Shown here: one piece after another, positions 1 to 24,000 of the stretch | Position numbering within the stretch: position 1 is the first letter of the stretch | Layout of the letters: the number at the start of each line of letters is the position of its first letter | Notes under the pieces: model-generated | What the model was told of the DNA's origin: nothing | The model's input: the letters and a program-made list of their open reading frames with translations, nothing else | Database searches by the model: none | Source: Gammaproteobacteria bacterium | GTDB taxonomy: Bacteria; Pseudomonadota; Gammaproteobacteria; JAJDYQ01 | NCBI GenBank assembly: GCA_036985915.1 | Contig: BTQO01000002.1 | Coordinates: forward strand, 3,541 to 27,540 | Direction of reading: 5' to 3' | DNA: 24,000 bases | Position numbers and translations under genes: made by a program

Positions 1-369
1 CTTATGGACGAGCCACCACCGCTGGGTAGCCTGGAAGGCCCCAATGCATCGCGATTACTGGCGGCGGCAGCTGCCAATTGCCTGAGCGCGAGCCTTTTGT
101 TCTGTCTGGCTAAGGATAACCCGCCGGATCAATCCATCAAGACCGAGGCTACCTGCAAGATTGTGCGGAATGAAAAGGGTCGTCTGCGCGTGGGCGAACT
201 GGATGTTAACCTGACCATCAATAGTGAACTTGAACATTCCAGGCGAACCAGCCGCTGCATGAATTTGTTTGAAGATTTCTGCGTAATTTCCTCAAGCATC
301 CGCCAAGGCATCCCGGTCCACGTCAGGATACAAAACGAAGCAGGCGACATCCTGCATGAAGCAGACTAA
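1..369 (+). CDS. OsmC/Ohr-family peroxiredoxin-like protein, C-terminal part (5' end lies outside the window)
   Basis: The reading frame is open from the window edge. GPNASRLLAAAAANCLSASL resembles the OsmC-family GPxPxELLLAALxxC block, and a second Cys block (LFEDFCVISSS) sits near the C-terminus. Stop TAA at 367-369. Confidence 0.7.
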   Translation, partial: LMDEPPPLGSLEGPNASRLLAAAAANCLSASLLFCLAKDNPPDQSIKTEATCKIVRNEKGRLRVGELDVNLTINSELEHSRRTSRCMNLFEDFCVISSSIRQGIPVHVRIQNEAGDILHEAD

Positions 370-388
370 CCAATAACGAAAAAGACAC

Positions 389-1063
389 ATGACTAAACAA
401 CAAAATTGTGGTTCCAACAAGCTTGAAGAACTGGTACTCAGGGAAAGCATCGTAAGTGCCGCAGGCTTGAGTACAGAGCAGGTACTCATTGGCATTAAAG
501 GTGACCCTTCAATGCGCGAAAGTGCCATTTCACGCAAGCGTTATACCAGCAGAGTAGACAATGTGTTTGAAAAGCTGGAACCTGTGCTTGAGGAGCTGAT
601 GCTGAATCGCGGCATCTATCGATTGTTCATTGGCTTCAACAGTGGCGAGGTCCGCACCCATTCCATTTTTGACCCGCTAAGACAGGAGATTCACGACGCT
701 GAAAAACTCACCGATGAACGCTATATCGACCGGCAGTTCCCAAGCATCGAGTTCAGTGACAAGATCAGCCTGATGCGGGAAATCTATACGGCTTTACGCG
801 CCAGCCGATATTACAAACAAATACCCGGCTATTGGCAGAACATACTGAACCGGCGTTCCGCTACCTGGAAACCTCTGGAACCCAACAACATAGTGGGCAT
901 ATTGTCGACTGTTAAAACACTACGCGAGATTCAGGAATATTATTTACGTAACGTCACCATATGCATCGTTCAAGGGATCGTGCACATGCAGTTCAACTGC
1001 GATGGCACACAAATTATCGACGGGCACAACTTCAAGGCCTTCCTTAAAGAAAACCTGCCATAG
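389..1063 (+). CDS. hypothetical protein (224 aa), no family recognised
   Basis: Long ATG-initiated ORF 20 nt after the OsmC stop, same strand. I see no recognisable motif. The competing antisense ORFs are short. Confidence 0.55.
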   Translation: MTKQQNCGSNKLEELVLRESIVSAAGLSTEQVLIGIKGDPSMRESAISRKRYTSRVDNVFEKLEPVLEELMLNRGIYRLFIGFNSGEVRTHSIFDPLRQEIHDAEKLTDERYIDRQFPSIEFSDKISLMREIYTALRASRYYKQIPGYWQNILNRRSATWKPLEPNNIVGILSTVKTLREIQEYYLRNVTICIVQGIVHMQFNCDGTQIIDGHNFKAFLKENLP

Positions 1064-1206
1064 CGGGGTCACGACAAACCCGCAATCACCAGCTTTTTCT
1101 AGATAACCGCCGGCCCCGGTCTGCCTCGGCGGGGCCCAAGAACCATAAACGGCCACCTTCCGCCCGGTCAGATCGTGCGCTTGGACCCTAAACTGTGAAT
1201 ATTATC

Positions 1207-1235
1207 TTGATTGTTCATTATTCAGGTGTTATATA
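1207..1235 (+). promoter_or_regulatory. sigma70-like promoter of the tetR gene (TTGATT, 17 nt spacer, TATATA)
   Basis: TTGATT at 1207-1212, a 17-nt spacer, and TATATA at 1230-1235. The ATG at 1244 lies only ~8 nt after the -10 and has no Shine-Dalgarno, which suggests a leaderless or near-leaderless mRNA. Confidence 0.45.
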
Positions 1236-1243
1236 GTGGCACC

Positions 1244-1849
1244 ATGAACGAAACCAGACCAACAGTCACCGCTGACGACACACGGAACAGCATCATCGAA
1301 GCCGCCGAGGCCCGGTTTGAGCATTTCGGCTATCGCAAGACCACCATGGCGGAAATCGCTGGCGATCTTGGCATGTCGGCCGCTAACCTGTATCGCTACT
1401 TTGAAAACAAGGAAGACATCGTAGCCGCCTGTGCCAGTCGCTGCATGACCGAACACGTGGCCATGCTTCGGGAGGTTGTCCGCAAACAGGACACTTCGGC
1501 CGCGGATCGCCTGGAAGAGTTTATACTGGAAATCGTGCGCTATACGCATGATCAAACCCAGGACAAACCGCGCATCAACGAACTGGTCGAAACCATTACC
1601 AGCGAACGCCCGGAACTGGTCCGTCAAAAAATCGAAGCCATGGAATCGATGCTGGCCGAGATACTGGCCCACGGTAATGCAACCGGCGAATTCGACATCG
1701 AGGATGTCGTGAAAACCGCCAAAACGGTGCATGCCACCCTGGTGCTCTTCGATGTGCCCATCTTTGTCGGTCTGTATCCCCAGGAAGAATACGAGCGGAC
1801 CGCGCGGGCTGTCTCGCACTTGCTGGTTCGCGGTCTCGCCAAACATTAA
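1244..1849 (+). CDS. TetR/AcrR-family transcriptional regulator
   Basis: N-terminal TetR HTH signature IIEAAEARFEHFGYRKTTMAEIAGDLGMSAANLYRYFENKEDIV. I prefer the ATG at 1244 over the track's TTG at 1211, because the promoter elements sit inside that N-terminal extension. Confidence 0.9.
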   Translation: MNETRPTVTADDTRNSIIEAAEARFEHFGYRKTTMAEIAGDLGMSAANLYRYFENKEDIVAACASRCMTEHVAMLREVVRKQDTSAADRLEEFILEIVRYTHDQTQDKPRINELVETITSERPELVRQKIEAMESMLAEILAHGNATGEFDIEDVVKTAKTVHATLVLFDVPIFVGLYPQEEYERTARAVSHLLVRGLAKH

Positions 1850-1888
1850 AAATATTTCCAATGATTATGAATAATTCACGAAATATTT
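1850..1888. promoter_or_regulatory. putative TetR operator region between tetR and the RND gene
   Basis: Perfect 9-bp inverted repeat AAATATTTC (1850-1858) / GAAATATTT (1880-1888). It encloses the palindrome TGAAT-A-ATTCA (1868-1878). A 9/11 match to that palindrome (TGAATAATGAA, minus strand 1214-1224) lies in the spacer of the tetR promoter. Confidence 0.4.
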
Positions 1889-1921
1889 ATTGTTTAGTTG
1901 CTACCCGGGAAGTGTACCGCG

Positions 1922-4264
1922 ATGCATGCATTTGAAGCATGGTTAGGCCCATTTGTCATTCGAAACCGCTGGTGGATCATTATCCTGACGCTGGCTTTGG
2001 TCGCCATTGCAGGTTCGGGCGGAAAGAACCTCAAGTTCACCACCAACTACCGTGTGTTCTTTAGCCCGGAAAATCCGCAACGGCTAGCGTTTGAAGAGCT
2101 TGAAAGCGTATACACAAGAAACGACAACGTACTGTTCGTAATTGCGCCGAAGGATGGCAATGTCTTTACGCCAGAACTGTTGTCACTGGTAGAAAAGGTC
2201 ACCGAACGCGCCTGGCAAACACCCTACTCGAACCGGGTTGACTCGATCAGCAACTTCCAATACACCAAAGCCCAAGGTGACGACCTGATCGTGCGTGACC
2301 TGGTCACGGACTCGGCAAACCTCAGCGAGGAGGACCTGGCCAAGATTCGCAAGGTGGCACTCTCGGAACCGCTACTGGTCACGCGGCTGGTATCCAGCAA
2401 AGGACATGTCACGGCGGTCAATATCACCGTGCAGTTACCGCGCATCGACGAGACCAAGGAAACACCTGAAGTAGTGACCTTTGTTCGTACACTGGCCGAT
2501 GAGATCCGGGCAGATTATCCCAATGTCGATATCTACCTCACCGGCATGATCATGATGAACAATGCCTTTGCCGAATCTTCCAAGCTGGATATGCGTACCC
2601 TGGTACCGGTCAGTTTCATCGTCATGTTGATCATTCTGGGACTGTTGTTGCGCGGCTTTACCAGTACGTTTGTCACCACGCTCGTCATCATATTTTCCGT
2701 AGTCACTGCCATGGGTGCCGGTGGCTGGATTGGTTTCCCGTTAACCCCACCGTCCGCGACCTCGCCTACAGTGATCCTGACTATAGCCATTGCCAACAGC
2801 GTGCATATATTGATGACGTTCGTGCAGAATATGCGTCATGGGCTGGGGAAGAACGATGCCATGAACGAGAGCCTGCGCATCAACCTGCAACCGGTGTTTC
2901 TCGCCAGCCTGACCACATCCATTGGCTTTCTCACCATGAACTTCTCGGAGGTGCCGCCATTCAGGCACCTGGGTAATTTTGTTGCAATTGGCGTTGCATC
3001 CTCGTTCATTTTTTCTGTTACCTTCCTGCCGGCATTAATGTCACTGCTACCAGTCAGGATACCAAAGGAAAAGGACGGTAAAGAAGAGGCAATGGCCGCA
3101 ATCGGTGAATTTGTCGTGCGCAGAAGAACACCGCTACTTTGGGGTATGGCGGCCTTAATCATCCTGTTGGTATCGTCCGTGCCACGCAACCAGCTCAATG
3201 ATGTGTTCGTGGAATATTTCGACGAAACTGTTCCCTTTAGAACCGATTCTGATTTCACCGTTGAGAATCTGACTGGTCTGTACAACCTGGAATACTCCCT
3301 GAAGTCCGGAGAACCCGGCGGTATTAGCAAGCCTGCTTTTCAAAAGGACGTGGCAGCACTTGCCAGATGGTTCCGCAACCAACCGGAAGTGCTGCATGTG
3401 AATGTCATCACCGATATTATGAAACGGCTTAACAAAAACATGCATGGCGATGAACCCGACTGGTATCGCCTGCCCGAGGAACGCGATCTTGCTGCGCAGT
3501 ATCTGCTGCTTTACGAAATGTCCCTGCCCTACGGTCTGGATCTGAATAACCAGATCAATATCGACAAATCCGCAACACGAATGACCGTAACAACCAGGAC
3601 CATTTCCTCCAATGAAGTTCTCGCCATGGAACGGCGCACGCAAGCATGGCTGAAGGAAAACGCGCAGCATATCGCACCAAGTGCTGGTACCGGTACAACA
3701 TTAATGTTCGCCAATATCGGCAGCCGAAACATTAAGGCTATGCTTATTGGTAGCACCATCGCACTCATATTGATTTCGTTTATCCTGATTGTTGCCTTTA
3801 GGTCAATCAAGACCGGGCTGGTCAGCATGATGCCGAATCTGGTACCTGCTGCCATGGGCTTCGGCGTCTGGGGCATTTTTGTCGGGCAAGTTGGCCTCGC
3901 ACTATCGATTGTCAGCAGCATGACATTGGGTATCGTGGTAGACGACACGGTGCATTTTTTAAGCAAGTACCTAAGAGCCAAACGCGAAAAACACCTGAAC
4001 TCGAAGGATGCCGTCCGTTATGCTTTTACCACTGTCGGCCGTGCATTACTGGTTACCTCCATTGTACTGATTGCGGGTTTCCTGGTCCTTTCGCTATCCA
4101 GTTTTGAGCTCAATTCAGGCATGGGATTACTGACCGCTATTGTCATCGCGTTGGCATTGTTGGCGGACTTCTTATTCCTGCCACCACTGTTGATGAAACT
4201 TGAGGAGAAGAATGATGAACAAATGGCTGCTAACGCTGCTGTTACTGATTCCACTCCTGCCTGA
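1922..4264 (+). CDS. RND-superfamily / MMPL-type inner-membrane exporter (two 6-TM bundles with large periplasmic loops)
   Basis: ~780 aa with duplicated hydrophobic blocks (around residues 230-390 and 610-770 of the track ORF) separated by soluble loops, typical of HpnN/MMPL-like RND transporters. ATG at 1922 preferred over the upstream TTG at 1898. Confidence 0.85.
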   Translation: MHAFEAWLGPFVIRNRWWIIILTLALVAIAGSGGKNLKFTTNYRVFFSPENPQRLAFEELESVYTRNDNVLFVIAPKDGNVFTPELLSLVEKVTERAWQTPYSNRVDSISNFQYTKAQGDDLIVRDLVTDSANLSEEDLAKIRKVALSEPLLVTRLVSSKGHVTAVNITVQLPRIDETKETPEVVTFVRTLADEIRADYPNVDIYLTGMIMMNNAFAESSKLDMRTLVPVSFIVMLIILGLLLRGFTSTFVTTLVIIFSVVTAMGAGGWIGFPLTPPSATSPTVILTIAIANSVHILMTFVQNMRHGLGKNDAMNESLRINLQPVFLASLTTSIGFLTMNFSEVPPFRHLGNFVAIGVASSFIFSVTFLPALMSLLPVRIPKEKDGKEEAMAAIGEFVVRRRTPLLWGMAALIILLVSSVPRNQLNDVFVEYFDETVPFRTDSDFTVENLTGLYNLEYSLKSGEPGGISKPAFQKDVAALARWFRNQPEVLHVNVITDIMKRLNKNMHGDEPDWYRLPEERDLAAQYLLLYEMSLPYGLDLNNQINIDKSATRMTVTTRTISSNEVLAMERRTQAWLKENAQHIAPSAGTGTTLMFANIGSRNIKAMLIGSTIALILISFILIVAFRSIKTGLVSMMPNLVPAAMGFGVWGIFVGQVGLALSIVSSMTLGIVVDDTVHFLSKYLRAKREKHLNSKDAVRYAFTTVGRALLVTSIVLIAGFLVLSLSSFELNSGMGLLTAIVIALALLADFLFLPPLLMKLEEKNDEQMAANAAVTDSTPA

Positions 4265-4997
4265 AGCACTGGCAGAAACAGCGCAAGAAAAAGGCCTGGC
4301 AATCGCGGTAGAAATGGACCAACGCGACACCGGCTGGGGTGATATGACGGCCGATATGCAGATGATCCTGCGCAACAAGCGCGGCGATGAAAGCTTGCGC
4401 GAGATTCGCGTCAAATCGCTGGAGATGGCAAACGACGGAGACAAGAGTCTGACTATCTTTGACCGCCCGCGCGATATCAAAGGCACTGCGTTTCTAAGTT
4501 TTACACATGCACTCAAACCCGATGACCAGTGGCTTTATTTACCGGCATTAAAGCGCGTCAAGCGAATTTCATCGTCCAACAAATCCGGTCCTTTTATGGG
4601 CAGCGAGTTTGCCTATGAAGACCTGTCGTCACAGGAAGTTGAGAAATATACCTACAAGTGGCTGAAGAACGACACGCTTGATGGCCGTGATGTATTCGTC
4701 GTCGAACGTTATCCTGCTTACAAACACTCCGGTTACAAACGAATGATCGTCTGGATCGACATGAAAATCTATAAACCACTCAAACTCGAGTTCTATGACA
4801 GAAAAAACGCCCTGTTGAAAACCCTGACCTTTCATGATTACAAACCGTACCTGGAAAAATACTACCGCCCGGACCGGATGGAAATGAAAAATCATCAAAC
4901 TGGCAAAAGCACCACGCTAACCTGGGCCGACTACCAGTTCGGCACTGGCTTAAGTGATCGTGATTTTGATCGAAACGCATTAAAGCGAACCCGGTAA
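4212..4997 (+). CDS. outer-membrane lipoprotein-sorting (LolA-like) periplasmic protein
   Basis: Signal peptide MMNKWLLTLLLLIPLLPEALA. The body (DQWLYLPALKRVKRISS..FMGSEFAYEDL) matches the LolA-like family that usually follows MMPL/RND genes. GAGGAG at 4202-4207 precedes the ATG at 4212. The gene overlaps the end of the RND gene, which suggests translational coupling. Confidence 0.75.
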   Translation: MMNKWLLTLLLLIPLLPEALAETAQEKGLAIAVEMDQRDTGWGDMTADMQMILRNKRGDESLREIRVKSLEMANDGDKSLTIFDRPRDIKGTAFLSFTHALKPDDQWLYLPALKRVKRISSSNKSGPFMGSEFAYEDLSSQEVEKYTYKWLKNDTLDGRDVFVVERYPAYKHSGYKRMIVWIDMKIYKPLKLEFYDRKNALLKTLTFHDYKPYLEKYYRPDRMEMKNHQTGKSTTLTWADYQFGTGLSDRDFDRNALKRTR

Positions 4998-6182
4998 ATG
5001 CAGCGATTAACCCGATTACTTCTGCTGTGGCTGGTTGTAACACCTGCGATGGGGGGAGAATGGTCTGGGTATGTGTCGGGTGAGGTCAGGCTGTTTCCCA
5101 ATTCACCTGCGTATCCAGATCAGCGTGGTGACAACCTGTCATTCTCGTTTGAGCCGCAGTACTACAACGAATGGGATAACGGCAAGCAAAGCTTTACCTT
5201 TACACCTTTCTTGCGATTCGATCAGCGTGATGATGAGCGCACACACTTTGATATTCGCGAATTAACCTGGCTCAAAGCAGCCACGGACTGGGAGCTGCGC
5301 GTAGGTGTGCGTAAAGTGTTTTGGGGTGTCACTGAATCACGACACCTGGTCGATATCATTAACCAGACCGACTTGGTTGAAAACATCGATCGCGAGGAAA
5401 AGCTGGGCCAACCCATGATCAACCTCGCCTTGATTCGTGATTTTGGAACGATCGATCTGTTTCTGCTGCCCTACTTTCGCGAACGAACTTTTCCGGGTAA
5501 GAACGGACGGTTACGCATACCAATACCGGTTGATAAGGACCTTGTTCAATACGAGTCCGGCGCCAGGGAACGTCATGTCGACAGCGCCATACGCTGGTCA
5601 AACAGTATCGATATCTGGGACATTGGCCTTTCCTGGTTTCATGGCACAAGCCGTGATCCCCTGTTGATACCCGTCTTAGACAAACGTGGCACGCTCAAAC
5701 TGGCGCCGAGATACGACATTATCGACCAGGTAGGGCTGGATGTGCAGGCAACACAGGGCAGTTGGCTTTGGAAACTGGAAATGATCCGCCGCGGCGGCCA
5801 GGGTAAAAGCTTTACAGCATTTACGGGTGGCTTTGAATATACCTTTTACGGCATACAGGATTCATCGGCCGACCTGGGCGTTTTGCTGGAATACCTCTAC
5901 GACAGCCGTGATGATGCCGCACCGACACCATTTGAAGATGATGTCTTTGCGGGTATGCGGCTGGCACTGAACGATGCACAAAGCACCGAAGTGCTTGCCG
6001 GGTTCATCATCGATCGCAACGATGGCGGTGCCACATTCAACCTGGAGGCCAGCCGGCGATTAAGCGACAACTGGAAGCTGGAAGTCGAAGCGCGTTTCTT
6101 TAATGGATATGAACGAACCGATCCAGCATATACATTTCGCAAGGACGACTACGTCGAGGTCAAACTCAGCTACCACTTTTAA
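4998..6182 (+). CDS. putative outer-membrane beta-barrel protein (function unknown)
   Basis: The ATG directly abuts the previous stop (TAA 4995-4997). Signal peptide MQRLTRLLLLWLVVTPAMG. Alternating amphipathic strands and a C-terminal aromatic residue (..KLSYHF), typical of OMP barrels. Confidence 0.6.
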   Translation: MQRLTRLLLLWLVVTPAMGGEWSGYVSGEVRLFPNSPAYPDQRGDNLSFSFEPQYYNEWDNGKQSFTFTPFLRFDQRDDERTHFDIRELTWLKAATDWELRVGVRKVFWGVTESRHLVDIINQTDLVENIDREEKLGQPMINLALIRDFGTIDLFLLPYFRERTFPGKNGRLRIPIPVDKDLVQYESGARERHVDSAIRWSNSIDIWDIGLSWFHGTSRDPLLIPVLDKRGTLKLAPRYDIIDQVGLDVQATQGSWLWKLEMIRRGGQGKSFTAFTGGFEYTFYGIQDSSADLGVLLEYLYDSRDDAAPTPFEDDVFAGMRLALNDAQSTEVLAGFIIDRNDGGATFNLEASRRLSDNWKLEVEARFFNGYERTDPAYTFRKDDYVEVKLSYHF

Positions 6183-6196
6183 TCACGGGACATGCC

Positions 6197-6664
6197 ATGA
6201 GTCAAGGCGTAATCATTCCGAAGCGCAAGATCCTGCCACCGGTTTATTTTCTTGGCGCCCTGATATCCATGTTCGCGCTGGATCGCCTGATGCCAATTGC
6301 AGATACTATTCATGCGCCCTACAACATAGCAGGCCTGGTCGCTGTGGTGCTGGGTACCGGTCTTGTCCTATGGGCAGCCACCGGATTTAAGCGATCCAGT
6401 ATTACCATCCGGCCTTTTCATGACACGCCTCGATTGCATATAGACGGGCCGTACCGGTTCACGCGCAATCCAATGTACCTCGGTTTGGTGCTGGTGCTCA
6501 TCGGCAGCAACATCATGTTTGGCAGCTTGTCATCAGTATTCATCATCCCCCTGTTTTGGCTGGTAATAGATCGCCATTTCGTTAACCACGAGGAACGATT
6601 CCTTATGAGCTTGTTTGGCTACGAATACGTTTATTATCGCTTTAAAGTTCGACGCTGGATTTAA
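6197..6664 (+). CDS. isoprenylcysteine carboxyl methyltransferase (ICMT)/phospholipid methyltransferase-family membrane protein
   Basis: Multi-TM 155-aa protein with the family motif GPYRFTRNPMYLGLVLVLIG. Confidence 0.75.
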   Translation: MSQGVIIPKRKILPPVYFLGALISMFALDRLMPIADTIHAPYNIAGLVAVVLGTGLVLWAATGFKRSSITIRPFHDTPRLHIDGPYRFTRNPMYLGLVLVLIGSNIMFGSLSSVFIIPLFWLVIDRHFVNHEERFLMSLFGYEYVYYRFKVRRWI

Positions 6665-7214
6665 ACGGCACCTGGCAACAACGCTTGATCATTTGCCGGT
6701 TCAATAATTGATACCAGCGAATCAGATCAGGGAGGGAATACTGCGCATTGGCAGGACTTGAATTTGGTGTAACGTATACCCAGCTGTTACCAATTCTCTT
6801 ATTCTGAAGACCCCAGGCGATGTTCGGTACAGATGACTCTGCATAACGCAAGTAGTTTGCATACGCAACCTTGCCATGGAACCACACCATGCAGGGTTGA
6901 TACCTGATCAGCTTTTCCCTTAGCACAGGTGCCCACTTCAGATAATCCGCAGCCCTGAGCCTCGATGCATTGGCACTTGGCTTTTTGACAACATCCGTAA
7001 ACCCGATTGAATGGTTTCTTAATAGTTTCCGCATGGCCTCCCGTGAAGGTACCAGCACCTGATCAACAAGCCCTGATGCATTAAACGCACGCCAAAAGCG
7101 GTTCCGAGGATTAGCAAAGTAAAAACCCGCCTCAACTGACGGCAGCGATGGGTTGAGTCCAACCGATATCGCCTTAAGGTCAGGGGCCAGGTAATCAGGT
7201 AAGGTATTCATCAT
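6642..7214 (-). CDS. mug: G/U mismatch-specific DNA glycosylase (Mug/TDG family)
   Basis: GLNPSLPSVEAGFYFANPRNRFWRAF and VYVTPNSSPAN are colinear with E. coli Mug [26 protein letters not shown] and WVLPNPSGLS. Confidence 0.85.
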   Translation of the reverse strand: MMNTLPDYLAPDLKAISVGLNPSLPSVEAGFYFANPRNRFWRAFNASGLVDQVLVPSREAMRKLLRNHSIGFTDVVKKPSANASRLRAADYLKWAPVLREKLIRYQPCMVWFHGKVAYANYLRYAESSVPNIAWGLQNKRIGNSWVYVTPNSSPANAQYSLPDLIRWYQLLNRQMIKRCCQVPFKSSVEL

Positions 7215-7305
7215 GTCATCATATTTGTAAGTTGCAGTGCACCATCACTGCGGGATCATGGTTACGATATCCGCCAATCAATAATTGCGTATACTCCACT
7301 CACCG

Positions 7306-8208
7306 ATGCATTACACCGTCACACTGTTTCCACTTTGGGCATTGGCAATATCGGCGCTGGCACTCGCCCGGCCGGAATACTTTTCTCCTTATAAAGACGC
7401 GATCGTCCCGCTGCTGATGATCATCATGCTCAGCATAGGCATGACTTTAACCATCAAGGATTTTACCCGTGCGATCAAACGTCCAAAAGTAATCGGATTT
7501 GGTGTGTTGTTACAATACCTGGTAATGCCATTTGTTGCCTTTGCAGTATCCAGACTCCTCTCGCTACCAACAGAACTCATGATCGGCATGATCCTGGTCG
7601 GTGCGGTGCCCGGAGGCACTGCATCCAATATTGTTAGTTTTCTCGCGCGCGGTGACGTTGCGCTCTCGATCACGCTGACCGCGCTATCGACGCTCATCGC
7701 GGTGATTGCCACGCCCTGGCTGGTCTGGCTCTATGTCGGCCAGGATATCCCTGTACCAGTACTTAACATGCTGTTCACGGTATTGAAGATCGTCGTACTG
7801 CCGGTGCTGGTCGGCGTTTCAGTCAATGCGCTGCTCAAACAATACATTCACCCATTACAGCCATATCTTCCTGCAGTTTCCGTGATCGCCATTTTACTGG
7901 CCATCGCAATTATCGTGGCACTTAACAGCGAGCGTATAGCACAGGTCAGCGGCATTATCCTGCTTGCCGTGGCGCTGCACAATGCGATCGGATTAACATT
8001 GGGTTATTGGTTGACGCGGCTATCCGGCCAGGATGTCAAGACTTCCCGCACGATTGCAATCGAAGTGGGTATGCAAAACTCAGGACTGGCAGTTGCACTC
8101 GCAATCAAGCATTTTGCGGTATTAACCGCATTGCCGGGTGCATTATTCAGCGTCTGGCACAACCTGACCGGATCGGTGCTAGCGGCATATTGGTCGAATA
8201 AAGATTAA
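7306..8208 (+). CDS. bile acid:sodium symporter (BASS/SBF) family transporter
   Basis: ~300 aa polytopic protein with GAVPGGTASNI and IEVGMQNSGLA motifs typical of BASS. ATG at 7306 preferred over the track's TTG at 7285. Confidence 0.85.
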   Translation: MHYTVTLFPLWALAISALALARPEYFSPYKDAIVPLLMIIMLSIGMTLTIKDFTRAIKRPKVIGFGVLLQYLVMPFVAFAVSRLLSLPTELMIGMILVGAVPGGTASNIVSFLARGDVALSITLTALSTLIAVIATPWLVWLYVGQDIPVPVLNMLFTVLKIVVLPVLVGVSVNALLKQYIHPLQPYLPAVSVIAILLAIAIIVALNSERIAQVSGIILLAVALHNAIGLTLGYWLTRLSGQDVKTSRTIAIEVGMQNSGLAVALAIKHFAVLTALPGALFSVWHNLTGSVLAAYWSNKD

Positions 8209-8209
8209 A

Positions 8210-8767
8210 TCACCCCAGAAAAGCATCACTGGAATTCAGATAGCTTGTCTCTTGCTCGGTGTTTTCCCGGCCAAGTATTGCATTACGATGCGGGAACCGG
8301 CCAAACTGCTGCACAATCTTTCTGTGATGCCGAGCCCATTTAAGCCCATCCATTAATCCCGCTTGTCGATATAACTCGACCGATCTGTTCTGATCAGAAA
8401 TATGCTCACTGTGCATGAAGGATGTATACAGGAAAGCCTTCCGGTCATCAGTCAACTGCACATCAAACCCTCGCTCAATCGCACGGCTGGCTACATCGCG
8501 CGATGCCGCTTCGGTTGAAAAACTGATCGCTTGTCCCCGATACATATTGAGCGGTAGTTGATCAAGCACAATCACGAGCGCCAGCGCACCCTCTGGCGTA
8601 TCTTCCCAGTCTGATAACTTGCCTTCCCCGGCCGCCTGCCAGGTTGCTTCAAACCGGTTAGTGATTTCCTGGTCAAACTCAGGCGTTGAACGAAACCAGA
8701 GTTTCCTGACGCGTTCGGAAAACCAGAACTCAAGCAACTGTTCCGGTGTTACGACGTGTATGTTCAT
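8210..8767 (-). CDS. DUF924-family protein
   Basis: LLEFWF..WF..FD..I..RF and LALVIVLDQLPLNMYRG match the DUF924 signature. It starts 3 nt downstream of the msrA stop on the same strand, so it is probably in an operon with msrA. Confidence 0.8.
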   Translation of the reverse strand: MNIHVVTPEQLLEFWFSERVRKLWFRSTPEFDQEITNRFEATWQAAGEGKLSDWEDTPEGALALVIVLDQLPLNMYRGQAISFSTEAASRDVASRAIERGFDVQLTDDRKAFLYTSFMHSEHISDQNRSVELYRQAGLMDGLKWARHHRKIVQQFGRFPHRNAILGRENTEQETSYLNSSDAFLG

Positions 8768-8770
8768 TGA

Positions 8771-9409
8771 TCAGGACTGCTGAAAAGCCACACCGGTACC
8801 ACCAAGCGCACAATAACCACCGGGTGGTTTAGCAAGATACTGCTGATGATAGTCCTCCGCATAATAAAACTTAGGCGCATCGATAATCTCTGTTGTGATC
8901 GAAGACATGCCCGCTGCATTCAACAGCGCCTGATACGTGTTCCTGGAGTCCAGTGCAGCCTGCATCTGCTCCTTTGAATACACGTAGATACCTGAACGGT
9001 ATTGGGTGCCAACATCATTACCCTGGCGCATTCCCTGGGTTGGATCATGCGCCTCCCAGAAGACCCTTAATAGTCTATCGAAAGAGACTGCCGCTGGATC
9101 GTAAATTACCAGAACAACCTCGTTGTGCCCTGTTTGACCGCTGCACACATCCTGGTAGGTTGGATTTTTTGTATAACCCGCCGCATAACCAACAGCCGTA
9201 CTGTATACACCTTCAGTTTCCCAGAACTTCCGTTCTGCACCCCAAAAGCAGCCTAGTCCGAACATCGCAAGTTTCATATGTTCAGGAAACGGCGGTTTTA
9301 TCGGGTTGCCGTTGACAGTGTGACGGTTACCCACCTGCATGGCTTCGGCACGCCCAGGTAAGGCCTCATCTTCGCTCGGCATCAAACTCTTTTTATTTGG
9401 CATAAACAC
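8771..9409 (-). CDS. msrA: peptide-methionine (S)-S-oxide reductase MsrA (cytoplasmic type)
   Basis: Colinear with E. coli MsrA: [19 protein letters not shown].., catalytic [13 protein letters not shown], and no signal peptide. Confidence 0.95.
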
Positions 9410-9522
9410 GGCAAGTCACTACTCAGGAATGCTTGCTTCAAAGAGACTTTAATAGAAAAGTATATTTTATTTTCTACATTAAGTTCATGCATTAACTATT
9501 CGATATCGATGCTTGATGCATA

Positions 9523-10401
9523 TTAATCTCCGAGATATTTATGCACGAAATCCGCTGTCCGCTGCATTGCATCCTTCGCTGCCAGGTCATCGGCAAACGT
9601 TCGTACATGCGGCGGCCTGAAATCAAACCCTCGCCCAACACCTGGGTAGACGATCACCTTTGCATCTCTTTTTTTCTCTTTCAATGCATCAATCCCGGCC
9701 AGTATCGGACGATAACGCTGGTACTGCTCGTGATCGCCAAGGAATACCAACACCGGCACATTCAGATCATTGATTTCAGGCGCGTAACGGTAGACTTGCA
9801 TAGGTTCACCTGCATTGGGATCCTGCCAATGGGGGTAGTACGAAACATAACAGGCGACCTTGTCCTTTTGACGACCCTTGGTGACCAGCGCCTTGAGTGT
9901 CATGTAGCCGCCGCGCGTGTGAGACACGGTACATATTTTTTTGCTCTTCACATCAGGCAGGGTCAACAGATAGTCAATACCCGCCGCTACATCATCTTCA
10001 ACTTCATAACGATGCTCGATTGGAAACTTCTCTATAAAATTAGCCGTCCAAATATCCGGCGCCAAAACGACAAAACCGCGCGCAGCCAGGCGGATGGGAT
10101 GCAGCCTGGTAAGATCATCAATCCCTCGCCGGCCATGCTGAAATAAAATGCCGGGATATGCGCCCTTGGCCTTCGGCCGGATTAACAAGGCTGGCACTTC
10201 AATATCCCTGCTCTTGTAGGATACTTCCTTGATAACAACTTCGTAATTCGCCGGCTGCCTGAGCTTCCCTTTTTCCCACCAGCCGTCGTCCCACCACCAC
10301 TTTTCCTTATCTTGCGGGTATTCCATTTTTACCCACGGCTCATGCATCGCCCATGCGGTGTTCGCCATCAGGTACATCAACAGCACAAGCAGTAATCTCA
10401 T
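9523..10401 (-). CDS. secreted dienelactone hydrolase-family alpha/beta hydrolase
   Basis: Signal peptide MRLLLVLLMYLMANTAWA. DLH-like core: PGILFQHGRRG, a nucleophile-elbow-like CTVSHTRGGYM, and a C-terminal His region. Confidence 0.7.
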   Translation of the reverse strand: MRLLLVLLMYLMANTAWAMHEPWVKMEYPQDKEKWWWDDGWWEKGKLRQPANYEVVIKEVSYKSRDIEVPALLIRPKAKGAYPGILFQHGRRGIDDLTRLHPIRLAARGFVVLAPDIWTANFIEKFPIEHRYEVEDDVAAGIDYLLTLPDVKSKKICTVSHTRGGYMTLKALVTKGRQKDKVACYVSYYPHWQDPNAGEPMQVYRYAPEINDLNVPVLVFLGDHEQYQRYRPILAGIDALKEKKRDAKVIVYPGVGRGFDFRPPHVRTFADDLAAKDAMQRTADFVHKYLGD

Positions 10402-10557
10402 TTCATGTTCCTCAAACTATGACGTTACATTCGGGAAGTATACGCAACATACATCACGGGCGCCCCCGGACTGATTGAATCCGCCATGCACCATCCGGGA
10501 AACCAACTGCACCATTATTTGTCATAACCATAGCTTAACAACCTTATAACCGGATTA

Positions 10558-11199
10558 ATGACCATGATAATTCGTATGCTACCCCTGACATTTACAGGAT
10601 TCCTCAGCATTTTTCTGGTTTCAGCGGCAATATCTGCCCATGCCGATGATCATGCCGTAAACGCGCCTGCCAAGACCGCGAAGGCCACATTTGCAGGCGG
10701 GTGTTTCTGGTGCATGGAGCCACCCTATGATGCCATTGATGGCGTTCTTTCGGTCACCTCCGGTTATACCGGTGGAAAGCTTGCCAACCCCACTTACGGT
10801 CAGGTCTCACGTGGCGGGACCGGTCATGCTGAGGCAGTCCAGATCATCTACGACCCGGCACGTGTAAGTTACGACGAATTACTGAGGGTTTTCTGGCGAA
10901 ATATCGACCCGCTTGCCAAAGACTATCAGTTCTGCGATTACGGCGATCAATACCGGGCTGCGATTTTCTACCACGATGATGAACAGTTTCGGCTTGCCAT
11001 GAACGCCAAGCAAGCCCTGGTGGATAGCAAACGCTTTGACAAACCGATTGTCACTGAAATAGTGCGAGCAGGTCCTTTCTACCCGGCTGAGGATTACCAC
11101 CAGGAGTATTACAAAAAGAACCCGGTGCGCTACAAGTATTACCGCTGGCGCTGTGGGCGTGACCAGCGACTGGAAGAGTTATGGGGAAAGCCTCAATGA
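10558..11199 (+). CDS. msrA: MsrA paralog with N-terminal signal peptide (predicted periplasmic methionine sulfoxide reductase A)
   Basis: Signal peptide ..FLVSAAISAHA followed by an MsrA core with FAGGCFWCMEPPYD, GYTGG..NPTY..V..G.TGHAE and AEDYHQEY. Confidence 0.85.
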   Translation: MTMIIRMLPLTFTGFLSIFLVSAAISAHADDHAVNAPAKTAKATFAGGCFWCMEPPYDAIDGVLSVTSGYTGGKLANPTYGQVSRGGTGHAEAVQIIYDPARVSYDELLRVFWRNIDPLAKDYQFCDYGDQYRAAIFYHDDEQFRLAMNAKQALVDSKRFDKPIVTEIVRAGPFYPAEDYHQEYYKKNPVRYKYYRWRCGRDQRLEELWGKPQ

Positions 11200-11327
11200 T
11201 AAAAAATCCTGGTCAATTCCACAGATAAATTGAGTAACAACCATACCGGGGACGCATTCGAGCCTTGTCAGGCATAAAAACATGTGTTATAGCAGATTGG
11301 GGTTGATTCGCAAGAAAAATCAAGTGG

Positions 11328-12098
11328 TTGCGGCATGCCGCGGGGGAATCCGGACAAGTGCTGGAAAACTATCAGGATTATATCGAAGCAGCCGGCAAGA
11401 CCAGGTCCTTGAAGGACATTCATGCGCTCTGTTCCGATATGTGTAACCACTATGGCTTCGATCACTTTGTATACGGAGCAAGATTTCCTACTTCTTTACT
11501 CAATCCAAAGATTGTCTTCATCAGTGGCTACCCAACACAATGGTGGGAGCGCTATAAATCAGAAAATTACATGAGGATTGACCCGCTTGTGGCGCATTGT
11601 GAGCACAACATCACGCCTATTCGCTGGGATTGCATACAAAGGGATTTGCTTGAATCACCAAACATAAGCCGCTTTATGTCAGAGGCAGTTGATAGCGGAT
11701 TACGCAACGGTTTGAGTATACCTGTTCATACAAGCAATGGTGAGTTTGCCATGCTCAATTTTTCCACCTCAGATAGCCCTGAGAAATCTTCTGATCATAT
11801 TATTCAAGGTACACCCGAAGTGTACTTGCTTACCAACTACATCCACGAAGCTGTAACCCGCATCGTAGATGCTCTGGGAGAAGATAAGCCTCTCGTTAAA
11901 CTCACAAACCGGGAACGAGAGTGCCTTTTGTGGGCTGCTGATGGTAAAACGGCCTGGGAAACAGCCCAGATACTCAAAGTCTCCGAAAGAACTATTGTCT
12001 GGCATATCCAGAATGCCCAATCAAAGCTCAAAACCGTCAGCAGACAACAAACGGTCGCAAGAGCCATCTCAAGAGGCATCATCTCTCCGCAACTTTAA
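11328..12098 (+). CDS. luxR: LuxR-family acyl-homoserine-lactone-responsive transcriptional regulator
   Basis: The autoinducer-binding domain has the conserved W/Y/D-P/W/G positions (TQWWERY, RIDPLV, PIRWD, GLSIPV). C-terminal LuxR HTH: LTNRERECLLWAADGKTAWETAQILKVSERTIVWHIQNA. The true start may be the GTG at 11358, preceded by GGGGGA, rather than the TTG at 11328. Confidence 0.92.
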   Translation: MRHAAGESGQVLENYQDYIEAAGKTRSLKDIHALCSDMCNHYGFDHFVYGARFPTSLLNPKIVFISGYPTQWWERYKSENYMRIDPLVAHCEHNITPIRWDCIQRDLLESPNISRFMSEAVDSGLRNGLSIPVHTSNGEFAMLNFSTSDSPEKSSDHIIQGTPEVYLLTNYIHEAVTRIVDALGEDKPLVKLTNRERECLLWAADGKTAWETAQILKVSERTIVWHIQNAQSKLKTVSRQQTVARAISRGIISPQL

Positions 12099-12167
12099 AG
12101 GCTGGCCTTAAACGCATGCTCTTGCGTATAAGCAATACTTCTTTTGTTTTCAATATGTTACGCATGC

Positions 12168-12187
12168 ACCTGTAAGATCTTACAGTT
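12168..12187. promoter_or_regulatory. lux box (LuxR-type operator) upstream of the first luxI
   Basis: ACCTGTAAGATCTTACAGTT contains a perfect 16-bp palindrome, CTGTAAGATCTTACAG (12170-12185). Compare the Vibrio fischeri lux box ACCTGTAGGATCGTACAGGT. The centre lies ~70 bp upstream of the luxI ATG at 12248. Confidence 0.85.
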
Positions 12188-12247
12188 ACGCCGCGTCAGT
12201 ACTCTGTCGTTTACTTATCCGGGGTGGTTTTTCCGGAGGTGTCGACG

Positions 12248-12895
12248 ATGTACAAAATATTCTGGGGCAAGGCAAACACTCTAAATCAGGCGATACTCGC
12301 TTCATTATTTTCATTCCGCTATCAGGTTTTCCGGCAACGGCTTGGATGGGATGTAGTTTGCAATGAGGGCCAGGAAACAGACCGATTCGATACTATAAAC
12401 CCGGCCTATATTGTTGCGTTAAACAAGAAGGGTGTTGCCGAGGGTTGTTTCCGGCTACTGCCAACAACAGGTGATTACATGCTAAAGCATGTTTTTCCTG
12501 AAATGATTGATGGCGATGACGCACCATGCGATGAAACTATTTGGGAGCTAAGCCGATTCGCTGTTATGCCTCGAAAAAAGAGTGCAGCAGTAAAAGGCGG
12601 CTGCTGCGCGGTAACGTTCCAGATTATCCGCAGTGTCTATGACTTCGCGGTAGCACATGGTATTAACCGGTATGTGTTTGTTACCAGCGTTGCCGTTGAA
12701 CGGCTATTGCGGCGACTTAAATTGCCAGTATCACGCTTTGGTAGCGGACATACATATCGACTCGGAAAAGTGCGATCTGTGGTGTTATGGGTTGATATTA
12801 ACGATCAATTCCGCCAAGCAATGTACGGCGACGCAGTGCCTGTAACACCGGATATAAATCTACTCAGCGGCTCCGGGTATGAACAGGCAGCCTGA
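12248..12895 (+). CDS. luxI: acyl-homoserine-lactone synthase, LuxI family (copy 1, canonical motifs)
   Basis: FRYQVFRQRLGWDV, GQETDRFD, FRLLPTTGDYML and IWELSRFAV are all LuxI-family signature blocks. GGAGG at 12235-12239 precedes the ATG at 12248. Confidence 0.92.
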   Translation: MYKIFWGKANTLNQAILASLFSFRYQVFRQRLGWDVVCNEGQETDRFDTINPAYIVALNKKGVAEGCFRLLPTTGDYMLKHVFPEMIDGDDAPCDETIWELSRFAVMPRKKSAAVKGGCCAVTFQIIRSVYDFAVAHGINRYVFVTSVAVERLLRRLKLPVSRFGSGHTYRLGKVRSVVLWVDINDQFRQAMYGDAVPVTPDINLLSGSGYEQAA

Positions 12896-12905
12896 TCAGA
12901 GGCAA

Positions 12906-13550
12906 ATGCTTATGCCAATCATAACAGCCAAAATAGGAGATCCTGCCCTTACCCCCGTACTTCTCGCCGATATGTTCAGCTTCCGTGCCCGTGTCTTTTC
13001 ACAGCAACTGGGCTGGGAGCGCGAATCGGACCAGGGGCGGGATAACCTTGATGACCTCAACCCGGTGTACGTCATATCACTTGATCACGGCCGGGTGAAT
13101 GGCTGCCTGCGGCTGCTGCCAACGGACGGCTGGTATATGCTCGGTGACGAATTTCCTGAACTGCTATGGGGAGAGCAGCCACCGCGCAGTCCGGTGGTCT
13201 GGGAAGTCAGCCGTTTTGCGGCGCAGGAAATAAATGCACCATGCGAATCATCAGTACAGATAGCGTCTCCTGACATCGCTTGGGAATTGATTTTATCCGC
13301 CATGCGCTTTGCGCTGAATGCCGGGGTCGAAACTTTCGTTGCAGTTGCCAGCACTGACGTTGAATCCTATCTGAAGTCAGTCGGCCTGCGAATGCGTCGC
13401 TTTGGTCTAGGCCATCAGGTGATGGTTTCCGGCTGCGCGATTACTGCACTAAAAATAAATGTTACCGCATCCCTGGCAAGGATAGACCTGGGAACACTCT
13501 CAGGAAACCAACACCATGCCGCAGCCACTCAACAACGCTCTGGAGATTAA
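12906..13550 (+). CDS. luxI: acyl-homoserine-lactone synthase, LuxI family (copy 2, divergent)
   Basis: FRARVFSQQLGWE, LRLLPTDGWYML and VWEVSRFAA are conserved, but the acidic block reads QGRDNLDD. Candidate starts are ATG 12879 (overlaps copy 1), 12906 (AGAGG upstream) and 12912. Confidence 0.85.
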   Translation: MLMPIITAKIGDPALTPVLLADMFSFRARVFSQQLGWERESDQGRDNLDDLNPVYVISLDHGRVNGCLRLLPTDGWYMLGDEFPELLWGEQPPRSPVVWEVSRFAAQEINAPCESSVQIASPDIAWELILSAMRFALNAGVETFVAVASTDVESYLKSVGLRMRRFGLGHQVMVSGCAITALKINVTASLARIDLGTLSGNQHHAAATQQRSGD

Positions 13551-13552
13551 CA

Positions 13553-14005
13553 TTGCTAAGAATACTCATGGTTGGTGCCTCGTCACGGACGGCATCTTTT
13601 TTTAATACCATTTGCGGCAAACGGGGACTGGCAGTGACAATACAGGATGACCCCGAAAGGGCATCCGAATTGCTGCGCAGCAATCCTGATACCTATGACT
13701 GGGTCATCGTAGAGGGCGATGATACCGCTGAACACACCGGTATTATTTCCAATACCCTGTCATCTAAAGATTCCAGGATACCACTGGCACTGCTGTATCA
13801 CCCGGTACAGTCATTTGGTGCGGTAGACGATATGTGGGCGGGCTCGCGACCACAGCAAAGATCACCTCAATATCATTCCCCTGAATTGCTTTCGCAACCA
13901 GAAGAACCCTGCCTGGTAACAAAACAACAGCACACTGTTACTGACTATGACCCGGTGGTGCTTGAATACCACGCCCCCTGTAAACCGAGGGCCAGGAAAA
14001 ACTAA
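13553..14005 (+). CDS. hypothetical 150-aa protein with a degenerate receiver(REC)-like N-terminal half and a P/Q-rich tail
   Basis: A TTG start lies 2 nt after the luxI-2 stop, with GGAGA 6 nt upstream. RILMVG..(helix)..LAVTIQ..(helix)..YDWVIVEGDD..IPLALLY follows the beta-alpha pattern of CheY-like receivers but lacks the N-terminal acidic pair. Family assignment is by eye only. Confidence 0.5.
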   Translation: MLRILMVGASSRTASFFNTICGKRGLAVTIQDDPERASELLRSNPDTYDWVIVEGDDTAEHTGIISNTLSSKDSRIPLALLYHPVQSFGAVDDMWAGSRPQQRSPQYHSPELLSQPEEPCLVTKQQHTVTDYDPVVLEYHAPCKPRARKN

Positions 14006-14032
14006 GGAAACTCTGATTTATTCTGAGTTTCC
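14006..14032. other. 8-bp perfect inverted repeat directly after the orphan ORF's stop
   Basis: GGAAACTC (14006-14013), an 11-nt spacer, then GAGTTTCC (14025-14032). No U-tract follows, so it could be a weak terminator or a protein-binding site. Confidence 0.3.
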
Positions 14033-14053
14033 GCGGTACAAGGACGATGTACA

Positions 14054-14127
14054 CGACTCCATGGCAAGGATTGTTCCCGACAATCCTTTTGCATTTCCTC
14101 CATCCATGGAGGTAGATGGAGGAGATA
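14054..14127 (+). repeat. 74-bp direct repeat, copy 1
   Basis: CGACTCCATGGCAAGGATTGTTCCCGACAATCCTTTTGCATTTCCTCCATCCATGGAGGTAGATGGAGGAGATA. It is 73/74 identical to 14179-14252, a 125-bp period. Confidence 0.95.
14066..14090 (+). terminator. terminator-like hairpin inside repeat copy 1 (an identical copy lies at 14191-14215)
   Basis: AAGGATTGT-TCCCG-ACAATCCTT is a 9-bp perfect stem with a 5-nt loop, running into TTTT on the + strand only. Confidence 0.35.
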
Positions 14128-14178
14128 GAGCCGCGTCGGGAACGGCGGCCGAAGGATGTACAAGTGTCGCGAGAGGCG

Positions 14179-14252
14179 CGACTCCTTGGCAAGGATTGTT
14201 CCCGACAATCCTTTTGCATTTCCTCCATCCATGGAGGTAGATGGAGGAGATA
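14179..14252 (+). repeat. 74-bp direct repeat, copy 2
   Basis: Same sequence as 14054-14127 apart from one A-to-T difference (14061 vs 14186). Confidence 0.95.
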
Positions 14253-14430
14253 CGAGCCCATGGATGGGCGAAGGTAGAACAATGCAGGAGCAATTGTCGA
14301 GAATGAAGCACGACTGCATGGACGCAGAAGGTAGAGCAACGCATGGAGCAGTTGCCGAGGAGCCAGAGCCGAGGATGCCGGGAGCGGCTGTACCGCCAAA
14401 ATCGATCCTCGCAGGGAATTGATTTTGTGA

Positions 14431-14458
14431 GGAAAACGGAAACTTGTTTTCGTTTTCC
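14431..14458 (+). terminator. terminal 13-bp hairpin closing the GGA-rich region
   Basis: GGAAAACGGAAAC-TT-GTTTTCGTTTTCC has one mismatch. No clean U-tract follows, so terminator function is uncertain. Confidence 0.3.
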
Positions 14459-14593
14459 GTGCGCTGATAATTCTTAGATGGAATTATTCTTAAGCTTCCC
14501 TAAAACTAGGGTCTGCGTTCTTTTTGTGTAATCGCCTTTCTTTTTATATGCTGATCAAATTCGCCCTGCGAAAAACCATCAGCCTGGTCAAAA

Positions 14594-16318
14594 CTACATG
14601 AGCGGTCTTGGTTCTTCGATGCCATAACCTTGAGCATAATTGACACCTATCTCCTTCAATTTCTTTAAGATAGCATCATCTTCAACAAATTCGGCAATGG
14701 TTTGTTTGCCCATCACATGGCCTATTTCGTTAATGGATTTAACCATTGCATAATCGATAGGGTCATTCACGATATTCTTAACAAAAGTGCCATCTATTTT
14801 AAGATAATCGACTGGCAGATTTTTTAGATAGGCAAATGAGGAAAATCCACTGCCAAAATCGTCAAGAGCAAATTTACAGCCATCTTCCTTCAGGGTATGT
14901 ATAAAATGTTTTGCATCGTTCAGGCTGGTAATTGCCGCTGTTTCTGTAATTTCAAAGCAGATCTTCTCTGGCGGTATTGAACTATTATTCAGCGCATGGA
15001 CTATAACACTTAAAATATGATCGTCACTAAGGGTCTGTCCAGAAATATTTATCGAACAAATCTGAAGATTCTCGAGTTTCTCCGGATTGGCATCCAGCCA
15101 GGAAAAGGCCCTTTCGACCACCCACTGATCTAACTTGCTTGATAGGTTAAAACGCTCTGCCGCAGGAAGGAAATTTCCTGGTAGCACCATATTTCCTTCC
15201 TCATCCTCCATCCTGACGAGCAGCTCATAATGTTCTCTTTGTTGTCCGTTTATTATCGGCATTATCTTTTGGTAATAAAGATGAAAGCGATCTTCCCTGA
15301 TTGCCTTGGTTATTGAACTCACCAATTTCATTTCTTTATTTTGCTGCGCCAGTTCACTATCGGATTGATCAAACATCCGTATACGATTTCGACCGGCATC
15401 TTTCGCAGCGAACAAGGCTGCATCAGCCATATTCATCGCGCTGGATATTTTCTTCACGGCGGTATTTACGGGTGCGACCCCGATACTGGAGCTTATATCA
15501 AATGACTTATCTTCCCAGGTAAATACATGAGCCCGGATCGCATCCCTGAGACGCATAATGACCTTGTCAGCCTGTAGCATTGGACAGATCATCAGCAATA
15601 TTCCAAACTCATCACCATCAATTCTTGCGACTATGTCGTTCTGTTTTAGCAAACCCCTTAAGAGACTGCCTACCTGGCGCAATAGTTCGTCACCTGCAAC
15701 GTATCCACATGTATTATTAATGACCTTGAATTGATCGAGGTCGATGTAGCATAACGTGTGCTCAATATCATTTAAGCTGGTTATATCCATGCTTTGCTGT
15801 AGACGATGTTCGAACTCCCGCCGATTGACAAGCCCAGTTAAAGGATCGTGCGTTTCCTGATATGACAGCTTTTCCGAGAGTGTATGTGCAACTGTTGTGT
15901 CTTCGCAGACCATTAAAAGCCTTTCCTCATTGCCGGCTTCCCGAACTATTCGAACAGTATTCCTGTACCACATGCCATCACCCGACTTACGCACCATCTT
16001 TGACTGGCGCACATGAACAATATCTGGTTGCTGAAGGAAGGCGGTAATCCAGGTCTGTAAAGCGTCCGTTAAACCCTCCGGATATACCACTGATATCGAC
16101 TGACCTAATAATTCATCAAGAGTGTAGCCCAGTTGTTCGGCGCCGAATCGGTTAACCGATAGGATTATTCCGTCCGCATTCAGTGTAAAAAAGATTGCTG
16201 GCGTATCATCGTAAAGCTCACGGTTGCGAACTTCAAATGCGCGCATATTTGGATCCTTTACGTTGTTCTTATTCATGCGGTTCCCTTTTTCTGCTTCCTG
16301 GCTTTTAATTGTGCTCAT
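14594..16318 (-). CDS. PAS-GGDEF-EAL c-di-GMP signalling protein (degenerate DGDEF motif, apparently intact EAL)
   Basis: PAS: FFTLNADGIILSVNRFGAEQLGY. GGDEF domain with RIDGDEFGILL. EAL domain with YELLVR, SINISG, CFEITE, ALDDFGSGFSS, LKIDG, IAEFVE and QGY. Confidence 0.92.
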   Translation of the reverse strand: MSTIKSQEAEKGNRMNKNNVKDPNMRAFEVRNRELYDDTPAIFFTLNADGIILSVNRFGAEQLGYTLDELLGQSISVVYPEGLTDALQTWITAFLQQPDIVHVRQSKMVRKSGDGMWYRNTVRIVREAGNEERLLMVCEDTTVAHTLSEKLSYQETHDPLTGLVNRREFEHRLQQSMDITSLNDIEHTLCYIDLDQFKVINNTCGYVAGDELLRQVGSLLRGLLKQNDIVARIDGDEFGILLMICPMLQADKVIMRLRDAIRAHVFTWEDKSFDISSSIGVAPVNTAVKKISSAMNMADAALFAAKDAGRNRIRMFDQSDSELAQQNKEMKLVSSITKAIREDRFHLYYQKIMPIINGQQREHYELLVRMEDEEGNMVLPGNFLPAAERFNLSSKLDQWVVERAFSWLDANPEKLENLQICSINISGQTLSDDHILSVIVHALNNSSIPPEKICFEITETAAITSLNDAKHFIHTLKEDGCKFALDDFGSGFSSFAYLKNLPVDYLKIDGTFVKNIVNDPIDYAMVKSINEIGHVMGKQTIAEFVEDDAILKKLKEIGVNYAQGYGIEEPRPLM

Positions 16319-16538
16319 AAATTATGCTGATACTCCAAGGTTCGCACTTATGTGCTATATAAAGACACGCAACCGGCATGGCCAGGACATGCGCCGGCTA
16401 CAATTCTATGGGCTATAACTAACCCTTAAGCAGCGTGGCAAACTGTGTGCATTTACACCACGCGCCTTCATCAATGCGATTCTTTATATTCTTGTCTGGA
16501 TGCCCGTCGATCATTATCGAATATAGCCATAACCGTCA

Positions 16539-16558
16539 AGCTGTAACTTCTTACAGGT
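16539..16558. promoter_or_regulatory. second lux-box-like palindrome in the divergent GGDEF-EAL / sugar dehydrogenase intergenic region
   Basis: AGCTGTAACTTCTTACAGGT. Its 16-bp core CTGTAACTTCTTACAG (16541-16556) matches the luxI lux-box core at 14/16 positions and the V. fischeri lux box at 15/20. It lies ~150 bp from the GTG at 16698 and ~230 bp from the start at 16318. Confidence 0.55.
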
Positions 16559-16697
16559 ATGGCATACCTAAATGCCGGGTAGCTAATGTATGAAGGCATT
16601 GGAATATGCAAGAATGCGCACAGATATCAGGCACATAGCATAGATATAGGTATTAGGGCCTTGCGGGGCGAAACGACCGGATAATGAGGTTAATCCC

Positions 16698-17936
16698 GTG
16701 CTAACCATAAACAACACGTGCTTAGGCAAATACCTGCATCTGATCGTGCTCACGGGGTTGTTCTCAGGCTATGTCTACTCTCCTGCCTTTGCCGGCACCG
16801 GTACTATTAAGGCCATCACACAACAATTATCAACACCGGCAGGCCGGGTAGAAATATCCATACCTAAGGGCTATACGCTCGATTTACTCTCAAGCAACCT
16901 GCGCTCACCACGCTTGATAAACTTCGCTGAGAATGGCGATTTGTTCATTGGCTCCCGTTCCGGGGCGGTCTACAGGTTGCAACCTCCTTATACTGAGGCA
17001 GATATTCTCGTCAGTCTCAATGACTATCCCCACAGCGTTGCCTTACGGCAGGGGGAAATGTTTATCGCACAAACACATGGCCTGTATCGCGCGCCTTATT
17101 TGCCGGGGCAGGACAGAATCAAACAACAGGATTTGCAGCTGGTCGCCAAACTACCGGGTGGACCGGGACACAACAGCCGCACCGTGCGTATCGGACCTGA
17201 CGGCAAAGTTTATGTGAGCCTTGGGATTGCCGGGAATTGCAGTGACCAGTACCTCGACCCATCCTATCCATTTGAAGACCGGCGTGGCGGTGTGCTGGTG
17301 CTGGATGAATCCCAACTGCGTCCGGTGTTCAGAACATTTGCATCGGGCTTAAGGAATCCAGTCGGTTTTGACTGGCAACCGGATACAGACATTATGTATG
17401 CCAGTAATAATGGCCCCGACCATCTGGGGTATGAACAACCACCGGAGTATTTCAGCAAGCTGATACCCCAATCTTTTCATGGCATGCCCTGGTTTTGGTT
17501 CGATGGCACAAAGATGGTGCGCGATCACTGTGTTGGCAGCACACCACCCAGAATAGACGCTAACCCACCGGTAGCCACGTTCCCTGCCCGCAACGCGCCC
17601 ATGGCCGTTGCATTTGTACCGAATGGCGCCATGGATGAACGGTTCAGGGGCGATGCCATCGTGGCGCTGCATGGCTCATGGGCCACACAACCCACAGGCG
17701 GTTTTAGTGGCGAGCCAAAAAGCCGCCGTGAACCAAAATTGGTGGTGGTGCGGTTTGAAGATGGCCAGGCAGTTCGTGTTGATGACTTGCTGACCGGATT
17801 TCAATCATCTAACGGAGACCGATGGGCCCGCCCGGTGGGTGTTGCCATAGGTCCGGATGGTGCGTTGTATTTCACCAGTGATTCTGGCCTTGAAGGCCTC
17901 TTCAGGCTCAGGCGAAATGGGCTAAATTCTTTATAA
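16698..17936 (+). CDS. PQQ-dependent sugar (glucose/sorbosone) dehydrogenase-family beta-propeller, secreted
   Basis: Hydrophobic N-terminal signal. Propeller motifs: GLRNPVGFDW, YASNNGPDHLGYEQPPEY, and RPVGVAIGPDGALYFTSD. GTG start preceded by GAGG. Confidence 0.8.
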   Translation: MLTINNTCLGKYLHLIVLTGLFSGYVYSPAFAGTGTIKAITQQLSTPAGRVEISIPKGYTLDLLSSNLRSPRLINFAENGDLFIGSRSGAVYRLQPPYTEADILVSLNDYPHSVALRQGEMFIAQTHGLYRAPYLPGQDRIKQQDLQLVAKLPGGPGHNSRTVRIGPDGKVYVSLGIAGNCSDQYLDPSYPFEDRRGGVLVLDESQLRPVFRTFASGLRNPVGFDWQPDTDIMYASNNGPDHLGYEQPPEYFSKLIPQSFHGMPWFWFDGTKMVRDHCVGSTPPRIDANPPVATFPARNAPMAVAFVPNGAMDERFRGDAIVALHGSWATQPTGGFSGEPKSRREPKLVVVRFEDGQAVRVDDLLTGFQSSNGDRWARPVGVAIGPDGALYFTSDSGLEGLFRLRRNGLNSL

Positions 17937-18045
17937 ATCAAGCCCTAATCATTATGGGCGCAAGTCTATATTCTGGTAAAATGAATTGTCTTTCTGTGGC
18001 TAAAAAAGCCACGATCTGCAAAAGAATAGTTAAGGAGATTACGCT

Positions 18046-18915
18046 ATGTCACAGAAACACCCCGTCATCGCAATCACAGGTTCTTCCGGTGCGGGAACCA
18101 CCACCGTCAAGCGCGCATTCGAGCATATCTTCTTCCGCGAGAAGATCGCGGCAGCTGTTATTGAAGGAGACAGTTACCATCGTTATGACCGTGCCGAAAT
18201 GCGCCAGAGGATGGACGATGCAGAAAAAGCGGGACATAACCTGAGCCACTTTGGCCCTGAAGCCAATATATTCGACAAGCTCGCAGAAATGTTCGAAACC
18301 TATGGCAAAACCGGCATGTGCAAATGCCGCTACTACCTGCATACCGATGAAGAAGCTGAACCGTACAACCAGAAACCGGGTGAATTCACACCCTGGAAGG
18401 ATATTCCTGAAAATACCGATCTATTATTCTATGAAGGCCTGCATGGTGGCGTTGTCGCCGGTGGTGTCGATGTATCCCAACATGTAGACCTGTTGGTTGG
18501 TGTGGTGCCTATTGTAAACCTTGAATGGATTCAAAAGATTCACCGGGACAAGTCCGAGCGTGGTTATTCAGCAGAAGCCATCATTGATACCATTCTGCGC
18601 CGCATGCCGGACTACGTTCACTACATAACACCGCAGTTTTCCATGTCAGACATTAACTTCCAGCGCGTTTCCACGGTAGATACATCGAACCCGTTTACTG
18701 CACGCGATATTCCAACGCCGGATGAAAGTTTTGTTGTAATTCGCTTTAAAAATCCCAGGAAATTTAATATTGATTTCCCGAACTTGCTGACGATACTGCA
18801 GGATTCCTTTATGTCTCGCCGTAACACGATCGTTGTTCCCGGCGGAAAAATGGGATTTGCCATGGAAATCATTTTTGCACCGATTATTCACGGCATACTA
18901 GCGCAAAGAAAATAG
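18046..18915 (+). CDS. prk: phosphoribulokinase
   Basis: MSQKHPVIAITGSSGAGTTTVKRAFEHIF (P-loop) and colinearity with bacterial class I PRK (EGDSYHRYDR, LFYEGLHG). AAGGAG Shine-Dalgarno upstream. Confidence 0.93.
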   Translation: MSQKHPVIAITGSSGAGTTTVKRAFEHIFFREKIAAAVIEGDSYHRYDRAEMRQRMDDAEKAGHNLSHFGPEANIFDKLAEMFETYGKTGMCKCRYYLHTDEEAEPYNQKPGEFTPWKDIPENTDLLFYEGLHGGVVAGGVDVSQHVDLLVGVVPIVNLEWIQKIHRDKSERGYSAEAIIDTILRRMPDYVHYITPQFSMSDINFQRVSTVDTSNPFTARDIPTPDESFVVIRFKNPRKFNIDFPNLLTILQDSFMSRRNTIVVPGGKMGFAMEIIFAPIIHGILAQRK

Positions 18916-18929
18916 CGCGCTTAAAACCC

Positions 18930-20048
18930 ATGGATACCTTCATACAAGGCGTATCCACCGAACCAGACTGGCGCAAGGCAATTGATGAATGCGTCGGTAA
19001 CAAAACCTTGCCGCCTGAAACAAATATCGGTTTTGTCTATATAGCTGATGTATTCACCGACGAATTACCCGGCATTCTGAATGCACTCAAAACCAAAACA
19101 GGCATCGAGCACTGGAGTGGTACGGTTGGCATGGGCATCTGCGCCCCCGGCCGGGAAATCTACGAACAAGCAGCCATTGTTGTATTGATGGCATCGCTTC
19201 CCAAGGACAGTTTCCGCATTTTTTCCGGTGTTCAGAGCAATCTTGACGAATTCCAGTCACAGTACCGCAACTGGTATCAGAAGAATCAGGCCCACCTGGG
19301 TATCCTGCACGGGGATCCGCGCAACACGCACCTGACACAACTCATCAACAACCTTGCAGAAGAAGTCCCCGGTGGATTTATGGTGGGCGGGCTGAGTTCT
19401 TCGCGCTCAACGACACCGCAGATTGCTAACACCATCACGAGCGGCGGCCTGTCTGGTGTATTGATTTCATCAGACGTTCCTGTTGTCACAGGACTAACGC
19501 AAGGCTGCACACCGATCGGCCCGCACAGGGAAATCACCCGATGCGAAGAAAACATCATTATAGAACTGGACGGAAAACCTGCGCTTGACGTCTTCAACGA
19601 GGATATTGGCGAGGTGATGGCACACGATCTGGAGCGTGTTTCCGGTTATATATTCGTTGGGTTTCCGGTAACAGGTTCGGATACGGGGGATTACCTGGTT
19701 AGAAACCTGGTGGGGATAGACCCGGATAACAAGATGATCGCGGTCGGTGAACAGCCAACGGTTGGACAAACGATGATGGTCTGTCGCCGTGATGGAAACA
19801 CTGCGGTAGAAGATATGCAACGCATGCTCTCGGACGTAAAAAACCGAACCGGTGGCAAACAGCCACGCGGCGCTTTGTATTTCTCATGCCTTGGCAGGGG
19901 TCGTTACCTGTTTGGCGAACATTCAGAAGAGCTCAAAATGCTTGAGGCAGAATTTAAAGATACCCCGTTGGCCGGGTTTTACTGTAATGGTGAAATTGCC
20001 AATAACCGTTTATACGGCTATACCGGCGTACTGACACTCTTTTTGTAG
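18930..20048 (+). CDS. stand-alone FIST-domain (FIST_N + FIST_C) sensor-like protein
   Basis: 372 aa. C-terminal LYFSCLGRGRYLFG...PLAGFYCNGEI is characteristic of FIST_C. No recognisable output domain. Confidence 0.75.
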   Translation: MDTFIQGVSTEPDWRKAIDECVGNKTLPPETNIGFVYIADVFTDELPGILNALKTKTGIEHWSGTVGMGICAPGREIYEQAAIVVLMASLPKDSFRIFSGVQSNLDEFQSQYRNWYQKNQAHLGILHGDPRNTHLTQLINNLAEEVPGGFMVGGLSSSRSTTPQIANTITSGGLSGVLISSDVPVVTGLTQGCTPIGPHREITRCEENIIIELDGKPALDVFNEDIGEVMAHDLERVSGYIFVGFPVTGSDTGDYLVRNLVGIDPDNKMIAVGEQPTVGQTMMVCRRDGNTAVEDMQRMLSDVKNRTGGKQPRGALYFSCLGRGRYLFGEHSEELKMLEAEFKDTPLAGFYCNGEIANNRLYGYTGVLTLFL

Positions 20049-20056
20049 CCAGCAAC

Positions 20057-21097
20057 ATGGAATATCGACCACTTGGAAAAACCGGCATTGATGTCAGCCT
20101 GATCTGCCTGGGCACCATGACCTATGGTGAGCAAAATACTGAATCAGATGCCCATGAACAACTCGATTTCGCAGTGTCTCAAGGGATTAACTTCATCGAT
20201 ACTGCCGAGATATATCCGGTCCCGCCTGTGCAAAGTACGCAAGGCCTAACAGAAACGTACATTGGCACATGGTTGGCTGCCAGAAAATGCAGAGACAAGG
20301 TTGTTCTGGCTACAAAAGTTGCGGGTGCCTCAGACTGGCTGCCCCATATACGCAATGACCAGGCAAGACTGGATCGCAACAATATCGAGCAAGCATTAAA
20401 TGCCAGCTTAAAGCGCCTTAAAACAGACTATATCGATTTGTATCAACTGCACTGGCCGGACCGCACTACAAACTTTTTTGGCCAACTCGGGTTTAGCCAC
20501 AAGGAAAACGACATCCTGACCCCGATTGAGGAGACACTGGGTGTGCTGGATGATCTTGTCCGGTCGGGAAAAATACGTGCGATTGGTATATCGAATGAAG
20601 TGCCGTGGGGCACCATGAAATTTCTGGAAATTGCTGCATTAAGAAACTTGCCGCGAATTGCCAGCATTCAAAACCCTTACAATTTAATCAACAGAACATT
20701 CGAAATTGGGCTTGCTGAAATTGCCCACCGCGAGCAGGTTAGTCTGCTGGCCTATTCACCGCTTTCGTTTGGCGTCCTGACCGGCAAGTATCTCAACGGG
20801 GCACAACCCGCCGGCGCAAGATTAACCCTGTTTGACCGGTTCGACCGCTACAAAAGCGAGCTGGCACAGGCCGCCACTGCTGAATACGTTCAACTGGCCC
20901 ATGACGCAGGGCTTCGGCCCGCACAAATGGCGCTCGCCTATGTCAATAGCAGAAGTTTTATCACCAGTAACATCATCGGTGCTACAACGATGGCGCAGTT
21001 AAAAGAAGATATCGGCAGTCTTGAAATTGAACTGGGCGAAGATGTGTTGAACAAGATTGAGGAAATCCATACCAGAATTCCAAATCCCTCGCCCTGA
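20057..21097 (+). CDS. tas: NADP(H)-dependent aldo-keto reductase, Tas-like
   Basis: MEYRPLGKTGIDVSLICLGTMTYGEQNTE..INFIDTAEIYPVPP is colinear with E. coli Tas and of matching length (346 aa). Confidence 0.88.
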   Translation: MEYRPLGKTGIDVSLICLGTMTYGEQNTESDAHEQLDFAVSQGINFIDTAEIYPVPPVQSTQGLTETYIGTWLAARKCRDKVVLATKVAGASDWLPHIRNDQARLDRNNIEQALNASLKRLKTDYIDLYQLHWPDRTTNFFGQLGFSHKENDILTPIEETLGVLDDLVRSGKIRAIGISNEVPWGTMKFLEIAALRNLPRIASIQNPYNLINRTFEIGLAEIAHREQVSLLAYSPLSFGVLTGKYLNGAQPAGARLTLFDRFDRYKSELAQAATAEYVQLAHDAGLRPAQMALAYVNSRSFITSNIIGATTMAQLKEDIGSLEIELGEDVLNKIEEIHTRIPNPSP

Positions 21098-21117
21098 TTT
21101 CAAGCTTGGGATAACCG

Positions 21118-22224
21118 CTAACCTAGCCCGCCAAAAGCATATAAATAAACACCAATCCCGATCAACAATGCTGCAGAAAGTAAACCTATCAAGATAAGCA
21201 ACTTCTTCGGTAGCTTTTGTGATCGTTTGCGTAACTTGATTTTGCGACTTTGTTTTTTTGCACCCTTGGCAGGGGCGGGCCGCCTGTCTGTGGTCGTGGT
21301 TCCGCCAAAATTCGGTACCGGATCAAGTCCCTGGAGCATACGAGACCAGTCATTGGCATTTTGCGGTCTATCTACCTCTCTGAAACACAAGGCATGATCG
21401 ATGGCTCGTAAAAAGCGCGTTGAAAACTGGCGGCCCCCGACCTTAGTCGCCGGTTCATAGGGGTCCTGGGTTTGGTTCAAAAAGGAATGGCTTCTCACCA
21501 ATGCATCCACCGGAGGCCGGCCAGTGAGCGCCAGGTATAGCGTGGCACCAAATGCGTAGATATCACTCCACGGCCCTTGCGACCTGGCATCATCATTATA
21601 TTGTTCAAACGGTGCGAACCCCGGTGTTACCAGGCTGGTCATCGTGCTGGCAGGTCCGGTTTTAGCCACGGCCTGTCTTGCTGAACCAAAGTCCAGCAAC
21701 ACCGGGCTGCCATCTGTTCTTACGAATATATTGGCGGGCTTTATATCCCGATGCACAAAACCTGCCTCGTGTACATGCGCAAGCCCGTCACAGATTGGTA
21801 CACAAATCTGCAACAGGCTTTGTTCATCATGGAAAAGACCCTTGCGCATGAGGTCCTGCATATCCTTGCCATCGGCATATTCCATCACCATGTACACCGT
21901 ATTATTGTCCTGAAAAACATTGTGGACCTTGATGACGTTTGGATGCCGGAACTCTTCCAGGGTTTTGCCTTCAGACAGGAACCGTTCCATGCCCCAGTCG
22001 TAAAGACCCTTCTGCTCATCTGTTAACGGGCGCACCGTGTCTTTTTCATCGCGGTACGCCAGATCAGATGGCAGATATTCCTTGATGGCGACCGTTTGAT
22101 TGAAGTCGGTGTCATGGGCCTTGTAGGTGATGCCAAACCCACCATGCCCAATCACGGATTCAATCTGGTAACCGTGGAGCATCTTTCCCTTTCTCAAGGC
22201 ATTTCGATGCTTTTGCTGACTCAC
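21118..22224 (-). CDS. Hanks-type serine/threonine protein kinase with a C-terminal membrane anchor
   Basis: GHGGFGITYKA..VAIKEY (Gly-loop and Lys), HRDIKPANIF, DFGSAR and TPGFAPFEQ. A K/R-rich linker is followed by a TM helix, LLILIGLLSAALLIGIGVYLYAF. GTG start with AAGGGGG upstream. An ATG at 22182 is an alternative start. Confidence 0.9.
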   Translation of the reverse strand: MSQQKHRNALRKGKMLHGYQIESVIGHGGFGITYKAHDTDFNQTVAIKEYLPSDLAYRDEKDTVRPLTDEQKGLYDWGMERFLSEGKTLEEFRHPNVIKVHNVFQDNNTVYMVMEYADGKDMQDLMRKGLFHDEQSLLQICVPICDGLAHVHEAGFVHRDIKPANIFVRTDGSPVLLDFGSARQAVAKTGPASTMTSLVTPGFAPFEQYNDDARSQGPWSDIYAFGATLYLALTGRPPVDALVRSHSFLNQTQDPYEPATKVGGRQFSTRFLRAIDHALCFREVDRPQNANDWSRMLQGLDPVPNFGGTTTTDRRPAPAKGAKKQSRKIKLRKRSQKLPKKLLILIGLLSAALLIGIGVYLYAFGGLG

Positions 22225-22671
22225 TCCCCCTATCCCCCTTGGATATTCAGATCTACAGTTGTAAGGCCCGCCGTCTTATTCTAGTAGAGATCAATATTAG
22301 CGATATTTTTTATCTCATACCATCGCTAAGGCAATAAAAACACTGGATTTTTCAACCGGGCGCTCAAGACCCGCGCCGCAATCATGCCAGGATCGGCACC
22401 GCCATGGGCAAACTGCACCCTTTGATTGATCTTGACTGGCGTTGTGTGATTGATTGTAGCAACGGTTTAACAACCATTGCGTTGACAAGACATAACCGGC
22501 TGGATTCCATGTTTTGGCTTGAATAGGACAATATGCGGATATAGTGTCTGACTATAATGAATAAGACCATGGAAAATGGGTTCCGCGTATCAACAAGTTA
22601 TGCGAACATACCACTATAAAAATGGTGTGCAACCAGCGTATTCTGATACCAATTAGATTGTAGGGACAATT

Positions 22672-23115
22672 ATGGTCACCAAGAAGCACCTTAATATCCA
22701 ACGCATTGATACTGAAACCAATAGCACTCACTGCTGGGTCGTAGTTGTGCAACGGCGCAGCAAGATCTATAGAAAAATGTTCTCTGATGGTGTGTATGGC
22801 GGTAAGCGCAAAGCATTGCAAAACGCAATAATATGGAGAGATAAGATTATTGCTAAATATCCTCCGCTAAGTAAAAAACAATACATCACTATAAAACGCA
22901 AGAATAATAAATCTGGAGTGCCGGGTGTGTGCCGTTTCCAGAAACACGGTCGTTGGCATTGGGTAACCAGTTGGGCTACTGGCGTAGGGAAAAGTAAACA
23001 ACTAGCATTCTCTTCCGATGAATATGGTGAAGAAAAAGCGTTTAAGAAAGCCTGCGCTGCTCGGCGGAAGGCAGTAAAACAAGTAAGCGGTGTTTTTCTC
23101 CCGAATAGTGGTTGA
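22672..23115 (+). CDS. AP2/ERF-like DNA-binding domain protein (two AP2-like half-repeats)
   Basis: SGVPGVCRF..GRWHWVTSW..KQLAFSSDEYGEEKAFKKACAARRKAV has the bacterial AP2-domain pattern. A weaker N-terminal copy reads HCWVVVV..KMFSDGVYGGKRKALQNAIIWR. Confidence 0.7.
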   Translation: MVTKKHLNIQRIDTETNSTHCWVVVVQRRSKIYRKMFSDGVYGGKRKALQNAIIWRDKIIAKYPPLSKKQYITIKRKNNKSGVPGVCRFQKHGRWHWVTSWATGVGKSKQLAFSSDEYGEEKAFKKACAARRKAVKQVSGVFLPNSG

Positions 23116-23180
23116 ATGCACGTGCATCACATAACAAAAGGCTAAACCCGACAAACTGTTATACGCAAGAAAAACGATAA

Positions 23181-23420
23181 ATGGCGCCAACGATTCATAG
23201 GGAGAAAGGCTACAGGTTCTTCTTCTTCTCAAGAGAGGAACCACGTATGCATATCCACGTATACTGTAGAGACGGGGAAGCGAAATTTTGGCTGGAACCT
23301 TAAATCGAAATAGCAAAGAACTATAATCTTACTCAGAAGCAGCTTGGCGAGGCCCAGCAAATTATCGAGGCACACGAAAATGAGTTTAAATCCGCTTGGA
23401 AAGAACATCTCGGAAGTTGA
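23181..23420 (+). pseudogene. DUF4160-family gene interrupted by an in-frame TAA
   Basis: Translation gives MAPTIHREKGYRFFFFSREEPRMHIHVYCRDGEAKFWLEP-stop(23301-23303)-IEIAKNYNLTQKQLGEAQQIIEAHENEFKSAWKEHLGS. Across the stop it matches the DUF4160 pattern (GYRFFFYS.E...PHVHV...GEAKFWL.P....A.N.G). Confidence 0.65.
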
Positions 23421-23640
23421 GGTAACAAATATTACCAAACATGGATTGTGGCTCCTGTCCGGAGACAATGAAATGTTCCTCTCTTATGATGATTTTCCGT
23501 GGTTCAAGGATGTGCCGGTCGGAAAGATACTCAGTGTAGAAGAACCAAGCCCAGGCCATTTTTATTGGCCAGAATTGGATGTTGATCTTGGAATTCAGTC
23601 CATCGAGCATCCTGAACAGTTCCCGTTAAAAACAAAATAA
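23380..23640 (+). CDS. DUF2442-family protein (usual partner of DUF4160)
   Basis: GLWLLSGDNEMFLSYDDFPWFKD..YWPELDVDLGIQSIEHPEQFPL matches the DUF2442 signature. ATG at 23380 preferred over the track's TTG at 23344. It overlaps the DUF4160 3' end. Confidence 0.7.
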   Translation: MSLNPLGKNISEVEVTNITKHGLWLLSGDNEMFLSYDDFPWFKDVPVGKILSVEEPSPGHFYWPELDVDLGIQSIEHPEQFPLKTK

Positions 23641-23820
23641 CTCGCGTATAACGCGACATTACATGGCGCAGATATATGACAAGTCCATTTATGTCACATC
23701 AGAAATAATCATCCTACGTTCGGCTATTTAATGCATACGATATGTATAAGAGGAAAAATGCACTGACCCGAATGGCACATTAGGACCAATAATTCTAGTT
23801 AGCTGGAAAGGGAAACGATT

Positions 23821-24000
23821 ATGAAAATGCCATTATTCGTTGTCGCGTTGCTTATGATAAGCATGAATGCGGTAGCAGCAGAAGACTCCTTGAAGTCCGG
23901 TACGCTGCGTGGCTATGAAAAGCGATGTAAAGAAGCGTTAACGTCAAGAGGATACTCAAAAGTGGTCGTTAAGAAGGAATGTTCTTGTGAGGTGGCGGTC
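23821..24000 (+). CDS. secreted hypothetical protein, N-terminal fragment (continues past the window)
   Basis: The ATG at 23821 opens a frame with no stop before the window end. It encodes MKMPLFVVALLMISMNAVAAEDS.., a signal-peptide-like N-terminus. This ORF is not in the supplied track. Confidence 0.45.
   Translation, partial: MKMPLFVVALLMISMNAVAAEDSLKSGTLRGYEKRCKEALTSRGYSKVVVKKECSCEVAV

Follow-up and report, generated by a model that had tools for sequence, protein, structure and literature searches.

A quorum-sensing cassette with a second lux box near an EAL gene and an apparent REP-like hairpin cluster between convergent operons in a gammaproteobacterium (JAJDYQ01)

CsrB, CsrC, RsmX, RsmY, and RsmZ are sponge RNAs, and RsmW of Pseudomonas is a Gac-independent RNA derived from a 3'-UTR. 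Small regulators inside quorum-sensing (QS) loci include RsaL, RsaM/TofM, and TraM. Repetitive extragenic palindromes (REPs) usually form families confined to one species or genus, and REP-like elements typically accumulate between convergent operons. In the NspR1/NspI circuit of Nitrospira, a LuxR-type box is common to the luxI gene nspI and a divergent GGDEF/EAL gene (PMC8553950). A second close known system is formed by GTAG-tagged REPs and BIME-like clusters, which are mobilized by RAYT tyrosine transposases, occur in clusters and within genes (including Thioalkalivibrio uvrA), and are associated with RAYT genes (Di Nocera et al., 2013; PMC3733652).

The window analyzed here is 24,000 nt of Gammaproteobacteria bacterium (JAJDYQ01) assembly GCA_036985915.1 (contig BTQO01000002.1, positions 3,541-27,540, forward strand), and positions 11328-16558 of it were examined. 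The original prediction for this region was an integrated module of AHL quorum sensing, a Csr-type RNA, and c-di-GMP degradation. All of its listed parts (LuxR, two intact LuxI genes, a small coupled ORF, and a GGA-rich hairpin region) were found at or near the claimed coordinates, and the convergent PAS-GGDEF-EAL gene and second lux box were both located in the sequence. The link between QS and c-di-GMP held up, whereas the Csr-type RNA as a third layer did not. We consider it about 70% probable that the locus is a QS cassette with a second lux box near an EAL gene, plus a REP-like cluster lodged between convergent operons. The genes and boxes are as follows.

11358..12098, + strand: luxR, AHL-binding transcription factor (Pfam Autoind_bind 1.7e-39, GerE 1.5e-15)
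12170..12185, unstranded: lux box 1, CTGTAAGATCTTACAG, perfect 16-bp palindrome upstream of luxI-1 (sequence scan)
12248..12895 (ORF from 12224), + strand: luxI-1, AHL synthase, 215 aa (PF00765 7.6e-32)
12912..13550 (ORF from 12879), + strand: luxI-2, divergent second AHL synthase, 212 aa (PF00765 1.2e-24)
13553..14005, + strand: orfX, conserved small luxI-coupled protein, 150 aa (synteny, family alignment, AF2 model)
14594..16318, - strand: PAS-GGDEF-EAL protein, convergent with the luxI operon (Pfam, EAL 7.8e-65; NCBIfam)
16541..16556, unstranded: lux box 2, CTGTAACTTCTTACAG, within the 379 nt separating the divergent EAL and dehydrogenase-like genes (fits clade consensus)
16698..17936, + strand: secreted glucose/sorbosone-dehydrogenase-like beta-propeller gene, alternative target of lux box 2 (Pfam GSDH, weak)

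The cassette runs luxR, lux box, luxI-1, luxI-2, orfX, and Pfam domains, the conserved lux box, and synteny in relatives establish it as a real AHL quorum-sensing cassette, as had been claimed. The luxR frame is open from a TTG at 11328, and the start called in Logan contig L001 gives 246 aa. Homologues of LuxR with 45-52% identity are found in Thiogranum, Thiohalobacter, Sulfuricaulis, and Arhodomonas MAGs, and by homology this LuxR/LuxI clade occurs in sulfur-oxidizing Gammaproteobacteria related to these genera. LuxI-1 shares 45-50% identity with the LuxI of relatives, which have only one, and the conserved motifs R/F/W, D..D, RLLPT, and WE(L/V)SRF are visible in its translation. LuxI-2 shares 32-33% identity with LuxI-1, and a word search of 5.8 billion proteins returned only LuxI-2 itself; its dN/dS against the sister strain is 0.39.

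The small ORF predicted to be receiver-like and coupled to luxI-2 proved to be genuine and conserved; it is coupled as claimed, and its N-terminus is weakly receiver-like. Its TTG start lies 3 nt past the luxI-2 stop codon, with a GGAG motif 8 nt before the TTG. It has no match in Pfam or NCBIfam; homologues include 16 syntenic copies directly after luxI and 19 database members. The N-terminal half is degenerate receiver-like, and the C-terminus carries the motif VFEYHAP.K. In the AF2 model, residues 1-82 have pLDDT of 80-90 and b-a-b-a-b-a-b topology, and the best PDB profile matches are receiver domains (E = 0.05-0.3). A dN/dS of 0.39 against the sister strain indicates purifying selection. 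By alignment and model, orfX is classed in a conserved uncharacterized family of translationally coupled, pseudo-receiver-like proteins, and it is most likely a modulator of QS or EAL output. Like RsaL, RsaM/TofM, and TraM, it is small, conserved, within a luxR/luxI cassette, and predicted to be co-transcribed with luxI. Unlike them, it follows luxI instead of sitting between luxR and luxI and has a receiver-like N-terminus; searches revealed no resemblance to those proteins in sequence or fold.

Between the two convergent operons lies a strain-specific segment with the following features.

13998..14007 and 14502-14511, unstranded: imperfect 10-bp direct repeat bounding the indel, left AAAACTAAGG, right AAAACTAGGG (repeat scan D7, comparison with the L083 junction)
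14006..14500, + strand: 495-nt strain-specific segment with the GGA hairpin cluster (the predicted Csr-like RNA), absent from sister contig L083
14054..14252, + strand: recent tandem duplication, two 74-nt copies (14054-14127, 14179-14252), 125-nt period, 99% identical (repeat scan D1)
14086..14157, + strand: third forward unit (covariance model R1, 22.5 bits)
14242..14299, + strand: second, diverged unit, hairpins GCCCAUGGAUGGGC and ACAAUGCAGGAGCAAUUGU (R1, 40.7 bits, E = 1e-13)
14310..14359, + strand: canonical 50-nt two-hairpin unit ACGACTGCATGGACGCAGAAGGTAGAGCAACGCATGGAGCAGTTGCCGAG (R1, 79.5 bits)
14431..14458, + strand: 13-bp AU-rich hairpin at the 3' edge (inverted-repeat scan I7; not reported by the terminator scan)

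The segment is cleanly absent from the sister strain, where the flanks are 92.6-93.1% identical, the convergent genes are only 90 nt apart, and both the complete QS cassette and the EAL gene are retained. A Logan contig 100% identical to the window (L001) breaks 26 nt into the segment. In blastn comparison with 120 metagenomic loci, only 14052-14390 was covered; the sequence at either edge (14006-14051 and 14391-14500) is unique and does not derive from the repeat. A real sRNA gene that has 5' and 3' ends of its own might be expected to show such edges. The hairpin at 14431-14458 has no U tract and thus is not a canonical intrinsic terminator. No TIR or TSD was seen for the segment, and flank complementarity was not significant.

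The core of the segment (14052-14390) is built of a 48-50-nt unit, in which two GTAG-tagged hairpins are joined head-to-tail. Within the 24-kb window, R1 matches three forward and two reversed nested units, all in this segment. By sequence reading, the first hairpin of the third forward unit (ACGACTCC) begins near 14053, and the long variant of this unit also occurs in loci L114, L121, and L168. The reversed units (14072-14123 and its duplicate 14197-14248) are weak minus-strand R1 matches (13.1 bits) that mark a related element nested in reverse inside that hairpin. In metagenomes, exact 20-mer matches to the canonical unit number more than 120 and lie in unrelated contexts, and R1 has 113 matches in metagenomic loci; copies are also found in six Pseudoalteromonas chromids. 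Covariation supports both stems, with pairing in 97.5% of cells and compensatory changes at 10 of the 12 base pairs; none of 500 shuffles reached the observed values. No Rfam family matches the segment or unit. The window yielded neither a RAYT nor any other transposase, and a single RAYT-like gene was found in 1.86 Mb of searched loci.

These sequence features indicate that the unit is a REP-like interspersed element, with dispersed, nested, and polymorphic copies across many Gammaproteobacteria; a REP-like cluster between two convergent operons is the best reading of the segment. As in GTAG REPs (PMC3733652), hairpins are short (stems of 5-7 bp) and preceded by GTAG or GTAC, units occur as singletons, dimers, and clusters with presence varying between close strains, and TIR and TSD are lacking. 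Copies also lie in frame within long ORFs, including uvrA (L084), a NifU linker (L101, L109), and a RAYT-like gene (L092). Unlike GTAG REPs, the unit is a fixed head-to-tail heterodimer, an arrangement rare for REPs (PMC3733652). It is near-identical across this MAG, a Lysobacteraceae MAG, Pseudoalteromonas, and many metagenomes from sediment and fresh water; every loop carries A(N)GGA, and no RAYT gene lies with it in the window. As far as PMC3733652 describes them, Rickettsia palindromic elements are likewise selfish repeats in frame in protein-coding genes, but at about 100-150 nt they are longer than the 48-nt unit, and they differ in sequence and host range.

A quite improbable explanation is that the segment is a genuine Csr/Rsm sponge RNA, forming the tail of a luxI-1/luxI-2/orfX transcript from the lux-box promoter and titrating CsrA at high density, which would join QS, Csr, and c-di-GMP. 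It has 22 GGA in 455 nt, the window maximum (mean 6.3, sd 2.9). About nine of these are predicted to be unpaired; they lie in loops whose A(N)GGA(U) sequences (e.g., CUGCAUGGACGCAG) are close to those of CsrB hairpins, which makes CsrA binding plausible. The segment is co-oriented with and directly 3' of the luxI operon with no strong terminator between, has unique edges with a stable hairpin at the end, and, like RsmW, could be expressed as an mRNA tail; its GGA-rich length (about 350-450 nt) resembles that of CsrB/RsmX-type RNAs. Unlike Csr/Rsm RNAs, however, it has 13 of 22 GGA buried in stems, so that fewer than half are exposed, and has no covariance-model match even at E = 10. Neither its own promoter nor a U-tract terminator was found, and the reported absence of a GacA box (TGTAAG-N6-CTTACA, up to three mismatches) was confirmed near the candidate. 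It is built of a dispersed repeat that lies on either strand relative to neighboring genes and inside ORFs, and it is unconserved even in the sister strain. About 60 relatives lack any such segment at their QS loci, and none of 120 other copies of the unit has luxR/luxI nearby. In the preferred reading the segment is not a dedicated sponge gene. If transcribed by luxI read-through, the cluster would expose about nine CsrA-type GGA loops, and any such candidate sponge activity would be incidental.

Alternatively, the hairpins could act as REP/BIME elements do in E. coli, blocking 3' exonucleases and read-through and so insulating the luxI operon and the EAL gene, with GGA as a family signature of no Csr role. 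The very stable fold (-192 kcal/mol, z-score -6.5), terminator-like hairpins at 14066-14088 and 14191-14213, the lack of evident terminators in the short sister spacer, and REP functions in termination and mRNA stabilization (PMC3733652) are consistent with this, but the sister strain manages without the segment and any such effect may be a consequence, not a selected function; we regard this role as unlikely. The sister strain could instead have lost the segment by deletion between the direct repeats, in which case an ancestral, lineage-specific sRNA gene might have been partly built from or invaded by repeat units. The repeats at both ends, the unique edges, and a sister junction that is not a perfect empty site make this a tentative possibility. 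One repeat copy should remain after a simple deletion between repeats, but the junction reads AAAAATTAATACCAGGG; no outgroup among relatives' QS loci or metagenomic loci carries the segment, and the 99%-identical duplication and nested reversed units point to recent, ongoing repeat dynamics. Because the predicted sponge is a cluster of a widespread hairpin repeat absent from a close strain, a three-layer module is unsupported, and the clustering of all three layers appears to be a strain-specific accident of repeat insertion or loss rather than a conserved wiring.

In the preferred reading of a QS cassette with a second lux box plus a REP-like cluster, the conserved block is luxR-luxI-orfX-EAL, which is kept across the clade, whereas the GGA segment is not. 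About two dozen related genomes have luxR-luxI-orfX-(GGDEF)-EAL cassettes, and in many relatives luxR-luxI-orfX-(PAS)-GGDEF-EAL lie on one strand. The relatives' cassette usually runs on into orfX and the GGDEF-EAL gene; in the window the EAL gene is convergent instead, and its product is not an orthologue of the relatives' cassette-linked EAL proteins (22-29% identity). In its translation the GGDEF motif is degenerate (DGDEF) and the EAL catalytic motifs are intact (ELL, EITE, DDFGSG, KID, AEFVE, QGY); dN/dS against the sister strain is 0.23.

Of 40 relatives, 38 have the clade lux box pattern CTGTNANNNNTNACAG upstream of luxI, in the spacer that follows luxR. The lux-box-like site claimed at the EAL gene was confirmed as a second clade-consensus box. 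Exact CTGTAA-N4-TTACAG occurs only at the two boxes in the 24 kb, and even the looser clade pattern (10 specified bases) is expected by chance about 0.02 times per 24 kb, a rate taken from a scan of relatives' loci. In 1.19 Mb of these loci there were 53 lux boxes, essentially one per locus, and only one of about 80 loci had a second. A gap of 223 nt separates lux box 2 from the EAL ATG; on its other side, the opposite gene starts 142 nt away, and the translation of that gene has a signal-peptide-like N-terminus. Minus-strand promoter-like hexamers overlap or abut the box, and its divergent intergenic location makes its target ambiguous. As in Nitrospira NspR1/NspI, a LuxR-type box lies beside a GGDEF/EAL gene adjoining QS genes, in a divergent region where bidirectional control is possible. 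In contrast to that circuit, the luxI and EAL-side boxes are separate here and 4.4 kb apart, the EAL gene and the synthase operon converge, and regulation is predicted from sequence.

LuxR with bound AHL would activate the synthase operon in positive feedback, and may also activate either or both of the EAL gene and the dehydrogenase-like gene opposite it. The cassette probably also controls the neighboring c-di-GMP-degrading enzyme. Cell density would thereby feed into c-di-GMP degradation, and a direct link between QS and c-di-GMP turnover is plausible, given the second clade-consensus lux box by the EAL gene and the clade-wide luxR-luxI-orfX-EAL synteny.

LuxI/LuxR-type AHL quorum sensing is represented in the window by a LuxR with both of its domains, by LuxI synthases and by a palindromic lux box 5' of luxI. 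The gene content that had been predicted for this region (one LuxR, two LuxI, a small ORF and a convergent PAS-GGDEF-EAL gene) was confirmed by the ORF listing and Pfam, and comprises the following features.

11328/11358-12098, luxR, with Autoind_bind and GerE domains (Pfam)
12170-12185, lux box 1, upstream of luxI-1
12248-12895, LuxI-type synthase 1 (luxI-1; Pfam)
12912-13550, LuxI-type synthase 2 (luxI-2; Pfam)
13553-14005, plus strand, orfX, 150 aa (ORF listing)
14594-16318, minus strand, PAS-GGDEF-EAL gene convergent with the luxI operon (Pfam EAL, 7.8e-65)
16541-16556, lux box 2, in the spacer separating the EAL gene from a divergent dehydrogenase-like gene

Relatives of this locus were gathered by scanning genome contigs with a LuxR alignment; a genome-contig search with LuxI-2 as the sole query gave no match. 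Homologues of LuxR (45-52% identity) are present in MAGs bearing the names Thiogranum, Thiohalobacter, Sulfuricaulis, Arhodomonas, among others. Two strains are closer still, each known from a short JGI contig: L002 (94% nucleotide identity) runs from the hydrolase gene into the beginning of luxI-2, and L083 takes in the last part of luxI-2, orfX, and the greater part of the EAL gene. An annotated protein of a "Gammaproteobacteria bacterium" MAG matches LuxI-2 at 100% identity; LuxI-2 is intact yet so divergent that a word search over 5.8 billion proteins returned itself alone. Both sister strains retain the luxI-1/luxI-2 pair; relatives further away carry just one luxI. The quorum-sensing cassette is real, is conserved as a theme, and has precedent.

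Immediately upstream of luxR is a gene group in which two MsrA (PMSR) paralogues (8771-9409, minus strand, and 10558-11199, plus strand) lie on either side of a dienelactone-hydrolase-family gene (9523-10401). The second MsrA has a hydrophobic, signal-like N-terminal extension, and the order MsrA-DLH-MsrA-luxR is also found in L002 and in L001, a Logan contig 100% identical to the window. Toward the other end, GC content falls to 0.42-0.45 across 22000-24000 with strongly positive AT and GC skew, and a gene for an AP2-domain protein (22672-23115) lies beside a Ser/Thr kinase gene (21118-22224, minus strand); this part of the window may be foreign or mobile DNA.

The small protein OrfX is a new conserved member of the quorum-sensing cassette. 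Its TTG start is 3 nt past the luxI-2 stop and is preceded at 8 nt by a GGAG motif; in the relative L007, the homologous ORF overlaps luxI by ATGA. Homologues are syntenic in at least 16 relatives and include 19 database proteins, while an exhaustive phmmer search with orfX returned one close homologue and three weak matches. The dN/dS ratio against the sister strain is 0.39, equal to that of luxI-2, indicating purifying selection. OrfX has no Pfam or NCBIfam match. AF2 with the family alignment gave a confident beta-alpha-beta-alpha-beta-alpha-beta fold for residues 1-82, with the remainder disordered, and a Foldseek search of this model against PDB yielded generic alpha/beta matches only, none at E <= 1e-3. 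When the family profile was compared with PDB sequences, receiver domains ranked first with weak values over beta1-beta3, and the family has a DW...D-G pattern at beta3 resembling a phospho-acceptor region. The acidic residue at the end of beta3 is D in at least 90% of the family and E54 in the window protein, and the beta1 acidic pair is missing; the receiver-like label is therefore weakly supported, and the protein reads as a pseudo-receiver. Thus, of the small receiver-like coupled ORF in the original prediction, a real and conserved gene that adjoins the luxI-2 stop with a GGAG motif stands, but its receiver identity is weakly supported (E = 0.05-0.3).

The luxR-luxI spacer holds the palindrome CTGTNANNNNTNACAG in 38 of 40 relatives, which is therefore the lux box of the clade. 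Its exact form, CTGTAA-N4-TTACAG, has only two copies in the 24 kb, those of lux boxes 1 and 2. The relatives' loci contain 53 boxes over 1.19 Mb, or about one per locus, with a second box in one locus only; box 2 of the window is thus unusual and far above chance. The lux-box-like site expected at the EAL gene proved to be an exact clade-type box, though it is situated in a divergent region, and because the box is palindromic, its target (the EAL gene or the dehydrogenase-like gene) is ambiguous. Promoter-like hexamers on the minus strand overlap or abut box 2 and are directed at the EAL gene, and a plus-strand promoter from the box 2 region to the dehydrogenase-like gene is conceivable.

In many relatives, luxI is followed by a small ORF that overlaps or abuts its stop and then by a (PAS-)GGDEF-EAL gene on the same strand; in others the same slot is occupied by a NarL-type response regulator, a histidine kinase, or an NYN protein. 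The window EAL protein shares 22-29% identity with these cassette-linked EAL proteins and is not their orthologue; more similar to it, at 37-40%, are PAS-GGDEF-EAL genes upstream of luxR in three relatives (L017, L022, and L030). Its translation contains all of the EAL catalytic motifs (YELLVR, SINISG, EITE, DDFGSG, KIDGTF, AEFVE, and AQGY), so phosphodiesterase is its likely activity, and its GGDEF site is degenerate (DGDEF). A CsrD-like identity was rejected, as the similarity is that of generic domains (122.7 bits, with the cut-off at 663) and the protein has an intact EAL site. In Nitrospira, a LuxR box has been experimentally shown to control an adjoining GGDEF/EAL gene directly (PMC8553950); therefore, a link between a LuxR box and a GGDEF/EAL gene is a known kind of wiring. 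Box 2 and the association of quorum sensing with EAL genes are real, conserved as a theme, and precedented.

Between orfX and the EAL gene is a 495-nt segment (14006-14500) that had been proposed to encode a Csr-type RNA with GGA hairpins. Positions 14006-14460 contain 22 GGA in 455 nt, the maximum for the window (mean 6.3, sd 2.9), and the segment includes a tandem duplication with a 125-nt period and copies 99% identical. Compared with shuffled sequence, the region folds much more stably (z = -6.5). At least two of three nucleotides are unpaired in nine of the 22 GGA in the MFE fold, and the mean probability of being unpaired is 0.40 over GGA compared to 0.32 overall. The loops holding these approximately nine unpaired GGA resemble CsrB hairpins in sequence, and CsrA binding by them is plausible. 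Where REP-like clusters occur, a high GGA density can by itself look like a sponge RNA, which calls for caution. No match was found in the window with Rfam 15 at the gathering score, and Csr/Rsm families were not among Rfam matches up to E = 10 in 13500-14700. As originally predicted, there is no GacA-type box (TGTAAG-N6-CTTACA, up to three mismatches) near the GGA region. The csrA gene was found neither in the window nor in 1.86 Mb of loci examined, a result that is uninformative for the rest of the genome. GGA-rich sites 3' of luxI in relatives, located by a GGA-density scan, were rejected as counterparts: the site in L007 is coding sequence of a response regulator, and the genes that follow luxI in the other relatives are EAL, response-regulator, kinase, or NYN genes.

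Expression of the segment would depend on its neighbors. There is no promoter-like site at 13900-14050, the terminal hairpin of the segment is without a U tract, and no strong terminator follows orfX. Nothing indicates a promoter of its own, and read-through from the lux-box promoter is indicated as the sole route of plus-strand expression. On the plus strand, two identical hairpins at 14066-14088 and 14191-14213 (AAGGATTGTTCCCGACAATCCTT then TTGCATTT) have terminator-like scores and, were they active, would halt read-through from the luxI operon ahead of most of the GGA hairpins.

Comparison with L083 is the decisive result on the RNA candidate. This sister-strain contig aligns to the window at 13323-14005 (93.1%) and 14501-16074 (92.6%), and the orfX and EAL stops are 90 nt apart in it, so the whole 495 nt of 14006-14500 is missing there. 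Every module gene that L083 covers is kept despite the missing segment. A check of synteny for the whole block therefore failed at the RNA candidate, which is absent between flanks about 93% identical. The segment is bounded by an imperfect 10-bp direct repeat, but the L083 junction is not a clean empty site, so the polarity could be either insertion in the window strain or loss in L083. The Logan contig identical to the window stops 26 nt into the GGA segment.

Sequence of the segment recurs far from quorum-sensing genes. A 53-nt stretch of it recurs, at 94% identity, between genes of an unrelated Lysobacteraceae MAG (L040), and a metagenome scan with a 20-mer from one hairpin gave at least 120 exact matches with mutually unrelated flanks. 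By blastn, only 14052-14390 of the window matched repeat-bearing metagenomic loci, never the flanking genes or the segment edges. The recurring unit is ACGAC-TGCATGGATGCA-GGAGGTAGA-GCAACGCATGGAGCAGTTGC-CGAG, two hairpins in 48-50 nt with a copy at 14310-14359 of the window, and a covariance model (R1) was built from it. In the window, R1 detected three forward units and, nested in hairpin loops, two weak ones in reverse orientation; the rest of the 24 kb had none, and the metagenomic loci had 113 copies. In the alignment of these 113 copies, pairing holds in 97.5% of cells, and compensatory changes are seen at 10 of 12 pairs; none of 500 shuffles reached the observed values, and a slid control was nowhere near them. 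GGTAGA before hairpin 2 is invariant, and hairpin 1 follows G-N-A-CGA or, in arrays, GGTACGA. Across 1.08 Mb from relatives, R1 had no match near quorum-sensing loci except the one unrelated copy in L040, and luxR/luxI were near none of the 120 other copies listed. The phage collection contained no copy. The unit is absent from Rfam, 20 repeat-bearing loci matched no Rfam family, and literature searches found nothing specific on this repeat sequence or on CsrA-binding interspersed repeats.

The unit also occurs within genes. Arrays are present in L084, L087, L129, and L195, the first of which has an in-frame array inside uvrA (1166-1380 in the ORF 422-3514), and single in-frame units are found in the NifU linker of L101 and L109. 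In L092, a unit at 1804-1867 lies in frame in a RAYT-like gene, and excision of exactly 48 nt restores HMHCVWT. Units in long ORFs were in sense orientation 11 times against three by a crude ORF heuristic, and intergenic units had no clear orientation bias relative to neighboring ORFs. Six Pseudoalteromonas chromids carry the unit, in at most five places each, inside a larger repeat of about 230 nt. The repeat-bearing sites there (L204/L205) adjoin ICMT-family, uracil-DNA-glycosylase-family, and bile-acid:sodium-symporter genes, families that are also adjacent in the window (6197-6664, 6642-7214, and 7285-8208); this common neighborhood is probably coincidental, arising from a conserved gene cluster. 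At least 10 loci (L040 at 2600-2760, L088, L099, L108, L116, L197, L202, L179, L115, and L188) have the unit set between the same conserved flanking sequences, …GATCGGAAAAATGGACCGC…[unit]…CGAGTAGATCAATCCTAAGTCCGACAGGCTCCTAG, suggesting a second conserved element or a UTR bearing the unit. In L040, this shared-flank element lies directly against the 5' end of a gene for a DEAD-box helicase. In L163, a unit (325-344) is about 100 nt from a homologue (449-1198, 58% aa) of the window dienelactone-hydrolase-family gene, and this contig may derive from an organism more distantly related to the source.

Repetitive extragenic palindromes (REPs) tagged with GTAG form clusters, have intragenic copies (including in uvrA of Thioalkalivibrio), and are associated with REP-associated tyrosine transposases (RAYTs) (Di Nocera et al., PMC3733652). 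The properties of the window unit match these elements. It is a short hairpin unit with many copies in unrelated contexts; its stems are conserved with compensatory changes, and a GTAG tag is present at one palindrome end; and it is polymorphic for presence (against L083), clustered, and in part intragenic. Its in-frame copies parallel the intragenic REPs and RPEs of the literature. Unlike the usual REP family, it is a fixed head-to-tail heterodimer and is nearly identical over distant hosts and habitats. Across the window and 1.86 Mb of loci, the only RAYT-like gene was the one in L092, itself interrupted by the unit; none was in the window. The hallmarks of a MITE are missing: the unit has no TIR, and the three reconstructable 48-nt insertion sites (L092, L086, and L104) have no TSD. 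A preference of units for the loops of host palindromes was not supported, as flank complementarity was not above control (duplex-energy test, p = 0.18).

The "Csr-type RNA" is thus a cluster, specific to this strain, of a REP-like repeat that is widespread, and the segment is most economically read as a selfish REP-like cluster that has settled between two convergent operons. A more far-reaching alternative would take the unit as a new horizontally spreading repeat whose A(N)GGA loops are real CsrA/RsmA sites and whose clusters become new sponge RNAs, so that the cluster in the 3' tail of the AHL-synthase operon would act as a quorum-sensing-driven CsrA sponge beside a quorum-sensing-controlled c-di-GMP phosphodiesterase. 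We regard this alternative as improbable. The unit loops carry A(N)GGA, and the unit is near-identical in at least 120 unrelated metagenomic contexts, the Lysobacteraceae MAG, and the six Pseudoalteromonas chromids. For the selfish REP-like cluster, side effects on mRNA 3' ends are possible, and effects on CsrA availability are less likely. A GGA-rich, strongly folding region is present as predicted, but its Csr-type identity is not supported, given the lack of an Rfam match, its construction from repeats, and its absence in L083.

Because the RNA candidate is such a cluster, the three-layer module of quorum sensing, Csr, and c-di-GMP is not supported. The quorum-sensing cassette, box 2, and the association with EAL genes hold, but the Csr-type RNA layer does not, being a strain-specific repeat cluster whose unit is near luxR/luxI in no other copy listed. 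Such a module would have been a new wiring; it is unsupported as an evolved unit. Nothing else in the region is as unusual as the repeat family, a REP-like repeat of very small size and unusually wide distribution, with CsrB-like GGA loops, that is in frame even in essential genes. What the locus offers for the biology of the clade is a clade-wide quorum-sensing cassette with a physical link to GGDEF-EAL genes and to a pseudo-receiver-like protein that is uncharacterised, and direct LuxR control of c-di-GMP turnover thereby becomes testable in sulfur-oxidising Gammaproteobacteria.

Follow-up and report, generated by a model that had tools for sequence, protein, structure and literature searches.

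We analyzed a quorum-sensing locus of the acyl-homoserine lactone (AHL) type in a 24,000-nucleotide stretch of DNA (hereafter, the window). The gene order is luxR, lux box, luxI1, luxI2 and X, with luxR upstream of the synthase genes and on the same strand, and the features of interest are as follows:

11358..12098, plus strand: luxR, predicted AHL-responsive LuxR-family regulator, 246 aa, GTG start
12168..12187, no strand: lux box, ACCTGTAAGATCTTACAGTT, with a perfect 16-bp palindrome at 12170-12185
12248..12895, plus strand: luxI1, predicted canonical acyl-ACP-type AHL synthase, 215 aa; RBS GGAGG at 12235-12239
12896..12911, plus strand: luxI1-luxI2 spacer, 16 nt; RBS AGAGG at 12898-12902
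12912..13550, plus strand: luxI2, divergent LuxI paralog, 212 aa, Glu44-less subtype
13568..14005, plus strand: X, predicted degenerate receiver-like protein, 145 aa; alternative TTG start at 13553
16541..16556, no strand: second lux-box-like site, CTGTAACTTCTTACAG, candidate extra LuxR target

A sequence-only reading of this DNA had described two tandem LuxI-family ORFs sharing several sequence blocks. Both products indeed score well above the cut-off of 24 bits for Pfam Autoind_synth (PF00765; 110.9 bits for LuxI1, 87.5 for LuxI2), and the blocks are present in each (FRYQVFRQRLGW in LuxI1 and FRARVFSQQLGW in LuxI2, RLLPT in both, and WELSRF and WEVSRF, respectively). The same reading left it open whether the ORFs abut or overlap. 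The luxI1 stop codon occupies 12893-12895, and ATGs are present at 12879, 12906 and 12912; we place the luxI2 start at 12912 because this ATG is kept in a 97%-identical relative (L001) in which the 12906 ATG reads ACG. The AGAGG lies 9 nt ahead of the 12912 ATG, and gene callers likewise give a protein of 212 aa. With this start and the 16-nt spacer, the two genes abut without overlap.

The gap between luxI2 and X is 17 nt. We found no second lux box between luxI1, luxI2 and X and no convincing terminator within the three genes; the terminator-like hits, which lie inside luxI1 and where X begins, are weak and do not outnumber those of shuffled sequence, and an Rfam search of 11000-17000 returned no match. 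Judging from the spacing, the RBSs, the lack of a second box and the gene overlaps found in relatives (below), luxI1-luxI2-X would appear to form a single transcription unit downstream of one lux box. The earlier proposal that the synthase pair is governed by one operator is thus supported at the sequence level, and its gene order stands; its unit was incomplete, as the X gene also belongs to it and had been missed. The junctions recur in independent assemblies from other samples, one of which (L002) covers the whole locus, while L001 covers luxI1 and the start of luxI2 and L085 covers the end of luxI2 and X. As these assemblies agree, the R-I-I arrangement is not an assembly artefact.

LuxR has the two domains also found in the regulators of the luxR-luxI circuit of Aliivibrio fischeri and the lasR-lasI circuit of Pseudomonas aeruginosa, Autoind_bind (PF03472, 1.7e-39) and GerE (PF00196, 1.5e-15). 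Its longest ORF begins at a TTG at 11328, and the protein is called at 246 aa in L001 and L002. The best solved relatives are QscR, LasR and RhlR, and alignment to LasR and QscR shows that the Tyr/Trp/Tyr/Asp-Pro/Trp positions of the ligand pocket are kept. The dN/dS of luxR relative to L001 is 0.11.

The palindrome at 12170-12185 lies 78 nt ahead of the luxI1 ATG and is unchanged in L001 although its flanks vary. A box of the form CTG[T/C]-N8-[A/G]CAG precedes luxI in 70 of 85 loci, A. fischeri included, mostly at a distance of 73-91 nt, and 0.04 such boxes are expected in the window by chance. As an inverted repeat at a conserved distance from the luxI start, 12168-12187 has the properties expected of a lux-box operator; it is a 20-bp repeat, spaced from luxI as in A. 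fischeri. The earlier description of a single lux box holds in that none lies between the synthase genes, and is incomplete in that a candidate site at 16541-16556 differs from the luxI1 box by two mismatches (0.04 matches expected by chance). This second site sits 4.3 kb downstream, between a PAS-GGDEF-EAL gene (14594-16318, minus strand) and a beta-propeller ORF (16698-17936).

LuxI1 has all ten residues that are invariant in the family (R25, F29, W35, E44, D46, D49, R70, F84, E101, R104), as well as S103, and it retains a basic ACP-docking helix with a net charge of +6. Among solved structures it is most like LasI (131 bits), and among its 573 relatives the best match other than itself is 52-54% identical. 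Its gene has a dN/dS of 0.165, and it carries two motifs, VFVTSV and SVVLW, that mark a narrow LuxI1 subgroup. On these features, we take LuxI1 to be a canonical acyl-ACP-type AHL synthase. The LuxR domains, the spacing of the box and the complete LuxI1 residues together lead us to expect positive feedback. Compared with the A. fischeri and P. aeruginosa circuits, the operon in the window adds a divergent second LuxI and X, and no lux structural genes follow.

LuxI1 and LuxI2 are 33% identical over 206 aa (BLASTP, E 3e-37), which agrees with the by-eye estimate that about a third of positions match. A recent local duplication is ruled out by a quartet test. A recent foreign origin of luxI2 was also considered and rejected, since its GC (54%) and GC3 (53%) fall inside the range of the window and its codon usage is ordinary. 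The low identity, the quartet test and the host-like composition bear out the view that this is an old paralogy and not a recent duplication. The nearest relative of LuxI2 among 1.84 billion representatives searched is ~40-48% identical. A word-indexed homologue search with LuxI2 found itself only, a metagenome scan with LuxI2-derived patterns yielded one unrelated single-luxI contig (L084), and NCBIfam gave only sub-threshold, TraI-type matches for both synthases. The AF2 model of LuxI2 (pLDDT 86.9, pTM 0.83) finds LasI (1ro5; TM 0.76-0.82, E 3e-16) and TofI (3p2h; TM 0.75-0.86, E 2e-15) as its top Foldseek matches, and LuxI2 is accordingly modeled with the GNAT-like alpha/beta fold of solved AHL synthases.

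How widespread is the pair? Among species-representative loci of this LuxI clade, a tandem luxI occurs in 1 of 80, so the arrangement is unusual, as the sequence-only reading had held; it is, on the other hand, not unique to this genome, and in the narrow LuxI1 subgroup it is the rule. The proposed search of related genomes for the same synteny showed that luxI1-luxI2(-X) is kept across uncultured bacteria, in six or more diverged lineages. A second synthase gene lies directly downstream of luxI1 in L003, L086, L087/L088, L089 and L090, and the last three of these (L087/L088, L089, L090) were predicted from the VFVTSV and SVVLW motifs and then confirmed. Seven LuxI1 proteins carry the motifs; six were looked up, including the 97% relative of the window, and all six have a second synthase downstream. 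The luxI1/luxI2 junction is an ATGA overlap in L086, L087, L089 and L090, and for L003 the ancestral form of the junction was stop, AGAGGG, 18 nt, ATG. In all lineages with a contig long enough, luxI1, luxI2 and X co-occur and are tightly coupled. Full-text literature searches, with most subscription journals outside their coverage, found no R-I-I arrangement described or characterised; within that coverage and with a frequency of 1 in 80 loci, the arrangement is neither common nor already characterised.

For the same genome pairs, LuxI1 is 66-86% identical and LuxI2 41-61%, so LuxI2 diverges more than LuxI1. In the phylogeny of the two synthases, another check that had been proposed, the LuxI1s of five LuxI2-bearing loci cluster with 87% bootstrap, and the window LuxI2 groups with the other LuxI2s at only ~20%. 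The LuxI2 core itself has 99%, and the R proteins of the window and L086 group at 74%. A first NJ tree was unresolved and a rare-shared-state test of the window and L003 LuxI2s did no better than noise, so the putative orthology of the window LuxI2 to the LuxI2 core clade rests on synteny, the shared residue signature and the weak bootstrap of ~20%. Within the wider clade, the cultured Desulfuromonas soudanensis has AHL-like activity in a biosensor assay (PMC4914508).

One could imagine that luxI2 is a functionless gene, either a decaying duplicate or an artefact of assembly or annotation. Such a gene might well lack any relative above ~48% identity in 1.84 billion representatives, and the C-terminal tail of LuxI2 is variable and disordered, with a stop five codons early in L085. 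Yet the ORF is intact in every assembly covering it, the fold is confidently predicted, and six or more lineages have retained a second synthase gene at this position. The substitutions also speak against decay. Over ~110 codons compared with two partial relatives, luxI2 shows 4 changes, all of them synonymous, in 35 conserved N-terminal codons (L001) and a dN/dS of 0.39 in the last 74 codons (L085), with 12 synonymous versus 9 non-synonymous changes in all; with dN/dS below 1, the gene appears to be under purifying selection. We therefore consider loss of function or artefact very improbable.

LuxI2 keeps nine of the ten invariant residues, and Glu44 is gone through a 2-residue deletion (QG--RD). 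A Glu occupies this position in 127 of 130 and in 85 of 85 background sequences. It is listed among the ten residues that every LuxI protein shares (Fuqua and Greenberg 2002, cited in PMC6691176) and among the residues critical for LuxI activity (cited in bioRxiv 10.1101/749861). In the window LuxI2, Thr143 and Thr145 are replaced by Ala and Arg151 by Ser, while Glu150, Arg162, Ala133 and Gly164 are retained. At the position that contacts the 3-oxo group (LasI T142, EsaI T140; PMC8188788), LuxI1 has Phe and LuxI2 has Ala. The ACP-docking helix corresponds to LasI 146-173 and carries conserved basic residues in acyl-ACP enzymes (PMC4234381); in the window LuxI2 it has Ser at a position that is Lys or Arg in 96-99% of sequences (LuxI 151) and Ser at motif position 9, with K154 and R162 kept. 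Its net charge in LuxI2s is +2 (window), 0 and -3, versus +4 to +6 in LuxI1s.

This signature extends to the full-length LuxI2-type proteins that we tabulated, namely those of the window, L086 and L003 plus P0215, whose context is unknown. Glu44, Thr145 and Arg151 are gone from all of them, versus background frequencies of 85/85, 80/85 and 84/85, respectively, and the other basic residues of the docking helix are lost to varying degree. Glu150 and Arg162, invariant in the background, are absent from most of the relatives and not from the window protein. The core (R25, F29, W35, D46, D49, R70, F84, E101, S103, R104) is kept in all, so that the nine invariant residues persist even though the proteins are mutually only 24-61% identical. 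The loss of Glu44 may alter or abolish catalysis by LuxI2.

If catalysis is abolished, LuxI2 would be an inactive pseudo-enzyme with a non-catalytic role and a single signal would leave the cell; the protein might bind SAM or the acyl carrier, or might act as an adaptor between LuxI1 and X that tunes the amount of LuxI1 signal. The absence of an invariant Glu44 from every tabulated LuxI2-type protein, and of Glu150 and Arg162 from most, fits this idea, as do the eroded ACP-docking surface and the greater divergence of LuxI2 than of LuxI1. The luxI1 ATGA overlaps in four lineages are compatible with a fixed stoichiometry, and in L003 the LuxI2 domain is fused to X (seen in three independent assemblies). 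Retention of catalytic and substrate-site residues at 24-61% identity is, however, hard to explain without catalysis or SAM binding, and the window protein has a confident fold and still holds Glu150, Arg162, Ala133 and Gly164. We regard a pseudo-enzyme as a serious but somewhat unlikely explanation.

The reading that we prefer, and to which we give about as much credence as doubt, is a LuxR-controlled single operon that joins a canonical synthase to a second enzyme whose acyl donor or product has changed. LuxR and the LuxI1 signal would activate the entire operon from the single box, and LuxI2 and X would consequently be made only after autoinduction. LuxI2 would still be enzymatic and use SAM, with a donor other than canonical acyl-ACP (e.g., acyl-CoA) or with a different chain bound, so that a second, different acyl-homoserine lactone would be released under the same circuit. 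X would assist or regulate the synthases as their partner.

Loss of conserved basic residues from the ACP-docking helix is a hallmark of CoA-using synthases (PMC4234381), and LuxI2 resembles the CoA-dependent BjaI, RpaI and MesI in having a LuxI fold that lacks some of these residues (PMC4234381); the Foldseek TM of its model to their structures is 0.72-0.74. By sequence, LuxI2 falls outside the CoA clade (32-38 bits to RpaI, BjaI and MesI, versus 93 to LasI and 82 to TofI), and RpaI, the one CoA-type alignment inspected, keeps the Glu44 that LuxI2 lacks. With the ACP-type LasI and TofI as its closer relatives, LuxI2 can be tied to a CoA donor by analogy and not by clade membership.

X has no Pfam or NCBIfam family match, and a word-indexed homologue search with it found one 89% relative only. 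Its homologues adjoin a single luxI on the downstream side in ~55 of 80 related loci. With X right behind luxI in these loci, the ancestral module of the clade is R-I-X, and luxI2 lies inside it, between I and X. An X-family profile matches response-regulator receiver (REC) domains in the PDB (E 7.7e-7, ~85 residues), with individual members, including that of the window, below Pfam thresholds. The phospho-acceptor position is Glu in the window, and among 56 family members it is E in 20, D in 15, N in 9 and Q in 5; the DD pocket has become Gly in 47 of 56. X is thus best described from its sequence as degenerate receiver-like, similar to REC in profile and lacking the acceptor Asp and the acidic pocket. 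The C-terminal motif of the family is C..E....G...L.C / FEYHAPC (VVLEYHAPC at the end of the window protein), and the dN/dS of X relative to L085 is 0.39. An AF2 model built from a 2-sequence alignment has a pLDDT of 42.5 and was not used for fold search. Apart from the L003 fusion, a LuxI with a C-terminal ILYEYH extension (P0132) was tried as a second I::X fusion and rejected, as it does not match the X profile.

Small, conserved, luxI-linked and co-inherited genes are known elsewhere, e.g., rsaL, rsaM, mupX and the third gene of a Mesorhizobium japonicum circuit; X differs in its position, which is downstream of luxI instead of between R and I, and in its degenerate receiver-like N-terminus and its C-terminal motif. 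Accessory genes in luxR/luxI loci are reported mostly to adjust quorum sensing or to change its signal (PMC3386692, PMC10710839, PMC10470506), and the Mesorhizobium japonicum case, in which three linked genes are needed for an unusual AHL (PMC10470506), is a precedent for a different explanation: LuxI1, LuxI2 and X may form one multi-component machine that makes one unusual signal neither enzyme makes alone. LuxI2 might then borrow ACP docking from LuxI1 or modify a LuxI1 intermediate, in keeping with its complementary losses (docking helix reduced, core retained), with the finding that the three genes occur strictly together and closely coupled wherever the contig is long enough, and with the LuxI2::X fusion in L003. 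We think this quite unlikely, as X accompanies a single luxI in ~55 loci and is therefore not specific to LuxI2. To our knowledge, moreover, the LuxI-family enzymes solved so far all act alone. A bolder statement, which we also hold to be somewhat unlikely, is that a LuxI2-type protein, LuxI1 and X constitute an unrecognised three-component module for signal production, in which LuxI2 is no ordinary independent AHL synthase and acts in one of two ways, by forming a non-canonical product with a non-ACP donor or by post-translational control of what LuxI1 puts out.

Several luxI genes in one organism are not unusual in themselves, and typically sit at separate R/I loci, as in P. aeruginosa (las/rhl), Burkholderia and Rhizobium. 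The window shares with such genomes the presence of more than one LuxI-family synthase and the potential for more than one signal. In contrast to separate R/I loci, its synthase genes are adjacent under one predicted operator (and translationally coupled in relatives), the second synthase represents a separate subtype without Glu44, and both genes are inherited together. For Rhizobium, a single LuxR with two associated LuxI has been mentioned at survey level (PMC13133039), and the excerpted part of a survey of R/I topologies describes no I-I class (PMC3386692). The nearest parallel that we encountered is a Mariprofundaceae MAG (L067), which also has luxR, luxI and luxI on one strand and one copy without Glu44. 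Its pair is an independent duplication, the copies being sisters (84% bootstrap, 49% identical), and each copy has its own, identical lux box, whereas the pair in the window shares one. The upstream copy in L067 is degenerate (F29I, E44G, R104Y), and the X gene was not found there.

The usual model of AHL quorum sensing gives each locus a single receptor, a single synthase and a single signal. In the loci described here, six or more diverged lineages have kept, within one autoinduction loop, an additional synthase-like gene with recognisable active-site and docking-surface changes, and the retention of the pair with X in these uncultured lineages argues that the second synthase has a real job. 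We conclude that the luxI1-luxI2-X operon is an uncharacterised variant of LuxR/LuxI circuits and that the LuxI2 subtype was previously unrecognised. Should LuxI2 produce a second signal, two molecules would leave one circuit at a fixed relative timing; should it produce none, it would exemplify a pseudo-enzyme or partner protein of the LuxI family in nature. Both outcomes, along with the presence of X beside luxI in ~55 species-level genomes, point to an unstudied part of AHL signal production.

GGDEF/EAL genes recur as neighbours of these loci. Between the window and L086, the GGDEF-EAL proteins share only 30% identity, which does not establish orthology. The recurrence of such neighbours and the second lux-box-like site suggest that the circuit is linked to c-di-GMP control.

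The two LuxI-family synthases of the window, LuxI1 and LuxI2, stand behind a single luxR and are followed by a receiver-like gene that we refer to as X:

11358-12098, plus strand: luxR, with the Pfam domains Autoind_bind and GerE
12168-12187: lux box ACCTGTAAGATCTTACAGTT, with a perfect 16-bp palindrome at 12170-12185
12248-12895, plus strand: luxI1; Pfam Autoind_synth at 110.9 bits, far above threshold
from 12912, plus strand: luxI2, 212 aa according to gene callers; Pfam Autoind_synth at 87.5 bits, also far above threshold
13568-14005, directly after luxI2: X, 145 aa

LuxI1 and LuxI2 are 33% identical (E 3e-37) and have in common the FRxxVFxxxLGW, RLLPT and WExSRF blocks quoted in the sequence-only reading of this DNA. 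That reading had the two ORFs abutting or overlapping; they abut and do not overlap, since the luxI2 start at 12912, with AGAGG as ribosome-binding site 9 nt before it, leaves a 16-nt spacer. In a 97%-identical relative the ATG at 12906 has become ACG and that at 12912 is kept. The same junctions are found in three other assemblies from different samples, of which L002 covers the whole locus, L001 luxI1 and the first 35 luxI2 codons, and L085 the last 74 luxI2 codons and the next gene. Just upstream of luxR, two msrA paralogs (peptide methionine sulfoxide reductase; 8771-9409, minus strand, and 10558-11199, plus strand) flank a dienelactone-hydrolase-family (DLH) gene (9523-10401, minus strand), and the DLH-msrA-luxR order is kept in L001 and L002.

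The independent assemblies, together with selection on the gene, contradict and essentially exclude a reading of luxI2 as decay or artefact. Estimated over about 110 codons, luxI2 has four synonymous and no non-synonymous changes relative to L001 (first 35 codons) and a dN/dS of 0.39 relative to L085 (last 74 codons), compared with 0.165 for luxI1 and 0.11 for luxR; the replacements relative to L085 fall mostly in the C-terminal tail, which is disordered in the AlphaFold model. The final ~16 residues are variable and predicted to be disordered, and luxI2 stops five codons earlier in L085 (1-213, aligned to window 13323-13550 at ~92% nucleotide identity). GC content and codon usage of luxI2 are host-like. 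When 1.84 billion representatives were scanned exhaustively with HMMER, the closest relatives of its product had ~40-48% identity; for LuxI1 there are 573 relatives, the best of them at 52-54%. The AlphaFold2 model of LuxI2 (104-sequence alignment, pLDDT 86.9, pTM 0.83) best matches LasI and TofI, followed by the CoA-dependent RpaI, BjaI and MesI. LuxI2 is isolated in sequence and, as modelled, not in fold.

Among the loci retrieved by our searches, to which the frequencies given here apply, two luxI genes occur in 1 of 80 representative loci, that of a Mariprofundaceae MAG (L067). Its copies (5104-6564) are sisters, the upstream one without F29, E44 and R104 (LuxI numbering), and an identical lux box (CTGTCAGTTCTGACAG) precedes each of them, by 77 and 75 nt; judged by these sequences, the L067 tandem is an event separate from the window's arrangement. 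The pair itself is found in other lineages. In L086 a lux box is followed by luxI1, luxI2 (ATGA overlap) and X, and in L003 (GCA_037388465.1) luxR and luxI1 are followed by a 335-aa protein in which a LuxI2-type domain is fused to X (10819-11826, P0129; also P0282 and P0283; three independent assemblies). The motifs VFVTSV and SVVLW are common to LuxI1s of pair-bearing loci, and in three further LuxI1s with both motifs (L087/L088, L089, L090) a second Autoind_synth gene overlaps the first by 4 nt in 3/3 cases, with a short X next wherever the contig continues and the gene is called. A second synthase is present for all six motif-carrying proteins looked up, of seven known. The pair is present in at least six diverged lineages, all members found being metagenome-derived; the R-I-I order, thought unusual from the sequence, is rare as a tandem of luxI genes and recurrent as this pair.

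The window's circuit belongs to the LuxR/LuxI/lux-box kind; what is new here is that a second synthase of a distinct subtype is coupled to the first, that the two are conserved as a pair and that the X gene accompanies them. The available portions of a topology survey (PMC3386692), a 2026 distribution preprint and a Rhizobium survey, which cover the literature incompletely, describe no such operon; the Rhizobium survey goes no further than mentioning one LuxR with which two LuxI are associated.

An old paralogy and not a recent duplication had been proposed, and both the 33% identity and a quartet test bear this out: recent copying of each LuxI2 from its own neighbour was rejected in 2000/2000 bootstraps. 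In neighbour-joining trees on saturated distances, a clade of LuxI1s from five loci that carry LuxI2 has 87% bootstrap support (39% with the window added), a LuxI2 core (L086, L087, L090 and the protein P0215) groups at 99%, and the LuxI2s of the window and L003 join that core weakly (~20%); the LuxRs of the window and L086 are sisters (74%). Over the same genome pairs, identities are 66-86% for LuxI1 versus 41-61% for LuxI2; the pair therefore co-diverges, with LuxI2 diverging more. The luxI1/luxI2 junction is tight in all lineages, the 152-nt spacer of L003 being due to a 144-nt tandem duplication (10592-10880, copies 90% and 74% identical) of an ancestral junction consisting of stop, AGAGGG, 18 nt and ATG. 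One old insertion or duplication likely created luxI1-luxI2-X, which has been inherited since, and the window is likely its most divergent member known.

X matched no Pfam or NCBIfam family. An iterative search of the 80 species-representative loci, which come from the LuxI1 clade (Thiohalobacter, Thiogranum, Sulfuricaulis, Desulfuromonadales, Arhodomonas and others), found X homologues 0-32 nt after the single luxI in ~55 of them, so the ancestral module is luxR, luxI, X (R-I-X), with luxI2 lying between I and X, and R-I-X is a conserved quorum-sensing module of three genes. Family members are ~115-150 aa long, with a degenerate receiver-like N-terminus and a C-terminus bearing a conserved Cys and an FEYHAPC-like motif. 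Response-regulator receiver domains are hit by the family profile (E 8e-7); the acidic pocket has been lost, and just 15/56 members have Asp at the acceptor position. The structure model obtained for X was of too low quality for use. A further receiver-like ORF of 145-155 aa lies after X and before a CZB-GGDEF gene in L088 (2924-3391) and L090 (1807-2244), an ORF without equivalent in the window. The fusion in L003 hints that LuxI-type proteins and X physically cooperate; that the products of luxI1, luxI2 and X form an obligate multi-component machine strikes us as improbable.

LuxI1 has, by sequence, all the features expected of a canonical acyl-ACP AHL synthase, and Desulfuromonas soudanensis, a cultured member of the wider clade, gave AHL-like activity in a biosensor assay (PMC4914508). 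For LuxI2, we tabulated full-length LuxI2-type proteins from the window, L086 and L003, plus P0215 (protein sequence alone). R25, F29, W35, D46, D49, R70, F84, E101, S103 and R104 are kept in all of them at mutual identities of just 24-61%; that nine core residues have been retained across such deep divergence speaks for LuxI2 being an enzyme. Other positions depart from the background:

Residue signature of LuxI2-type proteins
Glu44: Glu in 85/85 background proteins; lost in every LuxI2-type protein
Thr145: Thr in 80/85; lost in every LuxI2-type protein
Arg151: Lys/Arg in 84/85; lost in every LuxI2-type protein
Glu150 and Arg162: invariant in the background (85/85); kept solely in the window's LuxI2

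Glu44 is listed (PMC6691176, citing Fuqua and Greenberg 2002) among ten residues conserved across all LuxI proteins. Position 151 falls within the helix proposed to dock ACP, and the docking segment carries a net charge of +4 to +6 in LuxI1s, compared with +2, 0 and -3 in LuxI2s; the CoA-using LuxI clade is characterised by missing conserved basic residues in this helix (PMC4234381), to be compared with the loss of Arg151 in the LuxI2s. The residue that hydrogen-bonds the 3-oxo group, T140 in EsaI and T142 in LasI (PMC8188788), corresponds to Phe in LuxI1 and to Ala in LuxI2. What is lost at Glu44, at Thr145 and in the docking helix speaks against LuxI2 still working like LuxI1. Set beside the retained core, a non-catalytic LuxI2 that tunes LuxI1 or X as a partner seems somewhat unlikely. 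Our best reading, to which we give an even chance, is that LuxI2 is a second synthase differing in its acyl donor or chain, which would add a second signal under one circuit. No further operator was found within the luxI1-luxI2-X unit; given also the single box and the gene spacing, signal-bound LuxR would most likely drive all three genes at once.

A second lux-box-like palindrome, CTGTAACTTCTTACAG (16541-16556), differs from the luxI1 box by 2 mismatches (0.04 chance matches expected) and lies between a PAS-GGDEF-EAL gene (14594-16318, minus strand) and a 412-aa beta-propeller ORF (16698-17936), making both possible LuxR targets. In five of the lineages, the luxI1-luxI2-X operon has a GGDEF or GGDEF-EAL gene no more than a few kb away (window 14594-16318; L086 5263-7011; L087 8636-9523; L089 244-2094; L090 2484-3374), which suggests a link between the circuit and c-di-GMP; the GGDEF-EAL proteins of the window and L086 are 30% identical, too low to establish orthology. 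Between X and the GGDEF-EAL gene, 14054-14252 holds two copies of a 74-nt element (99% identical, 125 nt apart) with a 10-bp hairpin, AAGGATTGTTCCCGACAATCCTT; the related strain L085 lacks this stretch, which therefore resembles a small mobile or REP-like insertion. Farther downstream, an AP2-domain ORF (22672-23115) adjoining a Ser/Thr protein kinase gene (21118-22224, minus strand) has the window's lowest GC content (43.5%) and most deviant codon usage, and may be foreign DNA.

Follow-up and report, generated by a model that had tools for sequence, protein, structure and literature searches.

The GGA-rich region 14040–14460 of the analysed window, a 24,000-nt stretch of γ-proteobacterial DNA, is not a dedicated gene for a sponge RNA. 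It lies within an insertion (14006–14499) that is very probably a 494-bp non-autonomous MITE with IS5-like ends and dispersed internal modules. The hairpins with GGA in their loops do exist and conform to the CsrA/RsmA binding consensus, and in our best overall reading the locus probably holds an array of candidate CsrA-binding hairpins carried by a mobile element. The original prediction proposed a candidate sponge sRNA of the Csr/Rsm type; the hairpins belong instead to a MITE remnant built of multicopy modules. Because this remnant is absent from the relative L003 and its modules are multicopy, we conclude that there is no dedicated sponge-RNA gene here.

Boundaries and empty site of the element

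The luxR-luxI-luxI-orf cluster ends with a 150-aa ORF (13553–14005), and its TAA stop lies at the 3' end of that ORF. The gap between the cluster and the convergent PAS-GGDEF-EAL gene, estimated earlier at about 590 bp, measures 588 nt (14006–14593). A single homologue of the 150-aa ORF was found, and it led to the empty site in L003, a relative from the JGI metagenome 3300003885.

The sponge-RNA proposal had been made dependent on conservation in related genomes, and L003, the closest relative, lacks the whole block. Window positions 13323–14005 correspond to L003 positions 1–683, and 14501–16074 to 681–2254. The two sequences are 93% identical on both sides, and L003 lacks exactly 14006–14500, its flanks abutting with a shared TAA at the junction. 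The convergent genes of L003 are spaced by only about 90 nt. In the window, the insertion has hit the cluster's last gene at its stop codon. Logan contigs of the source organism (assembly of DRR500112) are interrupted at approximately 14031 and 14474.

The ends of the element read CTAA-GGAAACTCTGA...CTTAAGCTTCC-CTAA. The TIRs are 11 bp long with the consensus GGAARSTCTGA, and their first bases match IS5 (GGAAGGTGCGAA). The 4-bp CTAA duplication is of the IS5 YTAR type and flanks both complete copies of the element; the IS5 copy used for comparison, which begins and ends as GGAAGGTGCGAA.../...TTCGCACCTTCC, has TTAA on one side and CTAA on the other. The second complete copy, at positions 4866–5166 of L220, reads CTAA-GGAAGGTCTG...CAGAGCTTCC-CTAA and is 301 nt long with a different interior. 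Its TIRs are GGAAGGTCTG and, as the reverse complement, GGAAGCTCTGA, and the left end in the window matches the right end in L220 at 10 of 11 bases. At a third locus, L189, the left end is the same as in the window. Thus, two complete copies and one additional left end were seen, and the two other loci share the ends of the window element but differ in their interiors.

Several subterminal features are retained as well. Hairpin A is kept in L220 with compensatory changes (GGAAGGTCTG..CAGACCTTCC), the GCGGTACA inner repeat is kept in both L189 and L220, and L220 has hairpins of similar architecture at the positions of the subterminal pair. Small stem-loop modules make up the interior as a mosaic that varies between loci, in contrast to the conserved ends (Table 1).

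Table 1. Features of the inserted element and its target site (window positions; strand given where assigned)
Feature	Position	Strand	Description
Left target-site duplication CTAA	14002–14005		TAA is the stop of the 150-aa ORF 13553–14005; repeated at 14500–14503
Element (very probable MITE), 494 bp	14006–14499	+	Absent from L003; same ends in L220 and L189
Hairpin A	14006–14032		Left TIR GGAAACTCTGA (14006–14016) and its own inverted copy (14022–14032)
Inner inverted repeat GCGGTACA	14033–14040		Pairs with TGTACCGC at 14389–14396, enclosing the module array
Hairpin GUACA-AGGACGA-UGUAC	14036–14052	+	GGA in the loop; L189 and L220 lack the 13 nt whose insertion created it
74-nt unit, copy 1	14054–14127	-	M1 14064–14092, M2 14097–14112
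Hairpin GCCGCG-UCGGGAA-CGGCGGC	14130–14149	+	Loop as in M1 on the minus strand, stem different
74-nt unit, copy 2	14179–14252	-	M1 14189–14217, M2 14222–14237
Two-hairpin module, copy 1	14252–14301	+	ACGA-GCCC[AUGGAU]GGGC-GAAGGUAGA-ACAAUGC[AGGA]GCAAUUGU-CGAG; nhmmer E=2e-13
Two-hairpin module, copy 2	14310–14359	+	ACGA-CUGC[AUGGAC]GCAG-AAGGUAGA-GCAACGC[AUGGA]GCAGUUGC-CGAG; nhmmer E=4e-15
Small hairpin GCCG-GGAG-CGGC	14377–14388	+	Seen in the sequence
Inner inverted repeat TGTACCGC	14389–14396		Partner of 14033–14040
Two subterminal hairpins	14397–14458		14397–14427 and 14431–14458; conserved right arm of the element
Right TIR CTTAAGCTTCC	14489–14499		Reverse complement GGAAGCTTAAG
Right target-site duplication CTAA	14500–14503		Matches the left CTAA

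The element resembles the IS5 family and its MITEs in the GGAAG start of the TIR, the CTAA duplication, the empty site in a relative, the lack of an internal transposase, and the combination of conserved ends with a varying interior. It differs from them in that just the first 5–7 TIR bases match the E. coli IS5 and in that its left end folds into a hairpin of its own, formed by two copies of the terminal repeat in inverted orientation. Against the MITE assignment stand the small number of copies and the lack, among the loci compared, of any autonomous IS bearing these ends.

Open reading frames of 105–153 aa on the minus strand and of 53–97 aa on the plus strand run through the region. The gap had been described as having no credible ORF; minus-strand frames do cross it, but the longest of them (153 aa) has no Pfam match and lies in repeat DNA. 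We dropped the reading of the region as protein-coding and consider its probability practically negligible. Frames are indeed open, but they traverse the repeat modules and the ends of the element and enter the neighbouring gene; the region is missing in L003, and open frames are to be expected from stop-poor GGA/GC-rich repeats.

GGA hairpins and their loop code

The 21 GGA triplets counted in the original prediction on the plus strand of 14040–14460 are confirmed, alongside 14 TCC. The region ranks highest in the window, where the mean is 5.8 GGA per 420 nt (sd 2.8), and 1000 dinucleotide-preserving shuffles of its sequence gave 13.5±2.5 GGA, with 21 reached in 0.4% of them. The non-duplicated part 14255–14440 has 10 GGA and 1 TCC (about two TCC had been stated), and the part 14040–14254 has 11 GGA and 12 TCC. 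The bias had been described as strand-specific and not a by-product of palindromes. The counts in 14255–14440 agree with this; however, both strands fold far better than shuffles (z-scores of -6.7 and -8.0), which means that DNA palindromy accounts for much of the structure, and four GGA-loop hairpins form on the minus strand, compared to about 8–9 on the plus strand.

All seven GGA-loop hairpins quoted earlier are present in the sequence. Two of them (14279–14297 and 14336–14355), noted as sharing a bulged A, are indeed alike: each forms the second hairpin in one of two copies of a 47–50-nt module. The distance between neighbouring hairpins in a pair would suit a CsrA dimer. The duplication of a 74-nt unit is likewise borne out, the copies being 125 nt apart and 99% identical. 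On the minus strand this unit forms CCUCC-AUGGAU-GGAGG and GGAUUG-UCGGGAA-CAAUCC, that is, a two-hairpin GGA module in inverse orientation, and on the plus strand its M1 hairpin resembles an intrinsic terminator. A unit similar to the 14130–14149 hairpin occurs in L205 and L139. Copy 1 of the two-hairpin module shows compensatory stem changes relative both to copy 2 and to the module family, and copy 2 is 90–92% identical to copies in Pseudoalteromonas chromids.

Across the family, compensatory changes were seen at 10 of the 12 stem pairs. The share of paired cells is 85.9%, compared to 20–49% in slid controls, and none of 500 shuffles reached the observed score. The array hairpins of the form stem-[xNGGAN]-stem (91 unique sequences with 24 different stems) read C-A-N-GGA-N-G in 77% of cases, against a background of 20%. 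Both N positions take all four bases, and loop variation is confined to the two N of CANGGANG. Where the GGA strand has a single mismatch, it is G-U in 18 cases and A-C in 7 (p=0.04). The module junctions ACGA, RAGGUAGA and CGAG are conserved. Variants such as GCACAGGGAUGUGC contain ACARGGAUGU, which matches the CsrA SELEX consensus.

At the level of sequence, C-A-N-GGA-N-G loops on covarying stems are the CsrA/RsmE recognition pattern. Since the loops keep this pattern while the stems covary, binding of CsrA to the modules in vitro is plausible, and the chance that the loops are under selection for such binding appears even or slightly better. Of the original prediction, the hairpins with GGA-bearing loops are supported, and the Csr/Rsm sponge sRNA gene is not. 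No csrA gene was found in the window; two module-carrying genomes, L054 and L087, have one. In Pseudoalteromonas fuliginea BSW20308, the chromid copy of the module (724,211–724,259) is absent from the sRNAs of a CsrA RIP-seq study (PMC11882849), a weak negative as only predicted sRNAs are listed there. None of the RIP-seq sRNAs inspected in this strain overlaps a module, which is again a weak negative covering the chromid only.

A dispersed module family

The 47-nt module was found in 97 genome stretches from at least eight genera or families, often at contig ends, and the M1 core GGATTGTTCCCGACAATCC, its flanks conserved, in at least 120 metagenome contigs; the conservation figures for both are inflated because M1 and the 36-nt core of the module were retrieved with exact patterns. 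Carriers of the 47-nt module include Pseudoalteromonas, Shewanella, Colwellia, Methylococcaceae and Oceanospirillales, among others. A Pseudoalteromonas draft genome has at least nine copies, and the chromids have copies in up to five places. The module is near-identical across Alteromonadales, Methylococcales, Oceanospirillales and Cellvibrionales. A family that is so similar in several orders and nested in unrelated carrier elements is not represented in Rfam, and a literature search by sequence and by the MITE/CsrA topic found no publication on these modules.

Copies are enriched between convergent genes (36 convergent versus 10 divergent contexts). In co-directional contexts the 47-nt module is in sense orientation in 15 cases and antisense in 18, and in 4 and 11 cases, respectively, outside Pseudoalteromonas. 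Modules occur on both strands even within single arrays. The same Pseudoalteromonas MITE is present in L055 both with and without the 47-nt unit, with exact presence or absence of the unit and no target duplication, and tandem arrays with a period of 47 were found in L009, L052 and L091. An inverted repeat of at least 8 nt spans the module in 61% of 56 contexts, compared to 2% of controls; in these contexts the host palindrome supplies a basal stem. Palindromes with the module at their centre include a 210-nt Pseudoalteromonas MITE, a Shewanella repeat and REP-like hairpins of Methylococcaceae. No protein family, be it a transposase, RAYT or other, recurs beside the module copies at the 97 loci.

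A phage or plasmid origin was considered and rejected: there was no match in a phage collection, three IMG/VR contigs matched, and plasmid matches were limited to Pseudoalteromonas chromids. Integron attC sites, self-cleaving ribozymes and type III antitoxin repeats, considered for their architecture, were dropped as they had neither Rfam support nor an associated gene.

The modules resemble the TwoAYGGAY motif (RF01731) in design and multicopy spread. TwoAYGGAY two-hairpin RNAs are proposed CsrA binders (PMC4333381), and in Pseudomonadota they are multicopy with variable copy number, flanked by repeats and REP arrays and mobile-element-like (bioRxiv 10.64898/2026.09.22.753630). The window module likewise has two consecutive A-Y/N-GGA-Y/N hairpins, often on a basal stem, and its relatives are multicopy, repeat-associated and mobile-like in their spread. 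In contrast to TwoAYGGAY, the second hairpin usually has an AGGA, AUGGA or CGGGAA loop plus a bulged A: the first-hairpin loops in the window (AUGGAU and AUGGAC) fit AYGGAY, whereas the second-hairpin loops (AGGA and AUGGA) do not strictly fit. RF01731 gave no match at E≤10 on 14240–14370, at E≤0.1 on 16 metagenome array loci or at the gathering score on 28 genome loci.

The pneumococcal BOX elements, ERIC and REP/BIME share with the window array a modular A-B(n)-C build with tandem expansion of the middle module, strong hairpins whichever way the repeat is oriented, and placement at the 3' ends of genes. Here, unlike in those repeats, the central module is common to unrelated carriers across orders, has a protein-binding-like loop code, and is seen in low copy numbers (single digits to tens). 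A precedent for a small-RNA element that hitch-hikes and multiplies on a MITE-like element is MITEPpu9 of Pseudomonas putida, which carries the ssr9 sRNA gene (PMC12288879). It belongs to another IS family (IS110) and bears another RNA, and ssr9 is a defined transcribed sRNA, whereas any RNA from the window array is putative.

Alternative readings and significance

The original prediction took 14040–14460 for a dedicated plus-strand sponge sRNA, an analogue of CsrB or RsmZ, perhaps controlled by quorum sensing, that titrates CsrA. In common with CsrB, CsrC, RsmX, RsmY, RsmZ and the Pseudoalteromonas RNAs Pf1-3, the array shows many GGA in hairpin loops and linkers that follow the CsrA/RsmE consensus; its GGA are dense and loop-borne, and the locus adjoins luxR/luxI genes and a c-di-GMP gene. 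However, the array differs from the Csr/Rsm RNAs in not being a conserved gene and in lying inside a transposable element; it bears transposon ends and is missing in L003, its GGA hairpins occur on both strands, and its building blocks are multicopy and dispersed. The proposed covariance scan yielded no match to CsrB, CsrC, RsmX, RsmY or RsmZ: Rfam at the gathering score had no match in the window, and at E≤10 no Csr/Rsm family appeared on 13900–14650 or 14240–14370. A minus-strand match to the Betaproteobacteria toxic sRNA (E=0.59) was rejected, being merely the CCUCC arm of hairpin M2. Over the window, 28 genome loci and 16 metagenome loci taken together, scans at the gathering score and at permissive E-values otherwise gave just tRNAs, a 5S rRNA, a Phe leader and chance matches. 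As stated earlier, there is no TGTAAG-N6-CTTACA (GacA/UvrY) box: none with up to two mismatches exists in the window, and the sole three-mismatch match in 12001–14700 is at 12095. A scan of the region for sigma-70-like promoters gave 0 sites. Terminator-like sites were found solely in its first half (14066–14088 and 14191–14213), within the array and not at its end. The verified Csr sRNAs Pf1-3, from a genus that carries the modules, sit at separate loci and have conserved upstream sequence, tested promoters and predicted terminators. A dedicated sRNA gene is hence very improbable.

The modules could also be purely DNA-level selfish repeats, similar to REP/BIME or to minimal IS200/IS605 elements mobilised in trans, with a merely coincidental match to CsrA sites. 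Some nuclease or transposase that works on folded single-stranded DNA would then recognise the conserved loops, the bulged A and the GGTAG linker, and the modules would have no role as RNA. Many properties of the family point this way, including both orientations inside arrays and no sense bias to transcription, central nesting in other palindromes, exact presence or absence of the unit with no target duplication, tandem amplification, breaks of assemblies at the copies, and equally good folding of both strands. A GTAG directly 5' of the second hairpin (within GGTAGA) is similar to REP heads. On the other hand, lineage-specific REPs do not show such near-identity between orders with so few copies, and neither a Y1 nor any other transposase is a recurrent neighbour of the modules. 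Loop variation falls exactly at the two N of CANGGANG, and G-U exceeds A-C on the GGA strand. We regard this explanation as somewhat unlikely. Alternatively, the hairpin block may act by structure, as a bidirectional transcription barrier or an mRNA 3'-end stabiliser between the convergent lux cluster and the GGDEF-EAL gene, with GGA irrelevant. In favour are the very stable folding of both strands, the terminator-like M1 hairpins, the spacing of only some 90 nt between these two genes in the relative, and the enrichment of the family between convergent genes. Such a role leaves the C-A-N-GGA-N-G pattern and its cross-order conservation unexplained, and tolerated insertions would likewise be enriched at 3' ends; we regard it as improbable.

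For a mobile array of probable CsrA-binding hairpins, the reading that we prefer, high-affinity CsrA binding would be the most likely molecular property of the modules once transcribed, as their loops are kept as the CsrA/RsmA recognition code and their stems covary. RNA from this locus would derive from read-through of the flanking convergent genes, the region having no sign of its own promoter. Transcripts from the luxI side would show about 8–9 GGA-loop hairpins and those from the GGDEF-EAL side about four, and the array could bind CsrA as a 3' tail or sponge it locally; in any case it would stand between the two convergent genes as a strongly structured barrier. Against this reading stand the modules on both strands of one array, including the four minus-strand GGA hairpins in the window, and the lack of a sense bias (15 versus 18; 4 versus 11), which a strictly RNA-level role does not predict. 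In addition, there is no promoter-like site, M1 is terminator-like for plus-strand read-through ahead of the GGA-rich half, and the P. fuliginea copy is not among the CsrA RIP-seq sRNAs, which is weak counter-evidence. Any sponge activity would depend on read-through transcription, and a physiologically relevant sponge at this locus is unlikely.

These observations indicate that scans for GGA-loop arrays run the risk of taking mobile repeats for regulatory sRNA genes, and that an empty site, TIR/TSD ends, copy number and the mixture of strands discriminate between the two. At the same time, the module loops track the CsrA recognition code position by position. We speculate, tentatively and as a rather unlikely extension, that the 47-nt unit and its relatives (M2-M1) constitute a mobile cassette of CsrA sites, which spreads across Gammaproteobacteria by insertion into the loops of palindromic DNA (such as REPs, MITEs and terminators) and upon transcription turns 3' UTRs and intergenic RNAs into CsrA-binding tails. 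Such a layer, sponging for the Csr/Rsm regulon or rewiring it, would be distributed and would spread horizontally, apart from the dedicated GacA-controlled sRNAs; at the present locus it would tie the availability of CsrA to transcription of a quorum-sensing operon and a c-di-GMP gene. If CsrA does bind the modules, transposable elements would spread sites for a global post-transcriptional regulator and form a mobile Csr/Rsm layer, which would also bear on the recently raised question of a link between mobility and regulation in TwoAYGGAY elements.

Insertion of an IS5-like MITE at the end of the lux cluster

Positions 14006–14499 are a 494-bp MITE of IS5-like type whose insertion site is the stop codon of the last gene in the lux cluster. 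The gap between the 150-aa ORF and the PAS-GGDEF-EAL gene is 588 nt, close to the ~590 bp initially estimated, and in the closest relative (L003) the two convergent genes are ~90 nt apart. By BLAST, window 13323–14005 aligns to L003 1–683 and window 14501–16074 to L003 681–2254, with 93% identity; hence positions 14006–14500 are exactly missing in L003, TAA being common to both flanks at the junction. The window element (CTAA-GGAAACTCTGA ... CTTAAGCTTCC-CTAA) is bounded by imperfect terminal inverted repeats of 11 bp and flanked by a direct repeat of 4 bp; the TAA of this direct repeat is the stop codon of the ORF. The same architecture is found at an unrelated locus (L220 4866–5166, 301 nt; CTAA-GGAAGGTCTG ... 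CAGAGCTTCC-CTAA), and the left end recurs at a third locus, L189. In the alignment of the copies ~100 nt are kept at each side and the centre is variable. An IS5 copy taken for comparison has the end GGAAGGTGCGAA... with TTAA and CTAA as its flanks, so both the ends and the target of the element are IS5-like. Public assemblies of short reads from this organism (Logan DRR500112) break off at ~14031 (end of L001) and ~14474 (end of L004), as expected for repeated DNA, and arrays of such hairpins are probably under-represented in metagenome assemblies.

The upstream cluster spans 11328–14005, and its two tandem autoinducer-synthase paralogues share a 17-nt overlap. The orphan 150-aa ORF has a single homologue (P0001, 89% identity, on L003) among 5.8 billion proteins. 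Compared with the left arms of L189 and L220, the window element carries a 13-nt insertion (AGGACGATGTACA) that creates a new GGA-loop hairpin, GUACA-AGGACGA-UGUAC, at 14036–14052.

Genes and 47-nt module copies at the locus
Feature	Coordinates	Strand	Remark
luxR	11328–12098		start of the quorum-sensing cluster
luxI paralogue 1	12224–12895
luxI paralogue 2	12879–13550
150-aa ORF	13553–14005	+	last gene, after luxR and the two luxI paralogues
47-nt module copy 1	14252–14301		nhmmer E=2e-13
47-nt module copy 2	14310–14359		nhmmer E=4e-15
PAS-GGDEF-EAL gene	14594–16318	-

Hairpin modules carried by the element

The GGA enrichment reported by the original prediction was reproduced. Region 14040–14460 contains 21 GGA and 14 TCC, ranks first for GGA among all 420-nt stretches of the window (mean 5.8, sd 2.8), and exceeds the 13.5±2.5 GGA expected from dinucleotide shuffles, only 0.4% of which reach 21. 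All seven quoted GGA-loop hairpins are present, as is the 74-nt duplication (14054–14127 and 14179–14252). The second half (14255–14440) has the predicted 10 GGA and one TCC rather than about two, versus 11 GGA and 12 TCC in the first half (14040–14254). The balanced counts of the latter are explained by the duplicated unit, the M1 and M2 hairpins of which form, on the minus strand, a further two-hairpin GGA module in inverse orientation (CCUCC-A(U/G)GGAU-GGAGG ... GGAUUG-UCGGGAA-CAAUCC). Both strands fold far more stably than shuffles (z of -6.7 and -8.0), so that much of the folding reflects palindromes in the DNA.

The hairpin GGATTGTTCCCGACAATCC of the duplicated unit (14068 and 14193) occurs in at least 120 metagenome contigs with conserved flanks, GGCAA-...-TTTTGC-ATTT-CCTCCATCC(C/A)TGGAGG-TCAGATG, and often adjoins the 47-nt unit or GCACAGGGATGTGC-type hairpins. 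On the minus strand, 14079–14127 and 14204–14252 weakly resemble the Betaproteobacteria toxic sRNA of Rfam (E=0.59); the resemblance stems from one arm of M2, which is rich in CCUCC and similar to an anti-Shine-Dalgarno sequence. In plus-strand orientation M2 presents GGAGG-N3/4-AUG, resembling a sequestered ribosome-binding site, and is followed by no conserved ORF.

Stretch 14310–14359 is 90–92% identical to short intergenic stretches in Pseudoalteromonas chromids. Genome scanning with a 36-nt pattern taken from it matched 97 stretches, often at contig ends, in Pseudoalteromonas (at least nine copies in one draft), Shewanella, Colwellia, Methylobacter, Methylovulum, Methylomarinum, Motiliproteus, Neptunomonas, Cellvibrionaceae and Thiohalomonas. 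The repeated unit is 47 nt long with sharp borders, (A)CGA-H1-RAGGUAGA-H2-CGA(G), H1 and H2 being its two hairpins, and its flanks vary by lineage. In Pseudoalteromonas it forms the central part of a MITE of 210 nt that has terminal repeats of 28 nt (CCAATCCGCAATAATACTTAATCATTTT); of the two MITE copies in L055 (3980–4141 and 5410–5621), one lacks the unit and the other has exactly these 47 nt, bordered by tta/gaac without target duplication. In Shewanella the unit sits within another repeat, sometimes in tandem with period 47, and in Methylococcaceae it occupies the loop of REP-like palindromes. An inverted repeat of at least 8 nt spans the unit in 61% of 56 distinct contexts versus 2% of controls. 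We found no recurrent protein family beside the copies, and neither the phage collection nor true plasmids contained the unit.

The Shewanella head-to-tail arrays (~6 copies in L091 1488–1771, four in L052 4796–4985, ~3 in L009 3363–3505) have GGA on a uniform strand and resemble sponge RNAs even more than the window array does. In two unrelated genomes the module lies just 3' of csrA-tRNA-Ser(GCU)(-tRNA-Arg), as two sense copies in L054 (6177–7201) and one antisense copy in L087 (1888–2534). This is 2 of ~97 loci versus ~0.2 expected by chance, for which an insertion preference for tRNA flanks is an equally possible cause.

Among 32 variants of the unit, 10 of the 12 base pairs carry compensatory changes, and the share of paired cells is 85.9%, compared with 20–49% in slid controls; the observed score was reached in none of 500 shuffles. 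The closing pair of hairpin 1 is C-G in all 32. The form C-A-N-GGA-N-G accounts for 77% of the 91 unique stem-[xNGGAN]-stem hairpins of array regions (background 20%), with 24 different stems and all four bases at both N positions (T21, G37, A19, C14 and T43, A15, G10, C23). These loops match the CsrA/RsmE recognition consensus, (A/U)CANGGANG(U/A), and variants such as GCACAGGGAUGUGC contain the SELEX core, ACARGGAUGU. On the GGA strand, G-U outnumbers A-C among single mismatches (18 vs 7, p=0.04), a modest hint of selection on this strand as RNA or single-stranded DNA.

Possible sponge RNA or mobile binding sites

The original prediction of a Csr/Rsm-type sponge sRNA on the plus strand is partly supported. 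The GGA-loop hairpins and their fit to the CsrA consensus stand. Against a dedicated sponge gene, the Rfam scan matched no family, including CsrB/C, RsmX/Y/Z and TwoAYGGAY; scans found no promoter-like site and, as already noted from the sequence, no GacA box; and the block is absent from the related locus in L003. Functionally the Csr/Rsm sponges are the nearest analogue, but lacking a covariance-model match, a promoter box and a conserved locus the element is not a member of that class. Terminator-like sites are confined to the two M1 hairpins of the first half. Where the neighbouring genes are co-directional, the unit has sense orientation in 15 cases and antisense orientation in 18, and it is enriched between convergent genes (36, versus 10 divergent), as for tolerated insertions.

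Three verified Csr sRNAs of the carrier genus Pseudoalteromonas are encoded elsewhere in the genome; they share a conserved sequence upstream, their promoters have been tested by experiment, and their terminators are predicted. None of the inspected CsrA RIP-seq sRNAs of the P. fuliginea chromid (PMC11882849) overlaps module copies, and the known copy at 724 kb is missing from the list, which is weak negative evidence. The same paper describes sRNA0260 (NZ_CP013138.1 580254–580323), a 70-nt CsrA-bound "core" sRNA confirmed by EMSA. It is listed there with 0 GGA and 3 TCC, and Pf2 with 0 GGA and 21 TCC (Supplementary Data 6), so that the listed strand appears inverted.

The conserved property of the modules is probably CsrA binding when transcribed. 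Since no promoter of its own was detected, the RNA would come from read-through; a plus-strand transcript would carry ~8–9 GGA-loop hairpins, possibly terminated early at M1, and a minus-strand transcript ~4. In the main alternative, which is compatible with CsrA binding, the loops would be recognised by a DNA enzyme responsible for mobilising the modules. Such DNA-level spreading is favoured by the mixed strands of modules within arrays, their nesting in palindromes, and their exact presence or absence without target duplication.

Among RNA families the nearest analogue is the TwoAYGGAY motif, for which CsrA binding has been proposed (PMC4333381) and which was recently shown to be multicopy, repeat-flanked and mobile-like in Pseudomonadota, the link between mobility and regulation being left open (bioRxiv 10.64898/2026.09.22.753630). 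RF01731 does not detect the modules, which are therefore filed as a new variant rather than as TwoAYGGAY members. That a MITE can carry an RNA element along as a hitch-hiker has a precedent in MITEPpu9 with the ssr9 sRNA (PMC12288879). Judged by sequence, the element is a MITE with TwoAYGGAY-like, putatively CsrA-type hairpin modules; this covarying cargo is multicopy and widespread. We speculate, and consider it rather unlikely, that the modules act as a mobile cassette of CsrA sites, spreading by way of palindromic DNA and rewiring the Csr regulon.

Follow-up and report, generated by a model that had tools for sequence, protein, structure and literature searches.

A second lux-type box lies between two divergent genes of the window, by which we mean the whole 24-kb stretch of DNA analysed here, and it is probably bound by the LuxR-type regulator from a gene 4.4 kb upstream, in the form of a dimer carrying AHL. 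This box (box 2) would be an operator of the type found at luxI, where box 1 serves autoinduction, placing the divergent promoter region around it under quorum-sensing control. Its most probable target is a gene on the minus strand that encodes a protein with a PAS domain, a GGDEF domain with the degenerate motif DGDEF and an EAL domain. At high cell density this predicted c-di-GMP phosphodiesterase would be upregulated and c-di-GMP would be lowered; a dehydrogenase gene on the other flank may respond to this box as well. We give the combined statement, that LuxR uses box 2 as an operator and activates the phosphodiesterase gene from it, a probability of roughly 0.6. Summed across the readings discussed below, it is very probable that box 2 is a real LuxR-type site. 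We favour an operator because the arms of the box match those of the luxI operator, a weight matrix built from foreign boxes ranks it high, the pattern is rare, the site is invariant in a diverged relative (L165), a complete LuxR is encoded nearby, c-di-GMP genes are recurrently linked to related luxI loci, and there is a precedent in Nitrospira. The features on which this is based are the following.

11358..12098, plus strand: luxR-type regulator, 246 aa (Pfam Autoind_bind 1.7e-39, GerE 1.5e-15)
12168..12187, plus strand: box 1, ACCTGTAAGATCTTACAGTT, luxI-proximal lux-type operator, core CTGTAAGATCTTACAG at 12170-12185
12248..12895, plus strand: luxI1, AHL synthase (Pfam Autoind_synth 7.6e-32; NCBIfam TraI-type AHL synthase), GGAGG before ATG 12248
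12879..13550, plus strand: luxI2, second tandem autoinducer synthase (Pfam Autoind_synth 1.2e-24), overlapping luxI1 by 17 nt
13553..14005, plus strand: orfX, small conserved protein that follows luxI throughout the LuxR clade
14594..16276 (open reading frame to ATG 16318), minus strand: gene for a PAS / degenerate GGDEF / EAL protein (Pfam EAL 7.8e-65, GGDEF 5.7e-35, PAS)
16539..16558, no strand assigned: box 2, AGCTGTAACTTCTTACAGGT, lux-type operator candidate, core CTGTAACTTCTTACAG at 16541-16556
16698..17936 (GTG start), plus strand: beta-propeller gene of the sorbosone/PQQ-sugar-dehydrogenase family (Pfam GSDH, SSL_N), with a signal-peptide-like N-terminus

The quorum-sensing locus and its host

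The host is the metagenome-assembled genome (MAG) BMS9Abin15 from a deep-sea massive sulfide deposit, a member of the order-level clade o__JAJDYQ01 of uncultured Gammaproteobacteria. Quorum sensing is not discussed in the paper describing this MAG. A LuxR protein with both domains and two AHL synthases are encoded in the same genome, so that a cognate regulator for the box is at hand. The luxR reading frame opens with TTG 11328, and a 96% identical homologue of 246 aa (P0121) begins at the GTG equivalent of 11358, which makes the latter the more likely start. The best solved relatives of this LuxR are QscR, LasR and RhlR, with which it aligns at the conserved W/Y/D/P/W/G and E/L/G positions. 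Tandem luxI genes are also found in L169/L170. The product of orfX has no Pfam or NCBIfam match; in blastp it hits the post-luxI reading frames of L167, L083, L171 and L177 with E-values of 1e-5 to 1e-15. A second LuxR gene can occur in related genomes (L167).

Sequence and rarity of box 2

The original prediction had described box 2 as a site with the length and half-sites of the luxI operator, matching it at 14/16 positions. Our reading of the sequence at both sites agrees: both 6-nt arms, CTGTAA and TTACAG, are identical, and the cores differ at positions 7 and 8 alone (GA vs CT). The core of box 1, 63 nt before the luxI ATG, is a perfect palindrome of 16 nt. Box 2 had been called a palindrome as well, which is true of its arms but not of its centre. 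Every base of one arm finds its complement in the other, which accounts for 12 of the 16 core positions, and the outer A..T of the flanks matches too, but the centre CTTC is not self-complementary and the dyad is therefore restricted to the arms. Box 2 has the dyad symmetry and the CTG-N10-CAG core by which lux-type boxes are recognised.

The two boxes are 4371 bp apart. It had been claimed that there is no further CTGTAA-N4-TTACAG site in the 24 kb, and a pattern search bore this out, finding exactly two (boxes 1 and 2), even with two mismatches tolerated. The exact pattern is expected 0.00 times per window according to 100 dinucleotide shuffles and about 0.0014 times analytically, and 1.87 Mb of unrelated loci from proteobacteria do not contain it. 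Among the loci examined, it was restricted to orthologues of box 2 and to the promoters of luxI genes from this LuxR clade. An origin of box 2 by segmental duplication of the luxI promoter was rejected, since the similarity between the two regions stops at the box edges. We also considered a CTG-N10-CAG site before luxR (11209-11224) as an operator and rejected it, as it matches the consensus poorly and is not retained in L082. CTG-N10-CAG sites are in excess in the window (15 vs 5), mostly from coding sequence.

Similarity to the luxI operators of the LuxR clade

We gathered luxI-proximal boxes from independent loci whose LuxR proteins are 44–52% identical to that of the window:

L167 (Sulfuricaulis sp.): ACCTGTAATTTCTTACAGCT
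L169: CCCTGTTATTTCTCACAGTT
L083: ACCTGTCATTTCTTACAGTA
L171: ACCTGTAACATTTGACAGTT
L174: CACTGTAATTTCTGACAGTC
L177: CTGTCATATCTGACAG (core)

The consensus of the clade is CTGTAATTTCTTACAG / CTGTAAtTTCTtACAG. Box 2 departs from it at a single position (15/16), and its centre CTTC is closer to the clade type than the centre GATC of box 1. A weight matrix was then made from five foreign luxI boxes (L167, L169, L083, L171 and L174), with all sequence from the window excluded. Boxes 1 and 2 were the top two sites in the window under this matrix, with 24.4 and 21.0 bits, respectively; the next site scored 11.4 bits, and the best of 3.74 M background positions reached 17.8 bits. This result amounts to an independent prediction of box 2 from foreign sequences and is the strongest single piece of evidence for it.

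Where measured, the luxI boxes of the clade stand 61–65 nt before the luxI start, and box 2 is far more distant from either of its neighbouring genes. Within 8–10 kb of the other quorum-sensing loci of the clade, no second box of at least 15 bits was found, the best site outside a luxI promoter reaching 14.2 bits (L171).

Conservation in relatives

A relative with 92–94% DNA identity was represented by two contigs (L082 and L165) of one JGI metagenome. L082 (94% identical) carries the genes DLH-MsrA-LuxR-LuxI; box 1 is unchanged in it, with varying bases on both flanks. L165 takes in the intergenic region together with the dehydrogenase gene and the 5' end of the c-di-GMP gene, with an identity of 92% overall and 88.7% in the intergenic region. 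Box 2 is identical in L165 and in L001, and it lies in the longest invariant intergenic block of the alignment between the window and L165:

16530..16568 (39 nt), no strand assigned: invariant block holding box 2, the minus-strand hexamer TTGACG and the palindrome GGTATGgCATACC

The intergenic alignment shows 43 differences in 379 columns. At this density, 16 given bases would remain free of differences with a probability of 0.14, and a longest run of at least 39 has a probability of 0.28; with one diverged relative, this is of weak significance.

Searches with LuxR, phosphoribulokinase and the c-di-GMP protein yielded no orthologous intergenic region from more distant relatives. The LuxR search of genome contigs found no relative. 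The phosphoribulokinase search of genome contigs returned 80 loci, and the synteny of phosphoribulokinase, FIST protein and aldo/keto reductase was kept in Thiohalomonadales-like MAGs; none of these loci carried the dehydrogenase, c-di-GMP or quorum-sensing genes, or an orthologous intergenic region. A metagenome search in which the first 200 aa of the c-di-GMP protein served as query found homologues with at most 47% identity, which had no quorum-sensing genes nearby and no lux-type box upstream. A 15.7-bit site upstream of one of these homologues (L095) sits within PAS coding sequence and was dismissed as a chance match.

The genes on both sides of box 2

Box 2 had been placed in a 380-bp divergent region, with the c-di-GMP gene starting at 16318. 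The divergent position is correct, but the start is probably ATG 16276, because in L165 the first 14 codons of the longer model carry an indel and substitutions that shift the frame, and the sequence MNKNNVK from the next ATG (M15) is kept. ATG 16276 has a Shine-Dalgarno-like sequence, AAGGGA. With this start the intergenic region measures about 421 bp and box 2 is 265 nt away from the gene. Since the c-di-GMP gene and the luxI operon run towards each other, the gene cannot be co-transcribed with luxI.

The catalytic motifs of the EAL domain are all present (ELLVR, SINISG, FEITE, DDFGSGFSS, KID, AEFVE and AQGY); we take their residues to have the roles generally known from the EAL family. The active-site motif of the GGDEF domain is not intact, reading DGDEF (RIDGDEFG), and the position of the RxxD inhibitory site is occupied by KQND. 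Cyclase activity is thus unlikely despite the GGDEF fold. With a degenerate DGDEF motif and an intact EAL domain, the protein is probably a c-di-GMP phosphodiesterase whose GGDEF domain is possibly regulatory. The original prediction had proposed that the local LuxR may directly control c-di-GMP turnover and/or the dehydrogenase. Our analysis supports a second lux-type operator, as this idea implies, and instead of c-di-GMP turnover one should speak more narrowly of a likely phosphodiesterase.

On the other flank, GTG 16698 of the dehydrogenase gene is 142 nt from box 2. The assignment of its product to the PQQ-type sugar dehydrogenases stands as a family match, with weak support: the Pfam GSDH score is 25.6 bits against a cut-off of 25, there is a weak PDB match (3a9g), and homologues carry the names sorbosone dehydrogenase or PQQ-dependent sugar dehydrogenase. 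The genes downstream encode phosphoribulokinase, a FIST protein and an aldo/keto reductase. The dehydrogenase gene was found at none of the other quorum-sensing loci of the clade.

Other functional elements in the intergenic region were considered as well. A riboswitch or another known RNA was rejected, as there was no Rfam match at the gathering score or with E≤1, and so was a structured leader (putatively 230 nt), which folds no better than shuffled sequences (z=-0.49). The region contains small reading frames of 20–64 aa, without supporting evidence.

Promoter elements around box 2

Lux-type boxes are 18–20 bp long and typically centred near -42.5 from the transcription start. In the intergenic region, a consensus scan found sigma70-like matches on the minus strand only, both of them at box 2:

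16510..16539, minus strand: candidate sigma70-type core promoter of the c-di-GMP gene, with -35 TTGACG at 16539-16534 and -10 AATGAT at 16515-16510 (spacer 18) or GATAAT at 16518-16513
16520..16547, minus strand: alternative promoter and top minus-strand match of the scan, with GTTACA at 16547-16542 (within box 2), spacer 16 and TATATT at 16525-16520

TTGACG abuts box 2 and is conserved in L165 within the invariant block; each of the -10 candidates differs from L165 at one position. GATAAT lies 22 nt from the core of box 2, a spacing that puts the box centre at -42.5, and AATGAT puts it at about -45.5. Box 2 would then stand some 42–46 bp upstream of a transcription start near 16503–16506 and abut a -35 element, the geometry of a class-II-like LuxR activator site. 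At luxI, the box precedes a weak conserved element that resembles a -10 hexamer and lacks a -35 partner, and the luxI promoters of the clade share TCG-TTnACT 22–30 nt after the box, with an implied centre near -44.5. On the minus strand after box 2 we noticed TCG-ATAAT at nearly the same offset. Over the 5.9 kb from 11100 to 17000, promoter-like matches are found at chance level (9 against 9.3 expected), and the promoter arguments are therefore suggestive only.

The cues for the direction of control conflict: the core-promoter elements and synteny point to the c-di-GMP gene, and the orientation of the box centre and the shorter distance point to the dehydrogenase gene.

c-di-GMP genes at related luxI loci

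The core of the related loci consists of luxR, the box, luxI and orfX. We looked at the genes that follow:

L167: PAS-GGDEF-EAL gene after luxI-orfX, on the same strand and overlapping orfX
L177 (GCA_030148805.1): EAL gene after luxI-orfX, 9 nt behind orfX
L169: CZB-GGDEF gene after luxI-orfX, separated by a gap
L083, L171 and L174: no c-di-GMP gene after luxI-orfX

A c-di-GMP gene thus occupies the place after luxI-orfX in 4 of 7 independent loci, the window included. The background is about 1.3 GGDEF/EAL genes per 100 kb, as counted in 1.23 Mb of unrelated loci. In L167 and L177, which belong to related, uncultured Gammaproteobacteria resembling sulfur oxidisers, the EAL gene is effectively a member of the luxI operon and thus under the control of the luxI box. 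Both share with the window the LuxR clade (49–50% identity), the luxR-box-luxI-orfX core and an EAL-type gene whose GGDEF motif is degenerate or absent, presumably controlled by a CTGT-N8-ACAG box. Unlike in the window, their EAL genes are co-directional and operonic with luxI, and no second box is needed. A separate box before a convergent c-di-GMP gene would restore the operon-type coupling to luxI. The GGDEF-EAL protein of the window has only 23–26% identity with the operon-fused ones, so the linkage is one of function class and not of orthology.

Alternative explanations

Several observations weaken the reading of box 2 as an operator activating the phosphodiesterase gene. Conservation could be assessed in one diverged relative, promoter matches are at chance level, the box is oriented towards the plus strand, and it is closer to the dehydrogenase gene (142 vs 265 nt). 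The low identity with the operon-fused proteins, the absence of a second box at the other loci of the clade and the distance of 61–65 nt between luxI boxes and their genes have the same effect. It is conceivable that LuxR binds box 2 to control the dehydrogenase gene alone or principally, with a separate promoter of the c-di-GMP gene nearer to its start. Box 2 scores 21.0 bits on the plus strand and 15.6 bits on the minus strand, its asymmetric centre xTTC being oriented on the plus strand as the luxI boxes are relative to luxI. GTG 16698 is also the nearer start, and the TA-initiated hexamer TAGCTA follows the box at 23 nt, nearly the offset of 24 nt at which the conserved TTnACT stands in the luxI promoters. 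However, the -10 candidates on the plus strand are poor (TAGCTA has 2/6 matches), A16585G in L001 and L165 changes both TAGCTA and TAATGT, and the intergenic scan gave no sigma70-like promoter on this strand. In addition, the other quorum-sensing loci of the clade lack the dehydrogenase gene, and some have c-di-GMP genes. We therefore consider the dehydrogenase gene unlikely as the sole or principal target. Repression of the phosphodiesterase gene is distinctly unlikely in our view. LuxR would in this case occlude the promoter GTTACA-16-TATATT (box centre at about -35.5), so that the gene is off and c-di-GMP rises at high cell density. LuxR-family repressors that act by promoter occlusion are known (EsaR type), and the top minus-strand match indeed has its -35 element, 16547-16542, inside box 2. 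On the other hand, TATATT reads CATATT in L165, and the same LuxR is placed as an activator at luxI. We infer activation from this activator-type arrangement, from the affinity of the regulator to the activators QscR, LasR and RhlR, and from the EAL genes of L167 and L177, which as genes co-transcribed with luxI would be induced by a lux box.

Least probable among the alternatives is that box 2 is a chance or non-functional palindrome, or the operator of another regulator, either a LuxR solo from another part of the genome or an unrelated dimeric protein that also recognises the adjoining GGTATGgCATACC. The scan covered 24 kb of the genome, box 2 was sought after box 1 had already been seen, and conservation in one relative is not significant alone (P=0.14). 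The invariant block exceeds box 2 on both sides and includes the second small palindrome, and two LuxR genes are possible in related genomes, as in L167. Against this, about 0.001 such sites are expected per window and none occurs in 1.87 Mb of unrelated DNA, and the clade matrix puts box 2 above all 3.74 M background positions. As for a paralogous regulator, the arms of box 2 are those of the luxI operator, so a paralogue binding here would be expected at box 1, too. Activation of the phosphodiesterase gene from a LuxR operator thus remains our preferred reading. It could be extended to a broader scenario, which we regard as rather doubtful: AHL signalling and c-di-GMP degradation may belong together in a module of ancestral origin, made up of luxR, box, luxI, orfX and EAL gene, in this order-level clade of uncultured, mineral-sulfide-dwelling Gammaproteobacteria. 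In the present MAG the EAL gene would have become uncoupled, and the coupling would have been restored by a stand-alone, bidirectional second box that also recruited the secreted beta-propeller dehydrogenase. If true, this would be a natural case of regulon rewiring by operator gain.

Comparison with known systems

Control of c-di-GMP enzymes through lux boxes by LuxR-type regulators is already established, and we do not propose a new mechanism. In Nitrospira, one lux box between the divergent nspI and a GGDEF/EAL gene serves NspR1, which activated both promoters in reporters and bound the box in EMSA (PMC8553950). That box is a 20-bp CTG...CAG palindrome located 81 and 125 bp from its two flanking genes (PMC8553950). 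As in Nitrospira, box 2 lies in a divergent intergenic region near a quorum-sensing locus and has a GGDEF/EAL gene on one flank. Unlike the single Nitrospira box, which is common to luxI and the GGDEF/EAL gene, box 2 is 4.4 kb away from a separate luxI box and lies between the c-di-GMP gene (265 nt) and the dehydrogenase gene (142 nt). Phylum and box sequence differ as well.

If box 2 is functional, an uncultured chemolithoautotroph from deep-sea sulfide would have a minimal regulon of two members, luxI and the gene for a c-di-GMP phosphodiesterase. Together with the operon-fused EAL genes, this suggests that AHL signalling in these bacteria recurrently leads to a density-dependent lowering of c-di-GMP. 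Lowered c-di-GMP would mean dispersal from mineral-attached biofilms or their remodelling. The locus provides a clean additional case of LuxR-type c-di-GMP control and a target for reporter assays.

A single site for a LuxR-type dimer can activate two divergent units, as is known from TraR and the tra boxes of Agrobacterium Ti plasmids. Box 2 resembles them as a single candidate site between two divergent transcription units; unlike it, tra boxes have the half-sites ATGTGCAGATCTGCACAT and belong to a plasmid transfer regulon. At the lux box of Vibrio fischeri, LuxR acts as a class-II activator of luxI with a centre at -42.5, and the las-rhl boxes of P. aeruginosa serve LasR, RhlR and QscR. The boxes of the window share with these the dyad with a CTG-N10-CAG core, and the LuxR of the window has the same two-domain architecture as their regulators. 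In contrast to them, the arms in the window are CTGTAA/TTACAG, and the centre of the clade boxes is T-rich and asymmetric (TTTC). Compared with the consensus ACCTGTAGGATCGTACAGGT, box 2 matches at 15/20 and box 1 at 17/20 positions.

Tandem synthases and a conserved small protein in the luxI operon

The window carries two autoinducer-synthase genes in tandem, and the same arrangement is also seen in a relative from the LuxR clade at 49% identity (loci L169 and L170):

Window, 12248-13550 (+): luxI1 and luxI2, two genes with a 17-nt overlap
L169, 11007-12265: tandem autoinducer-synthase genes
L170, 1216-2474: tandem autoinducer-synthase genes

The two synthases share about 34-40% identity with each other's clade counterparts. 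The tandem pair and its recurrence in a relative suggest that one operon, driven by a lux box, gives rise to two AHL signals. A TCG-TTnACT element is conserved 22-30 nt 3' of the luxI boxes (12207-12215 in the window), and it occurs at equivalent offsets in L167, L171, L083 and L174, loci in which the LuxR homologues are only about 50% identical. This element presumably represents the weak -10 region of a LuxR-dependent luxI promoter.

After luxI, a small protein of 136-156 aa (orfX) is always encoded in this LuxR clade. By blastp the orfX proteins form one family, with E-values from 1e-5 to 1e-15 and these members:

Window, 13553-14005 (+): orfX
L167, 11534-11986: orfX homologue
L083, 6159-6605: orfX homologue
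L171, 9466-9876: orfX homologue
L177, 9434-9904: orfX homologue

Comparison of the family with Pfam and NCBIfam returned no match; orfX is a conserved, uncharacterised component of the quorum-sensing operon.

The c-di-GMP gene and its flanking regions

Between orfX and the c-di-GMP gene, at the latter's 3' end, the window has a 495-bp segment (14006-14500) that is missing in a 93%-identical relative (L166), where 90 bp separate the two genes. The segment contains two 74-nt direct repeats, 99% identical and spaced 125 bp apart, each with a terminator-like hairpin (AAGGATTGTTCCCGACAATCCTT) and T-rich tail, plus ATGGAGGAG short repeats. It could represent an insertion or a small element, mobile or duplicated, and may provide terminators for the convergent transcription units on either side.

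At the other end of the gene, the deposited 574-aa PAS-GGDEF-EAL model probably starts 14 codons too early (16276-16318), because a relative's contig (L165) has a frameshift across these codons, yet the protein is conserved from the ATG at 16276 onward. The gene's putative long leader includes the second-longest invariant intergenic block, 33 nt at 16403-16435 (TTCTATGGGCTATAACTAACCCTTAAGCAGCG); Rfam gave no match here, and the fold is not unusual. Immediately adjoining box 2, the second lux-type operator candidate, lies a 13-nt palindrome, GGTATG-G-CATACC (16556-16568), within a 39-nt invariant block that also holds the box. The palindrome is kept in L165 and may be the binding site of a second regulator. 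A 2557-bp contig from a different sequencing run (L001, 99.92% identical) differs from the window at only two positions, 16585 and 16679, both on the dehydrogenase side of the intergenic region, and the former changes the plus-strand -10 candidates.

Genomic context

The window shares PRK-FIST-aldo/keto-reductase synteny with Thiohalomonadales-like MAGs (L002, L007, L012, L013, L027). The luxR-to-dehydrogenase block (within 11300-17950) adjoins PRK in none of the 80 loci examined, and G+C falls to 41-45% across the c-di-GMP gene. A lineage-specific insertion may account for the quorum-sensing/c-di-GMP/dehydrogenase segment.

Just upstream of luxR lie two methionine-sulfoxide-reductase (MsrA) paralogues:

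8771-9409 (-): MsrA
10558-11199 (+): MsrA

Between them is a dienelactone-hydrolase-family gene (DLH), and the order DLH-MsrA-LuxR is kept in the relative's contig L082. In the Sulfuricaulis relative (L167), two tandem LuxR-type genes precede luxI (9147-10750), with 41% and 49% identity to the window's LuxR.
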